In this document: positions 1 through 64,000 of the stretch, piece after piece
Layout: each line of letters begins with the position of its first letter
Position numbering within the stretch: the first letter of the stretch is position 1
Sequence record: OR515477.1
DNA: 64,000 nucleotides
Direction: 5' to 3' (one strand)
Origin: Escherichia phage Es2
Position numbers and translations under genes: made by a program
The notes under the pieces: generated by a model
The model's input: the letters and a program-made list of their open reading frames with translations, nothing else
Database searches by the model: none
What the model was told of the DNA's origin: nothing

Positions 1-23
1 ATAAATTGAACTGGAGAAGCAAC

Positions 24-248
24 ATGACAGAACAAGAATTGAATGAACGTAAGCTGGTAATGCTTCGCTTACTAAATATTTTCTCTGGTATGGACGGTGG
101 AATTGACTTTGTTCATCTACGTTCTTTCGTAGAAGAAGCTGAAGGCGAATCTATCACTAAAATCCTTAAACACATGGGATTACTTTTAGATGCTGCTAAT
201 GTGGCTACTGAATATAAAATAGAAGATCTACCGGAGCGTGTTAAATGA
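24..248 (+). CDS. hypothetical early protein
   Basis: Track ORF 6..248 (begins at TTG); in-frame ATG at 24 has a GGAGA RBS upstream. Confidence 0.5.
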   Translation: MTEQELNERKLVMLRLLNIFSGMDGGIDFVHLRSFVEEAEGESITKILKHMGLLLDAANVATEYKIEDLPERVK

Positions 249-436
249 AACGATTAGTTAGATTTAAGTGTTGTGGTTCCGAGCACATTTTCACACATCT
301 TCGTGAATTTAAAATGTGTGATTGTGGTAAATCAGGCTATGACTCAGGAGATGGGTTCTACACCCGTACTCTAGGGAACTTCAATGATCTAGAATTTGAA
401 GATCTCGAAAAACAAGATAAACCGACCGTTGGCTGA
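245..436 (+). CDS. hypothetical Cys-rich small protein
   Basis: Track ORF; ATGA overlap with upstream ORF; 3' end overlaps predicted tRNA by about 14 nt. Confidence 0.4.
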   Translation: MKRLVRFKCCGSEHIFTHLREFKMCDCGKSGYDSGDGFYTRTLGNFNDLEFEDLEKQDKPTVG

Positions 437-498
437 ATGGCTTAGGCGAAGGATTGCAAATCCTTTTTATGTGAGTTCAAATCTCATGCGGTCGTCCA
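423..498 (+). tRNA. tRNA-Cys (anticodon GCA)
   Basis: Hand-folded: acceptor CGACCGT/GCGGTCG, anticodon stem AAGGA/TCCTT with loop TTGCAAA, T-arm GTGAG-TTCAAAT-CTCAT, encoded CCA. Confidence 0.65.
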
Positions 499-650
499 AT
501 TTGCTGAAAGAATTGTTAAATCAATTCAGGCACGCGTAGGAACACTGTCTCCGTAATTGAAAGATGAGGCACGGTTTGGAGAGGTATGCCGCTACACGCT
601 ACGGTGCTAACTCCGTCTAGGTGAAAATCCTAGTCAGCAATATAAATTTA

Positions 651-733
651 GGGTCGTTAGCCAAGCGGTTTGGCGGTGGACTGTTAATCCATGTCGAAAG
701 ACAACGTAGGTTCGAATCCTACACGGCCCGCCA
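651..733 (+). tRNA. tRNA, anticodon GTT (Asn-decoding) with unusually long variable arm
   Basis: Acceptor GGGTCGT/ACGGCCC, D stem GCCA/TGGC, anticodon loop CTGTTAA, 13-nt variable region, T-arm GTAGG-TTCGAAT-CCTAC, CCA. Confidence 0.6.
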
Positions 734-835
734 AATTCTGTGTAGAGTTAAGTAAACCGGTAGCCAACCAGCTATCATTGCTGATATCGAATTCAGCCAC
801 AGATACCATTTTCATTAATAACTGAGGAAACAAGC

Positions 836-1021
836 ATGTCCAAGAATGTAATTGCACAGCTAGAAGTTCATCGTGATAACACAGCTAATAACATTAAGTG
901 CCGACAAAAAGATATTGAAGCTCGAAAGGCTGATCTTTTAATGAGTATTCGAGAGCTTAATGTACGGAAAGAGTTTCTTAAAGAACTTAATGCAGCTATT
1001 GAAAAACTCAAAGTTGAGTAA
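836..1021 (+). CDS. hypothetical coiled-coil protein
   Basis: Track ORF with GAGGAAA RBS. Confidence 0.55.
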   Translation: MSKNVIAQLEVHRDNTANNIKCRQKDIEARKADLLMSIRELNVRKEFLKELNAAIEKLKVE

Positions 1022-1030
1022 ATAAATTAT

Positions 1031-1107
1031 GCGACCGGGGCTGGCTTGGTAATGGTACTCCCCTGTCACGGGAGGGAATGTGGGTTCAAATCCCATCGGT
1101 CGCGCCA
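1031..1107 (+). tRNA. tRNA-Asp (anticodon GTC)
   Basis: Perfect acceptor GCGACCG/CGGTCGC, anticodon stem CTCCC/GGGAG with loop CTGTCAC, T-loop TTCAAAT, CCA. Confidence 0.8.
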
Positions 1108-1132
1108 AATTAATTTAGTATGAGAATATACT

Positions 1133-1480
1133 ATGCGTAATGCTAAAGAAGAGTTGTTACTTGCCTTAAAAAATACTAATTCTGAAGTTAAATGTATTAA
1201 AATAGAATTCGGGTATTATGGGGATAAAAAAGTTTGGGTATTACCTTTAGGTTATACAGAAAAAGATATTGAGGATTTTCTTAATAATCTAGACTTTAAG
1301 TACGATTCTGGGTATGGTGGGCAATTACTTTATGGTAATGTATGGTTTGCCGACGGAACTTGGCTAGAACGTGGGGAATACGATGGTGCTGAGTGGTGGG
1401 AGTACAAAGCTACCCCGGAAATTCCAGAGGAATGCCGAACAATTAATGGTGAAGTAGATAATACTTTACTATTAAACTAA
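1133..1480 (+). CDS. hypothetical early protein
   Basis: Track ORF, 115 aa. Confidence 0.55.
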   Translation: MRNAKEELLLALKNTNSEVKCIKIEFGYYGDKKVWVLPLGYTEKDIEDFLNNLDFKYDSGYGGQLLYGNVWFADGTWLERGEYDGAEWWEYKATPEIPEECRTINGEVDNTLLLN

Positions 1481-1872
1481 AAGAATTTCAGTGCAGAACA
1501 CGGAGCTAGCAATTCGGAAGTGCTGACTCATGATAAGCTGCCTATGTACTTGCTAAGCGGTCGTGTCCAAGACTCGGACTCTTGCACTGAAAACAATCAA
1601 ACATTCTAGCGTGGTTGATGGGGAAACCAGCTTGGCTAGGGCAGAAGCTCGTTCGATTCGAGTGAAAGAATGGTTCTCGTAAGTCCGCACAAGTGATAGC
1701 AGGTTCGAGTCCTGTCTAGAATGACACTATAAAGTTTACTTATTATGTAGGTTCCGATAGATCGGCGGGTCTATTCTGGCATTTAAGAGAAGTCTCGCAA
1801 ACTTCTTTGTCAGCCGTGGGGTTGGTAGCCTCCAGGTGGCCTACACAATAAGTAAATTTATTAAAAATTCAT

Positions 1873-1901
1873 TTGCTATTTTTCTTAATTATCTGTATAA
1901 T
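1873..1901 (+). promoter_or_regulatory. early-type sigma70 promoter (TTGCTA - 17 bp - TGTATAAT)
   Basis: -35 TTGCTA at 1873, extended -10 TGnTATAAT at 1894-1901, conserved AT-rich leader and GAGAAGG RBS. Confidence 0.7.
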
Positions 1902-1933
1902 ATATTTTATAAAGTGAAGAGAAGGAAAGCAAA

Positions 1934-2083
1934 ATGAAACACAAGATAGCCCAAGTTTTTATGGCATTATGGTGTATGCCAATAGCTATAACAGCATTTA
2001 ATCTAGATACTTTTACTATAGAAGAAAAATGTATCGGATTAGTTAGCGGCTTTAGTATGCTTGGCTTATCTTTGTTGTGGTTG
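1934..2083 (+). CDS. hypothetical 49-aa hydrophobic peptide (below ORF-track size cutoff)
   Basis: Hand translation MKHKIAQVFMALWCMPIAITAFNLDTFTIEEKCIGLVSGFSMLGLSLLWL; directly downstream of promoter and RBS. Confidence 0.5.
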
Positions 2084-2096
2084 AAGAAATAATATT

Positions 2097-2174
2097 CTCC
2101 GTGTAGCTCAGTTTGGCCAGAGCGTTTCGTTTGGGGCGATAGGGTCGGGGGTTCAAATCCTCCCACGGAGACCA
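2097..2174 (+). tRNA. tRNA-Pro (anticodon TGG)
   Basis: Acceptor CTCCGTG/CACGGAG, anticodon loop TTTGGGG, T-loop TTCAAAT, CCA. Confidence 0.65.
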
Positions 2175-2180
2175 AACAAT

Positions 2181-2258
2181 TGCGGGTTAGATCTCTGGTA
2201 GAGATCGCTAGTCTCATAAGCTAGAAAGAGGTAGGTTCGATTCCTGCACCCGCTTCCA
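2181..2258 (+). tRNA. tRNA-Met (anticodon CAT)
   Basis: Anticodon stem CTAGT/GCTAG with loop CTCATAA, T-arm GTAGG-TTCGATT-CCTGC, CCA. Confidence 0.65.
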
Positions 2259-2278
2259 TTTTAATAGAGGATTTCGAA

Positions 2279-2446
2279 ATGAAAGTATTTCGATTAGTAG
2301 TAAGTGACAAACGGTTAGGTAAGAATACATCAAAATCCCTACTCGCTCATTACGGTAAAAATTGGGATGAAGTAATGGCAGAGTTTAGTACTAATCACCC
2401 TTACTTGAAAGTTCACTCTATTAAAGAAGTATATAATGGTTACTAA
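2279..2446 (+). CDS. hypothetical 55-aa protein (below ORF-track size cutoff)
   Basis: Hand translation MKVFRLVVSDKRLGKNTSKSLLAHYGKNWDEVMAEFSTNHPYLKVHSIKEVYNGY; AGAGGA RBS; sits between two tRNAs. Confidence 0.45.
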   Translation: MKVFRLVVSDKRLGKNTSKSLLAHYGKNWDEVMAEFSTNHPYLKVHSIKEVYNGY

Positions 2447-2447
2447 T

Positions 2448-2526
2448 AGATCGCTAGCTCAATAGGTTTAGTAGCATCCGACTTTTAATCGGAAGGTTCT
2501 GGGTTCGAGTCCCAGGCGATCTACCA
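2448..2526 (+). tRNA. tRNA-Lys (anticodon TTT)
   Basis: Perfect acceptor AGATCGC/GCGATCT, anticodon stem TCCGA/TCGGA with loop CTTTTAA, T-arm CTGGG-TTCGAGT-CCCAG, CCA. Confidence 0.75.
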
Positions 2527-2530
2527 AATT

Positions 2531-2604
2531 GCTCGGTTAGTTTAATGGGAGAACCCCGTCTTTACACGGCGGTTGAGATAGTTCAATTCTATCACCGAGT
2601 ACCA
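2531..2604 (+). tRNA. tRNA-Val (anticodon TAC)
   Basis: Acceptor GCTCGGT/ACCGAGT, anticodon stem CCGTC/GGCGG with loop TTTACAC, T-arm GATAG-TTCAATT-CTATC, CCA. Confidence 0.65.
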
Positions 2605-2623
2605 ATTAACTCAAAATAAGGAA

Positions 2624-2983
2624 TTGCAAATGCAATTATCAAGCAAGATTCAAGGTTATTTCGGTCATGTAACAATGGAGTTCGCTATCTCTAAAGGTTG
2701 GGACTTCGAACAAGATTTAGCTGAGTTCTACAAAGATATTGATCTGAACGTACCGTACATGGGACTTTCTACTGGTCAGGAGATCACAGAAGCCGATGTA
2801 TTCAAGGCAAGTCAAGGTGAGGTAACACCTAGTTTTGCCGAGTTCTGGTTAGGCATTACGTTAAAAGAAGATGCACCAGATAGTGGTGTACTAATGTCTA
2901 GTATGCACTCTGGAAGTTCCGATTACCTTTTCATTAGCGATGTTAAGGAAATACAAGAAGTCTGCAAAAATGTACTTGCTTGA
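2624..2983 (+). CDS. hypothetical early protein
   Basis: Track ORF, 119 aa, AAGGAA RBS. Confidence 0.6.
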   Translation: MQMQLSSKIQGYFGHVTMEFAISKGWDFEQDLAEFYKDIDLNVPYMGLSTGQEITEADVFKASQGEVTPSFAEFWLGITLKEDAPDSGVLMSSMHSGSSDYLFISDVKEIQEVCKNVLA

Positions 2984-3004
2984 TGCTTAATTTCTTGTTA
3001 TAAT
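2976..3004 (+). promoter_or_regulatory. early-type sigma70 promoter feeding the tRNA block
   Basis: TTGCTT - 17 bp - TATAAT; leader contains hairpin GATGAGGAGAAATCCTCATC; no ORF follows, tRNAs downstream. Confidence 0.65.
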
Positions 3005-3242
3005 ATTTATATAAATTGATGAGGAGAAATCCTCATCATAGTTCACTAAGGTATTAGCTCGACCTAGGACTGGCTGCCAAAAAGCACGATCCCTACGATT
3101 CGGGAAAAGTTCTAGATTGGTCCACTAGATTCAGCGGCAACTGAATAGTGTATTGGGTTTGCGAGATGACGTAGTTCCTTCCGCTCTAAGCGAAGGTGCT
3201 GTAGTTACGCCGAGCTAATAGCCTTAGTAAACTAAAGAATTT

Positions 3243-3321
3243 GGGGAATGGGTCTGCATGGAGTGGACACCTCGCTTGCACCGAGGACATCAGAACGGTT
3301 CGATTCCGTTATTCTCCACCA
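3243..3321 (+). tRNA. tRNA-Ala (anticodon TGC)
   Basis: Acceptor GGGGAAT/ATTCTCC, anticodon stem CCTCG/CGAGG with loop CTTGCAC, T-arm AACGG-TTCGATT-CCGTT, CCA; 7-nt variable loop. Confidence 0.65.
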
Positions 3322-3326
3322 AATAC

Positions 3327-3403
3327 GCGTGATTGATGGAATGGGCATACATACCGTCCTTAGAAGTCGGGTTTTGAGGGTTCGAATCCCTTGTCACGCA
3401 CCA
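3327..3403 (+). tRNA. tRNA, anticodon TAG (Leu-decoding) with short variable loop
   Basis: Acceptor GCGTGAT/GTCACGC, anticodon loop CTTAGAA with one stem mismatch, T-arm GAGGG-TTCGAAT-CCCTT, CCA; isotype uncertain. Confidence 0.5.
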
Positions 3404-3515
3404 AATTTGATGGTCAGAGTAAATTAAACCTACTATCTCGGTTGAGCTGTTTTAATGGGTTCGAATCCCAGCGGGGCGTAACTGCCTGGTGTGATAGAGG
3501 CATCATCTTATTATT

Positions 3516-3606
3516 GGAAGAGCAAATCGAATTGGCGACGAAAACCGCTTGGAAAGTGGCTGACTGGTAAAACGGCTTGAGAGTTCAAATCTCTCCTCTT
3601 CCGCCA
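3516..3606 (+). tRNA. tRNA-Ser (anticodon GGA), type II
   Basis: Perfect acceptor GGAAGAG/CTCTTCC, anticodon loop TTGGAAA, long variable arm, T-arm GAGAG-TTCAAAT-CTCTC, CCA. Confidence 0.7.
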
Positions 3607-3618
3607 AACAATTTATAT

Positions 3619-3713
3619 GGTAGGTCAATCCAATGGCTGGCGCTGGACTCCGACTTGAAATCGGTTGATCGTAGTGATACGGTGTAAGGGTTCGATCCCC
3701 TTACCTACCTCCA
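3619..3713 (+). tRNA. tRNA-Ser (anticodon TGA), type II
   Basis: Perfect acceptor GGTAGGT/ACCTACC, anticodon loop CTTGAAA, long variable arm, T-arm AAGGG-TTCGATC-CCCTT, CCA. Confidence 0.7.
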
Positions 3714-4079
3714 AATCTTGAAGTATGCCGGAATCGGTAGACGGGGCTGCCTAAAAGGTTTATAGGGAACATCCACTCCCTGCAACATACCTCATAAAGC
3801 GGCTGAGATAAATGGTCTATCTCGTGAAGGTTCAAGTCCTTCTGCTTCTTGATACATCTATGGCTCAAAGTGTAACGGTGCTATTTGATGCTCTTGGTAA
3901 GACTTCCCCGACATGCGTTCGGGAGTAAGCTGCTAAGACTAGAGTAGAAGAGTTTCTGAGAGCCGCCACAATTGAAAATTCGTACTCGTCTTGAGCTGCG
4001 CGCAATAGGAGATAACTTGATTAGTATTCTAGAACATGCTAATTGAGGAAGGTTTCGCTAACCCTGCGAGTTTTCAATT

Positions 4080-4156
4080 GTGGCTATATCATAATTGGTT
4101 AATGATCCTGATTGTGAATCAGGCCTATGTGGATTCGAATTCCACTAGCCACCCCA
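4080..4156 (+). tRNA. tRNA-His (anticodon GTG)
   Basis: Perfect acceptor GTGGCTA/TAGCCAC, anticodon stem CCTGA/TCAGG with loop TTGTGAA, T-arm GTGGA-TTCGAAT-TCCAC, CCA. Confidence 0.8.
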
Positions 4157-4180
4157 AATTAACTTAAATAGGAAATAAAT

Positions 4181-4387
4181 ATGGCTGATTTCTGCAAACA
4201 ATGCTCCATTGATATGTGGGGTAAAGATACTGGTGATCTTTCTGGTTTGATTACAGAAGCTGAAGTTAAAGAAGGCTACGGTGCTGCTGTGATCTGCGAA
4301 GGATGCGGAGTTATTCGAGTAGATCATGAAGGCAAACGTTTAGAAGATCCAAAAAGTATTAAGAAGAAGGTTAGCCAAGTAGGTTAA
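4181..4387 (+). CDS. hypothetical CxxC-CxxC small protein
   Basis: Track ORF 68 aa, AGGAAA RBS; 3' end overlaps next tRNA by about 23 nt. Confidence 0.5.
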   Translation: MADFCKQCSIDMWGKDTGDLSGLITEAEVKEGYGAAVICEGCGVIRVDHEGKRLEDPKSIKKKVSQVG

Positions 4388-4440
4388 GGCTGGGGTCTCT
4401 GAAATCCTGATCAGTGGTTCGAATCCACTACCTTCTGCCA
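4365..4440 (+). tRNA. tRNA-Gln (anticodon CTG)
   Basis: Perfect acceptor AGAAGGT/ACCTTCT, anticodon loop CTCTGAA, T-arm AGTGG-TTCGAAT-CCACT, CCA. Confidence 0.65.
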
Positions 4441-4446
4441 AACAAT

Positions 4447-4524
4447 TGGGGATTAGCTTAGCTTGGCCTAAAGCTTCGGCCTTTGAAGTCGAGATCATTG
4501 GTTCAAATCCAATATCCCCTGCCA
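4447..4524 (+). tRNA. tRNA-Gln (anticodon TTG)
   Basis: Acceptor (T)GGGGAT/ATCCCCT, anticodon stem TCGGC/GTCGA with loop CTTTGAA, T-arm ATTGG-TTCAAAT-CCAAT, CCA. Confidence 0.65.
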
Positions 4525-4535
4525 GCTAAATTAAT

Positions 4536-4610
4536 GCGTGATTAGTTCAGTGGCTAGAATAACTGGCTTCCAACCAGTAGACACGAGTTCGACTCTCGTA
4601 TCCCGCACCA
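4536..4610 (+). tRNA. tRNA-Gly (anticodon TCC)
   Basis: Acceptor GCGTGAT/ATCCCGC (one mismatch), anticodon stem ACTGG/CCAGT with loop CTTCCAA, T-arm ACGAG-TTCGACT-CTCGT, CCA. Confidence 0.65.
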
Positions 4611-4624
4611 AATAAGGAAACGTT

Positions 4625-4846
4625 ATGCACGTTTTTGAGTTTCGTAATAAAAATACTGATAAGCGAGTTATCATTATTGGAGAAACATACCGAGCATATG
4701 AACAAACTGACGGCTCTGTTATCTTGAATGATGAGAAAGGAGGTTTTAGCTTTTATCCAGAAGAACCTTATGAAGAGTTTCGTACTAAGTTTCTTTTACC
4801 AGACTGGCTAGCAGTAGCCGAGCAACGAGAATCCGAAGATGGCTGA
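4625..4846 (+). CDS. hypothetical early protein
   Basis: Track ORF 73 aa, AAGGAAA RBS. Confidence 0.55.
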   Translation: MHVFEFRNKNTDKRVIIIGETYRAYEQTDGSVILNDEKGGFSFYPEEPYEEFRTKFLLPDWLAVAEQRESEDG

Positions 4847-5003
4847 TAACCTAAAATTAAGGGTCGACAAACAAAAGAAATACATTGAGGTTGAATTAGG
4901 CGAAGAACGATTAAAGCTAACTTTCGAGTTTCTTCAGCAGTTGGCTATGACAGTTATGACTGATAAGTCTCCTGTTATTGAAAAAGAAATCCCGTTGAAA
5001 TAA
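4839..5003 (+). CDS. hypothetical 54-aa protein (below ORF-track size cutoff)
   Basis: Hand translation MADNLKLRVDKQKKYIEVELGEERLKLTFEFLQQLAMTVMTDKSPVIEKEIPLK; start overlaps upstream stop (ATGGCTGA). Confidence 0.45.
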   Translation: MADNLKLRVDKQKKYIEVELGEERLKLTFEFLQQLAMTVMTDKSPVIEKEIPLK

Positions 5004-5013
5004 CGGGATCATC

Positions 5014-5088
5014 GCTCCTAAAGCATTGCTGGCGATGCAGTTGCCTTGTAAGCATCTGAACCGGGTTCGATTCCTGGTGGGAGCACCA
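5014..5088 (+). tRNA. tRNA-Thr (anticodon TGT)
   Basis: Acceptor GCTCCTA/TGGGAGC, D stem GCAT/ATGC, anticodon loop CTTGTAA, T-arm CCGGG-TTCGATT-CCTGG, CCA. Confidence 0.65.
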
Positions 5089-5103
5089 AATTTAAAAATT
5101 CAT

Positions 5104-5132
5104 TTGCTTTCTCTCTTATTTATTGTTATAAT
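5104..5132 (+). promoter_or_regulatory. early-type sigma70 promoter
   Basis: TTGCTT - 17 bp - TATAAT, then conserved leader ATAAATTAATGAGAGG. Confidence 0.7.
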
Positions 5133-5162
5133 ATTCATATAAATTAATGAGAGGGAAGCCAA

Positions 5163-5456
5163 ATGAAACGTTATCTTTCTGTTGTGTTCCAAACTGGTGG
5201 TCAACGCTATACTTACGAATTTCCTGGCTCTTGGAAGATCAAAGAAGGTGATCAAGTAGTAGTGTTAACACCGCGTGAGGGTTTTAAGGTAGTAACGGTT
5301 AAGCAAGTATTTCCAAAAGAGCGTGAACCAGCTAAAGGCATTCGCTATAAGATGATTCATGGTGTAGTTCGTCAAGTACCACGAGCGGAAGTCGAAATCA
5401 AAGTAGATAAAGATGGTAAACTTAAATATACCTCTTGCTTAGACGAGTTGCTATAA
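5163..5456 (+). CDS. hypothetical early protein
   Basis: Track ORF 97 aa, promoter and RBS upstream. Confidence 0.6.
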   Translation: MKRYLSVVFQTGGQRYTYEFPGSWKIKEGDQVVVLTPREGFKVVTVKQVFPKEREPAKGIRYKMIHGVVRQVPRAEVEIKVDKDGKLKYTSCLDELL

Positions 5457-5662
5457 TGAGGATTACTTTTACAGAAAAGATCATGAGTAATGGTGTTATG
5501 ATCATTACCGCATGGGATGGTAATCAGTGGTGTAGTGTTTCAGGTATTAAGCCTGAAGAACAAACACTAGATAATATCTCAAAGATTAAGCGAAGAATGA
5601 CAGAACGTGCACGACTTCCAGGTGCACCTAGAAATGGCAAACGTTCTGCTGCAAAATGTTAA
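5456..5662 (+). CDS. hypothetical early protein
   Basis: Track ORF 5435..5662 trimmed to in-frame ATG at 5456 that overlaps upstream stop (TAATG). Confidence 0.5.
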   Translation: MRITFTEKIMSNGVMIITAWDGNQWCSVSGIKPEEQTLDNISKIKRRMTERARLPGAPRNGKRSAAKC

Positions 5663-5663
5663 T

Positions 5664-5740
5664 GCTTCGGTAGCTTAGCGATCTAAAGCACTCGGCTGAT
5701 AACCGAGAGATCGGGGGTTTAAATCCCTCCCGGAGTACCA
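5664..5740 (+). tRNA. tRNA-Ile (anticodon GAT)
   Basis: Perfect anticodon stem CTCGG/CCGAG with loop CTGATAA, T-loop TTTAAAT, CCA. Confidence 0.65.
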
Positions 5741-5836
5741 AATTTAGGAATTAAGACTATGCGTCCAGGAAAGTTTAAAAAAGCTAATTGGTCTAAAGAG
5801 TATAAAGAATACTTACTTAGTCTAGTAAAACATAAT

Positions 5837-5912
5837 AGTTAGTTGGCAGAGTGGTTATGCACCTCCTTCATACGGAGCGACTACAGTGGTTCAAATCCAC
5901 TACTAACTACCA
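5837..5912 (+). tRNA. tRNA-Met (anticodon CAT), second copy; initiator/elongator/Ile2 not resolved
   Basis: Perfect acceptor AGTTAGT/ACTAACT, anticodon loop TTCATAC, T-arm AGTGG-TTCAAAT-CCACT, CCA. Confidence 0.65.
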
Positions 5913-5949
5913 TTAAAAGAGCTAGAGATAGCTAACTTTAGGAGCAGCT

Positions 5950-6144
5950 ATGTTAACAATTAAAATAATGTCAGCCAAGAATGGGGAACAGATTCATACA
6001 GGCAAAAGTGTAAGCTTTAATCCTAGAAATAAAAGACTGGCTATAGTTGGAGTAGACCAAGCCATCTTTTTAAAAGAAGATGAAGTAGCATATGTCATGA
6101 ACCAAACTGGTAAGACAGTTTCCGTATACTATGGAAAAGTATAA
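5950..6144 (+). CDS. hypothetical early protein
   Basis: Track ORF 64 aa, AGGAG RBS. Confidence 0.55.
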   Translation: MLTIKIMSAKNGEQIHTGKSVSFNPRNKRLAIVGVDQAIFLKEDEVAYVMNQTGKTVSVYYGKV

Positions 6145-6186
6145 AGAATAAATAGCTGAGCCAAATTCTAACATCGGGGAGATCTA

Positions 6187-6555
6187 ATGAAAGCATATCA
6201 AAACCTTAAATCTGGCGTAATTAATATTGTTCATAATAATCAGATCATTCAGCTATATTCCGATAATGGTGAACTTAAACAGAAAGTTCTAGTTGAAGAT
6301 CTAGAAGGTATCACACCTCACTTTGACCCTGAGGCCTTTCGCATTGTAGATGTGGAAGTGGTTCCTCAAATCGAAGGTGGTCAGCACCTAAATGTCAATG
6401 TATTAAGCCGTGATCAGCTTTTGGATGCGCAGAAACATCCTGAAAAATACCCTCAATTAACTATCCGTGTTTCAGGGTACGCTGTTCGATTTAATGCACT
6501 GACTCGTGAACAACAGAACGACGTTATTAGTCGTACATTTACTCAGGCGATGTAA
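6187..6555 (+). CDS. hypothetical early protein
   Basis: Track ORF 122 aa. Confidence 0.6.
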
Positions 6556-6636
6556 TGGGGTTTGGGTACGATTTCTCCCAGCTACGCAAGGTAGTCGAGC
6601 AAACTCCGTTTATCTCCCAAGTTTTAGGAGAAATGT

Positions 6637-6951
6637 GTGGATCGAGCATTAAGACGTCATCACAGGCAACGTGTAAAGAACAACCGCAAGAAGTACTGGA
6701 CAGTCTTTCCACATGAAGAAAGCCCTAAGCGGTTAGGTATTATCACTACTACTCCTTGCATCTGTTCTTGTTGGATGTGTGGGAACCCTCGCAAGTACTA
6801 TAAGAATAGTAAAGCAGGCATGAAAACCTCGGAGATCAGGAAAATGGAAGCGATGATTATGGGCATCTCAAATGATGAATTTGATGGCTTTGTAGGATTC
6901 GGAGAAGGAATCAGCTCAGGCTGTTTAGAAGATGAACGCCCCGACCTGTAA
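6637..6951 (+). CDS. hypothetical Cys-rich protein
   Basis: Track ORF 104 aa, CICSCWMCG motif. Confidence 0.5.
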   Translation: MDRALRRHHRQRVKNNRKKYWTVFPHEESPKRLGIITTTPCICSCWMCGNPRKYYKNSKAGMKTSEIRKMEAMIMGISNDEFDGFVGFGEGISSGCLEDERPDL

Positions 6952-6961
6952 TTAATAACAA

Positions 6962-6996
6962 ACCCCAGCTATTGAATAAGTAGTCTGGGGTTTTTC
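6962..6996 (+). terminator. intrinsic terminator
   Basis: Hairpin CCCCAG...CTGGGG followed by TTTTT. Confidence 0.6.
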
Positions 6997-7072
6997 TGTA
7001 TAAAGGTACATAATATATGTATAATAAAATTCATCCACATTAGGTTAATTTAAAAGACTTAATGGAGGTAAT

Positions 7073-7420
7073 ATGAGCCGTACTTATCGTAGACAATCTG
7101 GTGATCAGTGGTGGAAGTCTAAAGAACAATTCTCTCAAGAATATTCTTTCCTCAAAGAAAATGGCTACTGGATTCGTGTTATTTATGCCAAATCCTGGGA
7201 CGACATCAAAAAAGAAATGAAGGAAGCAACCATTCGTAATGAGAAAAAGGATGGTTATAACTGGAATTCCATTAGTAAGAATGTTAAGTGGCATTCTAAT
7301 AAAATGGTTCGTCAAGGGAATCGTCAAGAACTCCACCGCGTGATGAAAGATCCAGAAAATTACGACTATAATCGCGACCATGACATGCGTAAGCGTGGAT
7401 TATGGTGGTGCTATGACTAA
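7073..7420 (+). CDS. hypothetical early protein
   Basis: Track ORF 115 aa, GGAGG RBS. Confidence 0.6.
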   Translation: MSRTYRRQSGDQWWKSKEQFSQEYSFLKENGYWIRVIYAKSWDDIKKEMKEATIRNEKKDGYNWNSISKNVKWHSNKMVRQGNRQELHRVMKDPENYDYNRDHDMRKRGLWWCYD

Positions 7421-7437
7421 ATTCTGAAATAATTCAT

Positions 7438-7466
7438 TTGCTAAACCTCTCTTTTCTTGCTATAAT
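7438..7466 (+). promoter_or_regulatory. early-type sigma70 promoter
   Basis: TTGCTA - 17 bp - TATAAT, conserved leader TTTATAAATTGATAAGAGAGG. Confidence 0.7.
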
Positions 7467-7496
7467 ATATTTATAAATTGATAAGAGAGGTTTGAA

Positions 7497-7778
7497 ATGA
7501 AAAATCGCCTAGACTGTGCCATTCATGTTCTTGAACATGATGTTACGGGAACCTGTATGTCTTACCACGAAGCAGGTCGTTTAATTAAAGAACGCGTGGC
7601 AGATGTGTGCGGATTGAAGATTACTGCTGAGGAAGCTGATGATCTTTTAGGTCAAGCACTGGAGAAAACCGAAATGTTCCTCTGCGATTCTTGTTCTTGG
7701 TGGTGTGAAGCTCACGAACGTTCTTTCAACGATTATGATGTATGTCGTGATTGTAGTGGGGAGGATAAAGATGAATAA
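7497..7778 (+). CDS. hypothetical Cys-rich protein
   Basis: Track ORF 93 aa; CDSCSWWC and CRDCSG motifs. Confidence 0.55.
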   Translation: MKNRLDCAIHVLEHDVTGTCMSYHEAGRLIKERVADVCGLKITAEEADDLLGQALEKTEMFLCDSCSWWCEAHERSFNDYDVCRDCSGEDKDE

Positions 7779-8067
7779 GTTTATTATTGCACTGATGATC
7801 TCCGCAGTTAGTTTCGGTTCTCTGGCGTCTACCAAAGTTTCTATGAAAAATGGTAATGTTAAAGTCCAACAGAACGGTATTATTACTGAGTATGGTAAAG
7901 TTCGTGATGTTAAAGAACGTAATGGTAAGGTAGAAATCTATACTAATAAAAACTTCTCTACTCCAGCCGTTACTATTAGCAAACGCGGTGAAATAACCAC
8001 TCAACGTACTAATAGCTCCAGTTCTTTTACTTGTCGTTATGATTGCGACTTTGAAGGGGAAGAGTAA
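7771..8067 (+). CDS. hypothetical secreted protein (signal peptide)
   Basis: Track ORF 7705..8067 trimmed to ATG at 7771 with GAGGA RBS; N-terminus MNKFIIALMISAVSFGSLAS. Confidence 0.55.
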   Translation: MNKFIIALMISAVSFGSLASTKVSMKNGNVKVQQNGIITEYGKVRDVKERNGKVEIYTNKNFSTPAVTISKRGEITTQRTNSSSSFTCRYDCDFEGEE

Positions 8068-8068
8068 C

Positions 8069-8377
8069 ATGGAAAAGAACGTGAAAAAACTAAACATCAA
8101 CAGCACAGTGCAGATTCCAGCAACTAAGGATGTTTTAACATTCCTACGGAGTGAAAACGCTCAGTTTTGGCATGATCATGTTGTAAAGAACGGTAGTACT
8201 CCAGATGTAGTTTACTTTGCTAAAAAACGTATCGAAGAATATAAAGATCCAGAGATTAAAGATGGGATGATAACTATGCAATTGTGGGTAGCCATGAATA
8301 CGTTTGGACCTACTATGAGTCTAGGAGTTACTCCACTGTTTACTAATATTCTAATTAATGAAAAGGATCTGAAATGA
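8069..8377 (+). CDS. hypothetical early protein
   Basis: Track ORF 8039..8377 trimmed to ATG at 8069 with GAAGAG RBS. Confidence 0.5.
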   Translation: MEKNVKKLNINSTVQIPATKDVLTFLRSENAQFWHDHVVKNGSTPDVVYFAKKRIEEYKDPEIKDGMITMQLWVAMNTFGPTMSLGVTPLFTNILINEKDLK

Positions 8378-8658
8378 TTATCTCTCCATTTGCTCTTTGG
8401 TTCGTCATCGGATCTATAGTAGCTATTTACAGCTTGGTTGATGATCTGTATATTTCTAAGAATAAAGATGTAATATTATACATTATACATAAAACTCGAC
8501 CGTTAGATCTGCCTCCTCTTGATGATAAAACATTACTGAGATGTGCTAGATCTATGATATTTATTGTGGATATTCTTCTAGGCCCAACATCTGTGTTTTT
8601 CTTTTATAGAAAGACTCGTAATATGAAAAAATTTAAAGCTGAAATGCAGAATACCTAA
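8374..8658 (+). CDS. hypothetical membrane protein
   Basis: Track ORF 94 aa; two hydrophobic segments; ATGA overlap. Confidence 0.55.
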   Translation: MIISPFALWFVIGSIVAIYSLVDDLYISKNKDVILYIIHKTRPLDLPPLDDKTLLRCARSMIFIVDILLGPTSVFFFYRKTRNMKKFKAEMQNT

Positions 8659-8768
8659 AGAACTCGCGTAGGACCGAGTTGCGTCACCTGCAACTGTTAC
8701 GGATAAGGGAGTCGTGCCCCTTAGTGCGGTAAGTGGTGAGGTGGCTGCTAGCCCTAACTGGAGATAAT

Positions 8769-9113
8769 ATGACTATATTACTAATTCTTGTTACAACTTG
8801 GTTTTTAATCGGTGCTGGATATGCGATAGCTATTATTAGACATTTGGATGAACATTCTGCTGAATGGTTTGTTAAGTATCTACGTATTGATGGTCAAGAA
8901 CAGAAGTTTAAAGACGAAAAGCAGAAAAAAGCAGTAAATAATATGACAGCCAAAGAATGCTTGTTCTACATGCGTATTGTAGGGTTCTTTGGACTATTAG
9001 TTGCTGGCCCAATTGGTTCTACCATTGCCCCATATAAAGAAACAGTTGCTGACATCAAATTGTGGAGAAATGCAGGGGTACTGCACAAAGCTAGAAAAAC
9101 TAATATTACATAA
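8769..9113 (+). CDS. hypothetical membrane protein
   Basis: Track ORF 8733..9113 trimmed to ATG at 8769 with GGAGA RBS; hydrophobic N-terminus. Confidence 0.55.
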   Translation: MTILLILVTTWFLIGAGYAIAIIRHLDEHSAEWFVKYLRIDGQEQKFKDEKQKKAVNNMTAKECLFYMRIVGFFGLLVAGPIGSTIAPYKETVADIKLWRNAGVLHKARKTNIT

Positions 9114-9156
9114 GATTGACACTAAGTCAGCTTACTAGCAAAAGCAAATAATGACA

Positions 9157-9193
9157 AAGCCCAGCCTGCACTTTTGCGACTGGGCTATTTTTA
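9157..9193 (+). terminator. intrinsic terminator
   Basis: Hairpin GCCCAG...CTGGGC followed by T-run. Confidence 0.6.
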
Positions 9194-9207
9194 TAATAAA
9201 ATTTTAG

Positions 9208-9236
9208 TTGCTTAGATGCCCAAACTTTTGTATAAT
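9208..9236 (+). promoter_or_regulatory. early-type sigma70 promoter
   Basis: TTGCTT - 17 bp - TGTATAAT, RBS AAGAGGA. Confidence 0.7.
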
Positions 9237-9267
9237 ATGTTTATAGATTGAGGCAAGAGGATTAAAT

Positions 9268-9966
9268 ATGAGGATTATTTCTAAGTTCGCCGATGTGTAT
9301 GATTTGCAGAACAGTTTGTTTGACCCAGATCGTGTGTGGGAACGTAAAACTGAGGAGTTACTGGTTAAAGTAACCGATGATGCAGAAAAGAACATTGTGC
9401 ATACTCGCCAGGTATTTCGTGATGGTTCGCTATCTTTCCGTGGTGATTTCGAATACTTTGTAAACCCACTATTTGTTGCAGGTGAAGTTTACTGGTTACA
9501 CGAGCTGTACTGCTGGCATCCAGCATTTAGCTTCAAAACGTTCAACCTCGACACTATGTTCGATAAAATGGAAGAGATGGGATTGCATGCTCGCTCTTAC
9601 TTAATGGATAAGAGTCGCGGAGATGTTCGTGAAACAATGCGTGATTTGCTCGCTGAAGCAAAACCTAAAGCAGAACGTATCTTATCCGAACTGCGTGTAC
9701 CGATTGCATATGTGAAAGGTATTAAGAAGAACGATAACGATGATGTTCGTAACTTCGTGATTCAGACTAACATTCGTTTCCATCAGTCAGGTATTCCGTG
9801 GCAGGAAATTGAAAGTAACTTATACCGTTTACACCAAGTTCTCGAACAGTATATCTTCGGTGTACTAGGAACTGGTGAGCCTGATATGATTAAAGTATCA
9901 GATAAAGACAGGTTAGCAGCGCATGGATTTGATACAAAAACTTCTTTCAGGAATATGGCAAGGTAA
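9268..9966 (+). CDS. hypothetical early protein
   Basis: Track ORF 232 aa. Confidence 0.65.
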   Translation: MRIISKFADVYDLQNSLFDPDRVWERKTEELLVKVTDDAEKNIVHTRQVFRDGSLSFRGDFEYFVNPLFVAGEVYWLHELYCWHPAFSFKTFNLDTMFDKMEEMGLHARSYLMDKSRGDVRETMRDLLAEAKPKAERILSELRVPIAYVKGIKKNDNDDVRNFVIQTNIRFHQSGIPWQEIESNLYRLHQVLEQYIFGVLGTGEPDMIKVSDKDRLAAHGFDTKTSFRNMAR

Positions 9967-10372
9967 GTGGTATATCCTGGGAGCAGGTCTAGCGATAGGC
10001 ATCGGGTTCGGTGCTTATCACTTAGTAGATAAAGTGGAGACTTTAGCGGGAGATCTTGCGGTAGCTACTAAAAAGATCTCTTCTCTAGAAACTTCCCTTA
10101 ATAAGGTGAAAGCTGAGAGCGAACTTCGGGAGACTCGAATGAACCAGTATTTCACAATGAATAATATTTCGCAAGCAGATCTAGACAAAAAGATTAAGCA
10201 GCTAGATAAAGCTCTTAGTCGTCAAGATATTATAGCTGCAAAGCCTGGATTGGTAACATTAATAGCTAAAAAGCAGAGTAGAGAGTTCGAGGAAAGATTA
10301 GCATGTTTAACTGGAAACTTGGAATACTGCTCGCAGCCGCAATCACAATCACAGGCTGTGCAGAAGAAATAA
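9923..10372 (+). CDS. hypothetical membrane-anchored coiled-coil protein
   Basis: Track ORF 149 aa; N-terminal TM helix; start uncertain (overlaps upstream ORF). Confidence 0.5.
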   Translation: MDLIQKLLSGIWQGKWYILGAGLAIGIGFGAYHLVDKVETLAGDLAVATKKISSLETSLNKVKAESELRETRMNQYFTMNNISQADLDKKIKQLDKALSRQDIIAAKPGLVTLIAKKQSREFEERLACLTGNLEYCSQPQSQSQAVQKK

Positions 10373-10656
10373 AACCAGAGCCTTCTCATGAGTTAAAGCA
10401 AGCTCATGTAGACTGGCCTAAAGGACTTCAACCTTGTAGCTTTGACTTTAAGTTTGAAAAGAAATTAGCTACAAATGGGGAAGATGGCGTAGTAGTTGTT
10501 GTACCATATAAAGATTGGAATGCAAAAGCAAAATGTGAGGAAGCAGTTTACTCTTACATTTCACGACTGACTGGTATGGTTTGCTTCTATCGCCAAGATT
10601 TACAAGAAAAACGTTGCTTAGTTTACTATCCACCAATTAACAATAGGAAAGATTAA
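10303..10656 (+). CDS. putative lipoprotein
   Basis: Track ORF 117 aa; signal peptide ending in lipobox-like ITGC. Confidence 0.5.
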   Translation: MFNWKLGILLAAAITITGCAEEIKPEPSHELKQAHVDWPKGLQPCSFDFKFEKKLATNGEDGVVVVVPYKDWNAKAKCEEAVYSYISRLTGMVCFYRQDLQEKRCLVYYPPINNRKD

Positions 10657-11408
10657 TGTCAGTATTAGTCGGTTTACATGGTGAAGCTGGTTCGGGAAAA
10701 GATACCGTTGCAAAATTAATTATCGATTGGTGTAATGACACGTATCCAACGTGTTTATCCCGTCGTTATAGTTTTGCTAAGCCCGTTTATGAACTTGCAT
10801 CCGTAATCCTCGGTGTAACTCCAGAGTTTCTAGGAGAGCGCAGAGGAAAAGAGATTGCTCAATGGTTTACGGTCACACAATCTCAATTGGAGCGAGCTAG
10901 AGATGTGTGGTTTAAATACGGTATCGATAAGTTTGAAGACTTCTCGTACGTTTGGCCTATTTTTGAGGAAAAATATCTTAATCCTCAACAACTTATCTCA
11001 GAGAATAAAGAAGACGGACTTTATAGTTTATTTATTTCTCCGAGAAAAATGTTACAGCTCGTAGGGACAGAGCTAGGAAGGCAGCTGGTGCATGAACGCA
11101 TTTGGCTCATAATTCTGGAGCAATCCATCGCTAAAGACGACCCAGACGTCGCCGTAATAACAGATGTTAGATTCCCCAATGAAGGAGAGCTACTCAGAGA
11201 AACAAACCATTTAGATATGGATTCTTTGATAGTAAATGTAGTACCCGCTGAGCAGAAGTTTACTATTAAATCAGATCATCCATCTGAAAGTGGTATTCCT
11301 GCAAAATATATTACTCACGAATTAGTTAATAAATTCGATGGTATCAATAACCTTAAACTAGAAGTTTATAACTTCTGTGACTTAGAGCTAGAACCACTAG
11401 TTGGATAA
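10656..11408 (+). CDS. dnk: deoxynucleoside monophosphate kinase
   Basis: 250 aa; P-loop GEAGSGKDT; size matches my recollection of the T5 enzyme. Confidence 0.75.
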   Translation: MSVLVGLHGEAGSGKDTVAKLIIDWCNDTYPTCLSRRYSFAKPVYELASVILGVTPEFLGERRGKEIAQWFTVTQSQLERARDVWFKYGIDKFEDFSYVWPIFEEKYLNPQQLISENKEDGLYSLFISPRKMLQLVGTELGRQLVHERIWLIILEQSIAKDDPDVAVITDVRFPNEGELLRETNHLDMDSLIVNVVPAEQKFTIKSDHPSESGIPAKYITHELVNKFDGINNLKLEVYNFCDLELEPLVG

Positions 11409-11420
11409 TCAAGGATCGCT

Positions 11421-12020
11421 ATGACTAATAAAAAAGAAGAAAAGACTAACCTGTTTCACTCCATTCGCCAATCTAACGAGTATACCTTTTTCTTTGATGA
11501 AGAATTAGGCCCACCAGATGAATACCGTGATTTATCAATGGTACTTATGCAGGCAAATGAGGACGACGAAATTAATCTGATGATTAATGGTCCGGGTGGT
11601 TATGTTGATACTGCTGCACAGTTATCTAACTTAATTGCTAATTGCCGTGGAACAGTTATAGGGCATCTGATTGGTCCTAGTGCTTCTGCTTACTGCACAA
11701 TTTTCCTATCCTGTCATGGGTGGGTAGTACATCCACATGCTACGCTAATGGGGCACACGTTCTCTGGCGGATTCTGTGAGAAGGGTCAAGAAATTAAGAA
11801 AGCCTATGAATCTTACAACAAGTTCGTAGAAGATATGATGCTAGATGTCTACTATCCGTTCTTCTCAATAGACGAAATCGACGAGATGGTAAAAGACAAC
11901 AAAAATATCTATCTAGATAGCAAAGAAATCCATAAGCGTATTGAAATCTTGGCAAAATATCGATCTGAGCAATATAATAAAGCCCAGTTACCTCAATTAG
12001 AGGAGCACAGTGAAGAGTAA
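11421..12020 (+). CDS. ClpP-like serine protease (putative)
   Basis: 199 aa; MINGPGGYVD and GPSASAY segments resemble the ClpP/S14 fold; no search run. Confidence 0.5.
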   Translation: MTNKKEEKTNLFHSIRQSNEYTFFFDEELGPPDEYRDLSMVLMQANEDDEINLMINGPGGYVDTAAQLSNLIANCRGTVIGHLIGPSASAYCTIFLSCHGWVVHPHATLMGHTFSGGFCEKGQEIKKAYESYNKFVEDMMLDVYYPFFSIDEIDEMVKDNKNIYLDSKEIHKRIEILAKYRSEQYNKAQLPQLEEHSEE

Positions 12021-12030
12021 GTAGTTTTAA

Positions 12031-12062
12031 GCCAGGGTTTAACGACCCTGGCTTTTCTTTTA
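12031..12062 (+). terminator. intrinsic terminator
   Basis: Hairpin GCCAGGG...CCCTGGC followed by TTTTCTTTT. Confidence 0.65.
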
Positions 12063-12123
12063 TCTAAAATTCTTCTTGACAACGACAAAATTTTATGCTC
12101 CAGAAGTGATCTTTAAAAACACA

Positions 12124-12152
12124 TTGTAATTTTCCTCCAAAATTAGTATAAT
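12124..12152 (+). promoter_or_regulatory. sigma70 promoter upstream of lysis genes
   Basis: TTGTAA - 17 bp - TATAAT; a consensus TTGACA also lies at 12076. Confidence 0.55.
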
Positions 12153-12176
12153 GGTACTGGTTAGAGGAGGTTACAA

Positions 12177-12833
12177 TTGGAAAAGTTCTTACAATTATTA
12201 ACGGTACTGCTCCAAGAAGCGAAAGATCCAGCATCGCTTCTTAAACGTCTGCTAACTATCTTAGTTGCTGTCATTATTTTCTTATTTGTTAGTAATACTA
12301 GCGAGGTGATGTCATTCTTAAAGACTTTCTCCACGTCTGCGGTTCTACAGGATGTTCAAACTCAAAGGATAGATAACTTTCCTAATGTAGCTAGAGAAAA
12401 AAGCATGGTACTCTTTTCTCAAACGGGTGCGGATGCTGTTTTTGTCGTCAAGTATAAACCCGATGCCATTAATGATTATTCTAACATTATTGCATGGGAA
12501 AGCAATGCGCAATTAGATAGGGCTGACTTGGCCGATAAAGCGGTAAATAAAACGTCTGAGCTATATAGACGTCACTTGGAAGGCTTTAACTACGCATCGG
12601 ATTTAAGTGTAAAAGTAAATAAATACATGGGGTTAGATATACCTGCGTTTAAGAACGTTACTTTTAATTACATATACACTTGTCCATATTTCAATCTAAA
12701 CAATATCTATGCTGGATATATTGGTATTGCTTGGAAAGATAATCCTGTAGATGCAGCCGATTCTGAGAAATTTAACGAGTATTTAACAAAGCTCTGTTCC
12801 CCACAACAGAGATCTTTAGGTAGATCAATATGA
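12177..12833 (+). CDS. hol: holin (putative), TTG start
   Basis: 218 aa; TM segment near N-terminus; directly upstream of endolysin; GAGGAGG RBS before TTG. Confidence 0.6.
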   Translation: MEKFLQLLTVLLQEAKDPASLLKRLLTILVAVIIFLFVSNTSEVMSFLKTFSTSAVLQDVQTQRIDNFPNVAREKSMVLFSQTGADAVFVVKYKPDAINDYSNIIAWESNAQLDRADLADKAVNKTSELYRRHLEGFNYASDLSVKVNKYMGLDIPAFKNVTFNYIYTCPYFNLNNIYAGYIGIAWKDNPVDAADSEKFNEYLTKLCSPQQRSLGRSI

Positions 12834-13243
12834 GTTTTAAATTTGGTAAAAATAGTGAAAAACAATTAGCTACCGTTAAGCCAGAGCTACAAAAAGTAGC
12901 TCGTAGAGCTTTAGAATTATCTCCATATGATTTCACGATCGTACAGGGTATTCGTACAGTAGCACAAAGTGCCCAGAATATTGCTAATGGTACTTCATTT
13001 TTAAAAGATCCTAGTAAAAGCAAGCATATTACTGGGGATGCCCTTGATTTTGCTCCATATATTAATGGCAAAATTGATTGGAATGATTTAGAAGCATTTT
13101 GGGCAGTTAAAAAGGCTTTTGAACAAGCAGGTAAAGAACTAGGCATTAAACTTCGTTTTGGTGCTGATTGGAATGCTTCGGGAGACTATCACGATGAAAT
13201 AAAACGTGGTACCTATGATGGCGGTCATGTCGAACTAGTTTAA
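12830..13243 (+). CDS. lys: endolysin, L-alanyl-D-glutamate peptidase type
   Basis: 137 aa; H..D..H zinc-peptidase-like motif positions (HITGDALDF, DGGHVE); size matches my recollection of T5 Lys. Confidence 0.75.
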   Translation: MSFKFGKNSEKQLATVKPELQKVARRALELSPYDFTIVQGIRTVAQSAQNIANGTSFLKDPSKSKHITGDALDFAPYINGKIDWNDLEAFWAVKKAFEQAGKELGIKLRFGADWNASGDYHDEIKRGTYDGGHVELV

Positions 13244-13254
13244 TTGATAACTGA

Positions 13255-13278
13255 GGCGGGAATATTCCCGCCTTTTTA
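13255..13278 (+). terminator. intrinsic terminator
   Basis: Hairpin GGCGGG-AATATT-CCCGCC followed by TTTTT. Confidence 0.7.
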
Positions 13279-13320
13279 GGCAAAGGGGGCTTTAATAATT
13301 TTTGAAGATAGGAGAAAGCC

Positions 13321-13737
13321 ATGTTTGCAGAACTATTCACTATGATGCTGCTAGGTATCTGGAAAATAAGTCTAGTAGTATTCGTTTTAATGATAGTTTT
13401 TACTATCCTTGCATTAACTACCCGAAATAGCTTACTAATAAAGGTTATTCACGGACTAGAGTATATAATTATGGGTTCATTCGGCGTTTGTAAATGCAAT
13501 TGCCATAGAGATACGAAATATTGTTGGTTATGGATGGAACTAGAGAATCCTATATCCATAGCTTTGGCTGTTTCATTCGGCATGATTCTTATGGCCCTTA
13601 CTCTAGCATTAATTCCTTTGATGTTAGCTGGGGGAGTTACAGCGTATTTCACCCTTTTCTCCCCGATACTTATGTACTCAATTTACCCAATAACTATGTA
13701 TCTAGTTAGGAAAAGATTTATACATGCAGTAGATTAA
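13321..13737 (+). CDS. hypothetical multi-pass membrane protein
   Basis: Track ORF 138 aa, several hydrophobic segments. Confidence 0.55.
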   Translation: MFAELFTMMLLGIWKISLVVFVLMIVFTILALTTRNSLLIKVIHGLEYIIMGSFGVCKCNCHRDTKYCWLWMELENPISIALAVSFGMILMALTLALIPLMLAGGVTAYFTLFSPILMYSIYPITMYLVRKRFIHAVD

Positions 13738-13750
13738 GATAAAAAAGTAG

Positions 13751-13779
13751 TTGACTTTTAGCCCTAGTTATTATATAAT
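13751..13779 (+). promoter_or_regulatory. early-type sigma70 promoter
   Basis: TTGACT - 17 bp - TATAAT, leader CATAAATTAGTTAAGAGAGG. Confidence 0.7.
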
Positions 13780-13812
13780 ATATACATAAATTAGTTAAGA
13801 GAGGTATATATT

Positions 13813-14244
13813 ATGTCTGATCGTTTCTATACTCAAATGGCGGAACATTTTCGTATACCACATTACGAGCTAAACATTGCACTCCGTGATCATGACTCTC
13901 CTGAGTACAAAAAGCTCGAAAAGAAAGCGGAAAAATCTATTGATACAAAGGTAGGTGCATCTATGTCTAAGGGCAAAAAGTTAACTCGTCTTGATCTTAA
14001 TAAAATTTTAACTGAACTTTTGGGTACTGATATTGAAGGTGCTAAATTACCGCTTCTTGTACTAGAGACTATGATTAAAAAGGTCAAAAATAAAGAGTAT
14101 AAAAAGGTAGAAGTCCCAGAAGGCAGATTAAAGGCTCCTTATCAGGAAGCATTAACCGAGTGTTTGGGTGTAAATCTTGATCTGAGCACCGCAACCGTAA
14201 AAACTATGAAAAACTTCTTAGAGGCCATTAATAACTATGAGTAA
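13813..14244 (+). CDS. hypothetical early protein
   Basis: Track ORF 143 aa. Confidence 0.6.
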   Translation: MSDRFYTQMAEHFRIPHYELNIALRDHDSPEYKKLEKKAEKSIDTKVGASMSKGKKLTRLDLNKILTELLGTDIEGAKLPLLVLETMIKKVKNKEYKKVEVPEGRLKAPYQEALTECLGVNLDLSTATVKTMKNFLEAINNYE

Positions 14245-14527
14245 ATTAGTATATCTATTGAAAGGTTCTACTTGCAACCCTTGCAAAATGTTTGAGCCAG
14301 TATTTGATAAAGTAGTCAATGAATATAATTTGGAAGTCCATAAAGAGACTGATAATACAGAATTAATGCAGAAATTTGGCGTACGCCAAGTTCCTGTAGT
14401 AGTTCTGGCAGATCGCTTACCTAATGGTCGAGTAGAAGCTAATCATATTTTGATTGGACGTCAGCTTCGTAAAGAAACTATGCACGAAGCTATTAAAAAT
14501 TTCCTGGATGATAATCCAGAGGATTAA
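14237..14527 (+). CDS. thioredoxin/glutaredoxin-like protein
   Basis: 96 aa; CNPC active-site-like motif near N-terminus. Confidence 0.55.
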   Translation: MSKLVYLLKGSTCNPCKMFEPVFDKVVNEYNLEVHKETDNTELMQKFGVRQVPVVVLADRLPNGRVEANHILIGRQLRKETMHEAIKNFLDDNPED

Positions 14528-14534
14528 TAAACCA

Positions 14535-14566
14535 AGCCTGATCTTAGCGGATCAGGCTTTTATTTT
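14535..14566 (+). terminator. intrinsic terminator
   Basis: Hairpin AGCCTGATC...GATCAGGCT followed by T-run. Confidence 0.65.
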
Positions 14567-14568
14567 AC

Positions 14569-14597
14569 TTGCTTTCAGCTAAAAATTTTGGTATAAT
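14569..14597 (+). promoter_or_regulatory. early-type sigma70 promoter
   Basis: TTGCTT - 17 bp - GGTATAAT, leader TATAAATTGATTGGAGG. Confidence 0.7.
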
Positions 14598-14624
14598 ACT
14601 TATATAAATTGATTGGAGGATTAA

Positions 14625-14870
14625 ATGTTAGCGGAACAAGCAAAACGTTTAGCTAGGATAAATAGAGCTGCTCTTCTCAAGAGCAGAAAGAAGCCGTATA
14701 GATACGTTAAAAGACGGATTCTAGCTTCTGTAGAGGCTGGGGGTTCTTTTATACAATTTAATCGTGATGAAATTAGTTATGAAGCTATAAAAGCCCTCTA
14801 TAAAGATGGTTATACTCTAAAACTATCAAATAATTATGGTACAACTATTTTAAATGTTATTTGGGAATAA
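14625..14870 (+). CDS. hypothetical early protein
   Basis: Track ORF 81 aa. Confidence 0.55.
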   Translation: MLAEQAKRLARINRAALLKSRKKPYRYVKRRILASVEAGGSFIQFNRDEISYEAIKALYKDGYTLKLSNNYGTTILNVIWE

Positions 14871-15736
14871 TTATGAAAAAAGAATTTAATGTACATAAAA
14901 CACTAGTAGTACCTGATGATGTTAACTTATTCTTTGTTGGTGATATTCATGGATGCAACGATTTACTAGAAGATGCACTACAATTAGCTGGATATAACGG
15001 CAAGAAAGATTGCGTTGTATGCGTGGGAGATTTAATTGATCGAGGCACGCAGAACCTACAAGTTTTAGCTAAATTCCTGTATAATCCACGCTTTATCAGT
15101 GTCCGTGGTAATCATGACCAATTTATGATTGTGGGAGATTGGGCTAACTGGATGTATAACGGTGGTATGTGGGCTATGAATGAACTAGATGCAGATACCA
15201 TTAAAAATATTGCCGAAGACATGGCTGAAAAAATGCCAGTATTCCTAACTGTTAAACATCGCGGCAAGAAGTATGGTGTTGTTCATGGTGGTGTACCTTT
15301 TACATACAAAGAATGTGGTAATGAAGTAGAAACCCCAGTATGGGATAATCTTATTGCACAAGTAGAAGCAGCTAAGGAAGACCCACACGACCATCCTGGA
15401 TACCATGTTGAGCCATACTTATGGGATCGAGATGTAATCCAAGAAATAGGTTTTCACTTAGCTAAAAATGGTGAAGAACACTCATATTTCCAGCGTTATG
15501 CAGGGTTTAAAGAGAAATACATGGTAGAAGTACCTCCAGTTAATGGGGTAGACTTTGTATTTCATGGACATACCGGAGTACCTTACCCGATTTTATACCA
15601 GAACCGTGTTTATCTTGATACTGGCGGTGTTTTCAACGGGCAGTTGACGGTTGCGCAAGTTAATGATGAAACTGGGAAAATCACAACATTTACCACGCTT
15701 CGAGAAGATAGCTGTGGTGTACAGAGGATTCTTTAA
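14861..15736 (+). CDS. Ser/Thr protein phosphatase (calcineurin-like metallophosphatase)
   Basis: 291 aa; GDIHGC, GDLIDRG and RGNHD motifs. Confidence 0.75.
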   Translation: MGIIMKKEFNVHKTLVVPDDVNLFFVGDIHGCNDLLEDALQLAGYNGKKDCVVCVGDLIDRGTQNLQVLAKFLYNPRFISVRGNHDQFMIVGDWANWMYNGGMWAMNELDADTIKNIAEDMAEKMPVFLTVKHRGKKYGVVHGGVPFTYKECGNEVETPVWDNLIAQVEAAKEDPHDHPGYHVEPYLWDRDVIQEIGFHLAKNGEEHSYFQRYAGFKEKYMVEVPPVNGVDFVFHGHTGVPYPILYQNRVYLDTGGVFNGQLTVAQVNDETGKITTFTTLREDSCGVQRIL

Positions 15737-16023
15737 TGAATGATAGAATGAAAGAAGTACAAGAAGAATTACGAGCAATGCGTATTGATGCCCTTCGTTG
15801 GAGAGCATTAGTTAATGCTTTCGTCAAAGGAGATACCGGAGTAATATATTCTGGAATAGCAGTCAATTTTTGTTTTAATTCTCCTGCTGAAATAGAGATA
15901 GAAACAAGGCTTACTACCTACCTTAATGAGGTAGACCTTAAGGAAGGAGAGACTCCCGGGGAGTTTAAAACTAGAGTATTAACTACCTGGGTTGATAATT
16001 TAATACAAAAAAGGAGTAAGTGA
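15736..16023 (+). CDS. hypothetical early protein
   Basis: Track ORF 95 aa. Confidence 0.55.
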   Translation: MNDRMKEVQEELRAMRIDALRWRALVNAFVKGDTGVIYSGIAVNFCFNSPAEIEIETRLTTYLNEVDLKEGETPGEFKTRVLTTWVDNLIQKRSK

Positions 16024-16613
16024 TGAAGGTTAAATTCTGGTCAGACTTGCACTTAGACCACCCTGGAGCACTACGTTTCCGTCCGTGGTTTAAGAACATG
16101 AAAGAGCACGATGAGTATATTCTAGATACTTTATCCAAGCATATTGGTAAACGAACAAAACTTATTTTGCTAGGAGATATTGCAGTAGGTCGTGAAGGTC
16201 TGGCCAAATTAAAGTCGGTTATCCACAATGTCCCTAATCAACTCATTATGGGTAATCATGATGCGGAGCGTCAAGGACTGAGTATTAGGGACTTAGCGGA
16301 AGTTTATGACGATATTCAAGCTCTAGGCAAACAGACTGGAGGTGGCAAAAAGTTTTGGCTATCTCACTGCCCTTTGCACCCTAATGAACTTCGTGGCAAA
16401 CTAAATATTCACGGACATGTACATACTACTTCTTTACGTGATCCACGTTATATTAATGTCTCATTTGAAATGAGTAGAACTCCAATTCCACTAGAGGATA
16501 TTGTGTCTGGTAAGTTTACTAGTTACGATAGAGTGGTTAATTGTACTACCGGCGAGGTATTACAAATAGGAGAAGACGTAGCTGCTGTATTGCGTGGCGA
16601 TATAAATGTCTAA
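16020..16613 (+). CDS. metallophosphoesterase (second copy)
   Basis: 197 aa; GDIAVG and GNHD motifs, GHVH near C-terminus. Confidence 0.6.
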   Translation: MMKVKFWSDLHLDHPGALRFRPWFKNMKEHDEYILDTLSKHIGKRTKLILLGDIAVGREGLAKLKSVIHNVPNQLIMGNHDAERQGLSIRDLAEVYDDIQALGKQTGGGKKFWLSHCPLHPNELRGKLNIHGHVHTTSLRDPRYINVSFEMSRTPIPLEDIVSGKFTSYDRVVNCTTGEVLQIGEDVAAVLRGDINV

Positions 16614-16720
16614 GTATATAGCTAGGGCTATTATTAAACGAATTATACAAGTGATAGCAATACTTATAGTTATTTGTATTGCCATTGGCACAGGACTAGG
16701 CATTTTAATTAAAAGTTTTA

Positions 16721-16749
16721 TTTGCTAAAATGCCTAAATTTCTGTATAA
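16721..16749 (+). promoter_or_regulatory. early-type sigma70 promoter
   Basis: TTGCTA - 17 bp - TGTATAAT, leader TTTATAAATTGATGAGAAGG. Confidence 0.7.
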
Positions 16750-16780
16750 TTACTTTATAAATTGATGAGAAGGAATAAAA

Positions 16781-17212
16781 ATGAACAAAGTCGATAAAGC
16801 CTTAGTTTTCGCAGCAGCAGATAAGTTTGAACAAGTCAAGGCAACTTTCCGAACCTTGTTCCAGTCTTACGTTCAAGATAAGTCTAATCCTATTTCTGAA
16901 CGCTTAATGGTTTGGGAATGTCATGCTTGCAATGCCCTGCTAATTGCGGATTATCGTAGTGATATAGATAAAGATCTCTGTGAAATCCTCATCCCTGAGG
17001 AAGCAGAACGTTATCAGCTAATCTCTTTTCAAGATTTGGCAGAGCACATAATCCCTGATGATCTTTGGGATAAATACTATGGTGATCCTGAAGATGAGGG
17101 GATGACTCCAGAAGCATGTATTGAGTTAATCTGTAAGGATCATCCTGAAATTGCAGAAAAATTTGAAAAAGTTTTTGCTTCTGAGTTCTCTGGTGTTGTT
17201 AACGATTGGTAA
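16781..17212 (+). CDS. hypothetical early protein
   Basis: Track ORF 143 aa. Confidence 0.6.
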   Translation: MNKVDKALVFAAADKFEQVKATFRTLFQSYVQDKSNPISERLMVWECHACNALLIADYRSDIDKDLCEILIPEEAERYQLISFQDLAEHIIPDDLWDKYYGDPEDEGMTPEACIELICKDHPEIAEKFEKVFASEFSGVVNDW

Positions 17213-17228
17213 GTAATTAAAAAATTCA

Positions 17229-17257
17229 GTTGCTTTAAGCCTTAAAATTCTGTATAA
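17229..17257 (+). promoter_or_regulatory. early-type sigma70 promoter
   Basis: TTGCTT - 17 bp - TGTATAAT, leader TCATAAATTAATGAGAGAGG. Confidence 0.7.
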
Positions 17258-17272
17258 TAAGTTCATAAATTA

Positions 17273-17542
17273 ATGAGAGAGGAAATTCTAATGGAAAACA
17301 TGACTAAAAATGAAATGGCTAACGTTCTGGCAATTCTCCTCGACATGCAGGGTTTTGAGGGTCAGCTCATGAAGATGTCTATTCCGGCAATGAAAAAGAT
17401 GTATGATTCTCTGAATAAGAATGCTATGGCATTCAACCTTGCAAAACAGGAAGCACGTTTTGCTAAAGAGCATCAAGCGACTGCCGAACGTCGTGCAGCA
17501 TCTTTTGAGCGTGAAGTTAAGCAACTGAAAGGTAAGAAATAA
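17273..17542 (+). CDS. hypothetical early protein
   Basis: Track ORF 89 aa. Confidence 0.55.
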   Translation: MREEILMENMTKNEMANVLAILLDMQGFEGQLMKMSIPAMKKMYDSLNKNAMAFNLAKQEARFAKEHQATAERRAASFEREVKQLKGKK

Positions 17543-17564
17543 GGACTAAGGGAGTATATAATTA

Positions 17565-17846
17565 ATGTTGATTGAAATTCTTATTGGGTTACTAGTTCTT
17601 ACTACCCTAGTAGCGATTGGCGGAGTTATTGGGATTGTGAATGCACGAAAAAGCATGGAAAATATGCTTATTACTAATGATGGACTACACCACCGTTTGC
17701 TAGAGCAAGAGCAGGATATTGAATTAGCACAAAGACGCTCGGATATTCTTAAGGAAAAATTAAATAATATAGAAGCAATAGTTGGGAATAATAAATTACC
17801 TGCTAAAGTAATGCGTACACAGATAATCACGGAGATTAAAAAATGA
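17565..17846 (+). CDS. hypothetical membrane-anchored protein
   Basis: Track ORF 93 aa, N-terminal TM helix. Confidence 0.55.
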   Translation: MLIEILIGLLVLTTLVAIGGVIGIVNARKSMENMLITNDGLHHRLLEQEQDIELAQRRSDILKEKLNNIEAIVGNNKLPAKVMRTQIITEIKK

Positions 17847-18088
17847 TGATGTTTATTCTAGCGTTTTATCTAATTGTGGTTGGTGTACTGGTTACTAAGT
17901 ATCACACATGGACACCAAAGAATGTAGGTAAGGTAGCACTGTTTGTTATCCCAGTTCCACTTATTATCTTTTCTATGTTACTGGTGATGTTAATTGGTAA
18001 AGTAACAAAAACTGATATTAAACGTATTGCTGATGAATTGCAACAGTCTTGTGATATGGTAGAGGATATTATTAAAGATGAAGCTTAA
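17843..18088 (+). CDS. hypothetical membrane protein
   Basis: Track ORF 81 aa, two hydrophobic segments. Confidence 0.55.
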   Translation: MMMFILAFYLIVVGVLVTKYHTWTPKNVGKVALFVIPVPLIIFSMLLVMLIGKVTKTDIKRIADELQQSCDMVEDIIKDEA

Positions 18089-18404
18089 TTTTAATGAATT
18101 AAATACCTTACATGAGATATTACAGTTTGTGAATAATAATATTAGTATTCCAGATGATACTCTAGAAGTTCTCATGTTAATCGAGAAAAAGGTAGGAATT
18201 GAAATTGAGGATTCTTGGAAACCACTTTCTGTATTAACACCACTTAATATAAAAGTGATAGTTAAAAATATTGATACTGGTGAAGAGTGTGAAATGATTC
18301 GTAAAGAACTAGCTGATAGTTATTCACCAAAGTCTGTAGTAATGTACCATGATGATACTCCTAAGGTTCTACAGACAGCTAATTACGTATGGCGTCTACC
18401 ATGA
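18078..18404 (+). CDS. hypothetical early protein
   Basis: Track ORF 108 aa. Confidence 0.55.
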   Translation: MKLNFNELNTLHEILQFVNNNISIPDDTLEVLMLIEKKVGIEIEDSWKPLSVLTPLNIKVIVKNIDTGEECEMIRKELADSYSPKSVVMYHDDTPKVLQTANYVWRLP

Positions 18405-18503
18405 TTGATCTAGTACCAGTTACTGCGGGGCTAATAGCATTGCTAGTATTAGCAGTATTCATTATTGTGGAGCAGGCCAAAGTAATAAGGAGACTTAAAA
18501 ACA

Positions 18504-18704
18504 ATGATAAAACGTCTTGTTTATCAGGCACCAAAGATTGTAACTGAGTATTTTGTATTACTGCCTCAGATTGTATTTCTAACAGCATTATTTAATATAC
18601 TTTTTCGACATCTAGGAATAACGGAAAATATCTTCTACACTTCTGAACTACTTCCCTTTATGTACGAAGGCATCATCGTGGCAATTAACGGAGTTCGTAA
18701 ATGA
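18504..18704 (+). CDS. hypothetical early protein
   Basis: Track ORF 66 aa with AGGAGA RBS. Confidence 0.5.
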   Translation: MIKRLVYQAPKIVTEYFVLLPQIVFLTALFNILFRHLGITENIFYTSELLPFMYEGIIVAINGVRK

Positions 18705-19162
18705 CAGCACTACAACAACTACAGAATTACTGGTTTGATAACCAATTTAACGATCTCTTTATCCAGTTGTTTGTCGAAACGAACGGACGCTTCAACTACC
18801 GATTCTTTAATAAGTTTCACGAAACAAAATTCTCCCATACAGAAATTAACGCAGCAATTCAGGACTTAACAGGTTCTAAGGTAATTCAGTATCGTGAAGT
18901 AGACTTTACACCAGATTGTTTTGGATTTGAATTGTTTAAGAAAGCGTATAAATTTGGCAAGTTTGAGGATGCTCGTCAATGGGTTCATGATTTCTGGTAT
19001 AATACCGATATTGTTCCTAGTCGTGTGCTGATTCTTAACTGGATTGCTAAACAACACCCACCTAAAGCTCAATCGTCCTTCTTACCAACTGACACAGGAA
19101 ACCTTTACCATGACAGAAAAGAAAAATCCATTGCTGGAGCAGATGAAGGAATGGGAGAGTAA
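18701..19162 (+). CDS. hypothetical early protein
   Basis: Track ORF 153 aa. Confidence 0.6.
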   Translation: MTALQQLQNYWFDNQFNDLFIQLFVETNGRFNYRFFNKFHETKFSHTEINAAIQDLTGSKVIQYREVDFTPDCFGFELFKKAYKFGKFEDARQWVHDFWYNTDIVPSRVLILNWIAKQHPPKAQSSFLPTDTGNLYHDRKEKSIAGADEGMGE

Positions 19163-19481
19163 TATTGAAACTGGTCTAGTAGACGGAGAAGATATTGTTA
19201 ACTCTATGCTAGAAGTAACAGTGGATAATATTAACCCTATTTTGGCCGGGGAAACCTCAGATCTTATAGGACTTTCTAGTACATTCGATTCTTTGGCTAA
19301 ATTAGCCTTAGATAACGAAGAGATAACCAAAGAAGATCTCGCTACAGCTATGAATATGGCTATTAACGCCTATATTGGTAAACGTACTGATGAACTCGAT
19401 AAACAAATCAAAAAGCGTGATACAACGTTAGATCTTATGGAAATGGCCACTATGTTAAGAAGTGGTAAACAACTTCATTAA
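19110..19481 (+). CDS. hypothetical early protein
   Basis: Track ORF 19044..19481 trimmed to internal ATG at 19110; start uncertain. Confidence 0.45.
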   Translation: MTEKKNPLLEQMKEWESNIETGLVDGEDIVNSMLEVTVDNINPILAGETSDLIGLSSTFDSLAKLALDNEEITKEDLATAMNMAINAYIGKRTDELDKQIKKRDTTLDLMEMATMLRSGKQLH

Positions 19482-19486
19482 TTTTA

Positions 19487-19517
19487 GGGGCCAGGACTTA
19501 ATTGTTCTGGCCTTTTG
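19487..19517 (+). terminator. intrinsic terminator
   Basis: Hairpin GGCCAG...CTGGCC followed by TTTT. Confidence 0.6.
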
Positions 19518-19535
19518 TGTTTCAAGGAACTCCAA

Positions 19536-19739
19536 ATGCAAGTATACGTCCTTACTAGAGACATAAATGAGTATAATCAGGATGGTGAGTATTTTGTAAA
19601 AGTGTTCGCTGAAAAGCCAAGTAAACAACAACTATTAGACGCTGGAGTACCAGAAGACCAGGCTAAGTATATACTACAAGATAAAGAATTTACTGGAGAT
19701 GCTTACGAATGCTTCCATCTTAGTTGTGAGAATATCTAA
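19536..19739 (+). CDS. hypothetical early protein
   Basis: Track ORF 19515..19739 trimmed to ATG at 19536 with AAGGAA RBS. Confidence 0.5.
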   Translation: MQVYVLTRDINEYNQDGEYFVKVFAEKPSKQQLLDAGVPEDQAKYILQDKEFTGDAYECFHLSCENI

Positions 19740-19740
19740 T

Positions 19741-20187
19741 ATGAGAGAAAAAGTAAATGAATTATTAATCGAGGAAGCGAACAACTTCCCAATAAATAGG
19801 TTTATCAAATCGGATGGATCTATTAATAGAACTAAGATTAAGCAGTTACACCCCGACTTTCAACAAGAAGCGCTAAATCTTATATTTGTCAAGAAAGCTG
19901 TTGCAGCTCATGGGGTTTTCTTCGGGTATGAGCGTGTAAATTATAAGACAATGCAACAGCAGGTTGAGATATATTGTCCAGACCACAAGGGTTATTACTG
20001 GCAAACTGCTAGATCTCATTTAGAAGGGCATGGTTGTCGACTGTGCGCACACAAGGTTGTGCAGCGTATCACGGATTATGGAACTTATACCGTACCAGCA
20101 TGTTATCATAAATTTGTAATTGACGATAACCATATAGTTTGGTATAATAAGTTTTCAAAGTTAAGAATGGAGATAAATAGTGAGTAG
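19741..20187 (+). CDS. hypothetical protein with Cys/His cluster
   Basis: Track ORF 19699..20187 trimmed to ATG at 19741; CPDH...HGCRLCAH motif. Confidence 0.5.
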   Translation: MREKVNELLIEEANNFPINRFIKSDGSINRTKIKQLHPDFQQEALNLIFVKKAVAAHGVFFGYERVNYKTMQQQVEIYCPDHKGYYWQTARSHLEGHGCRLCAHKVVQRITDYGTYTVPACYHKFVIDDNHIVWYNKFSKLRMEINSE

Positions 20188-20470
20188 CTACATTGTATGG
20201 TCAAATCCATTAGCAGCACTTAGTAATAAATTATTTAAAACAGAATGGGGTAAAAACGAAATAGACTTAGGTAGTCGCCCAATACCAAATAAGCACCCAT
20301 TAGTACCCGAGCTATATAGGGTAGTTATAAATGGCACAGAGTATTTGGTCGATAAATTTGACAGAAAACGTTTACTAGAGGGTATCTACGATAATTCTAT
20401 ATCAATAAATGAATTAGTGGAACATGCCCAAATATATGATAAAAGCTGGATGTTAATATGGAAATCATAG
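20180..20470 (+). CDS. hypothetical early protein
   Basis: Track ORF 96 aa. Confidence 0.55.
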   Translation: MSSYIVWSNPLAALSNKLFKTEWGKNEIDLGSRPIPNKHPLVPELYRVVINGTEYLVDKFDRKRLLEGIYDNSISINELVEHAQIYDKSWMLIWKS

Positions 20471-20691
20471 CAATTATTTTAGTAGTTATGTTATTCATCG
20501 TAGTACTTGTATCTTTTGCTATTATGAGCAGAGCTAGAGAACTAGCAGAAGATCTAACAAAATTACGTGGTGAAGTGGCCGCCCTTAAACTACAGCGTGA
20601 GGCTTTAAAGTTGTTTGTAGTTCAGGGTAGCGTAGCTCATACACCAGAAGACTTCATCATATACCTCAAACGCTATATGGGGATTAAATAA
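20458..20691 (+). CDS. hypothetical membrane protein
   Basis: Track ORF 77 aa, N-terminal TM helix. Confidence 0.5.
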   Translation: MEIIAIILVVMLFIVVLVSFAIMSRARELAEDLTKLRGEVAALKLQREALKLFVVQGSVAHTPEDFIIYLKRYMGIK

Positions 20692-20876
20692 TGGAAACAC
20701 TTTTTCTTTTAATGCTCGTAGGTTCGTTAGTAGTTATATTAGCACTCCTATTAATCTGTAATATTCTTAATAATAAGAATTTAGGACTAAAGTGTGAGAA
20801 CCAAATCCTTAATCGTGAACTTGAGCAATATAACCTAGCAGCCCATAAACTATTAGACAAACTGGAGAATAAATAA
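20691..20876 (+). CDS. hypothetical membrane protein
   Basis: Track ORF 61 aa, N-terminal TM helix. Confidence 0.5.
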   Translation: METLFLLMLVGSLVVILALLLICNILNNKNLGLKCENQILNRELEQYNLAAHKLLDKLENK

Positions 20877-21475
20877 TGTTCACACAACAACCTATTCAAG
20901 TAGTACCAGACCATGAACTGAACACATGGGATTATAGCTTTAAAGATTTAACTGCTACTGTACAATTCAAATCTATGAAGCTAACATTTGCACACACTGA
21001 CCTTAGAGCATGTAAAGATCTTGAAGGTAAGCTAGAAGATGCTCGTAAGATTTTTGGCAAGGCTCGCATCCCGGCTGATAACCTGATTAATGCACTGATC
21101 GATGCAGGATACAAACTCGTGAAGGCTGAGGTTAACCGTCCTAGTACTCCAGTGACTATTAGAGATCCGTGGCAATCAGGGCCAATCGCAATGCTAAATA
21201 AATCATCGGATTTGCACAATGTTCCATGTGGCGGTACGCTGTCGTCTAATCAATCCTATCGAGTTGGGGAAGATTATGGGCCTTCTATACAGTTGAAACA
21301 TACTCAAGAAGCTCTTGAGTCTGACATGAAAAGCGTAGCACCGGGGAACTCTGGAGTTTCTAGGAATTCTGTCTATACTGTTCATTTAAACAATCCTGGT
21401 AATCATGGAAGTTTAGAGGATGCTATTATGGAGGCGTTGGGAGCTGTCATTAATGAAGATAAGAGAGGTAATTAA
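20876..21475 (+). CDS. hypothetical early protein
   Basis: Track ORF 199 aa. Confidence 0.6.
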   Translation: MFTQQPIQVVPDHELNTWDYSFKDLTATVQFKSMKLTFAHTDLRACKDLEGKLEDARKIFGKARIPADNLINALIDAGYKLVKAEVNRPSTPVTIRDPWQSGPIAMLNKSSDLHNVPCGGTLSSNQSYRVGEDYGPSIQLKHTQEALESDMKSVAPGNSGVSRNSVYTVHLNNPGNHGSLEDAIMEALGAVINEDKRGN

Positions 21476-21822
21476 TGATATTTGGTAAAACAAAAATAGC
21501 CCCTGCTGGGGAAAATTTAATTACTCTTAGCCTCTACTATAAGGATGAAAATGTAGAAATAGAAACATTAGAGTATGTTCTTATAAATACTAATAAGCCT
21601 AAAATAGGAGAGTTACTTGGTATAATCTCTAATATCTCTGATAGGGAAGATATTCCAAGTATAACACCAAAGAATATAGCTCACTTAGCACAACAATTAG
21701 GAATCTTGTGGTATAAAGTAGATCTTCCAGCTAAAGAAAGAACCAAAGGAACCTTTGCAGAGATCGCAAGAAAACCTAAGTCAGAAAAGAAAGAAACAGG
21801 GGAGCAAGCGTCTGATATATGA
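21475..21822 (+). CDS. hypothetical early protein
   Basis: Track ORF 115 aa. Confidence 0.55.
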   Translation: MIFGKTKIAPAGENLITLSLYYKDENVEIETLEYVLINTNKPKIGELLGIISNISDREDIPSITPKNIAHLAQQLGILWYKVDLPAKERTKGTFAEIARKPKSEKKETGEQASDI

Positions 21823-22532
21823 TTAAAGAAGCCGAAAAATTAAAACGTCTCATCCAGCTAGCGCGGGGTGCTACACAAAAGAGTCTTTCCCAGCTAACTA
21901 ATGAAGAAAAATATGCAGTAATGTTTTTAGGAGATCATTATCCTGCTAGGTGGGATAAAGGTAAGATCAAGTATGATCGTGATGCAAAACAAGTTGTTTG
22001 GTCAGGCTCATATGTAGAAGTGAATAAAGCATTAAAGGCTTTAGATCCTGAAGCAAAAGGTTTCTCTTCTAATGCTATTCATATTCTAATTGATGAAGAT
22101 CTCCCAAGATTTAAGGAAGCATCATTTAAAGAAGCATTAGCTAGTGAAGATCTTATTCCTTTTAAACACGGTAAGTATGCACATCTTCCACCACTAGAAA
22201 AAGAGAAACCTACTCTAGTTAAAGATGAAGTTTATCGTGGGATTGGCACAATGCTAGCGAGTTTGACTGTAGCTCTCCATAAAGATCTAGAGTTAACGCC
22301 CCTAGAAAACGCTGTGCATTTCATGTGCCATAAGTACGAGGATACATTTAAAGAGCTATGTAAGTCGCTAGGAATGCCAAGTTACACGATATTAAACTAT
22401 GCTCCTGAATATACTAGAGCAGCTCGTGGAACTATGGATTACGATGATACAGGATCCACTGCTTCCTATTTAGCAACTTATATCTACTTCGCATCCTTAG
22501 GTATCAAACTCAAATCCAAGAAGGAGGAATAA
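21819..22532 (+). CDS. hypothetical early protein
   Basis: Track ORF 237 aa; last coding gene before the repeat region. Confidence 0.6.
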   Translation: MIKEAEKLKRLIQLARGATQKSLSQLTNEEKYAVMFLGDHYPARWDKGKIKYDRDAKQVVWSGSYVEVNKALKALDPEAKGFSSNAIHILIDEDLPRFKEASFKEALASEDLIPFKHGKYAHLPPLEKEKPTLVKDEVYRGIGTMLASLTVALHKDLELTPLENAVHFMCHKYEDTFKELCKSLGMPSYTILNYAPEYTRAARGTMDYDDTGSTASYLATYIYFASLGIKLKSKKEE

Positions 22533-22549
22533 AAGTTAACAAAAAGTTC

Positions 22550-22579
22550 TTGCATTCTCATACCCAAACATGTTATAAT
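22550..22579 (+). promoter_or_regulatory. sigma70-like promoter firing into the non-coding repeat region
   Basis: TTGCAT - 18 bp - TATAAT; no ORF downstream. Confidence 0.45.
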
Positions 22580-22918
22580 AATCTCATAGATTAACAACTA
22601 CTCTAGTTGATTAACTCTAGGGGCGATGATTATTACACGAATGTCTCGTATAGCTTGCGGCCTAGCAACAGCGGTATGACGGCATGAGTACTCACGTAAT
22701 TAATCACGCGCCCACAGGAGAGACTCTCATGAAATTGGGGGTCTCTTTTTCTTTATATTATTTAAATATTTTTAATGGCAATATCTGTGTTCAAGATGAT
22801 ACACCTGTTGCCGCTCATCTGCTAGGATGGCACAACACTTTCTTCTAGACTCCTAAGTTTCTAGGAATAGTTGAGCACTAACTCTAGAGTTTACATTAAA
22901 CTTTAAATCTGTTTCTCT

Positions 22919-23075
22919 AGTCAACTCAGGCGGTTTTCATATTCCTAGAAACTCTAGCAATAGGCGGTTAATACAGGGCGGTTTTAGGGAGGGCGGTTAT
23001 TTCTAGAAGACATTTTTTGAAAACACATTTCTAGAAATTACTGTCGTATTTGCACACTGCATTTCTAGAAATTTA
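22919..23075. repeat. GGCGGTT direct repeats and ATTTCTAGAAAT palindromic 12-mers
   Basis: Four GGCGGTT(T/A) copies between 22919 and 23000; TTTCTAGAA(A/G) palindromes at about 23010, 23030 and 23062. Confidence 0.7.
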
Positions 23076-23643
23076 TGGTCGGATTTGCACAAACGCCTAA
23101 GTTTTTAGGAACATATAATCTCTTGAAAATGGCAGCATTATTTCGGGCCGAAGGCCCGTGATTGCCTGAGTTTTTAGAGCCACAAGAATTTTCACTTGTC
23201 AAGCTATTTTGCCCCATTTAGCAAATAAAATTTTACTTTATCTCCTCTAATCTCAAATTAACCCAAATCTTCTCAACTCTTCCCCAAAATACCCGCAAAT
23301 CAGGTGCTCCGCACCAAACATGCGCCTCTCCCACAGTTCCCCCAAAATTTCTCTCGCTCTCTCAACTTCTCCCCAAACATACACAATCACACACCCTCCA
23401 ATCGAAGCCACAAAAATCTTGTCGGATTCGCACATCTTAATCCTAGAAAAACCGTGTCGGATTTGCACATACCCCACAGGATTCGAACGCAGTTCGAGAT
23501 TGCTGGAGTTTTTAGGAAAATTCATTGTCGGATTCGCACACTATAAAAATTTTTCGGGTCGGATTTGCACACTACCAAAAATTGTCGGATTCGCACATAC
23601 ACGCCCGCACGTAACACCCGTGGAGCAATGTCGGATTTGCACA
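23042..23643 (+). repeat. eight direct copies of 15-bp motif (T/G)GTCGGATT(T/C)GCACA
   Basis: Copies at 23042, 23077, 23420, 23455, 23525, 23556, 23582 and 23629, all in the same orientation. Confidence 0.85.
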
Positions 23644-23667
23644 AAAGCGCAGGGCAATTGCCCTGCG
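23644..23667. repeat. perfect 24-bp palindrome AGCGCAGGGCAATTGCCCTGCGCT
   Basis: Read directly; centred on CAATTG, immediately after the last 15-bp repeat. Confidence 0.85.
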
Positions 23668-23880
23668 CTAAATGAGAATAAAAATAAGAATCATTCTCAT
23701 TTAGAAAGCGGAATGAGAATGATAATAATTCGCATTTAGAAAGCGAAATGAGAATCAATCTCATTTAAGAACGGAAACGAAAATTATTCAGGAAGTGAAA
23801 CGATTCTCATTTAGAAAGTGGAATGATTCTCATTTAGAAAGTGGAATGCAAATGATAATGATTCGCATTTAAGAATGGAA
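23668..23880. repeat. degenerate repeat family TCATTTAGAAAG(C/T)GGAATGA(T/G)
   Basis: At least six related copies with internal dyads (GAATGATTCTCATTC-like); a further copy at 24207-24232. Confidence 0.7.
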
Positions 23881-24012
23881 GTGAGAAACACTGTTATTTA
23901 AGTTATCCACAGACTTATCAACAGCACGATTTGACTTGACAAAATTCTAGCCATTTTGAGGCGTTATCAACAGACTTATCAACAGCTTATCCTACTGTAT
24001 AAATATACAGTA
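23880..24012. repeat. inverted-repeat arm L with DnaA-box-like 9-mers
   Basis: TTATCCACA at 23903 and TTATCAACA at 23915, 23964 and 23976; palindrome CTGTATAAATATACAG; reverse-complementary to 27111-27245. Confidence 0.8.
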
Positions 24013-24378
24013 TTCCTATGCAGTGAATAATTCTAATATACAGCTAAAACGCTCTCAAACGCATTCTAACGCGTTTAATTTTGGTGGGGATACTAAAACA
24101 CGGGCAAAATTGGAGGAGGCTTAGAAATTAGTTAGCTCGCTAACGATCACACAAGGCGACACGTAACATCCTAACCATTAGCAGGCTAACCATCGCGGGC
24201 GCGGTCAAATGAGAATGATTCTCATTTGAGAATTGGGGGCACTTCCTGATAGTTGCGCCCCGTGATTATTACAGTAGTGGGCAACCTTTACGCTTTGCCC
24301 ATTCCCGCCACTCATCTTGATGTCTAGACTTGCGACGGCGTACTAAAAACCATTTATACCAGTGATTAAACCATCGTT

Positions 24379-24582
24379 TCATAAATCCTCCTCCGGTAGT
24401 CGGTGCGTGATTTTTTCCTCCTCTCCGTAGGAATCCACTAAATGCTGATAATAACCATCGTGATCATAAATCACTTTATCATATTCGCCACGCTCGACCG
24501 CTTGTCGGTTTTCCGGCGTATCTGGCACGTAAAAAACATCAACCATTGTACTGATTTTGGTTACAACAATTTTATTGCTCAT
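24379..24582 (-). CDS. hypothetical small acidic protein
   Basis: Track ORF 67 aa; about 15 Asp/Glu against 7 Lys/Arg; last gene of the leftward operon. Confidence 0.55.
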   Translation of the reverse strand: MSNKIVVTKISTMVDVFYVPDTPENRQAVERGEYDKVIYDHDGYYQHLVDSYGEEEKITHRLPEEDL

Positions 24583-24607
24583 AATAACGCTCCGTTATTA
24601 TATAATC

Positions 24608-24952
24608 TCATTGTGCCACCTTTCGAAACGCTGTTTCAATACTTTCCGCAGTTGACTGAATATACGCGCCTTTCATGATCAGGCGCTCAGTGCATACCTT
24701 ACGGAAGATATTAATAAAATCATCTTCATTTTCTGCAATTAACGCTTCACCCATAACCTGAACGTCACAAGATGCAAAGGTCAAAAATTGAAACGCTAGT
24801 TCACGGGCAACGACCTCATTGATTTTATAATGCGCCTTGCCCTCATAAATATTAATAACGCCCTTATATGTTGGGGAAAGCTGATTTAAATAATTTGCTA
24901 ATAATGCTGGGCGGCAATTAGCAATAAAACGATTGCCTTCATAAATAACCAT
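24608..24952 (-). CDS. hypothetical protein
   Basis: Track ORF 24608..24967 trimmed to MVIYEG start with GGGAGG RBS. Confidence 0.55.
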   Translation of the reverse strand: MVIYEGNRFIANCRPALLANYLNQLSPTYKGVINIYEGKAHYKINEVVARELAFQFLTFASCDVQVMGEALIAENEDDFINIFRKVCTERLIMKGAYIQSTAESIETAFRKVAQ

Positions 24953-25079
24953 TTGACAGCCTCCCAATTAGATAGCCAGATAATAACATAAAGATCCCCA
25001 ATGAAAGGGGGTCATTTTTAAATAGGGTGGCGGTAAAACCGCCAGCCATTGCAAGGATGATAACAATAACGCTTTTCAT
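24939..25079 (-). CDS. hypothetical 46-aa membrane micro-protein
   Basis: Hand translation MKSVIVIILAMAGGFTATLFKNDPLSLGIFMLLSGYLIGRLSNGYL; overlaps neighbouring genes; below track cutoff. Confidence 0.4.
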   Translation of the reverse strand: MKSVIVIILAMAGGFTATLFKNDPLSLGIFMLLSGYLIGRLSNGYL

Positions 25080-25288
25080 AGTACCCCACGAAACGCAGCG
25101 TAAAAGGTGGCAAAATGTTTAACTGTTTCAGCTATCACGTTGCCGCGCTTGTCAAATTTCTTTTCTGTAACACGAAAGGCATTCTTATTACGTGCTACAT
25201 ATTCAATTTTACAATCTTCCCGCTCGAACGTGTTAACATCCACCAGCTTAAAGCCTTTCGAACGTGCAAGAGAAACATTGCGGATCAT
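25076..25288 (-). CDS. hypothetical basic protein
   Basis: Track ORF 70 aa; AGGAG RBS 8 nt upstream. Confidence 0.55.
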   Translation of the reverse strand: MIRNVSLARSKGFKLVDVNTFEREDCKIEYVARNKNAFRVTEKKFDKRGNVIAETVKHFATFYAAFRGVL

Positions 25289-25293
25289 TTTTA

Positions 25294-25440
25294 TTCTCCT
25301 TTACTAGTCATGCAGCCCAGCAGATAAGAAAATGCAGCGATACCCGCGCCAATAATAACCGCGTGAACACCGAAAGCTATTGCAAAAAGGGATAAAATAG
25401 CGCCCAAGATACCTGCTAGAATAGCTCGAAAAATAACCAT
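25294..25440 (-). CDS. hypothetical 48-aa membrane micro-protein
   Basis: Hand translation MVIFRAILAGILGAILSLFAIAFGVHAVIIGAGIAAFSYLLGCMTSKGE; GGAGA RBS; below track cutoff. Confidence 0.45.
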
Positions 25441-25486
25441 TTTCATTCTCCTAGTTTGCGGGGCGAAAGTAACGCCCCGTTATTAC

Positions 25487-25717
25487 TTACATTAAAACAA
25501 TTTTTGCCGCTTGTTTTTTAGTACAGTGTTCCGCTTTCAGGGTATCCAGCAAAAAGCCGGCCGTTTGCTGATCGATTTTATCGGCGTTGTATAGTTCTTG
25601 GATGGTGTTATAAGTTTTAGCAATGCCGAACTCCTGCACCATTTCATGAATGATGGCGCGATTAGATACCCAGCCTTGCGCGGTGAACAGATGACTAGCA
25701 GAAGAATAAGCAACCAT
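25487..25717 (-). CDS. hypothetical protein
   Basis: Track ORF 25487..25750 trimmed to MVAYSS start with GGAGG RBS. Confidence 0.55.
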   Translation of the reverse strand: MVAYSSASHLFTAQGWVSNRAIIHEMVQEFGIAKTYNTIQELYNADKIDQQTAGFLLDTLKAEHCTKKQAAKIVLM

Positions 25718-25835
25718 TTTAAACCTCCAAATTTTTGGGAAAATTTTCAACCGTCCTCAAACGGTGTAAAGGCATTATAACAAAAAAGGTCGCCATAAAA
25801 GGCGACCTTTACAAAACTTTACATTAGATTATTTA

Positions 25836-26846
25836 TTACTCGTTTTCGGTGTTAGTGGTAAAAGTAGAAATATCGATACCTTTTACCATTTCATCAATCA
25901 TTTCAGCGATGTTAAAACTTTGCACCATTTCCAACATTGCCGCTTCCATAGCTGCCCCTGCTACCGCTTTCGCTTTCTGGTTGCTTGGGGCATACTGGTC
26001 AACCGCTACGCTCAGCAGGTTGGCAATTACTACTCGACCGATAGGCGTATCAATATAACCTTTAATCATGAACGGTGCTTTTTTAGCCGCTACTTTCGTA
26101 ATTTGAGTCAGTGCAATTTTACCCGCTTCCAGTTTTGCAGCGTTTACAACGGCGGATTTATTAGCGGCAACGATGTTAGCAATCTTGGTCATGGTATTTT
26201 TTCCTTTATTTTCAGTGATTTGAGTATTAACGCTTTGAGTGTTAGAATTTACAGCATGGTTTTCTACGCTGTCAATAATCTGATCTTCATCTTTCCAGAA
26301 AGAAAAACCAGCGCTTTCTATATCCCCATCATAAATATACGGGTATAGCTCCCGTGGTAACAAAAAATTACCGTCGCCATCAAAAGCCATTATACCGGTA
26401 TATTGAGATCCGTCGTTATCCGGCTTATACCATCCAGCGGGTAAATACTTCCAGATAACATCTAAAAATCCCTCAATGCTAGAAAGTCCATTTATCAGAT
26501 CAAGCCCAATAAGCTCAAAACCATTTATATTAAATGATTGACGGCCTGAATTGCTATGATACGCAACAATAGTATTGCCCTGCGCAACAATAAAATCGGT
26601 ATCCGGCCCCGCTCCCCTGCCCGTAAAGATATGGCAATCCCGATTATGTAAAACTAGCGTTGCCCCTTGCTTATATAAGGGTAGAAAACTATCCATATCA
26701 TAGGCGTCATATTCATCAAAAAAGTTTTGATGAATAGTTTCAACCTTGTTAATAAAATGTTTAATGCTGGTTGACTTGCTACCGTCCAGCAGGTTACGCA
26801 ATGCACCTTTTAAGACGGTTGCGTTATCTGGTTTATAAAGCCTCAT
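25836..26846 (-). CDS. hypothetical protein with Ala/Lys-rich C-terminal half
   Basis: Track ORF 336 aa; first gene of the leftward operon. Confidence 0.65.
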   Translation of the reverse strand: MRLYKPDNATVLKGALRNLLDGSKSTSIKHFINKVETIHQNFFDEYDAYDMDSFLPLYKQGATLVLHNRDCHIFTGRGAGPDTDFIVAQGNTIVAYHSNSGRQSFNINGFELIGLDLINGLSSIEGFLDVIWKYLPAGWYKPDNDGSQYTGIMAFDGDGNFLLPRELYPYIYDGDIESAGFSFWKDEDQIIDSVENHAVNSNTQSVNTQITENKGKNTMTKIANIVAANKSAVVNAAKLEAGKIALTQITKVAAKKAPFMIKGYIDTPIGRVVIANLLSVAVDQYAPSNQKAKAVAGAAMEAAMLEMVQSFNIAEMIDEMVKGIDISTFTTNTENE

Positions 26847-27110
26847 TTGTTCGGCCTCCTCGTTAATCGGTGAGTGAATGATAAAGGTATTTTCTTTCTA
26901 GGGGCAAATATTATTTTACCTTTTTATTTTCTTTGCCTAACTCCTAGTTTTATGCTAATCGCGCAGCGGTACAGTAAAGAGCAAAACACGGCGAAGCCAC
27001 CAGGGCGACGGGTGAAGGCTTTACTTTAATATTACCCCACTGCATTTAGCTCGTTAGAAAGCGATTTAGGCCGCTTAAAATTGATTGCAGTTGTTAACAC
27101 TACCTTTTTA

Positions 27111-27245
27111 CCCTGTATATTTATACAGTAGGATAACCTGTGGATAAGTCTGTGTAAAAGTCCTTATATCGCCGCCTATCATGTCAAGTTATTTTACAAA
27201 ATGTATAAGTCTGTGGATAACTTAAATAATAGTGTTTCTCACTAA
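27111..27245. repeat. inverted-repeat arm R with DnaA-box-like 9-mers
   Basis: TGTGGATAA at 27139 and 27212; palindrome CTGTATATTTATACAG; reverse-complementary to 23880-24012. Confidence 0.8.
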
Positions 27246-27410
27246 CTAATTTATGCAGTTATTATATCGTAAAATATAGTTAGTTGGCTAATAGGATTTT
27301 AAAGTGATTATGAGTCCGCTAATTAAACCTGAAAAACTCATTAGCTAGTCTGCTAATCATTTTGATATAATATAATAGAGATTAAATTAATAACATAAGG
27401 AAACAATTAG

Positions 27411-27929
27411 ATGCCTAAATATAAACATATAGATTATGACCTTTTTAATAGTTACTTTTATTATGATGAAACATCGTTATCATTTTTACGCTGGCGAGAA
27501 GATCATGCCATCGCTGGTGGTTTAAATGGTAATTATTGGCAAGTTGAATTATTAGATAAAGGACAATTCAAAGTACATAGAATTATTTTTTGTATAATGA
27601 ATGGTGGTATAGATAGCGAGCTAATGATTGATCATATTGATCGTAACCCCCGTAATAATAACATTTGGAATCTTCGCGCGGTTGATAGTTCCCAGAATAA
27701 CTATAATAAGACTCCTAGTGAGTATGAAAACTATAAGCGTGCTAATGGTATCCCTAGAAACATTTACGTTAATAAAATTCGCCCCCGTGATAGTTTCGGG
27801 CGTGATTATTTAACTGCTCAAATTAAGAATCCTATTACTAACAAGCGTGTTAGTAAGTCTGGTTATGATTTACAAGAGTTATTATTATGGCTTGAAGCTA
27901 AAAAAGCTGAATTCGGAATTGTCAATTAA
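27411..27929 (+). CDS. HNH endonuclease (homing-endonuclease-like)
   Basis: 172 aa; HIDRNPRNNNIWNLR...SQNNYNK His-Me finger pattern; AT-rich gene inside a more GC-rich module. Confidence 0.65.
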   Translation: MPKYKHIDYDLFNSYFYYDETSLSFLRWREDHAIAGGLNGNYWQVELLDKGQFKVHRIIFCIMNGGIDSELMIDHIDRNPRNNNIWNLRAVDSSQNNYNKTPSEYENYKRANGIPRNIYVNKIRPRDSFGRDYLTAQIKNPITNKRVSKSGYDLQELLLWLEAKKAEFGIVN

Positions 27930-28154
27930 TTTATTTTATAAATTAACTCGTTTAGTCTTGATTTTTAAAAGTCAAGACCTTTTTCAACTATTTTTCAATT
28001 TTGCGGTTGTTAAATATTTGTTAAACCGAAAATAAGCCGCCTAAAACGCCCCAGAACGCGATGAAAGTTTTAGTCATGCCATTGCATTGCCTACCCTCGT
28101 TTATCGCTACCACGAGCTTTTTAGATTTTGTCAAGTAGGGGAAAGCAAATATAA

Positions 28155-28445
28155 ATGAAAAAATTACTTGCCTATCTGCTATGTTTTGTGGTATTCACGC
28201 GCCCGTTTCTTTTAATTTTAGTGTGCCGCGCCCTAGTCGCCGCACGCCGTCCGGTGAATCGTGTCTTTACGTTTCTTTACAAAAATAAGGTTGCGCCATT
28301 TTCGGGAATCCCCTATTATTTATCACGTAGGGCGGCAATGACGAACTACACGGCGGGAAGTTTACCGCCACGCTCTTTAAAAATTGGGTATATCTTAAAG
28401 CCTATCGGCGGTAAACTTATTCATTATAAGGAATCGACGATATGA
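28155..28445 (+). CDS. doubtful ORF (possible small secreted protein)
   Basis: Track ORF 96 aa with hydrophobic N-terminus, but GC-rich and structured region; could be non-coding. Confidence 0.25.
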   Translation: MKKLLAYLLCFVVFTRPFLLILVCRALVAARRPVNRVFTFLYKNKVAPFSGIPYYLSRRAAMTNYTAGSLPPRSLKIGYILKPIGGKLIHYKESTI

Positions 28446-28645
28446 AACAAACGCTTTTGATAACTGGTAAACCAGCTAAAAAATTAGATGGTACTACTAA
28501 AAAATTGTTGACAGTAGCGCAAAGATCCATAAGATATAGATTCACGCAGTACAAGAAAGGCCGCCAGCAAGGTTTAGAAATGATCTGGCGAAATATTATG
28601 ATTGACCTGAAAGAAAATCATAAAAAACTGCAAAAAATTGTTTGA
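28442..28645 (+). CDS. hypothetical small basic protein
   Basis: Track ORF 67 aa; bracketed by a 17-bp perfect inverted repeat. Confidence 0.5.
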   Translation: MKQTLLITGKPAKKLDGTTKKLLTVAQRSIRYRFTQYKKGRQQGLEMIWRNIMIDLKENHKKLQKIV

Positions 28646-28670
28646 CACCCTAGCCGATAGGCTTTAAGAT
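28642..28670 (+). promoter_or_regulatory. sigma70 promoter overlapping an inverted-repeat arm
   Basis: Consensus TTGACA at 28642, 17-bp spacer, TAAGAT at 28665; overlaps IR arm 28653-28669. Confidence 0.5.
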
Positions 28671-28875
28671 GTACCCAGTTCGATGAGAGCGATAACTTGA
28701 TACAATTTGACGGTCGGTGCTTACCATAATGCATCCCGCCCCCTAACTGGGATATAGCGGCCTGAGTGGAGTTCTTTAAATTGATTATAATGGCGAGCGG
28801 ATTGTTACTTATTACCTGCTACTATTTTCTAGTAGGTAATGCGAAACAATCCCCTAAATAACTGGAGTTTATACT

Positions 28876-29127
28876 ATGCAAAACGTTACTAATGCGCCGA
28901 AAATTGGTCAATCCGTTTTTATCCCTTTCGTTACCAAAACGGATGAATTAACCGGAAAAGCCGAACGTATTAAAGGTGCGGCGCTTATGCCGTTCGATAC
29001 AATCGACGCGGTATACGCTGAAAATGAACGCAGTAACAACGGCAAGCCGATTTATAACGTTCGCGTTAAATCCGGCGACGTTGTAAAGGTTGTTCAACGC
29101 AACGAAAAATGGGAAGCTGTACTGTAA
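28876..29127 (+). CDS. hypothetical pre-early protein
   Basis: Track ORF 83 aa, GGAG RBS; followed by a 9-bp-stem hairpin at 29143-29168. Confidence 0.6.
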   Translation: MQNVTNAPKIGQSVFIPFVTKTDELTGKAERIKGAALMPFDTIDAVYAENERSNNGKPIYNVRVKSGDVVKVVQRNEKWEAVL

Positions 29128-29225
29128 TCTAGTGTTAACTTTATATTCCCCTGAAATATGGGGAATATAACGATTAACATTAGTTAATCATAATCCCTTA
29201 AATTAAACTAATAGGAGTTTATATC

Positions 29226-29633
29226 ATGACTAACGCAAAAACCGCAAAATTCGCATGGAATGAAGAAAACACCCAAAAAGCTGTTACCATGTACCAGCAG
29301 TTAATCAACGAAAACGGTTTAGATTTCGCAAATAGTGACGGGCTGAAAGAGATTGCAAAAGCAGTAGGCGCGGCTTCTCCCGTATCCGTTCGCTCAAAAT
29401 TGACCAGTGCAAAAGCCTACCAGAAAAGCGATAAGCCGCGTAAAGTTGGCGGCGGCAGTTCTGTACGCAAAGCGCATTATGTGCGTGTTATTGCTAAACA
29501 TGCCATTGATTCCGGCATTATCAAAGACGCTGACGATCTGGCATCACTGGAAAGTGCAAAACTTGAAACGCTGGACGCGGTAGCGCAATTGCTAGGCGTT
29601 GCCGATGAAGTGAAACAAGCCGCAGGCGAATAA
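29226..29633 (+). CDS. A2: A2-like pre-early protein (putative DNA-binding)
   Basis: 135 aa; position immediately upstream of the A1-like gene; assignment by synteny and size only. Confidence 0.5.
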   Translation: MTNAKTAKFAWNEENTQKAVTMYQQLINENGLDFANSDGLKEIAKAVGAASPVSVRSKLTSAKAYQKSDKPRKVGGGSSVRKAHYVRVIAKHAIDSGIIKDADDLASLESAKLETLDAVAQLLGVADEVKQAAGE

Positions 29634-29722
29634 TAGTTATACATTGCCCTTCCTAGTGGGAGGGCAATAATATAACTGTTTAGCGATAGTTATTTTCTTC
29701 CCTTAAATCAGGAGTTTTAAAA

Positions 29723-29920
29723 ATGATTTTCTTTCCTACTGAATCATTAATTTTAGGCTTGTTTATTATGGCGGCCTCATTATTGTTCGCTTATTTTCAA
29801 AATGATTTAGATTCATATTATTTTAAACGTAAATCTAAGTTAGCAAAGCGTTTAGGTCTGATTTGTTTTATTGCCGCCGTTGCTTGTGGTGTTAGTTCTA
29901 GCCTTATGCCTTTAAATTAA
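29723..29920 (+). CDS. hypothetical membrane protein
   Basis: Track ORF 65 aa, two hydrophobic segments. Confidence 0.5.
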   Translation: MIFFPTESLILGLFIMAASLLFAYFQNDLDSYYFKRKSKLAKRLGLICFIAAVACGVSSSLMPLN

Positions 29921-30016
29921 TGTTGCAAATTATAACGCCTATTATTCAAGGCGTTATATTTGGCAATATTTGCCAATAACAAACGTTTTTTAATCCCTTT
30001 AATGGAGTTTATTACT

Positions 30017-31681
30017 ATGATTATTTCCGCAGAAAAACAAACCGTTATCCTGAAAATGGCCGCTGACTTTAATTTCTATGGTAAACGTCTGCGCGCCACT
30101 AAACTGGAGGTCTGCGACGATATATCAAAAGCGGTCTACGATACAACAAAACACTCGACCGCCATTTGTGATTGGCTGGAAGCAAATAAACCAGTTAAAC
30201 CAAAAGCTGCAAAAGTAGCAAAAGCTATTAAAAACGATGAGCGCCCCGAAGCGGCTGGGATCGTTTCTAGCACGGTTGAACAGTGGGAAGTAAAACAAGG
30301 CAAACGCTTTATTATTACGTCGATTCAGAATAATACTTTCCCGCATAAAAACTTTTTGGCCTCGCTTGAACAGTATGCTAAATACATCGGCGCTGATTTG
30401 CTTGTTTCTAAGTATATTTATAATAAAAACGGCTTCCAAAATGGTGAAGGTGCGGATGGAATCAAATATGATTCCGCGTTCGATAAGTATATTTGCAGCA
30501 AAAACGTGTTTTTAAACAACCGCCGTTTTGCTTTCATGGCTGAAATTAACGTTTTGCCTACCGCAGATTATCCGCTTTCTGGATTCGCTGAAACTGCAAC
30601 GGCGCTTAATCTTGAAGGTCTGGCAATTGGTCACGCTAAAATCACCGCCGAAAGCGTGCCAGCTTTAAAAGGTGAAGTAGTACGCCGCATGTACTCAACC
30701 GGAACGGCAACGCTAAAAAACTACATTCAGCAGAAAGCAGGGCAAAAAGCGGAAGCGCTGCATAACTTCGGTGCGCTGATTGTTGAGTTCGACGAAGACG
30801 GTGAGTTTTTTGTACGCCAGCTTGAAACAATGGACGAAAGCGGGGTGTTTTATGATCTGAATGTTTGCGCTACTCCCGCAGGATGCTATGAAACATCGGG
30901 GCATGTTTTAGGTTTACAATATGGCGACATCCACGCAGAAAAATTAGATGATGATTGTGCCGTTGCGTCATGGGCTGGCGAAAATAGCTTGCTTGATATT
31001 CTTAAACCAAAATATCAGTTTATCCATGACGTTCACGATTTTACATCTCGCAATCATCATAATCGTGCGTCCGGTGTATTCCTAGCGAAACAGTACGCCG
31101 CCGGACGTGATAAAGTTCTGGATGATCTTATCGATACGGGGCGCGTGCTGGAATCAATGGAACGTGATTTTAGTCAAACGATCATTGTTGAATCGAATCA
31201 CGATTTGGCGCTATCCCGTTGGCTGGATGATCGTAATGCTAACATTAAAGACGATCCAGCAAACGCCGAACTATATCACCGCCTGAATGCTGCAATTTAC
31301 GCGGCAATCGGTGAACACGACGAAACGTTTAACGTGTTAGATTATGCGCTGCGCAAGGTTGCAGGTTGCGAGTTTAACGCCATTTTCCTAACAACTGACC
31401 AATCATTTAAAATTGCAGGCATCGAGTGTGGCGTACACGGTCACAACGGCATTAACGGAAGCCGTGGCAATCCTAAACAGTTTAAGAAATTGGGCAAACT
31501 GAACACGGGGCATACGCATACGGCAAGCATTTACGGCGGGGTATACACCGCTGGCGTGGCTGGTAGTCTGGACATGGGTTACAACGTTGGCGCGTCAAGC
31601 TGGACGCAAACGCATTTAATTACCTATGCAAACGGTCAGCGCACTTTGATTGACTTTAAAAACGGTAAATTCTTTGCGTAA
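30017..31681 (+). CDS. A1: A1-like pre-early protein with metallophosphatase motifs
   Basis: Track ORF 29960..31681 trimmed to ATG at 30017 with GGAG RBS (554 aa); ESNHD and GHTHT phosphoesterase-like motifs. Confidence 0.7.
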   Translation: MIISAEKQTVILKMAADFNFYGKRLRATKLEVCDDISKAVYDTTKHSTAICDWLEANKPVKPKAAKVAKAIKNDERPEAAGIVSSTVEQWEVKQGKRFIITSIQNNTFPHKNFLASLEQYAKYIGADLLVSKYIYNKNGFQNGEGADGIKYDSAFDKYICSKNVFLNNRRFAFMAEINVLPTADYPLSGFAETATALNLEGLAIGHAKITAESVPALKGEVVRRMYSTGTATLKNYIQQKAGQKAEALHNFGALIVEFDEDGEFFVRQLETMDESGVFYDLNVCATPAGCYETSGHVLGLQYGDIHAEKLDDDCAVASWAGENSLLDILKPKYQFIHDVHDFTSRNHHNRASGVFLAKQYAAGRDKVLDDLIDTGRVLESMERDFSQTIIVESNHDLALSRWLDDRNANIKDDPANAELYHRLNAAIYAAIGEHDETFNVLDYALRKVAGCEFNAIFLTTDQSFKIAGIECGVHGHNGINGSRGNPKQFKKLGKLNTGHTHTASIYGGVYTAGVAGSLDMGYNVGASSWTQTHLITYANGQRTLIDFKNGKFFA

Positions 31682-31735
31682 TTAAATTATTACCCTAGCG
31701 GCTTGAAATACAGCCGCTATTATAGGAGTCAAAAA

Positions 31736-31993
31736 ATGAAAGTTACATTACCCAAAACATTAGACGAAAAAGCGTTTATTTCCCCCGATGAAATGGAATC
31801 CGATAAAGTTTACAGCTTCGGGCCTATCCTAGCCGCCAAAACTAATACTGATGGAATTATTACAGTCGATTATCGTGATAATGATATTGTTCCCTTTGAC
31901 GATGATGACGCTTTTTACGAGTGGTTAAGCGATAATAATTTACCCGTAAGTGGTGAATTAACGCCGTATCAGATGCAAATCATTATCAAATAA
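31736..31993 (+). CDS. hypothetical pre-early protein
   Basis: Track ORF 31703..31993 trimmed to ATG at 31736 with AGGAG RBS. Confidence 0.55.
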   Translation: MKVTLPKTLDEKAFISPDEMESDKVYSFGPILAAKTNTDGIITVDYRDNDIVPFDDDDAFYEWLSDNNLPVSGELTPYQMQIIIK

Positions 31994-32032
31994 TTTAAAT
32001 CCCCTTATTAAACTAATTGGAGTTTTATAACT

Positions 32033-32425
32033 ATGAAAAAGCAAAATATCCCATTCGACCGCGCTCAGTCCTCAATTGTTCTGGTTTATTCCAACGGCGA
32101 ACGTTACCACGTCGAGGCGGGGCACGTTATTGATGACCTATTAGATTTCAATGACGCTTTGCAGGTTACTACCTTTGCATATACGCAGGGCAAACTAACC
32201 AGCCATATTAAAGCAAAAGGCGTTTATGTTGACACGGTGAAACAAGAAACGATTATCATCGACGCCGTAAAATCCGGCCTAGCCTTTGCAGTTGTCGCGC
32301 CTTGCCTCGCTTGCCTTGATGATCAATTGATTAGTGCAAAGGTCTACACATGTGCGGGGATTCGTTCTAGCGTATCCGGTGAGGATGTTAGTTTTATCGC
32401 TGATGCGTTGGCTTATGGTCTTTAA
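32033..32425 (+). CDS. hypothetical pre-early protein
   Basis: Track ORF 130 aa, GGAG RBS. Confidence 0.6.
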   Translation: MKKQNIPFDRAQSSIVLVYSNGERYHVEAGHVIDDLLDFNDALQVTTFAYTQGKLTSHIKAKGVYVDTVKQETIIIDAVKSGLAFAVVAPCLACLDDQLISAKVYTCAGIRSSVSGEDVSFIADALAYGL

Positions 32426-32505
32426 TAGTTGATTTATTATTGCCCGCTTATAAATAGCGGGTAATGCTGAATTAATCTAATCCCTTAAATGGAGAACGTA
32501 ACAAA

Positions 32506-33240
32506 ATGAGTCAAGTTAAAACGAATATTACCCGCTCTTTCCCGCATATTTCCCGCGTTATGATTTGGGATCTGGACGGCACTATCATTAATTCTTTCCA
32601 TCGTGTAGCGCCTTGTTTTGATAGCGAGGGCAATTTAGATTTAAATAAATATAAAAATGAAGCCTGCAAACATCATTTAATAATGCAGGATTCATTATTG
32701 CCATTAGTTGAATATATGCGCCAGTGTATGAATGACGCTAACACGTTAAACATTATTTGCACCGCTCGACTGATGAGCAAGTCAGATTATTATTTCTTGC
32801 GTAAACAAGGATTGCGGGGGCGTGGAAATAGCAATATCCGCGTGTTTTCCCGCGATACCCTGCACAAATACTTTAAAGCTGATAAAGTTAGCGAGATATA
32901 CCACAGTAAGGACGCAGTTTATAAATCTTATTATTTTGAATTATTTAAACAATTATATCCGAACGCTGATTTTACAATGATTGATGATCATAAAGGCGTG
33001 TTAGCGGCGGCGGCATCATACGGATTTAAAACGCTGGACGCACAAGCCGTTAACGATATTCTATCAATCGGTGTTACATTGATTGGTGAAACCTTTATTG
33101 ATGAATCGCTCGACGATGATAATGATTATCAGTTCCTAGCAGACCGCCTGCAATTATGTTGGGAAGGTATGACCGAGGAAGAACGCGCAGAATATAGTTG
33201 CAGTCCTCAACAGTACATCGAGAAATTAAAAGTTGCATAA
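32506..33240 (+). CDS. dmp: 5'-deoxyribonucleotidase, HAD family
   Basis: 244 aa; HAD motif I IWDLDGTIINS; size and position match my recollection of T5 dmp. Confidence 0.75.
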   Translation: MSQVKTNITRSFPHISRVMIWDLDGTIINSFHRVAPCFDSEGNLDLNKYKNEACKHHLIMQDSLLPLVEYMRQCMNDANTLNIICTARLMSKSDYYFLRKQGLRGRGNSNIRVFSRDTLHKYFKADKVSEIYHSKDAVYKSYYFELFKQLYPNADFTMIDDHKGVLAAAASYGFKTLDAQAVNDILSIGVTLIGETFIDESLDDDNDYQFLADRLQLCWEGMTEEERAEYSCSPQQYIEKLKVA

Positions 33241-33397
33241 TAATTAAAGTTGAAATAGTCACGGTGTGTAATGATAACATGCCGTGACTATTAGTCTGCT
33301 AAGTACCGGGCGGTAATGAGACTCATTCTCATCTGGTGGGCCACTGGACACACCTCCATGTGTAATCTTATGAAATTTGGCAAAAAGGTAATTAGCG

Positions 33398-33601
33398 CTA
33401 TTTACGGACTGACTGCTCAAAGACTTCCCGCCACAGAGGGTCAGTCTTAACTAGATTATTAATATGCTCAATAGCTTCATCAAATCTCATGAATCCTTCC
33501 GGGATTTCCGAAGACTTAGGAAAAACTTGCAGCATCTCCTGTGTGATACCCATCTTTTCAAGATCTTCTTGGGTTAACTTAAACTGTCCGAATTCTTTCA
33601 T
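33398..33601 (-). CDS. hypothetical protein
   Basis: Track ORF 67 aa. Confidence 0.5.
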   Translation of the reverse strand: MKEFGQFKLTQEDLEKMGITQEMLQVFPKSSEIPEGFMRFDEAIEHINNLVKTDPLWREVFEQSVRK

Positions 33602-33843
33602 GAACTTCTCCTGTCTACCGGCTTATCTCCAGATTCTGACATACGAAATCTCTTTCGTGACGCCCGAGAACCGTCCGCCCACTCCCTCTCAAACTCCGCA
33701 CGTTTCTTCGCAAACCTCCGCTCTCTTTCCGCAATCTCCCGCGACACTTCCGCAATATATTTACGATGCGTATTAATAGCCGCAGTCATTCCGAAAACTC
33801 CCGCGATTACCCCGATAATAAAAGCAATTACAATACTAAACAT
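33598..33843 (-). CDS. hypothetical single-pass membrane protein with charged tail
   Basis: Track ORF 81 aa; N-terminal TM helix then Arg/Glu-rich region. Confidence 0.5.
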   Translation of the reverse strand: MFSIVIAFIIGVIAGVFGMTAAINTHRKYIAEVSREIAERERRFAKKRAEFEREWADGSRASRKRFRMSESGDKPVDRRSS

Positions 33844-34030
33844 CTAGTTCTCTCTCAATTTGCAGAATACGAGTGCTATCACAACGTTGCAATTCTACTA
33901 ATTTTTCTATAGCAAATTGTTGTTGTTTTACCTGGGCCTCTAGAGTTTTTAGGCGAACGTACACGGTGTAAGAAATAATGAAAGCTGACCAAACTGCTAG
34001 TACTATTAATATAGCTACTACTTCCATCAT
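33836..34030 (-). CDS. membrane micro-protein, paralog c
   Basis: Track ORF 64 aa MMEVVAILIV...; TM helix plus coiled-coil tail; ATGA overlap with paralog b. Confidence 0.5.
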   Translation of the reverse strand: MMEVVAILIVLAVWSAFIISYTVYVRLKTLEAQVKQQQFAIEKLVELQRCDSTRILQIERELDV

Positions 34031-34134
34031 TTACGTTTCTCCAGTAACAGAGTTTCAATTCTAGCTAAGTGGTTATCTAAAATACATTGCCCGATAATCA
34101 CAATCCCTAGTAGTGCAATAATTACCCATTCCAT
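34027..34134 (-). CDS. membrane micro-protein, paralog b (35 aa)
   Basis: Hand translation MEWVIIALLGIVIIGQCILDNHLARIETLLLEKRK; below track cutoff. Confidence 0.45.
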   Translation of the reverse strand: MEWVIIALLGIVIIGQCILDNHLARIETLLLEKRK

Positions 34135-34289
34135 TGTTTACGCTCCTCTAATAAAATTTCAATCCTAGATAATCTGTTACTCAACTGCATTAATTTAGCT
34201 TCTACTTGTGTTATAGAGGTATCTATTACACGTAAGCCTACAAAGAGAAGTATCAGTAAGATGAATATGCCAATAATTACCCATTCCAT
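34122..34289 (-). CDS. membrane micro-protein, paralog a (55 aa)
   Basis: Track ORF 34122..34319 trimmed to MEWVIIGIFILL start that overlaps upstream stop (TAATG). Confidence 0.5.
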   Translation of the reverse strand: MEWVIIGIFILLILLFVGLRVIDTSITQVEAKLMQLSNRLSRIEILLEERKQWNG

Positions 34290-34480
34290 TAAATCCACCC
34301 CGCCATAGCTGCTAACCAAAAACCTACGAAAATAAAGAATAGGATAGTTCCGAACCCAAAACTATTTATCCAGCTATCATATACCTCTCCACGTCTGCTC
34401 TTTCTTTTGTTTGACATATCTTTCATGCTCCTATAAATGTGATTTTTGAAATATTCTATAATTTGTGCACAACCGACCAT
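34289..34480 (-). CDS. hypothetical membrane protein
   Basis: Track ORF 63 aa; C-terminal hydrophobic segment. Confidence 0.5.
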   Translation of the reverse strand: MVGCAQIIEYFKNHIYRSMKDMSNKRKSRRGEVYDSWINSFGFGTILFFIFVGFWLAAMAGWI

Positions 34481-34593
34481 GCCTGTGAACTCATAGAAGG
34501 ACTTCTACTTTTCTTACATAGTGGTTTCTGCCAATATACCATCCAAGAAATAAAAAATTTAGTTTACTTGGATGTCTTTTTGTTTTATACTAA

Positions 34594-34860
34594 TTACAGG
34601 TAATTAGATTGCTCTAGTTTAAATTTACAATCACCGTATTTAAGGTCAAACTGACTGAGATCCCACCACCCAAACTTAGTACGGAGCTGTACTACTGGAA
34701 AGCGATCTCCCTTAATACGAACTTTTTGAACCTTGAGGCCGTAATGTTCCTCTCCAGCACCACCAAAAGATTTTACAAACCCCGTACAAAATGGTTTGGG
34801 GGCAGGTGCACAACCAGATAACATAACTGCGGCAACTAGTGCAATCACAAACTTTTTCAT
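34594..34860 (-). CDS. llp: Llp-like lipoprotein (candidate receptor-blocking lytic-conversion protein)
   Basis: 88 aa; signal peptide with lipobox LSGC; divergent from the receptor-binding protein gene. Confidence 0.65.
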   Translation of the reverse strand: MKKFVIALVAAVMLSGCAPAPKPFCTGFVKSFGGAGEEHYGLKVQKVRIKGDRFPVVQLRTKFGWWDLSQFDLKYGDCKFKLEQSNYL

Positions 34861-34945
34861 ATTTATCTCTCCATTTCTAATTTATGAATCTATTATAGCA
34901 AAATAGAGAGATGAAAGCAAATACATTTTTATAATAGGAGATTAT

Positions 34946-36703
34946 ATGGGTTTTTTCGCTGGAAAATATAGCGATGGTAAGACCGTACTATCTTTAAATA
35001 CTGAATCTGGTGGTGACATTAATCGTCACTATAGCCCAAATGCCAATAGTATTTTTCATAGTGATATGCCATTTGTCCTAGTTGATGGTACTTACGAGGC
35101 TGGGTTAGGTAATGCCGGGAATGGGTTTTTTGTATGTCAAATGCCCTCTGACATAATAAATATTAAATCTAATGACCCGGGTAGAGTTATACTAACTGCT
35201 ATTGAAATTAATGGTACTCACAGAGCTTTTCTTAATGGTACTCAGAGTAAGGTTGGTCAAACTATAGTTGCCACTCAGGCAGACCCCTTTAGGTCTTTTG
35301 CCAGTGTTTCTCAAACCAGTGGATTTGCATTTGGTAATAGTCTAGCATCTGGCACTTATAACTACAACCCCTCTCTAGGGCATGAAGAATCTATCTCTAG
35401 AAGTGGCACAGGGGGTACTACGTTACATAGTACGTATCATGGTATAGTTAGGCCCGGTGGTGGAGCACCTGTAGGAGTTACTGTTGCAGAAGCCTTTGCA
35501 CAATTAGGTTTTCCTACTAATAGTAGCACAGTACCTGTAGATGGTAATAACCCATACTATTGGGATCCTGGATGGATGGCTCCTCTAGGAGCAGCATATA
35601 GGGGGCATGATTGGTTTTATGTTTGCAATTCTAATATACGTGGATATGGTGGGGTTAGGCAAGGGCTCCCTGGTAATGTAAATACTATGTACCATGATGG
35701 TGGTAATAGATTTGTTTGTAGAGGGTCTACTACTAATTTAGCTAACCAGTCGGGTGACTCTACAATACTACAGGACTGGTATAATATAACTCCTACTAAG
35801 GTTATTTGGTATGTTCTTAATTTAAGGTACTCAAATGGTGGAATGAGTATTTCAGGTAACCCTTTCACTGGTTCTGATATTCTTATATCTCCTTCTAATT
35901 TTATAATTAAAGGGGTAAGTCTCCCTAATACCGGGTATAAATTTATTAATCAGAATGCTTTTGGTAACCTAGGTTACCGTCCTGATATGGAGTATATAGG
36001 GAATAACGCTGCGTATACTGGGGTTTTTGGGGATACCACTGCAAGGTGTGAACTTGTAGGATCTAGTAATGGAGGGTTGTGGTCTCCTGTAGATTATGGA
36101 GGTGCCAAATCACAGATTAGCATTTACAAATTTGGAGCAGGTAAACAGTGGTATGTAAACTCTAACGATAATACTATTGGTAATGAGCATGGGGTTGTTT
36201 GGGGACCATCAGCAGTTCCATTACGACTTTTTGGAGGAAATGTAGGTAGCTCTTACATGGGGGATGATATTACTCCTAGCTATCCAGGAACTGGGGATAG
36301 GTACGTTGGTTTATCAACTATTGGGCTAGGTATACCTGGTGGCAATGCTACAGTAATTCTTACTACTGAAGTTATATCAGGTAATCTTAACTGTGCAGGT
36401 GTCCCAGCTAACACATGGAATAATGGTGTGTTTCAAGTACAAGGAAGAAAAGCGCATAGTTATAGTAATGGAGATGCAATATTCCACCAGATTCTAACGC
36501 TACCTGTGGGCTATCTAGTACCTTTTCATACTACAGCAGCTTTTAGATACACCCCTAATAATGCTTTAAGCAGGAATAGTTTTATATATACCGCTAAAAA
36601 CCTAGGAAATGGAAATGTAGAGTTAGGGGTAGTTATGCATGTCAGTTTAGGTAGTGCAGTTTTCTTACCTAGACTAAGAGTAACAGTTCAACGCCTTACC
36701 TAA
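34946..36703 (+). CDS. oad: receptor-binding tail protein (pb5-like)
   Basis: 585 aa, Gly/Asn-rich; position next to llp and before terminase; receptor identity not determinable here. Confidence 0.65.
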
Positions 36704-36713
36704 AGGAGGAAAT

Positions 36714-37196
36714 ATGGCAAATGATGTACTAGTACCAGATCTTATGTCCCCTGAAGGGATGGATGTGATTGAAGCTTATTTACAGTGCGGCAGCGATGTG
36801 CCTTCTGCCGCACGTAGTCTTGGAATGTCCGAAATTGCTTTCCGAGATATTATGAATCGTAGTGAAGTTAAGAACTACTTAAATGATATTTTTATGGAGA
36901 GTGGTTTCCGTAATAGGGATCGTTTATTTGGTGTTCTAGATGAAGTTATTAAACGTAAGCTAGAGGAGCTAGAAGAAACTGGCATGGGTTCTGACCAAGA
37001 TATTATGGATATTCTCTGGAAAGCACATAAAATGAAAATGGAAGAAATGAAGATGATGGTAGAGTTGGAAAAAGCTAAAGCTGCTGTCCGTGCTCCTGCT
37101 AATCAGACCAATATTCAGAATAACATTATTGCTGGAGCTGGGGATCAAAACTACATGGATTTAATTACTTCCCTAGCTACTGGAGGTAAAAAGTAA
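36714..37196 (+). CDS. terminase small subunit
   Basis: 160 aa, directly upstream of and overlapping the large terminase gene. Confidence 0.7.
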
Positions 37197-38512
37197 TGGA
37201 AGTATCAAGACCCTATGTTAATACAGTAGACGTTATTGACTTCGGAATAGATAAACGTTTCTTCCGTCTACCTGTTTCAGGAATACTAGCACAAGAGGGT
37301 ATTACACCTAATGGTCCTCAAATAGCAATTATTAATGCACTAGAAGACCCTAGACATCGTTTTGTAACAGCGTGTGTGTCACGTCGTGTAGGCAAATCCT
37401 TCATCGCATACACACTTGGGTTTCTAAAATTGCTGGAACCCAATGTGAAGGTGTTAGTAGTTGCCCCTAACTATTCACTGGCTAATATTGGTTGGTCACA
37501 GATTCGTGGTCTTATCAAGAAATATGGGCTACAAACAGAACGTGAGAACGCTAAGGATAAAGAGATTGAGTTAGCTAATGGTTCTCTATTTAAACTAGCT
37601 TCTGCAGCGCAGGCTGACTCCGCAGTTGGACGTTCATATGACTTTATCATTTTTGACGAAGCTGCAATTTCTGATGTAGGTGGTGATGCTTTTAGAGTTC
37701 AGTTGCGACCTACTCTGGATAAGCCTAATTCTAAGGCTCTGTTTATCTCTACTCCTCGTGGTGGTAACTGGTTTAAAGAGTTTTATGCCTACGGATTTGA
37801 TGATACGCTACCTAACTGGGTATCTATTCATGGTACATATCGTGATAACCCTCGTGCCGACCTGAATGACATTGAGGAAGCACGTCGTACTGTTAGTAAA
37901 AACTACTTCCGCCAGGAATATGAGGCTGATTTCTCTGTATTCGAAGGACAGATCTTTGATACCTTTAACGCTATCGATCATGTTAAAGACCTCAAAGGTA
38001 TGCGTCACTTCTTTAAAGATGATGAAGCATTCGAAACATTACTTGGTATTGACGTTGGTTATCGTGATCCTACGGCAGTTCTTACTATTAAATATCATTA
38101 CGATACAGATACTTACTATGTATTAGAAGAGTACCAGCAGGCGGAGAAAACTACAGCTCAACATGCCGCTTATATTCAGCACTGTATAGATCGTTATAAT
38201 GTAGATCGTATCTTTGTTGACTCTGCAGCAGCTCAGTTCCGTCAGGACTTAGCTTATGAACATGAAATTGCATCAGCTCCAGCTAAAAAGTCTGTCCTAG
38301 ATGGCCTAGCATGTTTGCAAGCGCTATTCCAACAGGGTAAGATTATTGTAGATGCTTCATGTTCCTCCCTAATTCATGCATTGCAGAATTATAAGTGGGA
38401 CTTCCAAGAAGGCGAAGAGAAATTATCACGTGAAAAACCACGTCATGATGCTAACTCTCACCTTTGTGATGCACTGCGCTATGGAATTTACTCTATTTCC
38501 CGTGGTAAATAA
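37196..38512 (+). CDS. terminase large subunit
   Basis: 438 aa; Walker A-like RRVGKS and Walker B DFIIFDEA. Confidence 0.85.
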   Translation: MEVSRPYVNTVDVIDFGIDKRFFRLPVSGILAQEGITPNGPQIAIINALEDPRHRFVTACVSRRVGKSFIAYTLGFLKLLEPNVKVLVVAPNYSLANIGWSQIRGLIKKYGLQTERENAKDKEIELANGSLFKLASAAQADSAVGRSYDFIIFDEAAISDVGGDAFRVQLRPTLDKPNSKALFISTPRGGNWFKEFYAYGFDDTLPNWVSIHGTYRDNPRADLNDIEEARRTVSKNYFRQEYEADFSVFEGQIFDTFNAIDHVKDLKGMRHFFKDDEAFETLLGIDVGYRDPTAVLTIKYHYDTDTYYVLEEYQQAEKTTAQHAAYIQHCIDRYNVDRIFVDSAAAQFRQDLAYEHEIASAPAKKSVLDGLACLQALFQQGKIIVDASCSSLIHALQNYKWDFQEGEEKLSREKPRHDANSHLCDALRYGIYSISRGK

Positions 38513-38626
38513 ATAAGTATAGGATGGGATACTACTCAGTTGGTATCCCATTCCTGCATTTTAAAATCCCCTTTACAAATTCGATACGATTATGTATACT
38601 ATATTCATACAGTTGAGGAGAACACT

Positions 38627-39064
38627 ATGGCAAGCAATATAAAATATAAACGCGATGCTATATCCCTTATGAGAGACGGAATAAAAAGTCAATATAAAAA
38701 AGACTCTCAATGTGCTATCTGCGGTTGTGCTGAAGAATTAGAGCTTCATCATTACCATACGGTGTCTCTACTAGTTAAAAAATTTGCTAAAGAACTCCAA
38801 TTGGATTTCACTGACGAAGAAACAGTCCTCTCAAATAGGACGGCATTCTATGATCGATATAGGCATGAGCTAGTAGAAGACACTGTTACCCTTTGTGTAC
38901 ACCATCACCAATTATTACATAAGGTTTACACAAAAGAACCTCCTTTATTTTCTGCTAATAAGCAAAAAGTGTGGGTTCAAAAGCAGAAAGACAAATTACA
39001 GAATCCTCAAGAAAAGACACAAGTCAAGACTGAAACAAAATCAGGATTCGCAAGGTTCTTATAA
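38627..39064 (+). CDS. HNH endonuclease
   Basis: Track ORF 38540..39064 trimmed to ATG at 38627 with GAGGAG RBS; CAICGC...HHYH...CVHHHQLLH. Confidence 0.65.
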   Translation: MASNIKYKRDAISLMRDGIKSQYKKDSQCAICGCAEELELHHYHTVSLLVKKFAKELQLDFTDEETVLSNRTAFYDRYRHELVEDTVTLCVHHHQLLHKVYTKEPPLFSANKQKVWVQKQKDKLQNPQEKTQVKTETKSGFARFL

Positions 39065-40275
39065 TGGGTTTTAAAAGCTGGATTACTGAAAAGCTAAATC
39101 CGGGTCAACGTATTATAAGAGACATGGAACCAGTTAGTCACCGCACTAACCGTAAGCCTTTTACCACTGGACAAGCCTATAGCAAGATTGAGATTCTCAA
39201 TCGAACTGCCAATATGGTTATAGATAGTGCGGCGGAGTGTTCTTATACTGTCGGAGATAAATATAATATTGTCACGTATGCCAATGGCATCAAGGCAAAG
39301 ACTCTAGACACTCTCTTAAATGTACGACCTAATCCATTCATGGATATAAGCACATTCCGTAGACTTGTAGTCACTGACCTACTTTTTGAAGGTTGTGCGT
39401 ACATCTATTGGGATGGCACAGCACTTTATCATGTCCCTGCTGCACTAATGCAAGTAGAGGCAGATGCCAATAAGTTTATCAAAAAATTTATATTTAATAA
39501 CCAGATAGACTATCGCGTAGATGAGATTATCTTTATAAAGGATAACAGTTACGTGTGTGGCACAAATTCTCAAATTTCTGGACAATCTCGTGTTGCCACT
39601 GTTATTGATTCTCTTGAGAAGCGTTCTAAGATGCTTAACTTTAAAGAGAAGTTCCTCGATAACGGAACCGTGATTGGTCTTATTCTTGAGACGGATGAAA
39701 TCCTGAACAAGAAATTGCGTGAGCGTAAACAAGAAGAATTACAACTAGATTATAATCCTAGTACTGGTCAGTCCTCTGTCCTGATTCTAGATGGTGGTAT
39801 GAAAGCTAAACCGTACTCCCAAATATCCTCTTTTAAAGATCTAGACTTTAAGGAAGACATTGAAGGATTTAATAAATCTATCTGTCTAGCCTTTGGTGTT
39901 CCGCAAGTGCTACTTGATGGTGGTAATAACGCGAACATTCGACCAAACATCGAACTGTTCTATTACATGACTATCATTCCTATGCTGAACAAACTGACTA
40001 GTTCTCTAACTTTCTTTTTTGGTTATAAGATCACTCCTAATACAAAGGAAGTCGCAGCATTAACACCAGATAAAGAAGCAGAGGCTAAACATTTAACCTC
40101 ATTGGTTAATAATGGTATTATAACCGGTAACGAAGCTCGTTCAGAGCTGAACCTGGACCCTTTAGATGATGAGCAGATGAATAAGATTCGTATTCCTGCT
40201 AACGTCGCTGGTTCCGCAACAGGTGTATCTGGTCAAGAAGGTGGCAGACCCAAAGGTTCCACCGAGGGAGATTAA
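39064..40275 (+). CDS. portal protein
   Basis: 403 aa; position between terminase and protease. Confidence 0.8.
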   Translation: MGFKSWITEKLNPGQRIIRDMEPVSHRTNRKPFTTGQAYSKIEILNRTANMVIDSAAECSYTVGDKYNIVTYANGIKAKTLDTLLNVRPNPFMDISTFRRLVVTDLLFEGCAYIYWDGTALYHVPAALMQVEADANKFIKKFIFNNQIDYRVDEIIFIKDNSYVCGTNSQISGQSRVATVIDSLEKRSKMLNFKEKFLDNGTVIGLILETDEILNKKLRERKQEELQLDYNPSTGQSSVLILDGGMKAKPYSQISSFKDLDFKEDIEGFNKSICLAFGVPQVLLDGGNNANIRPNIELFYYMTIIPMLNKLTSSLTFFFGYKITPNTKEVAALTPDKEAEAKHLTSLVNNGIITGNEARSELNLDPLDDEQMNKIRIPANVAGSATGVSGQEGGRPKGSTEGD

Positions 40276-40277
40276 GA

Positions 40278-40760
40278 ATGATTGATTATAGTGGTCTAAA
40301 GACCATTTTTGGTGAAAAACTGCCAGAATCTCATATCTTCTTTGCTACGGTTGCTGCACATAAATATGTTCCTAGCTATGCTTTTCTTCGAAGAGAACTA
40401 GGGCTTTCATCTGCGCATACTAACCGTAAAGTATGGAAGAAATTTGTAGAGGCTTATGGTAAAGCAGTTCCTCCGGCCCCACCATTAACTCTTTCTAAAG
40501 ATTTAACTGCTAGCATGTCAGTTGAAGAAGGAGCAGCATTAACACTTTCTGTTACTGCAACTGGTGGTACTGGTCCATATACTTATGCATGGACTAAAGA
40601 TGGTTCTCCTATTCCTGGTGCTTCAGGGGCTACCTATACTAAGCCTACAGCAGCAGCTGAGGATGCTGGCTCTTATAAAGTAACTGTAACAGATAGTAAG
40701 CGAGTAAGTAAGGATTCTACTGCGTGCACTGTGACAGTTAACCCTGGGGTTGGAGGCTAA
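40278..40760 (+). CDS. capsid decoration protein with Ig-like domain (pb10-like)
   Basis: 160 aa; C-terminal Ig-like segment ATGGTGPYTYAWTKDGSPIPGA. Confidence 0.65.
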   Translation: MIDYSGLKTIFGEKLPESHIFFATVAAHKYVPSYAFLRRELGLSSAHTNRKVWKKFVEAYGKAVPPAPPLTLSKDLTASMSVEEGAALTLSVTATGGTGPYTYAWTKDGSPIPGASGATYTKPTAAAEDAGSYKVTVTDSKRVSKDSTACTVTVNPGVGG

Positions 40761-40763
40761 TAA

Positions 40764-41396
40764 ATGACACAAGCTGCGATTGACTATAATAAGTTAAAAT
40801 CAGCACCGGTTCATTTAGATGCTTATATTAAATCTATTGATAGCGAATCCAAAGAGGGTGTTGTAAAAATCCGTGGATTCGCTAATACAATTAGTAAAGA
40901 TCGCGCTGGTGATGTAATTCCTGCTTCTGCATGGAAAACGTCTAATGCACTTACTAACTACATGAAAAACCCGATTATTCTTTTCGGACACGATCATCGT
41001 CGTCCAATCGGTAAGTGTATTGATCTTAACCCTACTGAAATGGGCCTCGAAATCGAATGCGAGATCTATGAAAGTTCTGACCCGGCTATCTTTTCACTAA
41101 TTAAAAACGGTGTACTGAAAACTTTTAGTATCGGATTCCGCTGCCTAGATGCAGAGTGGGATGAAGCTACTGATATATTTATTATTAAAGATTTAGAACT
41201 ATACGAAGTTTCGGTAGTTTCTGTACCTTGTAATCAGGACTCAACATTCAATCTCGCTAAGAGTATGAATGGTCATGATTATACTGAATGGCGTAAATCT
41301 TTTACTGCAATAAGTTCTAAAGCTGCCCCAGCTCAAGAACGTAATCTTTCTGAACTAGAAAAACTTGCGATAGCTTTAGGCTACGTTAAAGAATAA
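40764..41396 (+). CDS. prohead protease
   Basis: 210 aa; position immediately upstream of the major capsid gene. Confidence 0.75.
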   Translation: MTQAAIDYNKLKSAPVHLDAYIKSIDSESKEGVVKIRGFANTISKDRAGDVIPASAWKTSNALTNYMKNPIILFGHDHRRPIGKCIDLNPTEMGLEIECEIYESSDPAIFSLIKNGVLKTFSIGFRCLDAEWDEATDIFIIKDLELYEVSVVSVPCNQDSTFNLAKSMNGHDYTEWRKSFTAISSKAAPAQERNLSELEKLAIALGYVKE

Positions 41397-41413
41397 CGGA
41401 GAATTATTTAAAA

Positions 41414-42790
41414 ATGACTATTGATATTAATAAGCTGAAAGAAGAACTTGGTCTGGGTGATCTGGCTAAATCTCTGGAAGGTCTGACCGCTGCTCAGAAA
41501 GCTGCTGAAGCTGAACGTATGCGTAAAGAGCAGGAAGAAAAAGAACTGGCTCGTATGAATGACCTGGTTTCTAAAGCAGTTGGCGAAGATCGTCAGAAAC
41601 TGGAACAAGCTCTGGAACTGGTTAAGTCTCTGGATGAGAAATCTAAGAAGAGCGCAGAACTGTTCGCACAGACCGTAGAAAAACAACAGGAAACTATTGT
41701 TGGTCTTCAGGATGAAATTAAATCTCTGCTGACAGCTCGTGAAGGTCGTTCCTTCGTCGGTGATAGCGTAGCTAAAGCACTGTATGGTACTCAGGAAAAC
41801 TTTGAAGACGAAGTAGAAAAACTGGTTCTGTTATCTTATGTAATGGAAAAAGGCGTATTCGAGACCGAGCATGGTCAGAGACACCTGAAAGCAGTGAATC
41901 AGTCTTCTTCCGTAGAAGTTTCTAGTGAAAGCTATGAAACTATTTTCTCTCAGCGTATTATCCGCGACCTGCAGAAAGAGCTGGTAGTTGGTGCACTGTT
42001 CGAAGAACTGCCGATGTCTAGTAAGATTCTTACTATGCTGGTTGAACCGGATGCTGGTAAAGCTACTTGGGTTGCTGCTTCTACCTATGGTACTGATGCA
42101 ACTACTGGTGATGAAGTTAAAGGCGCTCTTAAAGAAATTCACTTCAGTACTTACAAACTGGCTGCTAAGTCCTTCATTACTGATGAAACTGAAGAAGATG
42201 CAATCTTCTCCCTGCTGCCACTGCTACGTAAGCGTCTGATTGAAGCACACGCTGTTTCTATCGAGGAAGCGTTTATGACCGGTGATGGTACTGGTAAGCC
42301 TAAAGGTCTGTTGACTCTTGCTAGCGAAGATGGTGCTAAAGTTACTACTGAAGCTAAAGCTGATGGTACTGTTCTGGTAACTGCTAAAACCATTTCTAAA
42401 CTACGTCGTAAACTGGGCCGTCATGGTCTGAAACTGAGCAAACTGGTACTTATCGTATCTATGGATGCTTACTATGATCTTCTGGAAGATGAAGAATGGC
42501 AGGATGTTGCACAGGTTGGTAACGATGCTGTTAAACTGCAAGGTCAGGTTGGTCGTATCTATGGTCTGCCGGTTGTAGTTTCTGAGTACTTCCCAGCTAA
42601 AGCAGCTGAGAAAGAGTTCGCAGTTATTGTTTATAAAGATAACTTCGTAATGCCACGCCAGCGTGCTGTTACTGTTGAACGTGAGCGTCAAGCTGGTAAA
42701 CAGCGTGATGCATACTACGTTACTCAGCGTGTTAACCTGCAACGTTACTTTAGTAATGGTGTTGTATCCGGTGCTTACGCTACCGCTTAA
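41414..42790 (+). CDS. major capsid protein precursor with N-terminal scaffolding-like domain
   Basis: 458 aa; coiled-coil-rich N-terminal third. Confidence 0.85.
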   Translation: MTIDINKLKEELGLGDLAKSLEGLTAAQKAAEAERMRKEQEEKELARMNDLVSKAVGEDRQKLEQALELVKSLDEKSKKSAELFAQTVEKQQETIVGLQDEIKSLLTAREGRSFVGDSVAKALYGTQENFEDEVEKLVLLSYVMEKGVFETEHGQRHLKAVNQSSSVEVSSESYETIFSQRIIRDLQKELVVGALFEELPMSSKILTMLVEPDAGKATWVAASTYGTDATTGDEVKGALKEIHFSTYKLAAKSFITDETEEDAIFSLLPLLRKRLIEAHAVSIEEAFMTGDGTGKPKGLLTLASEDGAKVTTEAKADGTVLVTAKTISKLRRKLGRHGLKLSKLVLIVSMDAYYDLLEDEEWQDVAQVGNDAVKLQGQVGRIYGLPVVVSEYFPAKAAEKEFAVIVYKDNFVMPRQRAVTVERERQAGKQRDAYYVTQRVNLQRYFSNGVVSGAYATA

Positions 42791-42810
42791 TACAGGCTTT
42801 TCAGCCGATA

Positions 42811-42836
42811 AGGAGAGCTTCGGCTCTCCTTTTTTA
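42811..42836 (+). terminator. intrinsic terminator
   Basis: Hairpin AGGAGAGC-TTCG-GCTCTCCT followed by TTTTTT. Confidence 0.8.
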
Positions 42837-42849
42837 TTGGGAAAAATAA

Positions 42850-43362
42850 ATGCAAATAATCACAGCTGAAGACTATAGATTATACGGTGGGTTAAAACGA
42901 CCGGAACTAGAATCTGGTGTAGAAATGATGATTACTGCTGCCAATGCGCTGATTACTAGCCTTCTAGGCATGGATGATGCTGATGCGGTAGACCAGTTAA
43001 TCAATACAAAACCTACTCGTAAAAAATACTTTTTAAGTTCTCCCTCAGCTACTTCAGTAACCAAAATGACTATTAATGATAAGGAGATAGATCCCGAGCA
43101 ATACAAGTTATACTCAGATGGGGTTATACTTCTTAAATTTAATCCTCCAGAAGGTTATATGGATGTAGAATACACACAAGGTGGATTTAATCCAATACCT
43201 GAGGATCTCAAACTTGCAGCATGCATGCTAGTAGATCATTGGCACAAACAGGATTATCGCCAAGCTAAAACAATTGGTGGAGAAACAGTTACTTTTAATA
43301 ATACTAAGTCTGGTATACCAGAGCATATTCGTACTATTATTGAAGTCTACAGGAGAGTATAA
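42850..43362 (+). CDS. head-tail connector / head completion protein (putative)
   Basis: 170 aa; position after capsid gene. Confidence 0.55.
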   Translation: MQIITAEDYRLYGGLKRPELESGVEMMITAANALITSLLGMDDADAVDQLINTKPTRKKYFLSSPSATSVTKMTINDKEIDPEQYKLYSDGVILLKFNPPEGYMDVEYTQGGFNPIPEDLKLAACMLVDHWHKQDYRQAKTIGGETVTFNNTKSGIPEHIRTIIEVYRRV

Positions 43363-44129
43363 TGTCTCTTTCTGATTTAGCTACACAAATTATTAAGGAG
43401 CAACTAGATACTGCGGGACGTTCCGAGAATAATAAGAATACCGTTGTATATTCTGTTGAAACAGGACTGAAAGATCCTACTAGAGATGGTACTGTTGCTC
43501 AGGTATCTTTTAAATTCTCAAAACCTGTATCCCAAGACCTCCTTAATGTTAGGACCGCTTCTATTCTAAAAGCAGTTTCTTCTAGCTTAGATCTAACAGG
43601 AGACTTAGGTGCTTTAGAAAGTCTTATTCAAGCAACCGCTGGTAAAAAATCCTCTGTAGGTAAAAAACGTTCTACTGGTAGAGTTCAAGTAAACTTTGGG
43701 GATCCTAGAGACGTAGAAGATGGATATTCTGGTGCAGTAACAGGTGCTTCAGGACGTTTTGTATCTAATAGCAATATGAAGGTTATTCTGGAGTTGGTTG
43801 CTAAAGAATACCTTATAAAGGATATGAAAAAAGCAGGAGCTCCACTTAAATTTAGAACAGGTCGTTTTGCAAATTCTCTAAAAGTTAAAGATGTTATGCT
43901 TAGAGATGCTGGAACTAGCAAAGGTGCTCCTGAATTAAATGTTACATATAATTATATGGTACGTCCATATTCAGTATTTAATCCTGCAGTATCTACATAT
44001 CGAAGGTTGTCATTACGACCCTACCCAGGTGCTAGAAACCCTCAAAGACTAATTGGAGAGGCGATAGCTAAAGCTGCAAGAGACTTAATTCACTCCAGAT
44101 ACAAAATTAAGGTTAATCAAGGAACCTAA
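43362..44129 (+). CDS. head-tail joining / tail completion protein (putative)
   Basis: 255 aa; position. Confidence 0.5.
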   Translation: MSLSDLATQIIKEQLDTAGRSENNKNTVVYSVETGLKDPTRDGTVAQVSFKFSKPVSQDLLNVRTASILKAVSSSLDLTGDLGALESLIQATAGKKSSVGKKRSTGRVQVNFGDPRDVEDGYSGAVTGASGRFVSNSNMKVILELVAKEYLIKDMKKAGAPLKFRTGRFANSLKVKDVMLRDAGTSKGAPELNVTYNYMVRPYSVFNPAVSTYRRLSLRPYPGARNPQRLIGEAIAKAARDLIHSRYKIKVNQGT

Positions 44130-44132
44130 TAA

Positions 44133-44618
44133 ATGGATCACAGAACAAGTATAGCACAAGCTCTGGTTGACCGAATAGCCAAACAAATGGATGGCTCCCA
44201 ACCAGATGAATATTTTAATAACTTGTATGGAAACGTCTCACGTCAAACTTATAAGTTTGAGGAGATAAGAGAGTTTCCTTATGTTGCAGTTCATATCGGA
44301 ACTGAAACTGGGCAGTATCTTCCCTCAGGTCAACAGTGGATGTTTTTAGAACTTCCTATCCTGGTGTATGATAAAGAGAAAACAGACATTCAAGAGCAAC
44401 TTGAAAAACTCGTAGCGGATATAAAAACCGTTATTGACACAGGTGGAAATTTAGAATATACTGTTAGTAAACCTAATGGATCGACCTTCCCATGTGAGGC
44501 GACTGATATGAGCATTACATCAGTTAGTACAGATGAGGGTCTACTGGCCCCATATGGTTTAGCAGAAATAAATGTAACAGTGAGGTATCAGCCTCCACGT
44601 AGGTCACTTCGCAGATAA
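44133..44618 (+). CDS. tail terminator / completion protein (putative)
   Basis: 161 aa; position immediately upstream of the tail tube gene. Confidence 0.5.
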   Translation: MDHRTSIAQALVDRIAKQMDGSQPDEYFNNLYGNVSRQTYKFEEIREFPYVAVHIGTETGQYLPSGQQWMFLELPILVYDKEKTDIQEQLEKLVADIKTVIDTGGNLEYTVSKPNGSTFPCEATDMSITSVSTDEGLLAPYGLAEINVTVRYQPPRRSLRR

Positions 44619-44644
44619 GTTACAGATTAGGAGAAAATAATTAA

Positions 44645-46051
44645 ATGTCTTTACAACTATTACGTAATACTCGAATCTTCGTGTCTACGGTTAAGACTGG
44701 TCACGATAAGACCAACACGCAAGAGATTCTAGTTCAGGATGATATTTCTTGGGGTCAGGACAGTAACTCAACAGATATTACTGTTAACGAAGCTGGTCCG
44801 CGTCCTACTCGTGGTTCTAAACGTTTTAACGATTCTTTAAATGCGGCTGAGTGGAGTTTTTCTACTTATATCCTGCCATACAAGGATAAAACTACTAGCA
44901 AACAAATTGTCCCTGACTATATGTTATGGCATGCACTTTCTAGTGGTAAAGCTATTAACCTTGATGGAGATACCGGAGCACATAATAATGCTACTAACTT
45001 CATGGTTAACTTCAAAGATAACGCATATCACGAACTGGCTATGCTGCATATTTACATTCTAACTGACAATGCGTGGAGTTACATTGACTCTTGCCAGATC
45101 AACCAGGCAGAAGTTAACGTTGATATTGAAGATATTGGTCGTGTAACTTGGTCTGGTAATGGTAATCAGCTCATCCCGTTAGACAGCCAACCATTTGACC
45201 CTGATGCATTAGGTATTGATGATGAAACCTATATGGCTATTCAGAGTTCTTACATTAAGAACAAGTTAACTATCCTAAAAATTAAGGATATGGATTCTGA
45301 TAAGGCATATGATATTCCTATTACTGGTGGTACTTTTACCATTAATAACAACATCACGTACCTAACCCCGAATATTATGTCACGTGTAAATATTCCAATC
45401 GGCTCATTTACTGGTGCGTTTGAACTAACGGGTTCTTTGACAGCATACCTTAATGATAAGTCTCTAGGATCTATGGAATTATATAAAGATCTAATTAAAA
45501 CCCTTAAGGTAGTTAACCGTTTTGAAATCGCACTTATTTTGGGTGGTGAATATGACGAGGAACGTCCGGCAGCTGTGTTAGTTGCTAAACAGGCGCACGT
45601 TAACATTCCTACTATTGAGACTGATGATGTACTTGGTACTTCAGTAGAGTTTAAGGCTATTCCTACAGATTTGGATACTGGTGACGAGGGTTATCTCGGA
45701 TTTTCTAACAAGTATACAAAAACTACTGTGGCTAATCTGATTGCTACGGGGGATGGTGCTAAAACTCCACCAAAACTAGTTGAATCAATCACAGTTAAAT
45801 CTGCTGGTGAGGCTACTTCTGTAACAAATAGTAATACTTTACAGATGTCTGTTGAGGTAACACCTCCAGAAGCTACTAATAAGGCTGTAACTTGGTCTAT
45901 TTCTAGCGGTAACGCAGCTACGATTGATGCAGAATCAGGGTTATTAACAGCTGATGCTTCTAGAACTGGTGCAGTTACTGTGAAGGCTGTAGCTAAAGAC
46001 GGTTCTGGTGTAGAAGGTACTAAAACTATCACAGTTAGTGCTGGTGGTTAA
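44645..46051 (+). CDS. major tail tube protein with C-terminal Ig-like domain (pb6-like)
   Basis: 468 aa; C-terminal Ig-like segment VTVKAVAKDGSGVEGTKTITVSAG. Confidence 0.8.
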   Translation: MSLQLLRNTRIFVSTVKTGHDKTNTQEILVQDDISWGQDSNSTDITVNEAGPRPTRGSKRFNDSLNAAEWSFSTYILPYKDKTTSKQIVPDYMLWHALSSGKAINLDGDTGAHNNATNFMVNFKDNAYHELAMLHIYILTDNAWSYIDSCQINQAEVNVDIEDIGRVTWSGNGNQLIPLDSQPFDPDALGIDDETYMAIQSSYIKNKLTILKIKDMDSDKAYDIPITGGTFTINNNITYLTPNIMSRVNIPIGSFTGAFELTGSLTAYLNDKSLGSMELYKDLIKTLKVVNRFEIALILGGEYDEERPAAVLVAKQAHVNIPTIETDDVLGTSVEFKAIPTDLDTGDEGYLGFSNKYTKTTVANLIATGDGAKTPPKLVESITVKSAGEATSVTNSNTLQMSVEVTPPEATNKAVTWSISSGNAATIDAESGLLTADASRTGAVTVKAVAKDGSGVEGTKTITVSAGG

Positions 46052-46055
46052 ATAA

Positions 46056-46955
46056 ATGTACTACTCTCTAATGCGAGAGTCAAAAGTTATAGTTGAGTAT
46101 GATGGTAGGGCATTTCATTTTGATGCCCTATCAAACTATGATGTACAAACCTCCTACGAGGAATTCAAGACTCTTCGTAGGACTGTTCATCGTAGAACTA
46201 ACTATGCAGACTCTATTATAAATGCTCAAACCCCTTCTTCTATCTCTCTAGCAGTAAATTTTAGTAATACTCTTACTGAAGCTAACTTCTTTGAATGGTT
46301 AGGTTTTGATAGAAAAGGTAATACTTTCTTACTCCCATTATATAGTAATAATATTGAACCTATTATGTTTAATATCTATATAGTAAATAAAGATAATAAC
46401 TGTGTATATTTTGAAAACTGCTATGTATCTACAGTAGATTTTTCTTTAGATAAAAATATACCAATTCTTAATGTTGGTATTGAATCGGGAAAATTTTCCG
46501 AAGTATCTACGTATAGGGAAGCAGCTTCTATTATACAGGGTGAAGTAATGTCTTACAGCCCAGTAATAGCTTCTACTAATGGCAGCATCTTACCAGGTCT
46601 TATTTCTGCCTCTTTATCTTTCCAACAGCAGTGCTCCTGGAGAGAGGATAAGAGTGTTTTTGATATAAATAAAATTTATAATAATAAAAGAGCTTATGTA
46701 ACTGAAATGAATGCTTCGGCAACCATTTCTCTGTACTACTTAAAACGTTTTGCAGGAGACATGGTTTACAATATCGAACCGGAGATAGATGTACCATTAA
46801 ATATAAGAAATAATAATATTTCTATAGATTTTCCTTCAGCACGTATTACAAAACGCCTAGATTTCTCAGATGTGTATAGAGTTGAGTGGGATATTATACC
46901 TACTGCTTCTTCAGACCCAGTGAGAATAGATTTCTTTGGAGAAATTAAAAAATGA
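46056..46955 (+). CDS. tail tip ring protein (p140-like)
   Basis: 299 aa; position and size. Confidence 0.6.
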   Translation: MYYSLMRESKVIVEYDGRAFHFDALSNYDVQTSYEEFKTLRRTVHRRTNYADSIINAQTPSSISLAVNFSNTLTEANFFEWLGFDRKGNTFLLPLYSNNIEPIMFNIYIVNKDNNCVYFENCYVSTVDFSLDKNIPILNVGIESGKFSEVSTYREAASIIQGEVMSYSPVIASTNGSILPGLISASLSFQQQCSWREDKSVFDINKIYNNKRAYVTEMNASATISLYYLKRFAGDMVYNIEPEIDVPLNIRNNNISIDFPSARITKRLDFSDVYRVEWDIIPTASSDPVRIDFFGEIKK

Positions 46956-47356
46956 TTAATTTAAAAGATATTACTCTCGATACTCGTACTATTACTCTTT
47001 CCTACCCGGGTATGCCGAACTTTAAACTAGAACTTAACTATATGTCTCGTGCTACCTCTAAACGTGTTATTTCTTCTGCTAAACGCGATGAATGGGTTAA
47101 TGGTACTTTGATTCAGGTACAGGATGATGATAAGTTCATTGAAGCCTTTGTTGACGCAGCTATTAAAGGTTGGACCGGTTTGACTGTAGGTGATGTTGAA
47201 AAACTGATGCTGATTGAAACAGATGCTGATCCTGCTACTGAAGTTCCTTTTAGCCGCGATAATGCTGTAATGCTCATGCAGAACTCTGCTGCGTTTGATT
47301 CTTGGATCAACCAGACAGTGTTCCACTTAGATACTTTTCGTAGCCCAAAAGCGTAA
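46952..47356 (+). CDS. tail assembly chaperone (putative)
   Basis: 134 aa; position upstream of tape measure. Confidence 0.5.
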   Translation: MINLKDITLDTRTITLSYPGMPNFKLELNYMSRATSKRVISSAKRDEWVNGTLIQVQDDDKFIEAFVDAAIKGWTGLTVGDVEKLMLIETDADPATEVPFSRDNAVMLMQNSAAFDSWINQTVFHLDTFRSPKA

Positions 47357-47417
47357 AGAACTTCTAGATGCTGTTGCTGATTTCGCAGATAAATGTATTA
47401 AAAGCTCAGCATCTAAA

Positions 47418-47786
47418 ATGACCAAACAACAATATTTAATACTTTGTGAGTCAATGGGTATAGAACCTGATCCTAAGGCTATGCCTGTTGAACTCGAAGA
47501 TTTTCCACCTATTGTGGCTATTAGTATGAATATTTATAATAGTCTGATTGACTGCTTCATACCAAGTGACTTTCCTATCTTTATAGGTAAAGATAAGGCT
47601 GCTCTAGGTGTTTTATTTGATATTTATGGGATTACTGATCCTATAGAGAAAGAATTTGTTCTACACATTATCAATATATTTGATGCTAAAGCTGTAGATG
47701 CTGCACGTAAACGTGCTGAGAAGCATAAACCGCAAAACGGAAGGATTCCTAACGTTAAGCCACATGCTAGATCTCGTGCACGGTAA
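47418..47786 (+). CDS. hypothetical tail assembly protein
   Basis: 122 aa; basic C-terminus; position upstream of tape measure. Confidence 0.5.
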   Translation: MTKQQYLILCESMGIEPDPKAMPVELEDFPPIVAISMNIYNSLIDCFIPSDFPIFIGKDKAALGVLFDIYGITDPIEKEFVLHIINIFDAKAVDAARKRAEKHKPQNGRIPNVKPHARSRAR

Positions 47787-47821
47787 AAGTTTCCTCCAAT
47801 GGGCGTTCCACGATGAGGCTT

Positions 47822-47853
47822 GGCTCTGGGTGATTTGCCCAGAGCCTTTTTTA
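47822..47853 (+). terminator. intrinsic terminator
   Basis: Hairpin GGCTCTGGG...CCCAGAGCC followed by TTTTTT. Confidence 0.8.
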
Positions 47854-47869
47854 TTGGGAAAAATAAAAT

Positions 47870-50800
47870 ATGACTGACAAGCTAATACGAGAATTACTAA
47901 TAGACGTTAAACAGAAGGGGGCAACTCGTACTGCAAAGTCTATTGAAAACGTATCTGATGCATTAGAGAATGCTGCTGCTGCTTCTGAACTAACAAATGA
48001 GCAGTTAGGTAAAATGCCCAGAACTCTTTATTCCATTGAGAGGGCAGCAGACAGAGCAGCGAAAAGTCTTACTAAAATGCAAGCTAGTAGGGGTATGGCT
48101 GGTATCACTAAATCCATTGATGGTATTGGTGATAAGCTAGACTACCTAGCTATCCAGCTTATTGAAGTAACAGATAAACTAGAAATTGGATTCGATGGAG
48201 TTTCTAGATCTGTTAAAACAATGGGTAATGATGTTGCAGCTGCAACAGAAAAAGTCCAGGATAGATTATACGATACTAATAGAGCATTAGGTGGCACAGC
48301 TAGGGGTTTTAATGATACTGCTGGTGCCGCTGGTAGAGCTTCTAGAGCTATTGGTAATACTTCTGGTTCAGCACGTGGTGCAACTCGTGATTTTGCGGCA
48401 ATGGCTAAGATCGGTGGTAGTCTACCTATTATGTACGCAGCTCTTGCTTCCAACATCTTCGTTTTGCAATCAGCATTTGAACAACTTAAACTAGGTGATC
48501 AGCTAAATCGTCTAGAAAAATTTGGTGTTATAGTAGGTACTCAGACAGGTACTCCTGTTCAGACCCTTGCTAGATCGTTACAAGAAGCTGCCGGATATGC
48601 TATTTCTTTTGAGGAAGCAATGAGACAGGCATCTTCAGCATCTGCTTATGGATTTGATGCTGAACAACTTAATAAATTTGGTTTAGTAGCTCGTCGTGCG
48701 GCTGCTGTTCTTGGCGTTGATATGACTGATGCACTTAACCGTGTAATTAAGGGCGTATCTAAACAAGAAATCGAACTTCTGGATGAACTTGGTGTTACTA
48801 TTCGCCTTAACGATGCTTATGCTGATTACGTTAAACAGTTAAATGCTGCAAACACAGGTATAACATATAATGTTAATAGTCTTACCACTTTCCAGAAACA
48901 ACAAGCATACGCTAACGCGGTAATTGCTGAATCTACTAAGCGGTTTGGCTACCTAGATGAAGTACTACGTGCAACTCCATGGGAGCAATTTGCTGCTAAT
49001 GCAGATGCTGCACTAAGAAAAATACAACAAGCTGCTGCTAAGTATTTAGGGCCAGTAATTGATGCTATCAATACAGTATTTTATACATCTCAGGCTTCTA
49101 TATCTGCGGAGGCAGCTAGAGCTCAAGAAAAAACTAATAGACAGATAGACCCTACCAACGTTGGTGCTGTTGCTTTAAGTTTAGCTGCTTCTGAAGAAGG
49201 CTATAATAAAGCTCTAGATATGTATAAGGAATCTCTTGATAAGCGTAATAAGCTAAAATCTGAGTTCGATAAACGAATGGAACAAGCAGATTTCTATACA
49301 AAACTAGCTATACGTCAAGTTGGTGAAGGTATTCCTGTTGGTCTCGCAGCAGCAGGTGCTTCGGAGGCCAATAAGCAATTTGTAGCAGAAACTGCAGCTA
49401 TGGGTCTACAAGTAACTAGACTTGGTAAGGAAGTAGAGGATTCTACAGAGAACCTCAATGCTTGGAAATCAGCGTATCAAGCTGCTGGGGCTGCTGCTGC
49501 AAAGGCTAGTCCAGAGTTTCAGAAGCAAATTAATCTACAGAGAGATACTACTGATCCTGATGCTGTATACGATTTTAATTCTACTGTATTAAAAGGTCTA
49601 ACTGAGCAACAGAAAGCGTACAATCAGACTAAGAAAACTGCTAGTGACTTAGCTAATGATATACAGAACGTTGCTCAGAATACAGATACTGCTGCTAAAA
49701 CTAGTGCTACTTTAGCAGATGCTATAAAAAACATAGAATCTCTATCTCTAGGTACTGGTAAGAGTGCTGATGAATACGTTAAAAATCTTAACCTAGGCTA
49801 CAACACTCTGTCTGAAATGAAAACTGCGTCTCAGGCCTTATCTGAGTACGTTAAACTAACCGGTAATGAGACTAAGAACCAGTTAGCAGTTCAACAGAAG
49901 ATAGCTGACGTATACAACCAAACTAAAGATAAAGAAAAGGCACAGGAAGCCGGTAGGCGTTTAGAACTCCAACAGTTAGAAGAGCAAGAAGCTGCTTTAC
50001 GCCGTGTTCTTCAAACAAACCAGGGAAATAAAGCTGTTGAGAAAGAAATTGAAAAAATTCAGCTGGAGAAACTTAAACTTACTAATCAGGGTATGGAGGC
50101 TCAGAAGAAAGTTAAGGATTATACAGATAAAATTCTGGGTGTAGACCGTGAGATAGCTCTTCTGAATGACCGTACTATGACTAGCACTCAGTATAGATTA
50201 GCACAGTTAAGGTTAGAACTAACCATAGAGGAAGAAAAATACGAGTGGTACTTAAAACAAGCGGATAAACAAAAAGAGGCAGAGCAGTCTAGACGTGCTC
50301 AAGCACAGATAAGTAGAGAGTTATGGGAAGCAGAGAAACAAGCTACTGCTACTCATGTATCCGCCCTTATGGATGCCTTAGAGGTTAGCCAAACGCAGAG
50401 AAATGTCACTGGTCAGTCACAGATTCTCACTGAAAGGTTATCTATTCTGCAGCAGCAGCTGGAACTGTCTAAAGGTAATACTGAAGAAGAAATTAAATAT
50501 CGTAATGAGATTTATAAAACTTCAGCAGCCTTAGAGCAGCTTAGAAAACAGAGAGATAGCCAGATGCAGCAACAGGTAGGGTCTTCTGTAGGTGCTGTAT
50601 ATACTCCTACAACTGGACTATCTGGAGAAGATAAAGATTTTGCTGATATGGGAAATAGAATGGCTTCTTATGATCAGGCAATCTCTAAACTATCTGAGCT
50701 AAACTCTGAAGCAACCGCTGTAGCTCAAAGCATGGGTAACTTAACCAATGCTATGATTCAATTCTCTCAGGGATCTTTAGATACTACATCTATGATTGCT

Positions 50801-51550
50801 TCCGGTATGCAGACTGTGGCCTCTATGATTCAATATAGTACTAGTCAACAGGTTAGTGCAATTGATCAGGCTATTGCAGCAGAGCAGAAACGAGATGGTA
50901 AATCTGAAGCATCTAAAGCTAAACTGAAAAAGTTAGAAGCTGAAAAGCTGAAGATTCAACAAGACGCAGCTAAGAAGCAGATTATCATCCAAACTGCCGT
51001 AGCTGTAATGCAGGCGGCAACAGCTGTACCTTACCCGTTCTCTATCCCTCTAATGGTAGCGGCAGGTTTGGCAGGTGCATTAGCTCTTGCTCAAGCATCT
51101 TCTGCATCTGGTATGTCAAGTATTGCTGATTCTGGAGCGGATACAACTAGTTACCTAACCTTAGGAGAGCGCCAGAAGAATATAGATGTGTCTATGTCTG
51201 CTAATGCTGGTGAATTATCTTATATTCGTGGCGATAAAGGCATAGGCGGTGCTAATTCATTTGTGCCTCGTGCCGAAGGTGGTAATATGTACCCTGGGGT
51301 TAGCTATCAAATGGGGGAGCATGGTACAGAAGTAGTTACCCCTATGGTTCCTATGAAAGCTACGCCTAATGATGAGCTAAAAACCTCATCCAACTCAACT
51401 TCAGGAAGACCTATCATCCTGAATATTAGTGCTATGGATGCTGCAAGTTTTAGAGAGTTTGCTTCTAGTAATAGTGGTGCTCTAAGAGACGCGGTAGAAT
51501 TAGCTCTGAATGAGAACGGTGCTAGTCTGAAAACATTAGGAAATTCTTAA
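47870..51550 (+). CDS. tape measure protein (pb2-like)
   Basis: 1226 aa; long coiled-coil regions, Ala/Gly-rich hydrophobic stretch near C-terminus. Confidence 0.85.
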   Translation: MTDKLIRELLIDVKQKGATRTAKSIENVSDALENAAAASELTNEQLGKMPRTLYSIERAADRAAKSLTKMQASRGMAGITKSIDGIGDKLDYLAIQLIEVTDKLEIGFDGVSRSVKTMGNDVAAATEKVQDRLYDTNRALGGTARGFNDTAGAAGRASRAIGNTSGSARGATRDFAAMAKIGGSLPIMYAALASNIFVLQSAFEQLKLGDQLNRLEKFGVIVGTQTGTPVQTLARSLQEAAGYAISFEEAMRQASSASAYGFDAEQLNKFGLVARRAAAVLGVDMTDALNRVIKGVSKQEIELLDELGVTIRLNDAYADYVKQLNAANTGITYNVNSLTTFQKQQAYANAVIAESTKRFGYLDEVLRATPWEQFAANADAALRKIQQAAAKYLGPVIDAINTVFYTSQASISAEAARAQEKTNRQIDPTNVGAVALSLAASEEGYNKALDMYKESLDKRNKLKSEFDKRMEQADFYTKLAIRQVGEGIPVGLAAAGASEANKQFVAETAAMGLQVTRLGKEVEDSTENLNAWKSAYQAAGAAAAKASPEFQKQINLQRDTTDPDAVYDFNSTVLKGLTEQQKAYNQTKKTASDLANDIQNVAQNTDTAAKTSATLADAIKNIESLSLGTGKSADEYVKNLNLGYNTLSEMKTASQALSEYVKLTGNETKNQLAVQQKIADVYNQTKDKEKAQEAGRRLELQQLEEQEAALRRVLQTNQGNKAVEKEIEKIQLEKLKLTNQGMEAQKKVKDYTDKILGVDREIALLNDRTMTSTQYRLAQLRLELTIEEEKYEWYLKQADKQKEAEQSRRAQAQISRELWEAEKQATATHVSALMDALEVSQTQRNVTGQSQILTERLSILQQQLELSKGNTEEEIKYRNEIYKTSAALEQLRKQRDSQMQQQVGSSVGAVYTPTTGLSGEDKDFADMGNRMASYDQAISKLSELNSEATAVAQSMGNLTNAMIQFSQGSLDTTSMIASGMQTVASMIQYSTSQQVSAIDQAIAAEQKRDGKSEASKAKLKKLEAEKLKIQQDAAKKQIIIQTAVAVMQAATAVPYPFSIPLMVAAGLAGALALAQASSASGMSSIADSGADTTSYLTLGERQKNIDVSMSANAGELSYIRGDKGIGGANSFVPRAEGGNMYPGVSYQMGEHGTEVVTPMVPMKATPNDELKTSSNSTSGRPIILNISAMDAASFREFASSNSGALRDAVELALNENGASLKTLGNS

Positions 51551-51554
51551 AACT

Positions 51555-51584
51555 GGAGGAGGACTTTGAGTCCTCCTTTTCTTT
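51555..51584 (+). terminator. intrinsic terminator
   Basis: Hairpin GGAGGAC-TTTGA-GTCCTCC followed by TTTTCTTT. Confidence 0.75.
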
Positions 51585-51659
51585 ATGGAAAAATAAAAAT
51601 TTCTTGATAAAATTTTCTAATACTATTATAATAATTGTATCTAAGAGGAGAAATTAACT

Positions 51660-52274
51660 ATGAGATTACCAGACCCATACACGAATCCAGAACTTTCAGG
51701 ATTAGGATTCGAAAGTGTTAACCTGATTGATAATGACCCAGTAATTCGTGATGAGTTACCTAATGGTAAAGTTAACGAAGTTAAGGTATCTGCTCAGTAC
51801 TGGGGTATAAATATTTCTTACCCAGAATTGTTTCCCGATGAATATAGTGTTCTCGATTCCTTTATTCTAGAGTATAAGAGGACAGGAGGCTATATTGATG
51901 TTATATTACCTCAGTATGAGGCTTTTAGGGTTAGGGGTAATACTAACTTAGTAAATATACCAGCAGGACAAAAAGGCTCCAATATTACTATGGATACAAA
52001 AGGTATTCTTACGGGTATCCCTAAACCAGGTGATTTATTTAAGTTATCCAATCACCCAAAAGTTTATAAAATAACATCATTTAATAGATCTGGTAATTCA
52101 TGGTCTATTAACGTATATCCTGACCTATTTATAACTACTACTGGAGCTGAAAAACCAGTATTTAATGGGATACTATTTAGAACAAAACTCATGAATGGTG
52201 ATGCTTTCGGATCTACATTAAATAATAATGGAACATACTCCGGCATCTCATTAAATTTACGGGAAAGTTTATGA
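51660..52274 (+). CDS. distal tail protein (Dit, pb9-like)
   Basis: 204 aa; position after tape measure. Confidence 0.75.
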   Translation: MRLPDPYTNPELSGLGFESVNLIDNDPVIRDELPNGKVNEVKVSAQYWGINISYPELFPDEYSVLDSFILEYKRTGGYIDVILPQYEAFRVRGNTNLVNIPAGQKGSNITMDTKGILTGIPKPGDLFKLSNHPKVYKITSFNRSGNSWSINVYPDLFITTTGAEKPVFNGILFRTKLMNGDAFGSTLNNNGTYSGISLNLRESL

Positions 52275-55120
52275 AAAAAATACTAGATAGTGCTAGAAAC
52301 TACTTAAAAAATAATAGCAGAATAAAAACTGCTAGTCTAATTTCTTTAGAATTACCTGGCTCTACTGGTACTAGTACTGCTTTTATTTACTTAACTGACT
52401 ATTTTAGAGATGTACTATATAATGGTATTTTGTACCAGGCCGGTAAAGTTAAGTCTATTAGCACACATAAACAAAATAGAGATTTATCTATTGGCAGCCT
52501 ATCTTTTACTATTACAGGTACAGCGCAGGATGAAGTACTGAAATTAGTGCAGAATGGTGTATCTTTTTTAGACAGATTAGTATCAATTCACCAAGCAATT
52601 ATTACAGAAGATGGTTCTATTTTATCTGTAGACCCAGACACAAATGGGCCTTTATTATACTTTAGAGGTAGAATTACTGGTGGAGGTATTAAGGATAATA
52701 TTAGCACTTCGGGAGTTGGAACCTCCACAATTACTTGGAATTGTTCTAACCAATTCTATGATTTTGATAGGGTTAATGGTAGATTTACTGATGATGCTTC
52801 TCATAGAGGGCTTGAAGTTGTAGCAGGACAATTACTTCCATCTAACGGGGCTAAAAGACTTGAGTACCAAGAAGACTACGGTTTCTTTCATGCCAATAAA
52901 AGTATCTCTATTCTAGCAAAGTATCAGGTACAGGAAGAAAGATACAAACTAAAGTCTAAGAAAAAGCTATTTGGACTATCTAGAAGTTATAGTCTTAAAA
53001 AGTATTATGAGACTGTTACTAAAGAAGTAGATATAGATTTTAACCTTGCTGCTAAGTATATACCAGTAGTTTATGGTGTACAGAAAATACCAGGAATACC
53101 TATTTTTGCGGATACGGAATTACATAATCCTAACATAGTTTATGTAGTATATGCTTTTGCTGAAGGAGAGATAGACGGTTTTCTTGACTTTTCCTTTGGG
53201 GATAACCCTATGATTTGTATGGACTCTAATGATAGCTCCGCTAGAACCTGCTTTGGTACTAAAAAAGTGGCTGGGGACACCATGCAAAGAATAGCGTCAG
53301 GAACACCTTCTAGTAGTCCTTCCGTTCATGGGCAGGAGTATAAGTATAATGATGGTAATGGTGACATAAGAATTTGGACGTATCATGGAAAACCTGACCA
53401 AACGGCTTCTGAAGTACTAGTAGATATAGCTAAAGAACGTGGGTTCTACCTTCAGAATATGAATGGCAATGGACCGGAGTATTGGGATGCTAGGTATAAA
53501 CTACTAGATACTGCATACGCAGTGGTGCGCTTCACTATTAATGAAAATAGGACTGAGATTCCTGAAGTTAGTGCTGAAATTCAAGGTAAAAAAGTAAAAG
53601 TCTATCATTCTGATGGTAGAGTAACTGCTAATAGTACTAGTTTAAATGGTATTTGGCAAACACTTGATTACTTAACCTCTGATAGATATGGCGCTAATAT
53701 TACCCTTGATCAGTTCCCTCTTCAGCAACTAATACAGGAAGCAGCTATTTTAGATATTATAGATGAATCCTATCAGGTATCTTGGCAGCCGTATTGGAGA
53801 TACGTTGGGTGGACTGATCCACTAGCAGAAAATAGACAAATAGTACAAATGAATACTATTCTGGATACATCTGAATCAGTATTTAAAAATGTGCAAGGTT
53901 TATTAGAGTCCTACGGTGGGGCTATTAACAATTTATCTGGCCAGTATAGAGTTACTGTAGAAAAATACTCTAATACTCCGCTAGAGATTAATTTTCTAGA
54001 TACTTACGGTGATTTGGAGCTATCAGATACTACTGGTAGAAATAAATTCAATTCAGTTCAAGCATCTATCGTAGATCCCGCCCTTAGTTGGAAAACTAAT
54101 TCCATTACATTCTATAATTCCAAGTATAAGGAACAGGACAAGAACCTAGATAAAAAATTACAACTGTCTTTTGCTAATATTACTAATTATTATACTGCAA
54201 GAAGTTTTGCTGATAGGGAGCTTAAGAAATCCAGATACTCAAGAACACTCTCTTTCTCATTACCATATCAATTCATTGGTATTGAACCTAATGATGCTAT
54301 TGCATTTACATACGACCGTTATGGGTGGGATAAGAAGTATTTCCTAGTAGACGAAGTGGAAAACTCTAGGGAAGGAAAAATAAATGTTACCCTACAGGAA
54401 TATGGAGAAGATGTATTTATCAATTCTGAGCAGGTTGATAATAGCGGTAATGATATTCCTGATATTAGTAATAATGTCCTTCCTCCTAGAGACTTTAAAT
54501 ATACTCCTACTCCTGGCGGTTTAGTAGGCTCTATAGGTAAAAATGGTGAGTTATCTTGGCTTCCGAGTCTAACCAATAATGTAGTCTATTACTCTATCGT
54601 GCATTCCGGTCATGCTGAACCTTATATTGTGCAGCAACTAGAAACAAATCCCAACGAACGGATGATCCAAGAGATAATTGGAGAGTCTGCAGGTTTAGCA
54701 ATATTTGAAATAAGGGCTGTGGATATAAACGGTAGAAGAAGTTCTCCAGTAACATTATCTATAGAACTTAACTCTGCTAAAAACCTAAGTGTAGTATCTA
54801 ATTTTAGGGTAACTAATACGGCTTCTGGGGATGTAACTGAGTTTGTAGGCCCAGATGTAAAACTAGCTTGGGATAGAATACCAGAAGAAGATATAATAGA
54901 GAGTATATTCTATACTCTGGAGATCTATGATTCCCAGAATAGAATGCTAAGAAGTGTACGTATTGAAAATCAGTATACTTATGACTATTTATTAACGTAT
55001 AATAAGGCAGATTTTGCTCTTCATAACAGTGATGCTCTAGGAATCAATAGAAAACTATATTTTCGTATTAGAGCAGAAGGAGATGATGGAGAACAGTCTG
55101 TGGAGTGGGCATCCATTTAA
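52271..55120 (+). CDS. baseplate hub protein (pb3-like)
   Basis: 949 aa; position and size. Confidence 0.8.
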   Translation: MKKILDSARNYLKNNSRIKTASLISLELPGSTGTSTAFIYLTDYFRDVLYNGILYQAGKVKSISTHKQNRDLSIGSLSFTITGTAQDEVLKLVQNGVSFLDRLVSIHQAIITEDGSILSVDPDTNGPLLYFRGRITGGGIKDNISTSGVGTSTITWNCSNQFYDFDRVNGRFTDDASHRGLEVVAGQLLPSNGAKRLEYQEDYGFFHANKSISILAKYQVQEERYKLKSKKKLFGLSRSYSLKKYYETVTKEVDIDFNLAAKYIPVVYGVQKIPGIPIFADTELHNPNIVYVVYAFAEGEIDGFLDFSFGDNPMICMDSNDSSARTCFGTKKVAGDTMQRIASGTPSSSPSVHGQEYKYNDGNGDIRIWTYHGKPDQTASEVLVDIAKERGFYLQNMNGNGPEYWDARYKLLDTAYAVVRFTINENRTEIPEVSAEIQGKKVKVYHSDGRVTANSTSLNGIWQTLDYLTSDRYGANITLDQFPLQQLIQEAAILDIIDESYQVSWQPYWRYVGWTDPLAENRQIVQMNTILDTSESVFKNVQGLLESYGGAINNLSGQYRVTVEKYSNTPLEINFLDTYGDLELSDTTGRNKFNSVQASIVDPALSWKTNSITFYNSKYKEQDKNLDKKLQLSFANITNYYTARSFADRELKKSRYSRTLSFSLPYQFIGIEPNDAIAFTYDRYGWDKKYFLVDEVENSREGKINVTLQEYGEDVFINSEQVDNSGNDIPDISNNVLPPRDFKYTPTPGGLVGSIGKNGELSWLPSLTNNVVYYSIVHSGHAEPYIVQQLETNPNERMIQEIIGESAGLAIFEIRAVDINGRRSSPVTLSIELNSAKNLSVVSNFRVTNTASGDVTEFVGPDVKLAWDRIPEEDIIESIFYTLEIYDSQNRMLRSVRIENQYTYDYLLTYNKADFALHNSDALGINRKLYFRIRAEGDDGEQSVEWASI

Positions 55121-57177
55121 TGATTTCGAATAATGCACCAGCCAAAATGGTCTTAAATAGTATAATGACTGGATATACAATGGCATATGTCCAGCACTCT
55201 ATATATACTGACTATGACGTTATTGGTAGATCTTTTTGGTTAAAGACAGAAGAAAGTATAGATAGACGTGATTATACTGGTATAGATACTTTCTTCGTAA
55301 TGATTAATAATCTAACCCCTTCTACCTCCTACGGGGTTCAGGGGGCTTTCTATGACTCAATTATTGACTCAGAGTTACTGGAAGCTAAGATTGGTATCAA
55401 CCTCTCTAATGAAACTAACTTTAGAACAAAGGAAAAGCCAATAATTACTGCAGCAAGATCTGAATCAGAACCCGTCGACGTGGGTGTTGGTGCTCCAATA
55501 GTTGTTGTAGATACTACTGGGGAAGCTAGTTACTGCACTATTGAATTAAAAAGTACTGCATCAGAAGATAGTGAATGGGTTAAGTATTATATAGGCGCAT
55601 TGGGATCTACTATCAAATTTGGTGGTGTTCCGGTTGGCGACTATAAGATCAGAATATCGGGTCAAGTTACGATGCCAGATGGTGTTACAGTTGACTCATC
55701 TGGTTATTATGAATACCCTAGCGTTTTCACTGTAGCTTATAATTTCGTACCACCTACTGCACCTACTAACATTGCCTTTAAAGCTGCACGAATCGCAGAC
55801 GGTAAGGAACGATATGATGTTAGAATAGAGTGGGACTGGGAACGTGGTGCTGGTGCTAATGTCCGTGAATTTCTAGTCACTTATATAAACTCTGAGGAAT
55901 ATGCTAAGACTGGCTGGGCTAAAGCTCAAAAGATAAACGTTGGGGCTGCTAGAGCTGCAACGATCATATCATTCCCATGGAAAGTTGAGCATACTTTTAA
56001 GGTATCATCAATTGCCTGGGGACCAAATAAGCAAGATATAACAGAATCAGCTCCTGTAACATTTATATTGAATGAAGATACTCCTCTAGACAACAGCTTT
56101 GTCAATGAGACGGGTATTGATGTTAATTATGCCTTTATTAAAGGTAGTATGAAAGATGGAGAAATCTGGAGGCAGACATTCTTAATCGACGCAGCCACTG
56201 GCGCTATTAACATTGGTCTGTTAGATGAAGAAGGAAAAGCACCTATTTCTTTTGACCCTATAAACCGTGTTGTTAACGTTGATGGGAAAGTAATTACTAG
56301 AGATATTAATGCTGCAAACTTTATTATGACTAACTTATCCGGTAAGGATAATCCAGCAATTTACACTCAAGGTAAATCTTGGGGGGATAATAACTCCGGT
56401 ATTTGGATGGGCATGGATAATACCTCTGCCAAAGCTAAGTTAGACATTGGTAATGCCACACAGTGGATTCGTTATGATGGTGATGTGCTACGTATTTCTA
56501 GCGGTGTAGTAATTGGAACACCAAATGGTGACGTAGATATTGAAACTGGTTTGCAAGGCAAACAAACCGTATTTATTTATAAACTTGGTAAAAGTTTGCC
56601 AGCAAAACCATTAGAGCAAGATTATCCCCCTCCTGGTTGGTCTAAAACACCGCCTAATCGTACTGATATGACTCAGAATATCTATGCTACTACTGGTACT
56701 TTAGATCCTGTTACTAATAGATTATTAGAGGGTACTAGCTGGTCTGATGTAGTTCAGTGGAGTGGTACTGAAGGTACTATAGGGCATGACGGACAACGTG
56801 GTCCTGGGATGTACTCCTTAGGCATACCTGGTCTTGGGGGCTGGGATGATGGACAAGCTAATTCCTTCTTCCAGAATAACTTTGGTAGTCCCCCTGTTAA
56901 ATATGATGTATTAACTGAATTTAATAGTAATGCCCCACAATCAGCATTTACACGGCAATGGAATGGTTCTAGTTGGGTTAACCCTGCAATGGTTCTCCAC
57001 GGAAACATGATTGTTAATGGAACAGTGACGGCAGATAAAATTGTAGCAGGAAATGCTTTCTTGTCTCAAATTGGTGTTAATATCATCTATGATAGAAATG
57101 CTGCGTTATCCGGGAATCCTGAGGCATACTACAAGATGAAGATAGACCTAAATAGTGGGTATATCCATATAAGGTAA
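55105..57177 (+). CDS. central straight fibre protein (pb4-like)
   Basis: 690 aa; position and size. Confidence 0.75.
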   Translation: MGIHLMISNNAPAKMVLNSIMTGYTMAYVQHSIYTDYDVIGRSFWLKTEESIDRRDYTGIDTFFVMINNLTPSTSYGVQGAFYDSIIDSELLEAKIGINLSNETNFRTKEKPIITAARSESEPVDVGVGAPIVVVDTTGEASYCTIELKSTASEDSEWVKYYIGALGSTIKFGGVPVGDYKIRISGQVTMPDGVTVDSSGYYEYPSVFTVAYNFVPPTAPTNIAFKAARIADGKERYDVRIEWDWERGAGANVREFLVTYINSEEYAKTGWAKAQKINVGAARAATIISFPWKVEHTFKVSSIAWGPNKQDITESAPVTFILNEDTPLDNSFVNETGIDVNYAFIKGSMKDGEIWRQTFLIDAATGAINIGLLDEEGKAPISFDPINRVVNVDGKVITRDINAANFIMTNLSGKDNPAIYTQGKSWGDNNSGIWMGMDNTSAKAKLDIGNATQWIRYDGDVLRISSGVVIGTPNGDVDIETGLQGKQTVFIYKLGKSLPAKPLEQDYPPPGWSKTPPNRTDMTQNIYATTGTLDPVTNRLLEGTSWSDVVQWSGTEGTIGHDGQRGPGMYSLGIPGLGGWDDGQANSFFQNNFGSPPVKYDVLTEFNSNAPQSAFTRQWNGSSWVNPAMVLHGNMIVNGTVTADKIVAGNAFLSQIGVNIIYDRNAALSGNPEAYYKMKIDLNSGYIHIR

Positions 57178-57183
57178 TAAATA

Positions 57184-57606
57184 ATGAGTACTGAAAATAG
57201 AGTTATAGACTTAGTAATAGATGAGAAAGTGCCTTATGGTCTACTAATGCAATTCTTAGATGTTGATGATAGTACTTATCCCCCTACAAATACCCCTGTT
57301 AACTTAACGGGGTATTCTCTAAGGGGTACTATAAAGAATAGCCTTGATGAGACTGCGGAAACTTTAGCATCTTTTACTACTAAAATTATTGATGCTGCTC
57401 AAGGTGCTATAGCTATAAGTTTACCCATAGAAGCGGTAGAGAATATTGGTGAAAAAGCCACCAAAGAAAGAGATAGATATAACCCTCGTCAGCGATTCGC
57501 AGGATACTATGATATAATTATGACTAGAGATGTTATAGGATCTGCAATTAGCTCCTTTCGTATAATGGAGGGTAAAGTATTTATCAGTGATGGGGTAACT
57601 AAATAA
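57184..57606 (+). CDS. collar protein (p132-like)
   Basis: 140 aa; position immediately upstream of fibre genes. Confidence 0.6.
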
Positions 57607-59960
57607 TGGCAGTAACTACTAAAATTATCGTACAGCAGATATTAAATATTGATGATACTAAAGCTACTGCTAGTAAATTTCCTAGATATACAGTAACTCT
57701 AGGTAATTCTATTAGCTCTATTACTGCAAGTGAGTTAGTATCTTCTATTGAGGCAGCAGCTAAGTCTGCTGCAGCTGCAAAAGATTCTGAGATAGCGGCT
57801 AAAACTTCGGAGCTTAACGCTAAGAACTCTGAACAGGAAGCTGCTATTTCTGCTGGAGCTTCTGAAGCTTCTGCTACTCAGTCTGCTACCTCTGCTACTC
57901 AGTCTGCCACTTCTGCTACTAAATCTGCAGAATCAGCTGCAGCTGCAAAAACCTCTGAAACCAATGCTAAGTCTAGTGAAACAAAAGCTAAAACCTCCGA
58001 GACTAATGCAAAAACTAGTGAAACTAATGCAAAGTCTAGTGAAATCAAAGCTAAGGCCTCCGAGACTAATGCTAAGGCTAGTGAAACTAATGCTGCTGCT
58101 TCGGCTGCAGCGGCAAAACTTAGTGAGGATAATGCAAAAATCAGTGAGACTAATGCTGCTGCATCCGCTGCGGATTCCAGTGGTTTTAGGAATGAGGCGG
58201 AAACATTCTCTACACAAGCTGCCACATCAGCTTCTGCTGCAAAAACCTCCGAAACAAAGGCTAAAACTAGCGAAACTAATGCAAAAGCTAGTGAGACTAA
58301 AGCCAAAGCTAGTGAGACTAACGCAGCTAGTTCCGCAACTTCAGCTAGTCAGTCAGTAACTACTATTCAAGGCTTAAAATCAGATGTTGAGCAGCTAAAA
58401 TCAGATACTCAGGCCATTAAAAACAGTGCTGTAACAGAGACAACAGCTATAAAGGCAGATGTTGCGCAGTTAAAAACGGATACACAAGGTATTAAAGATA
58501 GCGCGGTAGCTGAGACAACAACTTTAAAAAACCAAGCTGCAACTTCTGCAACTAATGCTGCTAATTCTGCAGCAGAAGCGGGGAGACAGGCTACTGCTGC
58601 TGCTAATAGTACTAATACTGCTAAAACTGAAGCCGATCGTTCAAAAACTGAGGCTGATAGATCAGAAGCTGCTGCCAATGCTACTCCTGACATTCAGCCT
58701 CTTCCAGATGTATGGATACCGTTCAACGATTCACTGGATATGATTACGGGCTTTTCTCCATCTTATAAAAAGATTGTTATTGGTGACGATGAAATTACGA
58801 TGCCGGGCGACAAGATTGTTAAATTTAATCGAGCGTCTACTGCAACGTATGTTAATAAGTCTGGCGCGTTCACAATTGCTGAAATCGATGAACCAAGATT
58901 TGAACGTGAAGGTTTGCTTATTGAGGGGCAGAGAACTAATTATCTATTAAACTCAAATAAACCGCAGTCGTGGCCTATACACTCATCACTAAATAAAGAG
59001 TTTAGTAGCGACAATTTTAACTTCAACTATGCAACAGTATCGCCGACTAATGGTATTATAGGGACAACAGGTGGCTACATGATAATCAATGTTGCCACCA
59101 GAGATAGGTTTAATCTACCTAACGGTGAAAGTTTTACTTTTTCTTGTCGTGCAAAAGGTAGCAAGTGCAGACTCAGAGCGCGTGTAGCTTACGCTGGTGA
59201 TGGTGGTGCTGATGTTTTTTCGGCAGACGCATACCTTGACTTTGATTCAGTATCGGCTTCAGTAAGCGGTCAAACCAATCTTATTAGATCAAAAGTTGAA
59301 CAGCGTGGAGAATGGCTTTATTTTGAAGTGACATACACGGCGGACGCTGATCGCAACGCCATAAACTGTGCTTTCTTTTTTGCTAACAAGATTAGAGAAG
59401 AACCATTTTATGAAGATTCAACGATTACGCTAGCTACATCACAAATTGAGCTTGGCTCCTGCGCATCATCGTTTATTGTATCAGGTGGCACTCCAACCAC
59501 AAGAGCAAGTGACGTTGTGACCATTCCAGCACAAAACAACCTTGCTATTAGGCCATTTACTGTTCTTTGCGAAGTAAACAAAAATTGGACTACTCCACCA
59601 AATGTAGCCCCACGTATATTTGATGTCGGTGGGCACCAGATTGATGATAATTATTTGTCACTTGGGTTTGTATCAACAGGAAAGCTGGCTGCAAATGTCG
59701 GAATGATTCAACCGCAGATTGCTGTTGATGGGGATAAGTTTGTTGTTGGTTTAAGGGCTAAATCAGACTTATCTGTTAATGCTATATTCAATGGCAATTA
59801 TACAACTAACCCTAATGGTAAAGAGTTCGGAATCACGGCAACATCGTACCGATTCGGAGGGCAAACTGCGGCGGGAACTCGTCACTTATTTGGCCATATC
59901 CGCAATTTAAGAATCTGGTTTAAAGAGCTAACTGATAGACAAATGAAGGAGTATGTATGA
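57606..59960 (+). CDS. long tail fibre protein, proximal part (LtfA-like) with tandem repeat shaft
   Basis: 784 aa; tandem SETNAK(A/T) repeats (aa about 90-250) and Ala/Thr-rich coiled coil. Confidence 0.7.
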   Translation: MAVTTKIIVQQILNIDDTKATASKFPRYTVTLGNSISSITASELVSSIEAAAKSAAAAKDSEIAAKTSELNAKNSEQEAAISAGASEASATQSATSATQSATSATKSAESAAAAKTSETNAKSSETKAKTSETNAKTSETNAKSSEIKAKASETNAKASETNAAASAAAAKLSEDNAKISETNAAASAADSSGFRNEAETFSTQAATSASAAKTSETKAKTSETNAKASETKAKASETNAASSATSASQSVTTIQGLKSDVEQLKSDTQAIKNSAVTETTAIKADVAQLKTDTQGIKDSAVAETTTLKNQAATSATNAANSAAEAGRQATAAANSTNTAKTEADRSKTEADRSEAAANATPDIQPLPDVWIPFNDSLDMITGFSPSYKKIVIGDDEITMPGDKIVKFNRASTATYVNKSGAFTIAEIDEPRFEREGLLIEGQRTNYLLNSNKPQSWPIHSSLNKEFSSDNFNFNYATVSPTNGIIGTTGGYMIINVATRDRFNLPNGESFTFSCRAKGSKCRLRARVAYAGDGGADVFSADAYLDFDSVSASVSGQTNLIRSKVEQRGEWLYFEVTYTADADRNAINCAFFFANKIREEPFYEDSTITLATSQIELGSCASSFIVSGGTPTTRASDVVTIPAQNNLAIRPFTVLCEVNKNWTTPPNVAPRIFDVGGHQIDDNYLSLGFVSTGKLAANVGMIQPQIAVDGDKFVVGLRAKSDLSVNAIFNGNYTTNPNGKEFGITATSYRFGGQTAAGTRHLFGHIRNLRIWFKELTDRQMKEYV
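57880..58350 (+). repeat. in-frame tandem repeats (about 21-bp units) within the fibre gene
   Basis: Repeated ACTAGTGAAACTAATGCAAAA-like units encode the SETNAK heptads; generates spurious ORFs in other frames. Confidence 0.8.
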
Positions 59961-60235
59961 GAGATATAATCCTAAAATTCACGGATAAATCAGCATATAA
60001 AGATTTTCTCTTAAAAATAGAGTGGGATACTAATGAAACTTTGCAAAACCAAATAATGCTTGATGAAATTGGATATACTTATACTGAAATCTCTCCGCTA
60101 GGTGATGATGAGCCTAGATGCATCCGTAATGAGGGGTATTATGTTAATGTAAGGATTCTTGATGAATCCTTTACTTACGAATACTTTGAGCCTTTTATAG
60201 TTCAGCTAGAACAGCCTCTTAGAGAGTGGGCATAA
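59957..60235 (+). CDS. hypothetical protein between the fibre genes
   Basis: Track ORF 92 aa; ATGA overlap with upstream gene. Confidence 0.5.
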   Translation: MRDIILKFTDKSAYKDFLLKIEWDTNETLQNQIMLDEIGYTYTEISPLGDDEPRCIRNEGYYVNVRILDESFTYEYFEPFIVQLEQPLREWA

Positions 60236-60244
60236 GGTTTTATA

Positions 60245-61990
60245 ATGGTAACTAAAACAGTAATTCCTACGGATATTACAAAACTTAAAAACGAGTCACT
60301 TAATAAGAATAATAACCTGAGTGACTTAGCAGACCGTGCAGCAGCATGGCTAAATGTGCGTCCTATTGGATCCACCCCTCTTGCGGGGGATCCTGTTGGG
60401 GACTATGATGCCGCAACTAAACGTTGGGTAGAGAATAAGATTAACACTGGTACAGTTGGACCCACTATGAATGGTGTTATGAACTACGGTGTTGGTGATT
60501 TTCACCTCCGAGATAGTCGTGCATATATTCAACCATACGAAGTCGTTTCTGACGGACAGCTTCTTAATAGGGCTGACTGGCCTGAGCTTTGGGCTTATGC
60601 TCAGATGGTTGGGCTTATAGAGGATTCCGTCTGGTTAGCGGATAAATTCCAGCGTGGTAAATACTCATCAGGAGATGGAACAACAACTTTTCGTGTTCCA
60701 GATAGGAATGGGGTACAGCAAGGGTCAATACGTGCTCTTTATGGTCGTGGTGATGGCGGTATGTCCGACGCTAACGGTCGTGCTTTTGAATCCGCTGCAC
60801 CGAATATTACAGGTGCTGTTCCTAGCTACTCAGGAGGTATGTATGCTCAGGTATTCGGTTCTGCTGCTAGAGGTGCATTCTTTTCTGATAATATGCTTTT
60901 TCCTAACGGGGATGGGGATGTCATCCCTGCAGGTAAGACACCGCTTACTGGCCGTTGTAACACGCTAAATTTTGACGCCTCACGTTCAAGTCCAATTTAC
61001 GGAGCATCAAATGATGAGATTCTTACACGAAATTTTGTAGGTGTATGGGTGATTCGTGCATCTGGTGGTTTCGTTGCAGCAAATACATCATGGAGTGTTA
61101 TTAACGGCGATGCGACCAGACCGATAGACGGCACAAGAGTTGAATCAGGGAAAGTAAGCGTAGAATATAAGATTGGAACGGCTATTGAGGCGCAGGGTAA
61201 TGTCTATACTGCTGCAACAATGGGTGGGGCATATTCTACCCAGCTCTCTGTTAAAAATGCCACTACGGGCAAAGAGAAAGATATCAGCGTCACAGAAGAT
61301 GGTGATCTGTGGTCCGACCGCTTTAAGGCTAGATTTGGCACCCGTATGGCTTGGGCTCAGACCGGCTGGGCCTATGGCACATTTTCCCAAGCCAACCAAT
61401 CCATCGGTAACGACTACAATTTCTACAGTATTCTTAGCGGCTCCCAAAGTTCAAGCACGGGCTATAAAACTCATACCCATATTGGTCAAATCCACAATGA
61501 CAACGGTTCATTTGCTGATAGCTGCTGGCATGTTGCAGGTGATGATGATAACAAATATGGTGTACGTTTAAAAATTCAGCCTAATAATAATAGTATTTAT
61601 TTCTATTCTTGGTGGCCTGGTGCTTCAGCAGTCTATACTTTGCAATTAAATGCTGTATCTGATTCTCGCTTAAAGCATGATATTAAGGCTATAGACGCAA
61701 CTAAGTCCATCGAGGTATTAAAAGGATTAGAATTCCAATCCTTTGTATATAATAACGATGAAAAATCTCGCGTCCGACGTGGGGTTATTGCTCAGCAAGT
61801 AGAGACTATAGAACCACTTTATGTAAAAACTAGAAGATTTTATAATAATGATGGGGTGGAGCAAGAACAGAAGGAATTAGATACGACTCCAATGCTTCTT
61901 GACACTATGCATGTCGTGCAAGAACTTATAAAACGGATTGAATCTTTGGAAGAAGAACTCAAACAATTAAAAGTACAATTAGTACAGTAA
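60245..61990 (+). CDS. long tail fibre protein, distal part (LtfB-like) with C-terminal intramolecular-chaperone-like domain
   Basis: 581 aa; C-terminal SDSRLKHDI...RRGVIAQQVE segment and terminal coiled coil resemble self-cleaving fibre chaperone domains. Confidence 0.65.
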   Translation: MVTKTVIPTDITKLKNESLNKNNNLSDLADRAAAWLNVRPIGSTPLAGDPVGDYDAATKRWVENKINTGTVGPTMNGVMNYGVGDFHLRDSRAYIQPYEVVSDGQLLNRADWPELWAYAQMVGLIEDSVWLADKFQRGKYSSGDGTTTFRVPDRNGVQQGSIRALYGRGDGGMSDANGRAFESAAPNITGAVPSYSGGMYAQVFGSAARGAFFSDNMLFPNGDGDVIPAGKTPLTGRCNTLNFDASRSSPIYGASNDEILTRNFVGVWVIRASGGFVAANTSWSVINGDATRPIDGTRVESGKVSVEYKIGTAIEAQGNVYTAATMGGAYSTQLSVKNATTGKEKDISVTEDGDLWSDRFKARFGTRMAWAQTGWAYGTFSQANQSIGNDYNFYSILSGSQSSSTGYKTHTHIGQIHNDNGSFADSCWHVAGDDDNKYGVRLKIQPNNNSIYFYSWWPGASAVYTLQLNAVSDSRLKHDIKAIDATKSIEVLKGLEFQSFVYNNDEKSRVRRGVIAQQVETIEPLYVKTRRFYNNDGVEQEQKELDTTPMLLDTMHVVQELIKRIESLEEELKQLKVQLVQ

Positions 61991-61995
61991 TAAAA

Positions 61996-62030
61996 GAAAA
62001 CCCCAGTGGACAAAATCCACTGGGGTTTTA
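61996..62030. terminator. bidirectional intrinsic terminator between convergent genes
   Basis: Hairpin CCCCAGTGGA...TCCACTGGGG flanked by an A-run upstream and T-run downstream. Confidence 0.8.
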
Positions 62031-62034
62031 TTAC

Positions 62035-62295
62035 TTATTTACTGCCTTCTATAATACCAAGATTATAAATGGCTAAAAGGAATTTTAAATGCTCATTGTC
62101 ACTATTAGTGCAAAGTTCTATAAAACCTTCAGGATCCCAAAAAGTAACATTACCTTCTTTATCTGTTTTCAGCACAAACTTTTCGGATTCAGTGGTTTTA
62201 ATCTGATAAGTAGACATATTGGTATTAACAATACCTACCATACTAGGGTTAGTAAAATTATTTGTTTCCTGAACTTCCAAATCCACCTTCTCCAC
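62035..62295 (-). CDS. hypothetical protein
   Basis: Track ORF 86 aa; overlaps start of dUTPase gene region. Confidence 0.5.
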   Translation of the reverse strand: MEKVDLEVQETNNFTNPSMVGIVNTNMSTYQIKTTESEKFVLKTDKEGNVTFWDPEGFIELCTNSDNEHLKFLLAIYNLGIIEGSK

Positions 62296-62704
62296 GTTCT
62301 GTCTCCTCTAGTTCATCAACGATTTCAAAATGATGAGTTGAATAGTGTGGTAGTACCACTAGCTGACAAAGTCTTTCAAAATTTTCCAGGGTTTGCATTT
62401 CGGAACCGTAATTGAATAGGTTCATCTTAATAGTTCCACGATAGTCTGAGTCGATCACTCCTGCGGTGTTTGCAATCATCAGATGACGCTTACCTAAGGA
62501 GCTACGAGGAACTACCAAACCGAACCAACCTCGCGGAATTTCTACCGCGACACCGGTGTCAATCATTAAGGATTTGCCTGGTGCAATAGCACGTAAATCT
62601 GCAGCAGGGTTAGTACCAAAGAATGCTCGCAGATCCATACCTGCAGCATCTTCGGAACCAATCTTAGGCATACAATCTGGATGAGTTAATTTAATTTTAA
62701 TCAT
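62258..62704 (-). CDS. dut: dUTPase
   Basis: 148 aa; GVIDSDYRG and C-terminal RGEGGFGSSG motifs. Confidence 0.9.
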   Translation of the reverse strand: MIKIKLTHPDCMPKIGSEDAAGMDLRAFFGTNPAADLRAIAPGKSLMIDTGVAVEIPRGWFGLVVPRSSLGKRHLMIANTAGVIDSDYRGTIKMNLFNYGSEMQTLENFERLCQLVVLPHYSTHHFEIVDELEETERGEGGFGSSGNK

Positions 62705-63576
62705 TGTTCTGCAATCTCCAAAATATCTTTTGTAAACTTATCTAATACATCTTGACCTACAGCGGCGATAGCATCTACACAGTAGGTTGGTAAATCAACC
62801 AGAATTAAGTTTCGATAAAGTAATTCTTCCGAAGCATTTAAATTCTGTATATATTTCTGTTTTCCAGGTAGTGGAAGCTGATCAATAATATCCAGAACGT
62901 TACCAAATTCACGAATAATATTATACCCGCGTTTTGCCCCAATACCTTCAACACCTCGGATATTATCCCCTAAATCACCCATAATTGCTTTCAGAGAGAT
63001 AAACTGCTCTACATCGTCAACATTATGATGCTCATACATATCACGAAGATGATATTCACGACGTGTTGTAAAAGAAAAACGAGAAACTTTATCAGTTAAT
63101 AAAGTATCCCAGTCACCATCAGTAGAAATCAACCAAACGTGATCATACAGATGTCCAATGAGTTTAACAATATAAGCCGCCATATCATCTGCTTCTACAC
63201 CACGAATAGTGAAAGTTGGGAATGTAGTTTCACATAATTCGAAAGCATCTTTCAAATACTCGAAGAACTGCTCATCTAATGCTTTCTCCTCTTCCGTACG
63301 CTGAGAGTATTTCTCATCTCGGTTCCCTTTATACTCGGGGAGATGCTCTAAGCGGAATGCAGACTTTCCTTTATCTCCTAAAACTATTGTAGTTCTAGCG
63401 GAATAAGATTTTGCTAGAGACTGAATAGTGGAAACATAACTTGAGGCAAATGGTTTTTTACTGTTATTATGCTTGAAGCGAAAGCCTAAGTTAGTTCCAT
63501 CGACAATCATTAGGTTACGACGGGAAGCCATTTCAGCTTCCTCTTCTTCAATAAATTTTCCCCAGGATTTACTCAT
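62701..63576 (-). CDS. D15: 5'-3' exonuclease / flap endonuclease (D15-like)
   Basis: 291 aa; N-terminus MSKSWGKFIEEEEAEMASRRNLMIVDGTNLGFRF matches my recollection of T5 exonuclease; acidic PIN-like residues. Confidence 0.9.
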   Translation of the reverse strand: MSKSWGKFIEEEEAEMASRRNLMIVDGTNLGFRFKHNNSKKPFASSYVSTIQSLAKSYSARTTIVLGDKGKSAFRLEHLPEYKGNRDEKYSQRTEEEKALDEQFFEYLKDAFELCETTFPTFTIRGVEADDMAAYIVKLIGHLYDHVWLISTDGDWDTLLTDKVSRFSFTTRREYHLRDMYEHHNVDDVEQFISLKAIMGDLGDNIRGVEGIGAKRGYNIIREFGNVLDIIDQLPLPGKQKYIQNLNASEELLYRNLILVDLPTYCVDAIAAVGQDVLDKFTKDILEIAEQ

Positions 63577-64000
63577 TATTTAATTAAGTCCTCAACAGAT
63601 GCATGATGTAGCCACGGCTCAAATAAACCAATTACGATTTCCATGTCTTTCTTATTTAACACCATATGGGTACGACTCATTAAGTTGTCAACCATCGGGT
63701 CTGAGCTATCCAAAGCTATTAACCACTGTCCTCTGTCTTTCTTGAATATTAATGCAGGTTTGGAGTTCATCTGCTCACCTTCACGTGAGCATTGCTGCCA
63801 CCACTTCTCTAGAGTGGATTCACCAACATTAAATAAATTACTTGATATATTATCATCTTTATACCACTTAACTTCGAAGCAGTATTTACTAATGTGTCCA
63901 CTTTGTGGTGGAAGGTAGATGTCACCTTTTAGTCCATGGCTCTGGCCAAAAGCACCAGAGCCAGGAACACGTTCCCACTCAAGACCTGTACGCTCACGTA
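63576..64000 (-). CDS. hypothetical replication-region protein, partial (5' end beyond window)
   Basis: Hand translation shows the frame of track ORF 63576..63770 stays open to the window edge. Confidence 0.5.
   Translation of the reverse strand, partial: RERTGLEWERVPGSGAFGQSHGLKGDIYLPPQSGHISKYCFEVKWYKDDNISSNLFNVGESTLEKWWQQCSREGEQMNSKPALIFKKDRGQWLIALDSSDPMVDNLMSRTHMVLNKKDMEIVIGLFEPWLHHASVEDLIK

Follow-up and report, generated by a model that had tools for sequence, protein, structure and literature searches.

A homolog of T5 RNA1 and a second, unannotated tRNA-like RNA among the tRNA genes of a T5-like phage

The DNA analysed here, called the window throughout, is a 64,000-nt stretch of Escherichia phage Es2 (record OR515477.1) that is 99.9% identical to Escherichia phage IME178, which identifies it as a T5-like phage (Tequintavirus). 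Phages of the T5 type carry about 20 tRNAs each. In sequence comparisons the region described below matched hundreds of Demerecviridae genomes, and the window belongs to the sequence type of BF23, phage 5 and IME178, from which the T5 type differs. Its tRNA genes are predicted to be read as one polycistronic operon, with a transcription start near 3010 placed by homology to the T5 promoter P13b, and follow in the order RNA 2H, tRNA-Ala, tRNA(UAG), Element 1, tRNA-Ser(GGA), tRNA-Ser(UGA), RNA1, RNA I, RNA III and tRNA-His. Homologs of T5 RNA2, RNA3, RNA I, RNA III, RNA IV and RNA 2H are all present in the window. No open reading frame longer than 59 aa was found over the Element 1/RNA1 region and none of at least 150 aa in positions 1–9267, and the only, weakly terminator-like match in a terminator scan was the RNA1 T-arm itself, Element 1 giving none. 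The tRNA region of T5 is mosaic, with HNH homing-endonuclease genes driving its rearrangement (PMC10644984). The features at the locus are as follows.

3404–3515, + strand: Element 1, a conserved, unannotated tRNA-like spacer RNA between the CCA of tRNA(UAG) (3401–3403) and the first base of tRNA-Ser(GGA) (3516)
3516–3606, + strand: tRNA-Ser(GGA), class II, encoded CCA; called by ARAGORN -ps80 and annotated in T5_ev212, BF23 and phage 5
3619–3713, + strand: tRNA-Ser(UGA), class II, encoded CCA; called by ARAGORN -ps and -ps80, with a tRNAscan-SE annotation in AKFV33
3717–3861, + strand: RNA1 homolog, a tRNA-Leu-derived tRNA-like RNA, with ends set by homology to the T5 rna1 annotation

The two tRNA-Ser genes between Element 1 and RNA1 were missed by default ARAGORN and overlooked in the preliminary description of this locus; tRNA-Ser(UGA) scored 37.6 bits with the Rfam tRNA-Sec model, below threshold. 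That description had been built on tRNA motifs on the + strand, and direct reading of the sequence finds them there. Its first T-arm, TGGG-TTCGAAT-CCCA, is present at 3456–3470, about 10 nt downstream of the 3445–3461 given for it. The Leu-like D-arm motif CCGGAATCGGTAGACGG is found at 3728–3744 and the second T-arm, GAAGG-TTCAAGT-CCTTC, at 3826–3842, with a spacing of 98 nt from start to start, or 81 nt between the two, rather than the roughly 110 nt reported. In both T-arms a UUCRANY loop and the G53-C61 pair are found. The 64-kb window holds 14 copies of the T-loop pattern GGTTCRANTCC, always on the + strand within 709–5898, compared with 0.21 copies expected from shuffles; 11 of the 14 lie inside tRNAs called by ARAGORN, and the remaining three are at 1702, 3458 and 3829. 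The preliminary description had also allowed that software might recover canonical tRNAs misfolded by hand, and none was called at 3404–3515 or at 3717–3861 by default ARAGORN, by Rfam at the gathering threshold or by Rfam at E up to 10. Over 2600–4200, the permissive Rfam search gave only chance-level matches near the two elements, for example tmRNA_permuted at 14.1 bits (E 3.2), a match driven by the T-arm.

A blastn comparison of T5 rna1 (T5s03) with the window covered 144 of 144 nt at 85% identity, and on this match 3717–3861 is a homolog of T5 RNA1, an already known RNA labelled in GenBank for T5 (RefSeq), BF23 and phage 5 as 'RNA1, tRNA-like (stable) RNA with unknown functions'. Its standing as a stable species is taken from the GenBank notes for T5, in which the full 144-nt RNA is annotated. 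The neighbours are the same in the window, T5, BF23 and phage 5, with tRNA-Ser(UGA) upstream and RNA I, RNA III and tRNA-His downstream; a small ORF, T5.063, that separates tRNA-Ser1 from rna1 in T5 is absent in the window. RNA1 was found in 492 phage records, nearly all of which leave it without annotation. Records of the T5 type list the tRNA-like RNAs of the operon as 'stable RNA with unknown functions'; in most other phage records they go unmentioned. Among the papers searched, none gave a function for T5 RNA1 or described an RNA of the tRNA-Leu/tRNA-Ser spacer. The window and T5 copies have a common fold, with compensatory differences between them.

3720–3725, + strand: acceptor 5′ strand GAAGUA, pairing with UGCUUC at 3843–3848; four of seven acceptor pairs changed on both sides
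3728–3744, + strand: D-arm, stem CCG/CGG and loop GAAUCGGUAGA; invariant in 28 sequences and aligning with the D-arm of T5 class-II tRNA-Leu1
3746–3803, + strand: extended 'anticodon' arm, made of a 5-bp stem (3746–3750/3799–3803), stem a, stem b and an apical loop
3756–3759/3789–3792, + strand: stem a of the extended arm
3763–3768/3777–3782, + strand: stem b of the extended arm
3769–3776, + strand: apical loop ACAUCCAC, identical in 27 of 28 distinct sequences
3805–3823, + strand: long variable arm GAGAUA/AAUGGUC/UAUCUC, 99.4% of cells paired, one compensatory pair
3826–3842, + strand: T-arm GAAGG/UUCAAGU/CCUUC, all cells paired

The minimum free energy (MFE) structure of RNA1 is a class-II cloverleaf of −43.5 kcal/mol (z = −2.6), and none of 200 shuffles folded as well. 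Over 28 distinct sequences, 95.9% of the cells are paired and 13 pairs are compensatory, with both sides changed; the covariation score of 0.271 compares with 0.119 for shuffles, none of 500 reaching 0.271, and with at most 0.071 for slid controls. RNAalifold independently returned the same helices. Eight of the pairs changed on both sides are spread over the three stems of the extended arm, and its ACAUCCAC loop is conserved in Tequintavirus, Epseptimavirus, Sugarlandvirus and L022, the exception being T5, with ACAUCCGC. The complement of this loop, GTGGATGT, occurs at five sites in the window, the RNA1 loop site included, compared with 1.2 expected; as a pointer to a base-pairing target of the loop this is unconvincing, as 1 of 100 shuffles gives as many sites.

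The preliminary description had held that 3714–3856 contains neither an acceptor nor a foldable anticodon arm. Both are present, as the 6-bp acceptor and the 5-bp stem listed above, each supported by compensatory changes, and its headline of motifs without matching acceptor stems is wrong for RNA1. RNA1 nevertheless departs from a canonical tRNA: against the usual 7 bp, its acceptor has 6 bp and a U.U mismatch of 3719 and 3849 (position 1:72), followed by UGAU with no CCA; leader nucleotides 3716–3717 pair with trailer nucleotides 3851–3852; and a 48-nt structured insert stands in place of a 7-nt anticodon loop with U33, positions 33 to 36 varying among phages. Only the intron option of ARAGORN (-i) parses RNA1, reading 3719–3850 as a tRNA into which 41 nt are inserted at position 37/38, and a MAFFT alignment of RNA1 with phage class-II tRNA-Leu opens its gap exactly in the anticodon loop, where it corresponds to the same 41 nt.

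Element 1 is present in 251 phage records from several genera, and no annotation for it was found in the phage records examined, including the detailed tRNA-region records of BF23 and phage 5. It always starts directly after the CCA of the upstream tRNA, and that tRNA varies by phage (class-I tRNA(UAG), class-II tRNA-Leu, tRNA-Ala and others). Its 3′ end lies 3–10 nt before tRNA-Ser in Tequintavirus and Epseptimavirus. Immediately behind the CCA stand nine invariant nucleotides, AAUUUGAUG. A model, R1, for which the copies of Sugarlandvirus, Erwinia KEY and L022 were the sole input, matched the window at 3404–3512 with 88.9 bits (E 1.4e-21) and found one copy per genome. T5 gave no R1 match; it is without Element 1, and the HNH gene hegC occupies exactly that place. 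We considered whether Element 1 might be a paralog of T5 RNA2, RNA3 or RNA IV and rejected this, given the single R1 match in each genome and the lack of one in T5; because R1 gives exactly one match per genome, no other stable RNA of the T5 region resembles Element 1. Searching for relatives outside the T5-like phages by the 3′ motif alone returned mostly chance matches in coding DNA of viral contigs. A stricter pattern of T-arm, hairpin and GGUGU returned only T5-like contigs from metagenomes and, from bacterial genomes, one chance match in Herbiconiux (8.4 bits with R1).

3408–3412, + strand: P1 5′ strand UGAUG, pairing with CAUCA at 3501–3505 (RNAalifold on the manual alignment)
3429–3437, + strand: P2 5′ strand CCU-A-CUAUC with a bulged A, pairing with GAUAG-AGG at 3493–3500
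3456–3470, + strand: T-arm UGGG/UUCGAAU/CCCA, two of four pairs compensatory (U-A to C-G, G-C to A-U)
3474–3487, + strand: P4, hairpin GGGCG-UAAC-UGCCU, closed and immediately 3′ of the T-arm; two of five pairs changed on both sides
3488–3505, + strand: invariant GGUGU (3488–3492), then the P2 3′ strand (3493–3500) and the P1 3′ strand (3501–3505)

The fold of Element 1 emerged from comparison: RNAalifold, run on the manual alignment, returned P1, P2, the T-arm and P4. Its single-sequence fold is no better than that of shuffles (z = −0.06 to −0.34), and the covarying structure lies 2.1 kcal/mol above an MFE structure that differs from it; the single-sequence MFE folds of the Kp and L022 copies recover P2, the T-arm and P4. 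The alignments used were manual and model-based and replaced a MAFFT alignment (A3) that misplaced a 5-nt gap and broke P2, the true difference being a 6-nt insert. In alignment A7, which was fitted to the model so that its pair counts are biased towards structure, 99.5% of the cells are paired and 8 of 22 pairs are changed on both sides. All P1 cells are paired, with one U-A to U.G change, and every cell of the eight P2 pairs is paired; of these eight, four have changes on both sides and two on one side. The covariation score, 0.287, exceeds those of shuffles (0.153) and of slid controls (0.069 at most) and draws on only about five lineages. The register of P1 is ambiguous; the alternative GAUGGU/AUCAUC leaves three sequences mismatched, compared with none in the RNAalifold register UGAUG/CAUCA. 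P4 may be extended by G3471.U3490 and C3472-G3489, as modelled by RNAalifold and in the Kp and L022 single-sequence MFE folds. A pseudoknot, CAGUG/CACUG, pairs fully in Klebsiella, Erwinia KEY and L022 and over only 3 bp in Tequintavirus, and we did not adopt it because the Tequintavirus changes are not compensatory. ARAGORN did not parse Element 1 in any mode. In place of an acceptor with CCA there is the P1/P2 stem followed by UCUUAUUAUU, and there is no anticodon arm.

Element 1 is a newly recognised tRNA-like RNA of the same kind as RNA1, and the alternative that the preliminary description had offered, non-canonical tRNA-like RNAs, was the right one: 3717–3861 is the RNA1 homolog, and 3404–3515 is a conserved structured RNA around a canonical T-arm. 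Like T5 RNA2, RNA3, RNA I, RNA III, RNA IV and RNA 2H, Element 1 is a structured RNA in the range of 70–170 nt set between the tRNA genes of the same operon, and it holds tRNA modules; RNA2, too, has a canonical T-arm, and RNA I ends in GCCA. In both elements the helices contain G.U pairs that exist on the + strand only, a U.G at 37:90 in all 28 RNA1 sequences and a G.U at 76:82 in 12 of 17 Element 1 sequences, which indicates RNA in the sense of the operon. On the alignments, the pattern of substitution shows structural selection on both RNA1 and Element 1 in Tequintavirus, Epseptimavirus, Sugarlandvirus and an Erwinia phage. The two are probably best explained together as selected, structured, tRNA-shaped non-coding RNAs of one polycistronic tRNA operon and as putative tRNA mimics.

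Other readings of the locus were weighed against this one. Element 1 could be no more than a spacer for processing or insulation, which would assist RNase P, RNase E or exonucleases in maturing the neighbouring tRNAs and then be degraded. This would agree with its fixed placement after an upstream CCA and, in Tequintavirus and Epseptimavirus, shortly before tRNA-Ser, with the invariance of AAUUUGAUG, with its replacement by a protein-coding gene in T5 and with its absence from the stable RNAs listed in the BF23 and phage 5 annotations. We consider this unlikely, since a canonical T-loop and three covarying helices exceed the structure that a spacer needs and other tRNA pairs in the operon make do with only 4–7 nt, and the stable-RNA lists of the BF23 and phage 5 type may themselves derive from T5, in which Element 1 is missing.

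That both elements are decayed or rearranged tRNA genes was the other suggestion of the preliminary description; on this reading they would be pseudogenes, unselected and kept by recent common ancestry only. Genuine tRNA modules are present in both, namely a canonical T-loop and, in RNA1, also the tRNA-Leu-like D-arm, and the mosaic region around them is one that HNH genes rearrange. Neither RNA is essential on laboratory hosts, because T5 does without Element 1 and mutants with the T5-123 deletion (29191–32442), which spans the rna1 region, are viable (PMC11464382). Compensatory changes, however, keep the helices across genera at 75–88% identity while the junctions vary, the insertion in RNA1 is itself structured and covarying with a nearly invariant 8-nt apical loop, and T5 RNA1 is annotated as a stable RNA. 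Because unconstrained pseudogenes show neither compensatory substitutions nor invariant one-strand G.U pairs, decay is unsupported, and we regard it as very unlikely.

It is still less probable that Element 1 is a signal at the level of DNA, for instance the target of a homing endonuclease or a site of recombination or nicking. The location of hegC exactly at its position in T5 and the HNH-driven mosaicism of the region would fit, but the G.U pairs within its covarying helices are A/C mismatches on the other strand, its T-loop is oriented in the operon sense, and a protein recognition site would be expected to show conserved sequence, not compensatory pairing. Finally, the idea that RNA1 is a real intron-containing tRNA from which the 41-nt insertion is removed, giving the 'tRNA-Phe(AAA)' of ARAGORN or the ancestral Leu tRNA, has in its favour a good class-II tRNA body and an insertion at the canonical intron position, and can be set aside as scarcely credible, given a putative anticodon loop that is not conserved (U or G at position 33; 'anticodon' AAA, AAU or AAC by phage), no CCA, a discriminator U, the 1:72 mismatch with leader-trailer pairing, an insertion that falls well below the size of self-splicing group I introns (about 200 nt or more), no Rfam intron match at E up to 10, the T5 annotation of the full 144-nt RNA as the stable species, and the fact that no protein tRNA-splicing endonuclease is known in bacteria.

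Returning to selected tRNA-shaped RNAs as the preferred explanation, we suggest that RNA1 descends from a class-II tRNA-Leu gene in which a 41-nt insertion in the anticodon loop gave rise to the long three-helix arm tipped by the invariant loop, with a 5′ leader paired to the 3′ trailer and without a terminal CCA. Element 1 has the topology of a circularly permuted tRNA without a D-arm, its terminal stem (P1+P2) closing a junction with a short variable hairpin, the canonical T-arm and the closed hairpin directly after it. Both RNAs could be released by the enzymes that process the flanking tRNAs, with RNase P cutting at the 5′ end of the next tRNA and 3′ trimming at the CCA of the previous one. 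Neither can decode, because each is without an anticodon loop and a CCA, and we infer that a tRNA-like elbow would lead both to be handled and bound by proteins that recognise tRNAs, so that their role would be that of tRNA mimics, as binders, decoys or scaffolds, and not that of adaptors in translation.

What such mimics might do is suggested by the known use of phage tRNAs against host defences. T5 tRNA-Lys neutralises the tRNA-cleaving defence PARIS (PMC11464382), T5 tRNA-Tyr counters retron Eco7, as cited in PMC11464382, and phage tRNA-Thr genes, mainly from phages other than T5 (T4, Bas32, Bas33 and HK446), act against OLD (preprint 10.64898/2026.07.10.737580). We tentatively raise, as a possibility that we would not yet favour, that both RNAs are phage tRNA mimics in a conflict over host tRNAs that titrate or misdirect a host tRNA-recognising factor. 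RNA1 would then serve as a scaffold shaped like tRNA-Leu, displaying an invariant 8-nt loop instead of an anticodon, and Element 1 would be a permuted tRNA without a D-arm; candidate targets would be tRNases of defence systems or their sensors, systems of tRNA repair or surveillance, synthetases or modification enzymes, and the mimics would complement the nuclease-resistant T5 tRNAs used against PARIS and retron Eco7. If the two do serve as mimics that counter host defences or help to control the translation apparatus, they would add a new layer to the tRNA conflict between phage and host; if they do not, RNA1 and Element 1 remain a well-defined annotation gap. The analysis provides base-pair-level models, an invariant loop as a target for mutation and a covariance model for annotating Element 1.

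Among known systems, one that resembles Element 1 is YrlA, a bacterial Y RNA whose tRNA-like module is circularly permuted (Chen et al. 2014, PMC4201824; structure preprint 10.1101/312249). The order of modules is the same in both: the 5′ and 3′ ends join in a stem, followed by a variable region, a UUCGAAU-type T-arm and a closed acceptor-like hairpin directly after it, and both are about 100–110 nt in size with no free CCA end. Element 1 differs in having no D stem-loop, in place of which there are only 5 nt, the invariant GGUGU, and its sequence does not contain the GNCGAAN0-1G that is conserved in YrlA according to Chen et al. (PMC4201824); the terminal stem P1+P2 is present and covaries. 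No gene of the size of Ro60 (rsr, TROVE) lies nearby, judged by the lack of ORFs of at least 150 aa in 1–9267, and Element 1 has no Rfam match above chance level at E up to 10. The likeness is one of topology only. RNA1 in turn is close to phage class-II tRNA-Leu(UAG), with which its D-arm, long variable hairpin and T-arm align, and from which it differs in having no conserved anticodon loop, no CCA, a discriminator U and an acceptor of 6 bp plus a mismatch. Its extra 41 nt sit at the site of archaeal and eukaryotic tRNA introns (37/38), but, unlike in intron-bearing tRNAs, the annotated product is the full-length RNA. A further parallel is found in phage T4, which is of a different phage family from the T5-like phages and whose species 1 and species 2 RNAs (rnaC and rnaD), encoded in its tRNA cluster, are likened to RNA1 and Element 1 by description only, as small stable RNAs that are co-transcribed and co-processed with phage tRNAs.

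Over the 1.3 kb around the two objects studied here, identity to Escherichia phage IME178 is 99.9%, and more than 800 records of T5-group phages (family Demerecviridae) match. Both objects sit within the tRNA cluster of the window, where ARAGORN at default settings called 16 tRNA genes, all on the + strand, from 423 to 5912, and Rfam at gathering threshold confirmed 15 of them. The window holds 14 copies of the T-loop pattern GGTTCRANTCC (0.21 expected from shuffles), all on the + strand and inside the cluster; 11 fall within called tRNAs and the other three lie at 1702, 3458, and 3829. The preliminary description had read two T-arms and a D-arm here, and all three motifs are present, but the first T-arm lies about 10 nt downstream of where it had been placed. 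A canonical tRNA recovered by software, the outcome it had named as a refutation, did not appear at either site (ARAGORN none; Rfam none even at E up to 10). The two tRNA-Ser genes between the objects were overlooked; default ARAGORN and the Rfam model for tRNA both miss them, ARAGORN needs -ps/-ps80 to find them, and Rfam matches them only below threshold, with its tRNA-Sec model. The features of the region are as follows.

736-808, rna3 homolog (T5 stable RNA set)
1602-1726, rna2 homolog, tRNA-like, T-loop at 1702-1712
1745-1847, rnaIV homolog
3052-3223, rna2H homolog
3404-3515, + strand, Element 1, a 112-nt spacer between tRNA(UAG) and tRNA-Ser (GGA)
3516-3606, + strand, tRNA-Ser (GGA), class II, CCA encoded (ARAGORN at lowered thresholds; annotated in relatives)
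3619-3713, + strand, tRNA-Ser (UGA), class II, CCA encoded (same basis); unusual D-arm, strongly unlike T5 tRNA-Ser1
3862-3968, rnaI homolog, mapped from T5 rnaI, acceptor-like stem ending in GCCA
3973-4078, rnaIII homolog, mapped from T5 rnaIII

The six homologs belong to the T5 'stable RNAs of unknown function', are unannotated in most phage records, and are all absent from Rfam.

The second object is the homolog of T5 RNA1, an entity already known from T5 annotation: rna1 (144 nt; RefSeq note 'tRNA-like stable RNA with unknown functions'), likewise annotated in the detailed records of the tRNA regions of BF23 and phage 5, maps at full length to 3717-3861 with 85% identity. RNA1 is present in 492 phage records, almost never annotated. 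The preliminary description had seen no foldable anticodon arm or acceptor, but the minimum free energy (MFE) fold is a class-II cloverleaf with both (-43.5 kcal/mol, z = -2.6; 0/200 shuffles as good).

+ strand, acceptor GAAGUA/UGCUUC (MFE fold)
3728-3744, + strand, Leu-like D-arm CCGGAATCGGTAGACGG (read on the sequence)
3746-3750 with 3799-3803, 5-bp anticodon stem (MFE fold)
3769-3776, apical loop ACAUCCAC, identical in 27/28 sequences
6-bp variable hairpin (MFE fold)
3826-3842, + strand, T-arm GAAGG-TTCAAGT-CCTTC (read on the sequence)

The anticodon stem encloses two more helices and an 8-nt loop, not a 7-nt anticodon loop. Across 28 distinct homologs (Tequintavirus, Epseptimavirus, Sugarlandvirus, and one uncultivated relative), 95.9% of cells were paired and both sides had changed in 13 of 36 pairs, with a covariation score of 0.271 compared to 0.119 in shuffles (0/500 reach 0.271) and at most 0.071 with partners slid. 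RNAalifold agreed on these helices and added two pairs between leader and trailer, 3716-3717 with 3851-3852. For RNA1, the new findings are a model backed by covariation, the invariance of its apical loop, and how widely it is conserved.

The first object, Element 1, is a structured RNA that is conserved and has no annotation. The spacer was found in 251 phage records, with 74-77% identity in Sugarlandvirus and Erwinia phage KEY, and always starts directly after the CCA of the upstream tRNA, which varies by phage (class-I tRNA(UAG), class-II tRNA-Leu, tRNA-Ala, and others). No annotation was found in the phage records examined, including those of BF23 and phage 5, and no description in the literature searched; a specific pattern run against metagenomes and 185,579 bacterial and archaeal genomes returned only T5-like contigs and one chance match. 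In Erwinia phage KEY, two annotated hypothetical CDS, key_098 and key_099 (1011-1474), run across tRNA-Ala and the copy of Element 1; their annotated starts, at least, are probably wrong. RNAalifold on a manual alignment of nine variants yielded four helices.

3408-3412 (UGAUG) with 3501-3505 (CAUCA), P1, the terminal stem
3429-3437 (CCU-A-CUAUC) with 3493-3500 (GAUAG-AGG), P2
3456-3470, + strand, T-arm TGGG-TTCGAAT-CCCA (also read on the sequence)
3474-3487, P4 hairpin, directly 3′ of the T-arm

With a covariance model built from only the four most distant copies, the copy in the window scores 88.9 bits (E 1.4e-21); the model detects Element 1 once per genome and not at all in T5. In 17 distinct sequences aligned by the model, 99.5% of cells were paired and both partners had changed in 8 of 22 pairs; covariation scored 0.287, shuffles 0.153, and slid controls 0.069 at most, on an alignment fitted to the covariance model and with only about five lineages contributing. 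MFE folds of the copies from Klebsiella phage and the uncultivated relative recovered P2, the T-arm, and P4 unaided, while the window copy alone folds no better than shuffles, its covarying structure lying 2.1 kcal/mol above the MFE. A mere processing spacer is a less likely reading of Element 1.

A DNA-level site is unlikely for either element because both hold G.U pairs that exist on the + strand only, which argue for an RNA with the operon's orientation. An ORF scan over both elements gave nothing longer than 59 aa, a terminator scan gave no terminator-like site for Element 1, and both elements appear to be non-coding. Decay into tRNA remnants, one of the two readings offered by the preliminary description, is contradicted by the compensatory changes. 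With introns allowed, ARAGORN read a tRNA at 3719-3850 that carries 41 inserted nt at position 37/38, and a MAFFT alignment of RNA1 to phage class-II tRNA-Leu(UAG) placed its gap exactly there, so RNA1 is a tRNA-Leu derivative. A spliced, decoding tRNA is contradicted by an unconserved anticodon loop, by the missing CCA, and by an annotated T5 product of full length. Neither the would-be anticodon nor position 33 is constant among phages, the discriminator is U, position 1:72 is mismatched, and RNA1 is predicted to be unable to decode. T5 deletion mutants without the rna1 region are viable (T5-123, deletion 29191-32442; PMC11464382).

Element 1 and RNA1 both contain tRNA modules and are under selection as RNA structures. 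They share a single tRNA operon, and maturation of the genes that flank them would release both. Element 1 would be freed when RNase P cuts at the 5′ end of the tRNA that follows and when the preceding tRNA is 3′-trimmed at its CCA, and RNA1, a stable RNA in T5 according to its annotation, may follow the same route. Their T-loop elbows could make them look tRNA-like to tRNA-binding proteins, and since they lack anticodon and CCA, they would act as mimics rather than adaptors. T5 tRNAs were recently shown to counter tRNA-cleaving defence systems (PMC11464382), and phage tRNA-Thr genes counter OLD (10.64898/2026.07.10.737580); a putative role as mimics in such conflict is plausible.

The T5 RefSeq order is tRNA-Ala, tRNA-Leu1, [hegC], tRNA-Ser2, tRNA-Ser1, [ORF T5.063], rna1, rnaI, rnaIII, tRNA-His. 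Compared to T5, the window has Element 1 (3404-3515) exactly where T5 carries hegC, an HNH endonuclease gene; T5.063, the small ORF that stands between tRNA-Ser1 and rna1 in T5, is missing (3714-3716), and the alleles of tRNA-Leu and both tRNA-Ser differ. Homing endonucleases have probably shaped this mosaic tRNA region. Upstream of Element 1, 'tRNA-Leu(UAG)' (3327-3403) is 77 nt, class I, and without a long variable arm, and T5 has the 85-nt class-II tRNA-Leu1 at this position. The amino-acid identity of the window's tRNA is in question because of the class-I form, the label 'tRNA-Pseudo-TAG' on a feature at this spot in the Yersinia phiR2-01 record, and the BF23 record, which calls its CUA-anticodon version an effective amber suppressor. 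A T5 P13b-type promoter (cttgctt...tataat) lies at about 2977-3012, and a 9-bp hairpin, TGATGAGGA-GAAA-TCCTCATCA (3017-3038), stands just 3′ of it and 5′ of RNA 2H. Between tRNA-His and tRNA-Gln, the T5.062 homolog (4182-4388) is embedded in the tRNA operon, and the CxxC...CxxC motifs of its product (MADFCKQCSID...VICEGCGV...) suggest a zinc ribbon.

The modules of Element 1 run from the terminal stem through a variable region, the T-arm, a closed hairpin, and a short linker back to the stem, an order shared by YrlA, a circularly permuted tRNA-like Y RNA (PMC4201824; 10.1101/312249). Membership in the YrlA family was rejected, as Element 1 lacks the D stem-loop and the GNCGAAN0-1G listed by Chen et al. 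as conserved in YrlA (PMC4201824), and no Ro60-sized gene was found nearby. The likeness is therefore one of topology only, and Element 1 is best filed with the stable or tRNA-like RNAs of the T5 tRNA region.

Follow-up and report, generated by a model that had tools for sequence, protein, structure and literature searches.

The long-range inverted repeat at positions 3965-4084 of the DNA stretch from Escherichia phage Es2 analysed here (64,000 nucleotides, referred to as the window) is almost certainly a selected RNA helix, which closes the RNAIII module known from phage T5. Judged by its sequence, the element that the arms close is T5 RNAIII, an RNA that was already known. The helix extends 8 bp past the annotated mature ends of RNAIII, and we see an even chance that it acts as a constitutive processing stem of this RNA, a proposal that we take as a whole, RNase III-type cleavage included.

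The window covers the tRNA region of a T5-like phage (Demerecviridae, Markadamsvirinae). Positions 3400-4400 are matched by 464 phage records, most of them at more than 90% identity, and the homologous interval of T5 is 95.8% identical over 311 nt. The curated T5 records (NC_005859 and AY692264) give the order RNA1, RNAI, RNAIII and tRNA-His, with annotated sizes of 107 nt for RNAI, 106 nt for RNAIII after a 4-nt gap, and 78 nt for tRNA-His. They label RNAIII (rnaIII, locus T5s01, misc_RNA) as a "stable RNA with unknown functions", and make no mention of an extended helix, of an overlap with tRNA-His or of alternative cassettes. The first and last 12 nt of T5 RNAIII match the window exactly at 3973 and 4078, homology to T5 rnaIII runs along its full length, and the synteny is the same, with the gene on the same strand between rnaI and tRNA-His(GUG) in the tRNA cluster. 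The T5 and window sequences differ by two substitutions, both located in the internal hairpins, and represent the same gene. The roughly 120-nt structured leader RNA suspected in the initial annotation was therefore essentially right, since it corresponds to the RNAIII annotated in T5. A search of Rfam 15 at E ≤ 1 gave no match within 3965-4079, and the region returns tRNAs only.

The features of the locus are collected in Table 1. RNAI has a tRNA-like terminal stem (GGCTC/GAGCC), a discriminator G and an encoded CCA; this stem directly abuts the closing helix, and the last four bases of RNAI form the outermost helix pairs. ARAGORN places the tRNA-His at 4080-4156, and the Rfam tRNA model puts it at 4080-4153; its C73 and CCA are encoded, and a G at position -1 is not. 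The loop motif of RNAIII hairpin 3, TTCGCTA, is T-loop-like and, by a by-eye sequence comparison, is also present in one of the alternative cassettes described below (type D). In many related genomes the genes for tRNA-Ser, RNA1 and RNAI are either unannotated or overlaid by small 'hypothetical protein' ORFs.

Table 1. Features at and next to the RNAIII locus (positions in the window)
Feature	Position	Strand	Basis and remarks
tRNA-Ser with long arm	3619-3709	+	missed by ARAGORN; seen by Rfam as tRNA-Sec-like at 37.6 bits; annotated as tRNA-Ser in relatives
RNA1, "tRNA-like stable RNA" of T5, 144 nt in T5	about 3718-3861	+	coordinate offset (window = locus + 2649), termini without exact match; missed by ARAGORN
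RNAI, 107-nt stable RNA of T5	3862-3968	+	T5 mapping by exact termini; missed by ARAGORN
5' arm of closing helix	3965-3984	+	fold, T5 annotation mapping, covariation; 3965-3968 G-CCA end of RNAI, 3969-3972 CAAT spacer, 3973-3984 first 12 nt of RNAIII
CAAT spacer between RNAI and RNAIII	3969-3972	+	pairs with 4077-4080; the same in every relative compared
RNAIII, 106-nt stable RNA, orthologue of T5 rnaIII/T5s01	3973-4078	+	coordinates transferred from T5 GenBank annotation
RNAIII internal hairpin 1, irregular	3985-4011	+	T5 and window predictions differ
RNAIII internal hairpin 2, 12-bp stem, 8-nt loop	4016-4047	+	
RNAIII internal hairpin 3 (GGTT-TCGCT-AACC)	4051-4063	+	
3' arm of closing helix	4065-4084	+	tRNA call, fold, T5 mapping, covariation; 4065-4078 RNAIII 3' end, 4079 base -1 (T), 4080-4084 tRNA-His +1 to +5 (GTGGC)
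tRNA-His (GUG)	4079-4156	+	78 nt in T5 annotation, counted from U-1

The segments GCCACAATTGAAAA (3965-3978) and TTTTCAATTGTGGC (4071-4084) are exact reverse complements, so the perfect 14-bp inverted repeat reported in the initial annotation stands at its coordinates, as does the overlap of its 3' arm with the first bases of tRNA-His, which amounts to +1 to +5 in both the ARAGORN and the Rfam calls, plus the -1 base at 4079. In the repeat search the arms reach 18 nt at 94% complementarity, and RNAfold predicts a helix of 20 bp (3965-3984 with 4065-4084), two G·U pairs included. A CAATTG palindrome is found in both arms. The ends transferred from the T5 annotation, where U3973 pairs with A4076 and the 3' end at U4078 forms a 2-nt 3' overhang, split this helix into a 12-bp stem on RNAIII and a 6-bp outer stub with a 2-nt overhang of its own. 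The 14-mer by itself is only mildly unusual and is weak evidence; the window holds three perfect 14-mer inverted repeats within 200 nt, and 14 of 200 first-order Markov simulations of a 64-kb window contained a perfect one at less than 200 nt (mean 0.105 per window). The complete 120-nt element folds at -47.4 kcal/mol (z = -6.7), and none of 200 shuffled sequences was as stable. It is this fold z-score, together with the covariation of the helix in relatives, that sets the inverted repeat apart from chance.

About 50 loci were gathered from the phage collection, IMG/VR and metagenomes, and between the conserved ...GAGAGCC(G/A)CCA and GTGGCTATATCA... they carry five kinds of insert. Type A, which is RNAIII, occurs in the window, in T5 and in most Tequintavirus (120 nt, arms included in this and the following lengths), type B in falkor and saus176N (135 nt), type C in STG2 and vaffelhjerte (77 nt), type D in bastian and L020 (147 nt), and type E in the locus L043 (42 nt). 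Among the phage collection records, type A is found in roughly 350, B in 55, C in 65 and D in 15, always once per genome and at the RNAI/tRNA-His site; no further copy of any cassette was found elsewhere in the window or in the other loci. The interiors show no detectable similarity to one another in local alignments against shuffled sequences (z ≤ 1.2), with the exception of a weak score between type D and RNAI (z = 3.1), and a common origin of the cassettes was rejected on these values. Types B-D gave no family match in Rfam at E ≤ 1. The closing helix, on the other hand, occupies 19-21 positions in all five types, and type E consists of the helix alone, in which one mismatch separates 14 bp from 4 bp and the loop is GCAA (z = -7.9). 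This minimal form, a hairpin of 19 positions, shows that it is the helix itself that relatives keep.

Outside this group, in Novosibvirus Stubb, the Vequintavirinae and Suspvirus, hairpins or tRNAs lie upstream of tRNA-His, and none of them pairs with the tRNA. In Escherichia phage TrudiRoth (L011, positions 601-722), RNAI breaks off about 12 nt short of its 3' end, where it meets sequence that lies upstream of a tRNA-Thr, with RNAIII and tRNA-His absent at that position, which indicates that the RNAI-RNAIII-tRNA-His unit can be lost.

When the arms of the collected loci, which comprise 10 distinct arm sequences, were aligned in register, 96.5% of the cells formed standard pairs, versus 31-45% when the partner was slid by 1-3 columns. 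Nine of the 20 pairs are changed on both sides, and none of 500 shuffles reached the observed values; pair 10, for example, goes from G-C to A-U in type E. In about 16 cells the pair is G·U, in place of which the opposite strand would have A·C. So many strand-specific G·U pairs indicate that the helix acts in RNA of the + strand, the sense of the tRNA, and not in DNA. The initial annotation would have counted loss of the arm from relatives against its reading; the arms are kept in relatives, and they covary.

The covariation has limits along the helix. Pairs 2-8 are invariant in the aligned arms, and covariation therefore says nothing about the stretch shared with tRNA-His; three relatives lack pair 1, and one lacks pair 9. 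Four of the outer pairs (CCA-C with G-UGG) follow largely from the constraints on the ends of RNAI and tRNA-His, because U2-G3-G4, present in any E. coli-type tRNA-His, can pair with an upstream RNA that ends in CCA; the initial annotation overlooked this constraint, as it did the identity with a known gene. Against pure coincidence stand the CAAT spacer and AATT leader, which are under no such constraint and yet do not vary among about 45 loci with five unrelated cassettes, whereas the adjoining RNAI sequence upstream diverges. The feature that stays constant across the types is the total length of the helix.

The initial annotation had also suspected a competition between the upstream arm and the acceptor stem of tRNA-His. 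For a precursor running from RNAI through RNAIII to tRNA-His, the minimum-energy fold keeps the extended helix complete and leaves the tRNA misfolded (-101.2 kcal/mol), whereas the same precursor with the acceptor stem enforced reaches -91.7 kcal/mol, a cost of 9.5 kcal/mol in a nearest-neighbour model that leaves out tRNA tertiary structure. The extended helix is predicted to take up five of the seven acceptor-stem nucleotides of tRNA-His. Because of these energies, and because the helix is transcribed before the tRNA, the competition is borne out in silico, in favour of the extended helix.

In our processing-stem proposal, the cleavage, the enzyme and the order of events, as we infer them, would be as follows. 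RNAIII sits between RNAI and tRNA-His in a polycistronic transcript. Before processing the helix measures about 20 bp, and its outer pairs join the G-CCA at the end of RNAI and the CAAU that follows to the AAU tail, to base -1 and to G1-C5 of tRNA-His. Both strands would be cut inside the helix, after 3972 and after 4078 with a 2-nt stagger, by an endonuclease specific for double strands, for which the host RNase III is the most likely candidate. RNAIII would thereby be freed, its terminal stem 12 bp long and its 3' overhang 2 nt, and RNAI would be left with a 4-nt CAAU trailer, which exonucleases would trim to CCA. With the outer duplex cut to 6 bp, the 5' strand of tRNA-His could refold into the acceptor stem. 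The interior of the module would be exchangeable cargo.

The geometry of the helix is consistent with such a substrate. A double cut by RNase III typically leaves a 2-nt 3' overhang (PMC6212723, PMC3867540), and the enzyme acts on a continuous helix of about two turns, or about 20-22 bp (PMC3867540); the closing helix measures 20 bp in the window and 19-21 bp in the five types. The distance from the proposed cut to the inner helix junction is 11-13 positions in every type, at or above the minimum of roughly 11 bp from the cut (PMC1540722). At the level of sequence, the rules for RNase III appear to fit the annotated register only partly. A G-C pair at position 2 of the proximal box is inhibitory, and G-C or C-G is likewise disfavoured next to the scissile bond (PMC1540722); neither place has such a pair, since position 2 is A3975-U4074 and position 4 is U3973-A4076, and the pairs adjoining the annotated cut are A-U/U-A. 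The canonical distal box is UA/UG (PMC1540722), but the distal box here, about 9-10 bp from the cut, reads C-G/G-C, and position 1 of the proximal box is A-U in place of the canonical G-C. Likewise, the two pairs between the cuts usually include a G-C at in vivo sites (PMC6212723), but here they are A3971-U4078 and U3972-A4077, paired and lacking G-C. The canonical proximal and distal box pattern is present 2 bp further out, at pairs 7-10 and 15-16, and a cut in this outer register would take off G+1 of tRNA-His. The layout of the boxes assumed here follows in part the R1.1 product sequence.

A literature search that stopped short of the original T5 RNAI/RNAIII papers returned no end mapping of T5 RNAIII and no rnc-dependence. 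RNase III has been reported to take part in the maturation of the T4 tRNA cluster (McClain 1979; Gurevitz & Apirion 1983, as cited in PMC4810235), and in B. subtilis the scRNA is excised from a stem by RNase III (PMC1935012).

The main rival to an RNase III-type processing stem is a stem that serves stability only, in which the 12-bp terminal stem would shield RNAIII from exonucleases and the 8-bp outward extension would be incidental. RNase P, acting at the 5' terminus of tRNA-His, would then make the 3' end of RNAIII, 3' exonucleases would trim, and RNase E or another single-strand endonuclease would cut the AU-rich CAAU/UGAAAAUU; products similar to those of RNase III could come from RNase P and RNase E together. 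Sites of RNase P usually have a T at -1, and tRNA-His is preceded by such a T. The invariance of the outer pairs, which leaves selection for pairing unproven in that part, would fit as well, as would the match of CCA to U2-G3-G4 of any E. coli-type tRNA-His and the CAATTG palindrome in both arms. In the Vequintavirinae and Novosibvirus the hairpins upstream of tRNA-His do not overlap the tRNA, and the RNase III sequence rules are only partly followed in the annotated register (PMC1540722, PMC6212723). An incidental extension would not, however, be expected to keep CAAT and AATT invariant in about 45 loci and five cassettes while RNAI diverges, nor to hold the helix at a constant 19-21 bp rather than 12, the minimal type E included. 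Moreover, the predicted sequestration of the acceptor strand (about 9.5 kcal/mol) would hinder RNase P, and RNase E requires single-stranded RNA, whereas the proposed site lies within the helix. In our view a stem of this kind is the less likely reading.

The regulatory switch proposed in the initial annotation, a mobile element acting at the level of DNA, and chance are all unlikely. For the switch, the upstream arm would compete with the 3' acceptor strand of the tRNA for GUGGC, and this competition would be modulated to set tRNA-His maturation. The two conformers are indeed mutually exclusive, with the extended helix as the predicted winner, but we found neither a terminator nor a riboswitch match in Rfam, nor a ligand-binding fold or an alternative pairing that is conserved, and the same helix encloses five unrelated interiors, even a bare tetraloop hairpin, which argues against a sensing domain. 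We consider a switch quite improbable, and a constitutive processing or scaffold helix fits better with the equal helix length around five unrelated inserts. An intrinsic terminator was rejected as well, since what comes after the helix, UAUAUCAUAA, is the body of the tRNA and not a U-run; the terminator scan gave a single match, at 4054-4070, where a stem of 5 bp lies within the 3' arm, and the total for the region is at the level of shuffled sequences. The swapping of cassettes would be explained if the arms served as terminal inverted repeats or recombination sites of a small mobile cassette, or as the target of a homing endonuclease or a cruciform target. Such an element could account for the exchange of unrelated interiors between identical flanks and for CAATTG at both borders as a direct and inverted repeat, and HNH homing endonuclease genes do occur in the same tRNA cluster of relatives. 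Yet the many G·U pairs would not match in DNA and would read A·C on the other strand, the inner arms vary from type to type and stay complementary, as in RNA-type covariation, and each cassette is present once per genome, always at the same site and nowhere else in the window. The dispersed copies and target-site duplications of a MITE-like or TIR-bounded element contrast with this one copy per genome, and a DNA-level role thus seems very improbable to us. As for chance complementarity devoid of function, a perfect 14-mer repeat within 200 nt does arise in about 7% of simulated 64-kb windows, but the fold z-score, the nine covarying pairs across five cassette types and the minimal type E refute it, and its probability is practically negligible.

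The processing stem has several counterparts among known systems. The RNase III-excised intervening sequences of Salmonella 23S rRNA have a conserved stem and a variable interior that is sporadically replaced, and the RNAIII site resembles them in combining a conserved stem with a changeable interior. In the stems processed by RNase III at the flanks of 16S and 23S rRNA, in T7 R1.1-type sites and in the B. subtilis scRNA, a helix of roughly 20 bp is likewise formed by the sequences at the flanks of a stable RNA, and the ends are staggered by a 3' overhang of 2 nt, with 11 bp or more on the product side, as the T5 annotation would have it for RNAIII (PMC3867540, PMC1540722, PMC6212723, PMC1935012). 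The RNAIII helix differs from them in the distal-box and central-pair preferences, from which its annotated register departs, and in that its outer strand belongs to two other RNAs, the CCA end of RNAI and the 5' terminus of tRNA-His; cleavage is here a proposal. The small stable RNAs of T4 are, like RNAIII, co-transcribed with phage tRNAs (PMC2330249), a likeness that does not come from sequence comparison, but unlike RNAIII they are not known to pair with the acceptor strand of a neighbouring tRNA. Ordinary bacterial pre-tRNA 5' leaders share with RNAIII the position directly 5' of a tRNA and the U at -1, whereas here the leader is a 106-nt stable RNA predicted to sequester five of the seven acceptor-stem nucleotides.

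The base at -1 is of interest in its own right. At 4079 the tRNA-His gene has a T instead of the usual encoded G, while C73 and CCA are kept, and a comparison of this position across L038, L040, L041, L044 and L059 showed a T also in Novosibvirus Stubb, the Vequintavirinae and Suspvirus EcSzw_1, and an encoded G-1 in Erwinia phage phiEa104 and in an Eneladusvirus, the latter with A73. Given the role of G-1 in histidine identity (PMC9976931), the T is odd, and it is not linked to the helix. We had considered that an RNase III cut might supply U-1 in place of G-1, and downgraded this idea because phages without the helix have a T at -1 as well.

Other inverted repeats of the window were noted alongside. 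The interval 1732-1859 (+) is a second RNAIII-like module, in which a helix of about 21 bp closes three hairpins in a four-way junction (arms 1732-1751 and 1840-1859, 20 nt, 90% complementary; -49 kcal/mol, z = -6.2). It is kept in about 400 T5-like phage records, with no RNA annotation among the records listed, and many of the alignments begin exactly at its 5' arm; six divergent sequences contain 9 compensatory pairs. The module, which lies directly upstream of a promoter-like TTGCTA-17-TATAAT (1873-1901), is probably an undescribed structured RNA or processing element. A weaker inverted repeat at 3052-3066 and 3206-3220 (+; 15 nt, 87% complementary, 139 nt apart, fold z = -2.6) ends about 20 nt upstream of tRNA-Ala. 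A perfect 14-bp long-range repeat, AAGTTTCTAGGAAT... / ...ATTCCTAGAAACTT, at 22856-22953 (+; fold z = -2.9) is intergenic, between a + ORF ending at 22848 and a - ORF at 23065-23217, and several other 12-mer inverted repeats are grouped at 23027-23826. The perfect 14-bp hairpin AAAACCCCAGTGGA / TCCACTGGGGTTTT at 61997-62029 (z = -7.9), with A- and T-runs alongside, is an ordinary bidirectional intrinsic terminator.

As far as we have checked, three points go beyond the T5 annotation and the literature within reach, namely the extension of the helix into RNAI and tRNA-His, its use as a constant-length frame for unrelated inserts, and the predicted sequestration of the acceptor strand. These additions are incremental and modest, and no new kind of system is involved. 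More speculatively, and on balance unlikely, the RNAI/tRNA-His junction could be a 'cassette holder', where a frame of double-stranded RNA, unchanging and about 20 bp long, would let phage lineages swap unrelated small RNAs that the host RNase III releases. The site would then be a hotspot for accessory non-coding RNAs (anti-defence decoys, for example), the same cut would control the release of a tRNA-His lacking G-1, and the module at 1732-1859 would belong to the same class.

What the locus does show is that relatives replace the RNAIII sequence by unrelated inserts or nearly delete it. In about 500 T5-like genomes these RNAs are unannotated or overlaid by spurious 'hypothetical protein' ORFs. 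Should RNase III indeed cut the helix, this would provide a concrete maturation pathway for a phage tRNA cluster, and would account for the release of a tRNA that has its acceptor strand tied up in the precursor.

Follow-up and report, generated by a model that had tools for sequence, protein, structure and literature searches.

Why does the T5-type pre-early module of Escherichia phage Es2 lie in the interior of its deposited sequence? The window analyzed here, 64,000 nucleotides of record OR515477.1, carries this module between tRNA and early genes on one side and lipoprotein, receptor-binding and terminase genes on the other, an internal placement that the original prediction had proposed and that tblastn with T5 proteins confirms. 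We conclude, with a probability of about 0.92, that positions 23177-33349 are the single assembled copy of a direct terminal repeat of ~10.2 kb from a T5-like (Tequintavirus) phage whose genome ends were merged in assembly. This reading draws on homology, gene order, the repeat edges, the topology of the flanks and the anatomy of the repeats, each demonstrated below.

Extent and edges of the terminal repeat

BLAST searches and alignments to T5, MM-1, NBSal005, BF23 and Stitch delimit a long direct terminal repeat, retained as a single copy, at 23177..33349 (10,173 bp). It lies in reverse-complement orientation with respect to the T5 map. Window position 23177 corresponds to the right terminus of T5 and to the inner end of its left repeat, and position 33349 corresponds to T5 position 1 and to the inner end of the right repeat. 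The first edge was mapped from the ends of T5 (AY543070), BF23 (OR083247), MM-1 (PV577657) and NBSal005 (NC_048857), and the edge annotated in Stitch (NC_027297) maps to 23172, 5 nt away. The other edge was mapped with T5, MM-1, NBSal005 and Stitch (BF23 was left out on this side); MM-1, NBSal005 and Stitch place it at 33349 and the annotation of T5 itself at 33350. The termini of BF23 were set from reads by PhageTerm (PMC10644984).

Both edges of the repeat therefore fall where the genome termini of relatives have been mapped. At the 23177 junction the aligned relatives show a mean column identity of 95%, and a conserved block spans the edge at 33349. In the two-repeat reference genomes, positions 22500-23176 and 33350-34600 fall in unique sequence, so the extent first proposed for the module (22500-34600) was too wide and the repeat proper is confined to 23177-33349. 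No second copy of the pre-early module, and no long direct repeat, was detected within the 64-kb window.

Pre-early genes and the untranslated repeat region

The named T5 pre-early genes are all present and colinear with T5 in reverse orientation (tblastn of T5 proteins), with dmp, A1 and A2 in that order from the outer (T5-left) end. Amino acid identity to T5 is 85-100%, the exceptions being the HNH gene at 56% and T5.013 at 67%, and tblastn of T5 proteins and PHROGs gave no match in the window to T5.003 or T5.016. Nearest to the repeat end, 109 nt short of the 33349 edge, is the deoxynucleoside-5'-monophosphatase gene dmp (32506-33240, plus strand; 95.5% amino acid identity to T5 dmp, phrog_415). 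It is preceded on the same strand by a T5.002 homologue (32033-32425; tblastn and PHROGs) and by a small ORF (31703-31993, phrog_8297), a different gene that occupies the position of T5.003 and has no match to it. The 'DNA transfer protein' A1 (30017-31681, plus strand) shares 94.6% identity with T5 A1 over 556 amino acids and matches phrog_1745 at 5e-245; the mechanically called ORF starts at a TTG at 29960, and homology to T5 A1 starts at 30017. In T5, A1 acts in the degradation of host DNA, in host shut-off and in second-step transfer. Next to it are the small membrane protein T5.005 (29723-29920, plus strand; 98.5% identity, phrog_4820) and the DNA-binding protein A2 (29226-29633, plus strand; 98.5% identity to T5 A2, phrog_1725). 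T5 A2 binds DNA and is needed for second-step transfer.

Homologues of T5.007 (28876-29127), T5.008 (28442-28645) and T5.009 (28338-28442) follow, all on the plus strand and identified by tblastn and PHROGs. An HNH homing endonuclease (27411-27929, plus strand; Pfam HNH_3, phrog_99) is found at the position of T5 hegG. The 336-amino-acid homologue of T5.011 (25836-26846, minus strand), a DUF7566 protein, has 89.6% identity and matches Pfam PF24450 at 1.4e-113 as well as phrog_4263. A block of small pre-early ORFs (24379..25750, minus strand; tblastn, ORF list, phrog_4379) comprises the tblastn-identified homologues of T5.012 (25490-25717), T5.013 (25294-25440), T5.014 (25079-25288, 100% identity), T5.015 (24611-24952) and T5.017 (24382-24582), all on the minus strand. 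No Pfam family matched dmp, A1, A2, T5.156 or the receptor-binding protein, which were identified by PHROGs and by tblastn against T5 proteins. A promoter/terminator scan of 22400-35000 gave 49 promoter-like sites versus 37.6 +/- 6.0 in shuffles and was not used to define transcription units.

Inward of these genes is an untranslated, repeat-rich block (22850..24400) that corresponds to 'Repeat Region 3' of T5, based on its repeat families and on mapping to T5 9140-10489. It straddles the 23176/23177 edge and has ~300 bp in unique DNA; Region 3 of T5 overruns the left repeat by 270 bp (Davison, bioRxiv 10.1101/866236). The equivalent of the T5 'injection stop signal (iss)' (AY543070 9140-10149) lies at 23247..24396, according to the T5 annotation and a global alignment with 86% identity. 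The curated T5 record leaves the iss/repeat region untranslated.

The repeats noted earlier at 22.9-24.0 kb are confirmed, with 8 occurrences of the 15-mer TGTCGGATTYGCACA versus 0.00 expected, and several other families are present. They had been attributed to either an injection stop or a repeat edge, and both descriptions hold, since Repeat Region 3 contains the iss region and overruns the edge. By motif count, six copies of the DRD-type repeat TGTCGGATTYGCACA are inside the terminal repeat (23420..23643, plus strand) and two are in the unique DNA outside it (23042..23091, plus strand, in a 35-nt tandem repeat), so that an untranslated region with DRD repeats crosses the inner end of the repeat. 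The homologue of the 'major DNA single-chain interruption' of T5 (T5 9748/9749) maps to 23646..23647 from the T5 annotation. The predicted nick, A|GCGC, is at the foot of the palindrome GCGCAGGGCAATTGCCCTGCGC in sequence conserved with T5, and would be on the plus strand, as the T5 feature is on the minus strand and the window is its reverse complement.

Two 131-nt inverted blocks with paired DnaA or DnaA-like boxes are also present. The IRD'-spacer-IRC' block (23880..24010) was delimited by the inverted-repeat pairs I1 and I2, a DnaA box scan, alignment and the description of Davison, and contains box pairs 3 bp apart, TTATCCACA-GAC-TTATCAACA and TTATCAACA-GAC-TTATCAACA. Its inverted partner, the IRC-spacer-IRD block of T5 'Repeat Region 2' (27113..27243; inverted-repeat pairs and alignment), has three consensus DnaA boxes on the minus strand. 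Over the whole window consensus DnaA boxes are not above chance (6 versus 8.1 expected); it is their clustering, with four of the six inside the two blocks, that is meaningful. A literature search on LexA and T5 found nothing relevant.

Flank topology and the origin of the single copy

The early-side flank (20876..23176, plus strand) consists of the last early ORFs and an untranslated spacer that runs up to the repeat edge (ORF list and T5 comparison). It includes a T5.019 homologue (20876-21475) and two further ORFs (21475-21822 and 21819-22532), and is colinear with MM-1 11968-10408 and NBSal005 107036-110218. Sixteen tRNA genes (423-5912) are found farther left of the module among early genes. 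On the other side, the unique DNA at 33350..34480 encodes small membrane proteins on the minus strand, homologues of T5.162-T5.159 (33643-34417), the genes that the T5 annotation places just outside the right repeat. An additional 67-amino-acid ORF (33398-33601, minus strand) is absent from T5. Beyond are a lipoprotein (34594-34860, minus strand; Pfam LPAM_1), the receptor-binding tail protein (34946-36703, plus strand; T5 comparison and the annotation of MM-1 and NBSal005), a T5.156-like small terminase (36714-37196, 98% amino acid identity to T5.156) and the large terminase (37196-38512, 99.8% identity to T5), the terminase genes being identified by tblastn.

In MM-1 these two flanks belong to opposite repeats. 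Window positions 411-24600 are colinear with MM-1 32041->9011, i.e., the left repeat and the unique DNA after it (window 411-23176), and positions 23177-58520 are colinear with MM-1 118039->82682, i.e., the right repeat and the unique DNA before it (window 33643-58520). Both unique flanks are thus joined through one repeat copy, and the same is true in comparison with NBSal005 and T5. As both flanks share one copy, the layout is repeat-collapsed and equivalent to a circular or concatemer junction. Every T5-like genome really has a repeat/early junction, so a junction-spanning search does not discriminate between readings; what does is that both flanks are colinear through a single copy.

We propose that the virion genome is linear with the repeat at both ends, starting at window position 23177, continuing round the rest of the sequence and ending at 33349. 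The two copies in the virion are predicted from the relatives. An assembler unable to separate identical copies would have merged them into one, joining both unique flanks in a contig with the topology of an intracellular circle or concatemer junction and an arbitrary start point. The merged copy and the arbitrary start would leave the pre-early genes with early/tRNA genes on one side and late genes on the other. The merging of identical genome ends is a common and well-known assembly artefact. For T5-like phages, many GenBank records have displaced dmp, A1 and A2 genes owing to the mishandling of long repeats by assemblers (Davison, 10.1101/866236). More generally, assemblers start such genomes at a randomly assigned first base, and coverage is twofold over the repeat (PhageTerm, PMC5557969).

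By analogy with T5, two-step injection may also apply to Es2. The module would then be the first-step-transfer DNA, entering the cell from the dmp end, and entry would pause at the untranslated repeats (the iss at ~23.25-24.4 kb, the paired DnaA boxes and the DRD repeats). Host RNA polymerase would next express dmp, A1 and A2, and A1 and A2 would let the remaining genome enter.

The layout would be identical if the contig were a true replicative form, circular or concatemeric, in which a single repeat separates unit genomes and which was sequenced from a metagenome or from infected cells. Electron microscopy has shown intracellular T5 circles that are shorter than the genome by one terminal repeat (cited by Davison), and sequence alone cannot tell such a form from assembler collapse. 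However, purified virion DNA is the source of most such deposits, and we consider this origin improbable. Were infected cells the source, the contig would strictly speaking be no artefact, but the practical conclusion on the positions of the virion ends would be unchanged.

It is still less probable that the window reflects the true linear order of the virion genome, in a lineage whose packaging cut sites have shifted or whose terminal redundancy was lost, so that the module is now single-copy and internal. Both edge sequences are conserved with phages of mapped ends, the terminase subunits are 98-99.8% identical to those of T5, the iss region still lies beside the edge with its anatomy conserved, and two-step injection needs the module at a genome end. 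Given the conservation of cut-site sequences, terminase and iss anatomy, a linear genome that has its ends elsewhere and has given up the classical two-step injection geometry is very unlikely.

Finally, the original prediction had offered 'circularised or repeat-collapsed', and the deposited NBSal005 record (121,040 bp) carries both copies and is flagged circular. A full-length head-to-tail join, however, needs two adjacent copies between the flanks and the window has one (10,173 bp), which refutes that circularisation and leaves the collapse standing through the one copy that joins both flanks. A head-to-tail circularised two-repeat genome, or a linear record with correct ends that the window happens to cross, is the least probable explanation.

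Under the merged-repeat reading, the virion ends of Es2 should be placed at window positions 23177 and 33349, and the true genome would be ~10.2 kb longer than the one-copy contig, with ~17 genes in two copies. The repeats at 23-24.4 kb belong to a conserved injection-stop region rather than to an assembly scar, the end of a mobile element or an origin of replication, and the numerous tiny ORFs called there by automated pipelines are probably spurious. Repeat collapse in T5-like deposits is already known. The value of the finding is practical and not conceptual: it is a further instance of a documented problem, namely that one-copy assemblies with arbitrary permutation make up most of the T5-like genomes on deposit.

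Comparison with T5 and other phages

A total of 555 phage records match positions 22500-34600, nearly all of them T5-like phages of Salmonella, Escherichia and Klebsiella. In megablast searches of the phage collection with 22500-34600 and 6000-23000, the closest deposited genomes are ~91-95% identical. The S130 and S131 records show 95.4% identity over one shared stretch of the window.

T5 (AY543070, repeats 1-10219 and 111532-121750) has the same gene order, running dmp, T5.002, A1, T5.005, A2 and T5.007-.009 and continuing with the HNH gene, T5.011-.015 and T5.017. It shares the untranslated iss/Repeat Region 3 by the edge, the 131-nt inverted blocks with paired DnaA boxes, and the same GCGC nick-site and edge sequences, at ~84-89% nucleotide identity. 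The differences are the unmatched T5.003 and T5.016, an HNH endonuclease that is only 56% identical at the amino acid level, 8 DRD copies versus the nine reported for T5 by Davison, and a repeat of 10,173 bp versus 10,219 bp, present once and internally here and twice and terminally in the T5 record.

Among the other two-repeat records, MM-1, NBSal005 and BF23 have repeats of 10,407 bp, 10,822 bp and 9,743 bp (the last by PhageTerm), with ~90-92% nucleotide identity across the repeat and identical edge positions. MM-1 and NBSal005 also carry the same receptor module by the repeat, a Cor-like lipoprotein and a 585-amino-acid receptor-binding protein. MM-1 lacks the HNH gene insert, which leaves window positions 27244-28037 unmatched. 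Unlike the window, all three records have both copies at the record ends.

Single-repeat, permuted deposits are represented by Salmonella phage phC11 (OQ680480, 107,372 bp, match at 71418-83147), SCF (PP735124), OSYSP (NC_047835) and ECOP18 (NC_105825). Such deposits have one internal copy of the module, the match runs through both junctions (query 14-12101 and 21-12099), and the window shows no difference of substance from them. A1 is found in 482 database records at 560 places; at most 16% of the records can therefore have two copies, and at least 84% have one.

The short direct terminal repeats of T7 and T3 are likewise collapsed by assemblers (PhageTerm paper, PMC5557969). They share the same diagnostic, a forward read-start peak that lies left of the reverse one, and twofold depth in between (PMC5557969). 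However, the repeats of T7 and T3 are 160-231 bp long and non-coding, whereas that of the Es2 phage spans 10 kb and carries a whole temporal gene class.

Pre-early genes between early and late regions

By megablast against a phage collection, 22500-34600 matched 555 phage records, nearly all of them T5-like phages of Salmonella, Escherichia and Klebsiella (~90% identity and 84-91% query coverage among the best 30 of the 555 matches). The upstream 17 kb shows the same match behaviour, and no record of the collection is at least 99% identical across a long stretch. Sequence comparison places the phage in Tequintavirus, ~91-95% identical to its closest deposited relatives.

On the left are 16 tRNA genes (423-5912) and early genes, on the plus strand, up to 22532. 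A 65-nt early-promoter-like element (TTGCT...TATAAT...ATAAATTGATGAGG) is present in seven copies between 1858 and 17279, in keeping with the strong early promoters of T5, which are well known and have a conserved downstream leader and ribosome-binding region.

Each CDS in the left terminal repeat of T5 (AY543070) was searched against the window using tblastn. The pre-early genes dmp (32506-33240), A1 (30017-31681) and A2 (29226-29633) were detected with 95.5%, 94.6% and 98.5% amino acid identity to T5, respectively, together with homologues of T5.002, T5.005 and T5.007-.009. The T5.011 homologue (25836-26846) lies on the strand opposite to the dmp/A1/A2 group, a strand it shares with homologues of T5.012-.015 and T5.017. 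T5.003 and T5.016 have no tblastn match in the window; the order of the pre-early genes is exactly that of T5, reverse-complemented. PHROGs annotations are concordant (DNA transfer protein, DNA binding protein, polynucleotide kinase/dmp family and HNH), and dmp, A1 and A2 are without Pfam models. The HNH homing endonuclease (27411-27929) is located between Repeat Regions 1 and 2, at the site of T5 hegG, to which it is only 56% identical at the amino acid level, whereas MM-1 (PV577657) is without the insert (27244-28037 unmatched). Both observations fit a single site at which homing endonucleases were inserted independently or replaced.

To the right of the module are homologues of T5.162-.159 (33643-34417), a lipoprotein (34594-34860, minus strand), a receptor-binding protein (34946-36703), T5.156 (98% identical to T5) and then the large terminase (99.8%). 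These matches thus bear out the original prediction of an internal pre-early module, with early and tRNA genes on one side and lipoprotein, receptor-binding and late genes on the other. The receptor module (34594-36703) differs from that of T5: the 585-aa receptor-binding protein is only 30% identical to pb5, and T5 Llp gives no match to the 88-aa lipoprotein. This module is shared by MM-1 and NBSal005 (NC_048857), where its genes are annotated as Cor superinfection exclusion protein and receptor-binding tail protein. This dissimilarity to pb5 and Llp suggests a receptor other than FhuA. Further along, a late gene contains a 21-nt periodic coding repeat (GAGACTAATGCTAAGGCTAGT-like, ETNAKAS heptads, 57810-58633) and, based on colinearity with MM-1, probably encodes the L-shaped tail fibre.

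A single repeat copy joining two flanks

When the entire window was compared by megablast with the two ends of MM-1, two colinear chains were obtained. The first pairs window 411-24600 with MM-1 32041 to 9011 (tRNA and early genes followed by the inner portion of the left repeat), and the second pairs 23177-58520 with MM-1 118039 to 82682 (right repeat, receptor-binding gene, terminase, head and tail genes). The two-chain result was reproduced with NBSal005 and T5. Since the chains overlap only within the repeat, the single copy is bordered on its left by the sequence found after the left repeat and on its right by the sequence found before the right repeat; in a virion genome, these two junctions would belong to different copies. 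No second copy, nor any long direct repeat, was found within the 64-kb window. The colinearity of the flanks with MM-1, NBSal005 and T5 through one copy supports the repeat-collapsed assembly that had been proposed, and we interpret the layout as this collapsed form, identical to that of an intracellular circle or concatemer junction.

The repeat boundaries were mapped with five genomes whose records include both terminal repeats: T5, MM-1, NBSal005, BF23 (OR083247) and Stitch (NC_027297). In T5, the final base (121750) and the left repeat's inner end (10219) align to 23177, as do the last base of MM-1 (118039, annotated right terminal repeat), the first base of NBSal005 and, in a gap-free alignment, the BF23 repeat end (9743). 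The BF23 termini were determined with PhageTerm (PMC10644984). Stitch, which belongs to a different genus, is 5 nt off on this side. On the right, 33349 is the position matched by the first base of MM-1, the first base of Stitch and the final base of NBSal005; the T5 annotation gives 33350. Alignment of these ends delimits a predicted terminal repeat of 10,173 bp (23177-33349); the reference repeats measure 9,743-10,822 bp. The interval first proposed, 22500-34600, contains the module and extends beyond the repeat by 677 bp (left) and ~1,250 bp (right). The junction sequences are conserved on both sides, with a mean column identity of 95% over 124 nt at 23177 and a conserved block spanning 33349 (CACTGGAC on one side, ACACCTCCATGTGTAATCTTATGAAATTT on the other). 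From the two-copy state of the five relatives, we infer that virion DNA, read in window orientation, would run from 23177 round to 33349 and carry the 10,173-bp repeat at each end.

The ~250-bp segment separating the right boundary from the T5.162 homologue carries an extra 67-aa ORF (33398-33601, minus strand). BLAST finds no match to 33399-33642 in T5, MM-1 or NBSal005; Salmonella phages S130 and S131 carry the ORF at 95% identity.

The repeat-rich injection stop region

The repeat block at 22.9-24.0 kb is homologous to T5 9140-10489 (86% identity). By homology, the T5 "injection stop signal" (iss) maps to 23247-24396 and the T5 major nick to 23646/23647, between A and GCGC. The DRD-type repeat TGTCGGATTYGCACA is present in eight copies, with none expected by chance, six inside the terminal repeat (23420-23643) and two outside (23042-23091). 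The repeats had been read as either an injection stop or a repeat boundary; both are true, as the iss maps here and the repeats straddle the boundary.

A 21-nt repeat, CGTGATTGCCTGAGTTTTTAG, is found at 23088-23108, 23157-23177 and 23495-23515. The second copy terminates exactly at the terminal-repeat boundary and might be part of a putative terminase recognition sequence. A GC-rich hairpin (GGGCCGAAGGCCC, 23146-23158) lies immediately outside the boundary. Seven palindromes of the type AATGAGAAT-(C/G)-ATTCTCATT (23682-23904 and 24207-24232) are members of the known T5 DRE/palindrome set. They somewhat resemble a Fur box (GATAATGATAATCATTATC). The 131-nt block IRD'-spacer-IRC' (23880-24010) has an inverted partner at 27113-27243, and both contain paired DnaA or DnaA-like boxes 3 bp apart.

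Next to the paired DnaA boxes, where the IRC' block has its edge, TACTGTATAAATATACAGTA (23993-24012) differs by a single base from the E. coli LexA/SOS-box consensus TACTG(TA)5CAGTA (0 expected by chance). A weaker copy is found in the inverted partner block (27111-27130). The core ACTGTATAAATATACAGT has exact matches in T5, MM-1 and NBSal005, and BF23 and Stitch also have CTGTAT-N4-ATACAG. LexA is not mentioned in the iss paper of Davison (bioRxiv 10.1101/866236), and a literature search returned nothing on it. This palindrome is a possible host-LexA site within the first-step-transfer DNA.

The automated annotation of MM-1 calls more than 12 short ORFs (30-50 codons) within the untranslated iss/repeat region (9229-10950), whereas the curated T5 record has no CDS there; the small MM-1 ORF calls are probably spurious.

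Comparison with T5-like deposits and with T5

Sequencing of replicative-form DNA, an unlikely origin, would yield an identical contig, but it leaves the virion end positions unchanged. Conservation of the cut-site sequences, of the terminase and of the iss anatomy makes a module truly internal and single-copy in the virion very unlikely. The presence of only one copy refutes the head-to-tail joining of a complete two-copy genome.

The repeat-collapsed form is already known and ordinary. In many T5-like sequences in GenBank, the late region contains dmp, A1 and A2, or the repeat contains late genes; this has been attributed to the difficulty of assembly software with large terminal repeats (Davison, 10.1101/866236). 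Assemblers choose the first base of such genomes randomly, and coverage of the repeat is twice the average (PhageTerm, PMC5557969). We found A1 at 560 places in 482 records of the phage collection, so at most 78 records (16%) have two copies, and in many one-copy records A1 is far from either end. Several records, e.g. phC11, SCF, OSYSP and ECOP18, match through both junctions of 22500-34600. The one-copy deposits encountered are ~108-112 kb long. The window is a further case of this very common representation.

Homology, gene order, boundaries, flank topology and repeat anatomy are established for the Es2 window itself, and the infection steps are those that T5 biology would predict. In T5, the dmp-end repeat enters first, transfer pauses at the iss, and the pre-early genes are then expressed; A1 and A2 are required for entry of the remaining DNA. 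Circles of genome length minus one repeat form after infection, followed by concatemers, from which the terminase regenerates two-copy linear genomes (Davison, 10.1101/866236; PMC10644984).

Follow-up and report, generated by a model that had tools for sequence, protein, structure and literature searches.

The direct repeat D array of T5-like phages as a possible docking site for the pre-early protein A2

Introduction

How phage T5 stops and restarts the injection of its DNA has been an open question since the 1960s. According to the literature, the T5 protein A2 is a DNA-binding dimer, and second-step transfer requires both A2 and A1. A 2023 paper on BF23 called the stop signal and the mechanism of A2 unknown, as did a 2026 PNAS paper and a T5 preprint of the same year, and a 2026 review describes the origin of T5-type terminal repeats as poorly understood.

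Among the catalogued elements of T5 is direct repeat D (DRD) of 'Repeat Region 3' (GenBank AY587007; Heusterspreute 1987; Wang 2005; Davison 2015, 2020). AY587007 annotates DRD copies 1-9 at 9672-10409, following "palindrome J" and the "major single-stranded nick 1, 7.9%", and ends the left terminal repeat at 10139; copy 10 is placed at 12073 and copies 11-12 at 79019-79048. In a second curated record, AY543070, positions 9140-10149 are annotated as "injection stop signal". The Davison 2020 preprint counts "nine DRD repeats" as a conserved feature of "Repeat Region 3" without assigning a function to them, and proposes the DnaA boxes as the stop signal. Up to 2026, no function has been assigned to DRD in the literature. 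Here, we describe the corresponding array in a 64,000-nucleotide stretch of DNA from Escherichia phage Es2 (OR515477.1), referred to as the window, and compare it across the T5-like phages.

The repeat array and its genomic setting

Positions 22700-24300 of the window match 457 phage records in megablast searches, with up to 93% identity, and these are essentially all T5-like phages of Salmonella, Escherichia and Klebsiella. Comparison with the T5 genome by blastn shows that the + strand of the window is the reverse complement of canonical T5 and that the terminal repeat is collapsed in the window to one copy, which lies between the early and late genes. Position 23177 aligns with T5 121752, the last base of the genome, which equals 10139 in the left repeat. 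The features of the region are as follows.

21204..21218, + strand: distal degenerate DRD copy in the ORF019 homolog, equal to T5 'DRD copy 10'
22532: end of the last early ORF
About 22548-22755: promoter- and terminator-bounded unit without an ORF
Before 23042, + strand: GGCGGTT and TTCTAGAA repeats
23042..23056, + strand: DRD copy outside the terminal repeat, TGTCGTATTTGCACA, homolog of T5 DRD8 (T5 10260-10274)
23077..23091, + strand: DRD copy outside the terminal repeat, homolog of T5 DRD7
Between the 23077 DRD copy and the inferred right end at 23177: GC hairpin
23177..23215: inferred right genome end (boundary 23177) and terminal element GAGCCACAAGAATTTTCACTTGTCAAGCTATTTTGCCCC, common to My1 and Klebsiella-phage termini
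23177..33350, - strand: collapsed terminal repeat of ~10.2 kb, the first-step-transfer DNA, with boundaries from alignment
23240..23410, + strand: C-rich, G-poor tract with copies of T5 'direct repeat A', dividing outer from inner DRD
23420..23434, + strand: DRD copy inside the terminal repeat, homolog of T5 DRD6
23455..23469, + strand: DRD copy, homolog of T5 DRD5
23526..23540, + strand: DRD copy, homolog of T5 DRD4
23557..23571, + strand: DRD copy, homolog of T5 DRD3
23583..23597, + strand: DRD copy, homolog of T5 DRD2
23629..23643, + strand: DRD copy, homolog of T5 DRD1, a few bases from the nick-type palindrome
23646..23669: palindrome AGCGCAGGGCAATTGCCCTGCGCT (T5 palJ), bearing the nick-type CCCTGCGC on the minus strand (T5 nick 1, 7.9%)
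23670..23880: Fur-box-like palindromic repeats (T5 DRC/DRE, palE-I)
23903..23984, + strand: two pairs of DnaA or DnaA-like boxes, TTATCCACA-gac-TTATCAACA and TTATCAACA-gac-TTATCAACA
Beyond the DnaA-type boxes, + strand: pre-early genes
29226..29633, + strand: gene A2 (135 aa), proposed repeat reader, with a predicted Myb/GcrA-like helix-turn-helix
36714..37196, + strand: small terminase subunit gene (T5 'sciB'), rival candidate reader

A pattern search of the window finds eight + strand copies of KGTCGGATTYGCACA between 23042 and 23643. An earlier reading made from the sequence alone (the sequence-only reading) had listed the same eight near-identical, same-strand copies; five of its start positions were correct, and those it gave as 23525, 23556 and 23582 were each one base low. 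Its consensus describes seven copies, all of them exact matches to KGTCGGATTYGCACA, and the copy at 23042 deviates by one mismatch. Allowing up to two mismatches, the whole 64-kb window contains 10 matches, against 0.18 (sd 0.41) expected from dinucleotide-preserving shuffles, none of which reached 10 in 100 trials. One of the additional matches is the degenerate same-strand copy at 21204 (CATCGGATTTGCACA) within the ORF at 20876-21475, which recurs at the equivalent place in most Tequintavirus and Epseptimavirus loci with sequence reaching that far; the other is a weak minus-strand match at 34464, probably due to chance. The motif is not spread over the genome, with these 10 matches in 64 kb and 17 exact copies of its 12-bp core in T5.

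The start-to-start distances of the eight copies (35, 343, 35, 71, 31, 26 and 46 bp) are irregular, as the sequence-only reading had also noted, and the repeats of related phages are irregularly spaced too. Because the copies are distributed over all three reading frames, the repetition exists at the level of DNA and not of an encoded peptide. The non-coding setting claimed by that reading likewise holds, as neither curated T5 record (AY587007, AY543070) has a CDS in the homologous region, and a coding repeat was rejected on both grounds. The lengths of stop-free stretches over the array region differ between relatives (93 to 200 aa) and are a consequence of the G-poor strand. When positions 22000-24700 were compared with Rfam, only sub-threshold chance matches were returned, and a structured RNA was rejected; no sigma-70-like or terminator-like site overlaps any copy.

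KGTCGGATTYGCACA is the reverse complement of T5 DRD, whose unit reads TGTGCRAATCCGACA on the canonical strand. Identical units are read from the T5 sequence at 9672-10409 in the same order and context, and the array region aligns collinearly with T5 10528-9242 by blastn. The two arrays agree in unit sequence, co-orientation and presence of multiple copies, and in their position beside palJ and nick 1, after the DnaA boxes and DRC, and across the end of the left terminal repeat. Since sequence, order and context coincide, this is a known and named element, the already annotated "direct repeat D" array of a T5-like phage. By position, its inner six copies are homologous to DNA within the 'iss' of AY543070 (9140-10149). 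This position beside the DnaA boxes supports the sequence-only reading in so far as it had named the T5 injection stop signal as one possible counterpart, but that reading missed the existing name and the fact that the array extends across the right genome end, where the terminal repeat has its boundary.

Several further features surround the array. The unit at 22548-22755 starts with a strong-looking promoter (TTGCAT-18-TATAAT) and closes with a hairpin and T-run terminator (22716-22749); the ~150 nt in between contain no convincing ORF and have no Rfam match, and the unit may represent a small RNA. A comparable promoter and hairpin stand at the corresponding place in Vibrio phage phi 3 (L006, 6745-6900). 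At 22930-23000, just outside the outer DRD copies, GGCGGTT occurs four times (AGGCGGTTTT, AGGCGGTTAA, GGGCGGTTTT and GGGCGGTTAT) beside three ATTTCTAGAAAT palindromes, and both elements are kept in T5. On the complement of 23240-23410, near the right genome end, repeated TTTTGGGG-like runs are reminiscent of telomeric repeats; equivalent tracts are found in Vibrio, Aeromonas-type and Proteus relatives. Fur-box-like matches (TGATAATNATTATCA, at most three mismatches) number 19 in the window against 9.5 expected. The Fur-like palindromes are concentrated in the interval from the nick site to the DnaA boxes (five matches plus one), and sites were noted at 23685-23867, 24210-24224, 33117-33131 and 33317-33331. 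A perfect Fur-like box lies within dmp and another ~20 bp inside the left repeat boundary; Aeromonas phages have better Fur-like boxes at the same place.

Conservation and polarity across the family

Conservation was measured over 27 distinct, aligned T5-like sequences by setting the 12 core columns of every copy against the remaining columns of the region. Core columns are 95% conserved versus 85% for the rest, and 53% of them are invariant versus 22% (Mann-Whitney p = 1e-10). The 12-bp core TCGGWTTYGCAC is kept in all three Demerecviridae subfamilies and forms co-oriented clusters at the same place in Klebsiella phages, Pectobacterium phage My1, DU_PP_V, Vibrio phage phi 3 and River4. My1 has six copies within its 12,854-bp repeat and three outside, and in phi 3 the repeat boundary falls inside an array of at least 12 copies. 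The core is also present in 39 of the 40 IMG/VR loci found via A2, the siteless one having less than 2 kb upstream of A2.

The polarity of the repeat is equally strict. Only one opposite-strand match was found in ~600 kb of IMG/VR loci, and all 17 exact cores of complete T5 are on one strand; except for those at 12074 and 79035, they lie in or adjoin the two terminal-repeat copies. A tandem pair of DRD cores with 15-bp spacing and the usual orientation is present at 79020-79048 of AY587007 (L105, 39019-39048). Annotated as DRD copies 11-12, the pair belongs to the coding sequence of exo2/D13, and major nick 4 is ~370 bp away.

In some lineages, the repeat differs. Aeromonas-type phages carry TCGAAT(A/T)(A/T)(C/G)TACTT in the same positions and architecture (an example is TCGAATTTCTACTT), and the repeat of one metagenomic relative reads TCGGWYTAGTACT. 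Proteus phage PM135 has degenerate copies only, and just the 3' half of the motif is left in lineage L110, despite a class-I-like A2. Contigs L106, L109 and L111 end before the repeat region and were left out of the repeat comparison. With conservation above that of the spacers, strict co-orientation and family-wide occurrence, the copies behave like sites that a single sequence-specific DNA-binding protein would recognise, in support of what the sequence-only reading had suggested; that they form a protein-binding array is proposed with high confidence.

The nick site and the genome ends

In every lineage examined where such a site was found, the last copy lies 2-4 bp from GGCGCAGG or GGCGCGGG, the nick-type site next to it being GCGCAGG. 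T5 nicks 2-4 share CC(C/-)(T)GCGC without an adjacent DRD, which indicates that nicking is independent of the repeat, and a dependence of the nick on DRD was rejected.

At the T5 major nicks 1-3, CCCTGCGC is accompanied by a second block, (G)GATTACG or ATTACATG, ~30 nt downstream (T5 9661-9668, 22250-22257 and 39660-39667 in L003; window 23600-23669). This two-block pattern suggests a bipartite nickase site, and at nick 1 the blocks enclose the DRD1 copy. A gene with the Pfam domain 'Phage_T5_Nicking_endo' is entered in contig gene tables between the large terminase and portal genes.

Wherever the genome ends of a lineage have been determined, the terminal repeat has its right end inside the array, typically with six copies inside the repeat and two to three outside. 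In loci sequenced as far as this physical end, the nearest inner copy is 244-246 bp away in T5 and eight other Tequintavirus-type genomes, 157 bp away in the genome of a Klebsiella phage and 38 bp away in the chee24 group, where the annotation may differ in method; over all lineages, the distance ranges from 38 to about 350 bp.

Both termini have their own conserved element nearer to the cut than any DRD. Inside the right end (window 23177-23215), T5, My1 and the Klebsiella phage share an element containing TTGACAAnTGAAAA, and just outside the left end (window 33351-33366), T5 and My1 share TTACACATGnnnGnG. No DRD copies are found at the left terminus. From their position and conservation, these two elements appear to be better candidates for terminase cut sites than DRD. 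The TTGACAAnTGAAAA element of the right end is also seen in PM135 and Aeromonas-type contigs.

A2 as the candidate reader of the repeats

A protein that reads the repeats could be encoded by the host or by the phage. A scan for core pairs no more than 30 bp apart, over 185,579 bacterial and archaeal genomes with one genome per species, gave 36 matches, none of them in Enterobacterales or Vibrio. Tandem repeats without relation to the array, in taxa that are not hosts, make up most of the 36; a contaminant contig of T5-like sequence gives one, and a motif pair that is conserved in Bacteroidales contigs, directly before a gene start, gives two. An array for a host factor was rejected in the absence of chromosomal arrays in Enterobacterales and Vibrio. 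Furthermore, DnaA boxes, Fur-like boxes and the nick site are constant over the family, whereas the repeat changes in some lineages. Together, the lack of host arrays and the contrast between constant host sites and a changing repeat indicate that the binder is probably phage-encoded.

The sequence-only reading had named small basic proteins from the adjacent module as binders. This does not hold, because the neighbouring early ORF occurs in three related IMG/VR loci and the motif is family-wide; the adjacent early ORFs were rejected for this poor conservation. A2, in contrast, is a hallmark protein of the family, present in 892 phage records. Its AlphaFold2 model (pLDDT 84) comprises an N-terminal three-helix domain, a disordered basic linker and a helical C-terminal domain. 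The N-terminal domain is predicted to be a Myb/GcrA-like helix-turn-helix, with residues 52-61 (VSVRSKLTSA) as the putative recognition helix.

A comparison of 130 A2 homologs shows strict coupling between helix 3 and a second block: VR(S/G/A)KL pairs with RK(A/E/I)H(Y/F)xR, and VRQKL mostly with an RQKK-type block. In the six lineages with repeats of the ...GCAC type, A2 always has VR(S/G)KL in helix 3 together with RK(A/E)HY(V/L)R. VRQKL-type A2 proteins are found with (G/C)TACT-type repeats in five loci from at least two lineages (AhSzq-1, L104, L107, L112 and L103); the second block of the Aeromonas-type proteins is RQKK-like (RQKKLVL, RMKKMLI) and that of L103 is TRKIEVV. PM135, with its degenerate repeats, has VRTKL and RKAHVVF. 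By these sequence comparisons, the repeat co-varies with the class of A2, as a clade-level correlation that perhaps reflects a single switch or two independent ones; the same clades also differ in further proteins and repeats.

The Aeromonas phages were also considered as a case of a terminase without A2, which failed because they encode a divergent A2. Late genes of Aeromonas-type Demerecviridae contain many in-frame TAG codons (3-8 in the small terminase, 12-14 in the large terminase and six in the portal gene), whereas the pre-early genes A1, A2 and dmp of the same phages have none; true stops are TAA or TGA. The loci concerned are L106 (5303-7793), L107 (10520-14066), L109 (9123-10873) and MG676224 (L090, about 12250-12850). 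This pattern looks like amber recoding limited to late genes, which would probably account for the fragmented GenBank annotation of AhSzq-1.

A proposed docking array for the restart of DNA transfer

These comparisons point, tentatively and at somewhat less than an even chance, to the DRD array as a set of docking sites for A2 that act at the restart of second-step transfer. We infer both that A2 is the binder and that its binding restarts transfer. The array would then consist of co-oriented recognition sites for a phage DNA-binding protein, most likely the essential pre-early A2, and each asymmetric 12-bp core TCGGWTTYGCAC would be read by one N-terminal Myb/GcrA-like helix-turn-helix domain. 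Through the flexible basic linker and the C-terminal helical domain, A2 dimers could bridge irregularly spaced sites, and a flexible linker between DNA-binding and dimerisation domains would tolerate the irregular spacings observed, from 13 to more than 80 bp. As the array begins a few bases past the 7.9% nick site and crosses the end of the terminal repeat, it would be the first DNA obliged to move once the first-step pause has ended and transfer goes on. A2 made from the injected DNA would join A1 at the membrane and dock on the array, and docked A2 would license or ratchet second-step transfer.

With still more reserve, the array can be proposed as the missing cis-acting partner of A2: a polar docking track that co-evolves with the recognition helix and on which A1/A2 would grip the paused DNA and restart its transfer. 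By bracketing the right end, the array might also couple injection polarity to the definition of the terminal repeat.

Several observations sit uneasily with a role of the array in A2 docking. If the pause is at ~9.6 kb, the estimate from blender shearing, the array is just distal to the pause point and maybe outside the cytoplasm, where A2 is not present, and an injection-only role fails to explain why the right end lies inside the array wherever ends are determined. L110 retains only the 3' half-site next to a class-I-like A2, and the T5 pair at 79020/79035 within a coding gene has no obvious role in injection. The co-variation, moreover, amounts to one or two clade-level switches that are accompanied by differences in other proteins and repeats.

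Packaging, injection stop and replication as alternatives

The position of the right end is more directly addressed if the array is a platform for the small terminase that positions the right-end cut and sets the direction of packaging, by analogy with lambda cosB and T7. This would fit with the right end lying between inner and outer DRD in T5, eight other Tequintavirus-type genomes, a Klebsiella phage and My1, and inside the array in phi 3, with the single orientation of all copies and with the poorly understood generation of T5-type long terminal repeats (2026 review). If the last DNA packaged is the first to leave, the inner copies would also be at the end that is packaged first. The small terminase, encoded upstream of the large terminase (T5 "sciB", PHROG 3802), nevertheless does not track the repeat. 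T5, My1 and phi 3 share the core, but helix 3 of the N-terminal helix-turn-helix of the terminase is wholly different among T5, My1 and Vibrio phages (PVAEIDAQLKK is among the T5/My1/phi 3 sequences), and its conserved GFRNRDR block is unchanged where the repeat has switched. In addition, TTGACAAnTGAAAA on the right and TTACACATGnnnGnG on the left are nearer to the cuts, the distance between repeat and end varies from 38 to about 350 bp, the left terminus has no DRD, and the extra T5 copies at 12 kb and 79 kb are far from the ends. Based on the terminase helix variation and the end-specific elements, packaging is ranked second and considered unlikely.

Less probable again is that the array is part of the injection stop signal, with a host or virion factor, bound to the repeats or to a nucleoprotein that these nucleate in the head or tail, blocking the DNA until A1 and A2 act. 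The inner six copies do lie within the 1-kb 'iss' of AY543070, directly beyond the 7.9% nick and the estimated shear point, and the array is kept in all lineages examined that have the A1/A2/dmp module. The non-coding region of ~1.2 kb may also correspond to the length of DNA that spans tail and envelope at the pause. However, host chromosomes have no arrays of the motif, and the motif varies between phage lineages in which the presumed host sites (DnaA, Fur-like) are constant. According to Davison, the receptor alone gives complete ejection in vitro, which argues against an intrinsic virion block, and the stop is credited to the inverted repeats of the DnaA boxes.

A function of the repeats as weak DnaA boxes, in which their 3' nine bases ATTTGCACA bind host DnaA and extend a membrane-tethering cluster, is very improbable. 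ATTTGCACA fits the relaxed consensus TTWTNCACA at 8/9 positions, some Vibrio-phage copies (TTTTGCACA) match it perfectly, and DnaA boxes are found 260 bp from the array. Half of the copies, however, have the C variant ATTCGCACA with a 7/9 match, the highest conservation reaches 5' of the 9-mer (TCGG), and the final A needed by DnaA is not kept outside T5-like phages, being C or T in Vibrio phages and My1. In Aeromonas-type phages, the motif becomes ...CTACTT while the true DnaA boxes remain TTATCCACA.

The sequence-only reading had also proposed iterons or a replication origin. That a phage initiator binds the repeats as origin iterons is hardly credible: direct repeats beside DnaA boxes and AT-rich DNA do resemble plasmid origins, but the spacing of 26-343 bp lacks helical phasing, the flanking ORFs are PHROGs of unknown function without initiator domains, the annotated origin-binding protein of T5 is encoded at 59.6 kb, T5 origins lie near the genome centre according to electron microscopy studies as relayed by Davison, and replication genes are silent while only first-step DNA is in the cell (Davison).

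Comparison with known systems

Docking of A2 remains the preferred reading of an element that was itself known. What the comparison adds is that DRD is a family-wide element of strict polarity with a fixed place at the nick site and genome end, that its sequence switches together with the predicted recognition helix of A2, and that it is separate from the terminase end-signals and the DnaA boxes. In this way, a catalogue entry is turned into a specific A2-binding hypothesis.

The closest described system is the T5 DRD array itself, with the same 15-bp sequence in the same orientation in a region that is 84-85% identical. Both genomes share the order of DnaA boxes, DRC palindromes, palJ/nick 1, DRD1-6, DRA, repeat end and DRD7-8. 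They differ in that Es2 has eight clustered copies and T5 nine, the DRD9 position being lost in Es2; in addition, the DRD8 homolog of Es2 has a G-to-T change, and two inner copies are 35 bp apart in Es2 and 25 bp in T5.

Like plasmid and phage iterons, the array consists of co-oriented direct repeats near DnaA boxes, but it has neither regular phasing nor a neighbouring initiator gene. In lambda cosB, the sites R1-R3, with R4 across cosN, are bound by gpNu1. The T5-like array resembles it in that several short asymmetric sites flank a terminase cut and most of them are on the side that is the first to be packaged; unlike cosB, the repeats of T5-like phages are not tracked by terminase specificity, stand at variable distances from the cut and have other conserved elements nearer to it. 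Phage T7 reportedly has short-repeat arrays, SRL and SRR, that flank its terminal repetition and whose function is unproven. In both phages, arrays of short direct repeats adjoin boundaries of direct terminal repeats, but those of T7 are on both sides of a 160-bp repeat and those of T5-like phages are confined to the right boundary of a repeat of 10 kb. Finally, A2 has no sequence homology to GcrA/Myb-type helix-turn-helix proteins, and GcrA follows another logic by reading methylated GANTC, whereas the A2 domain would read the asymmetric DRD core.
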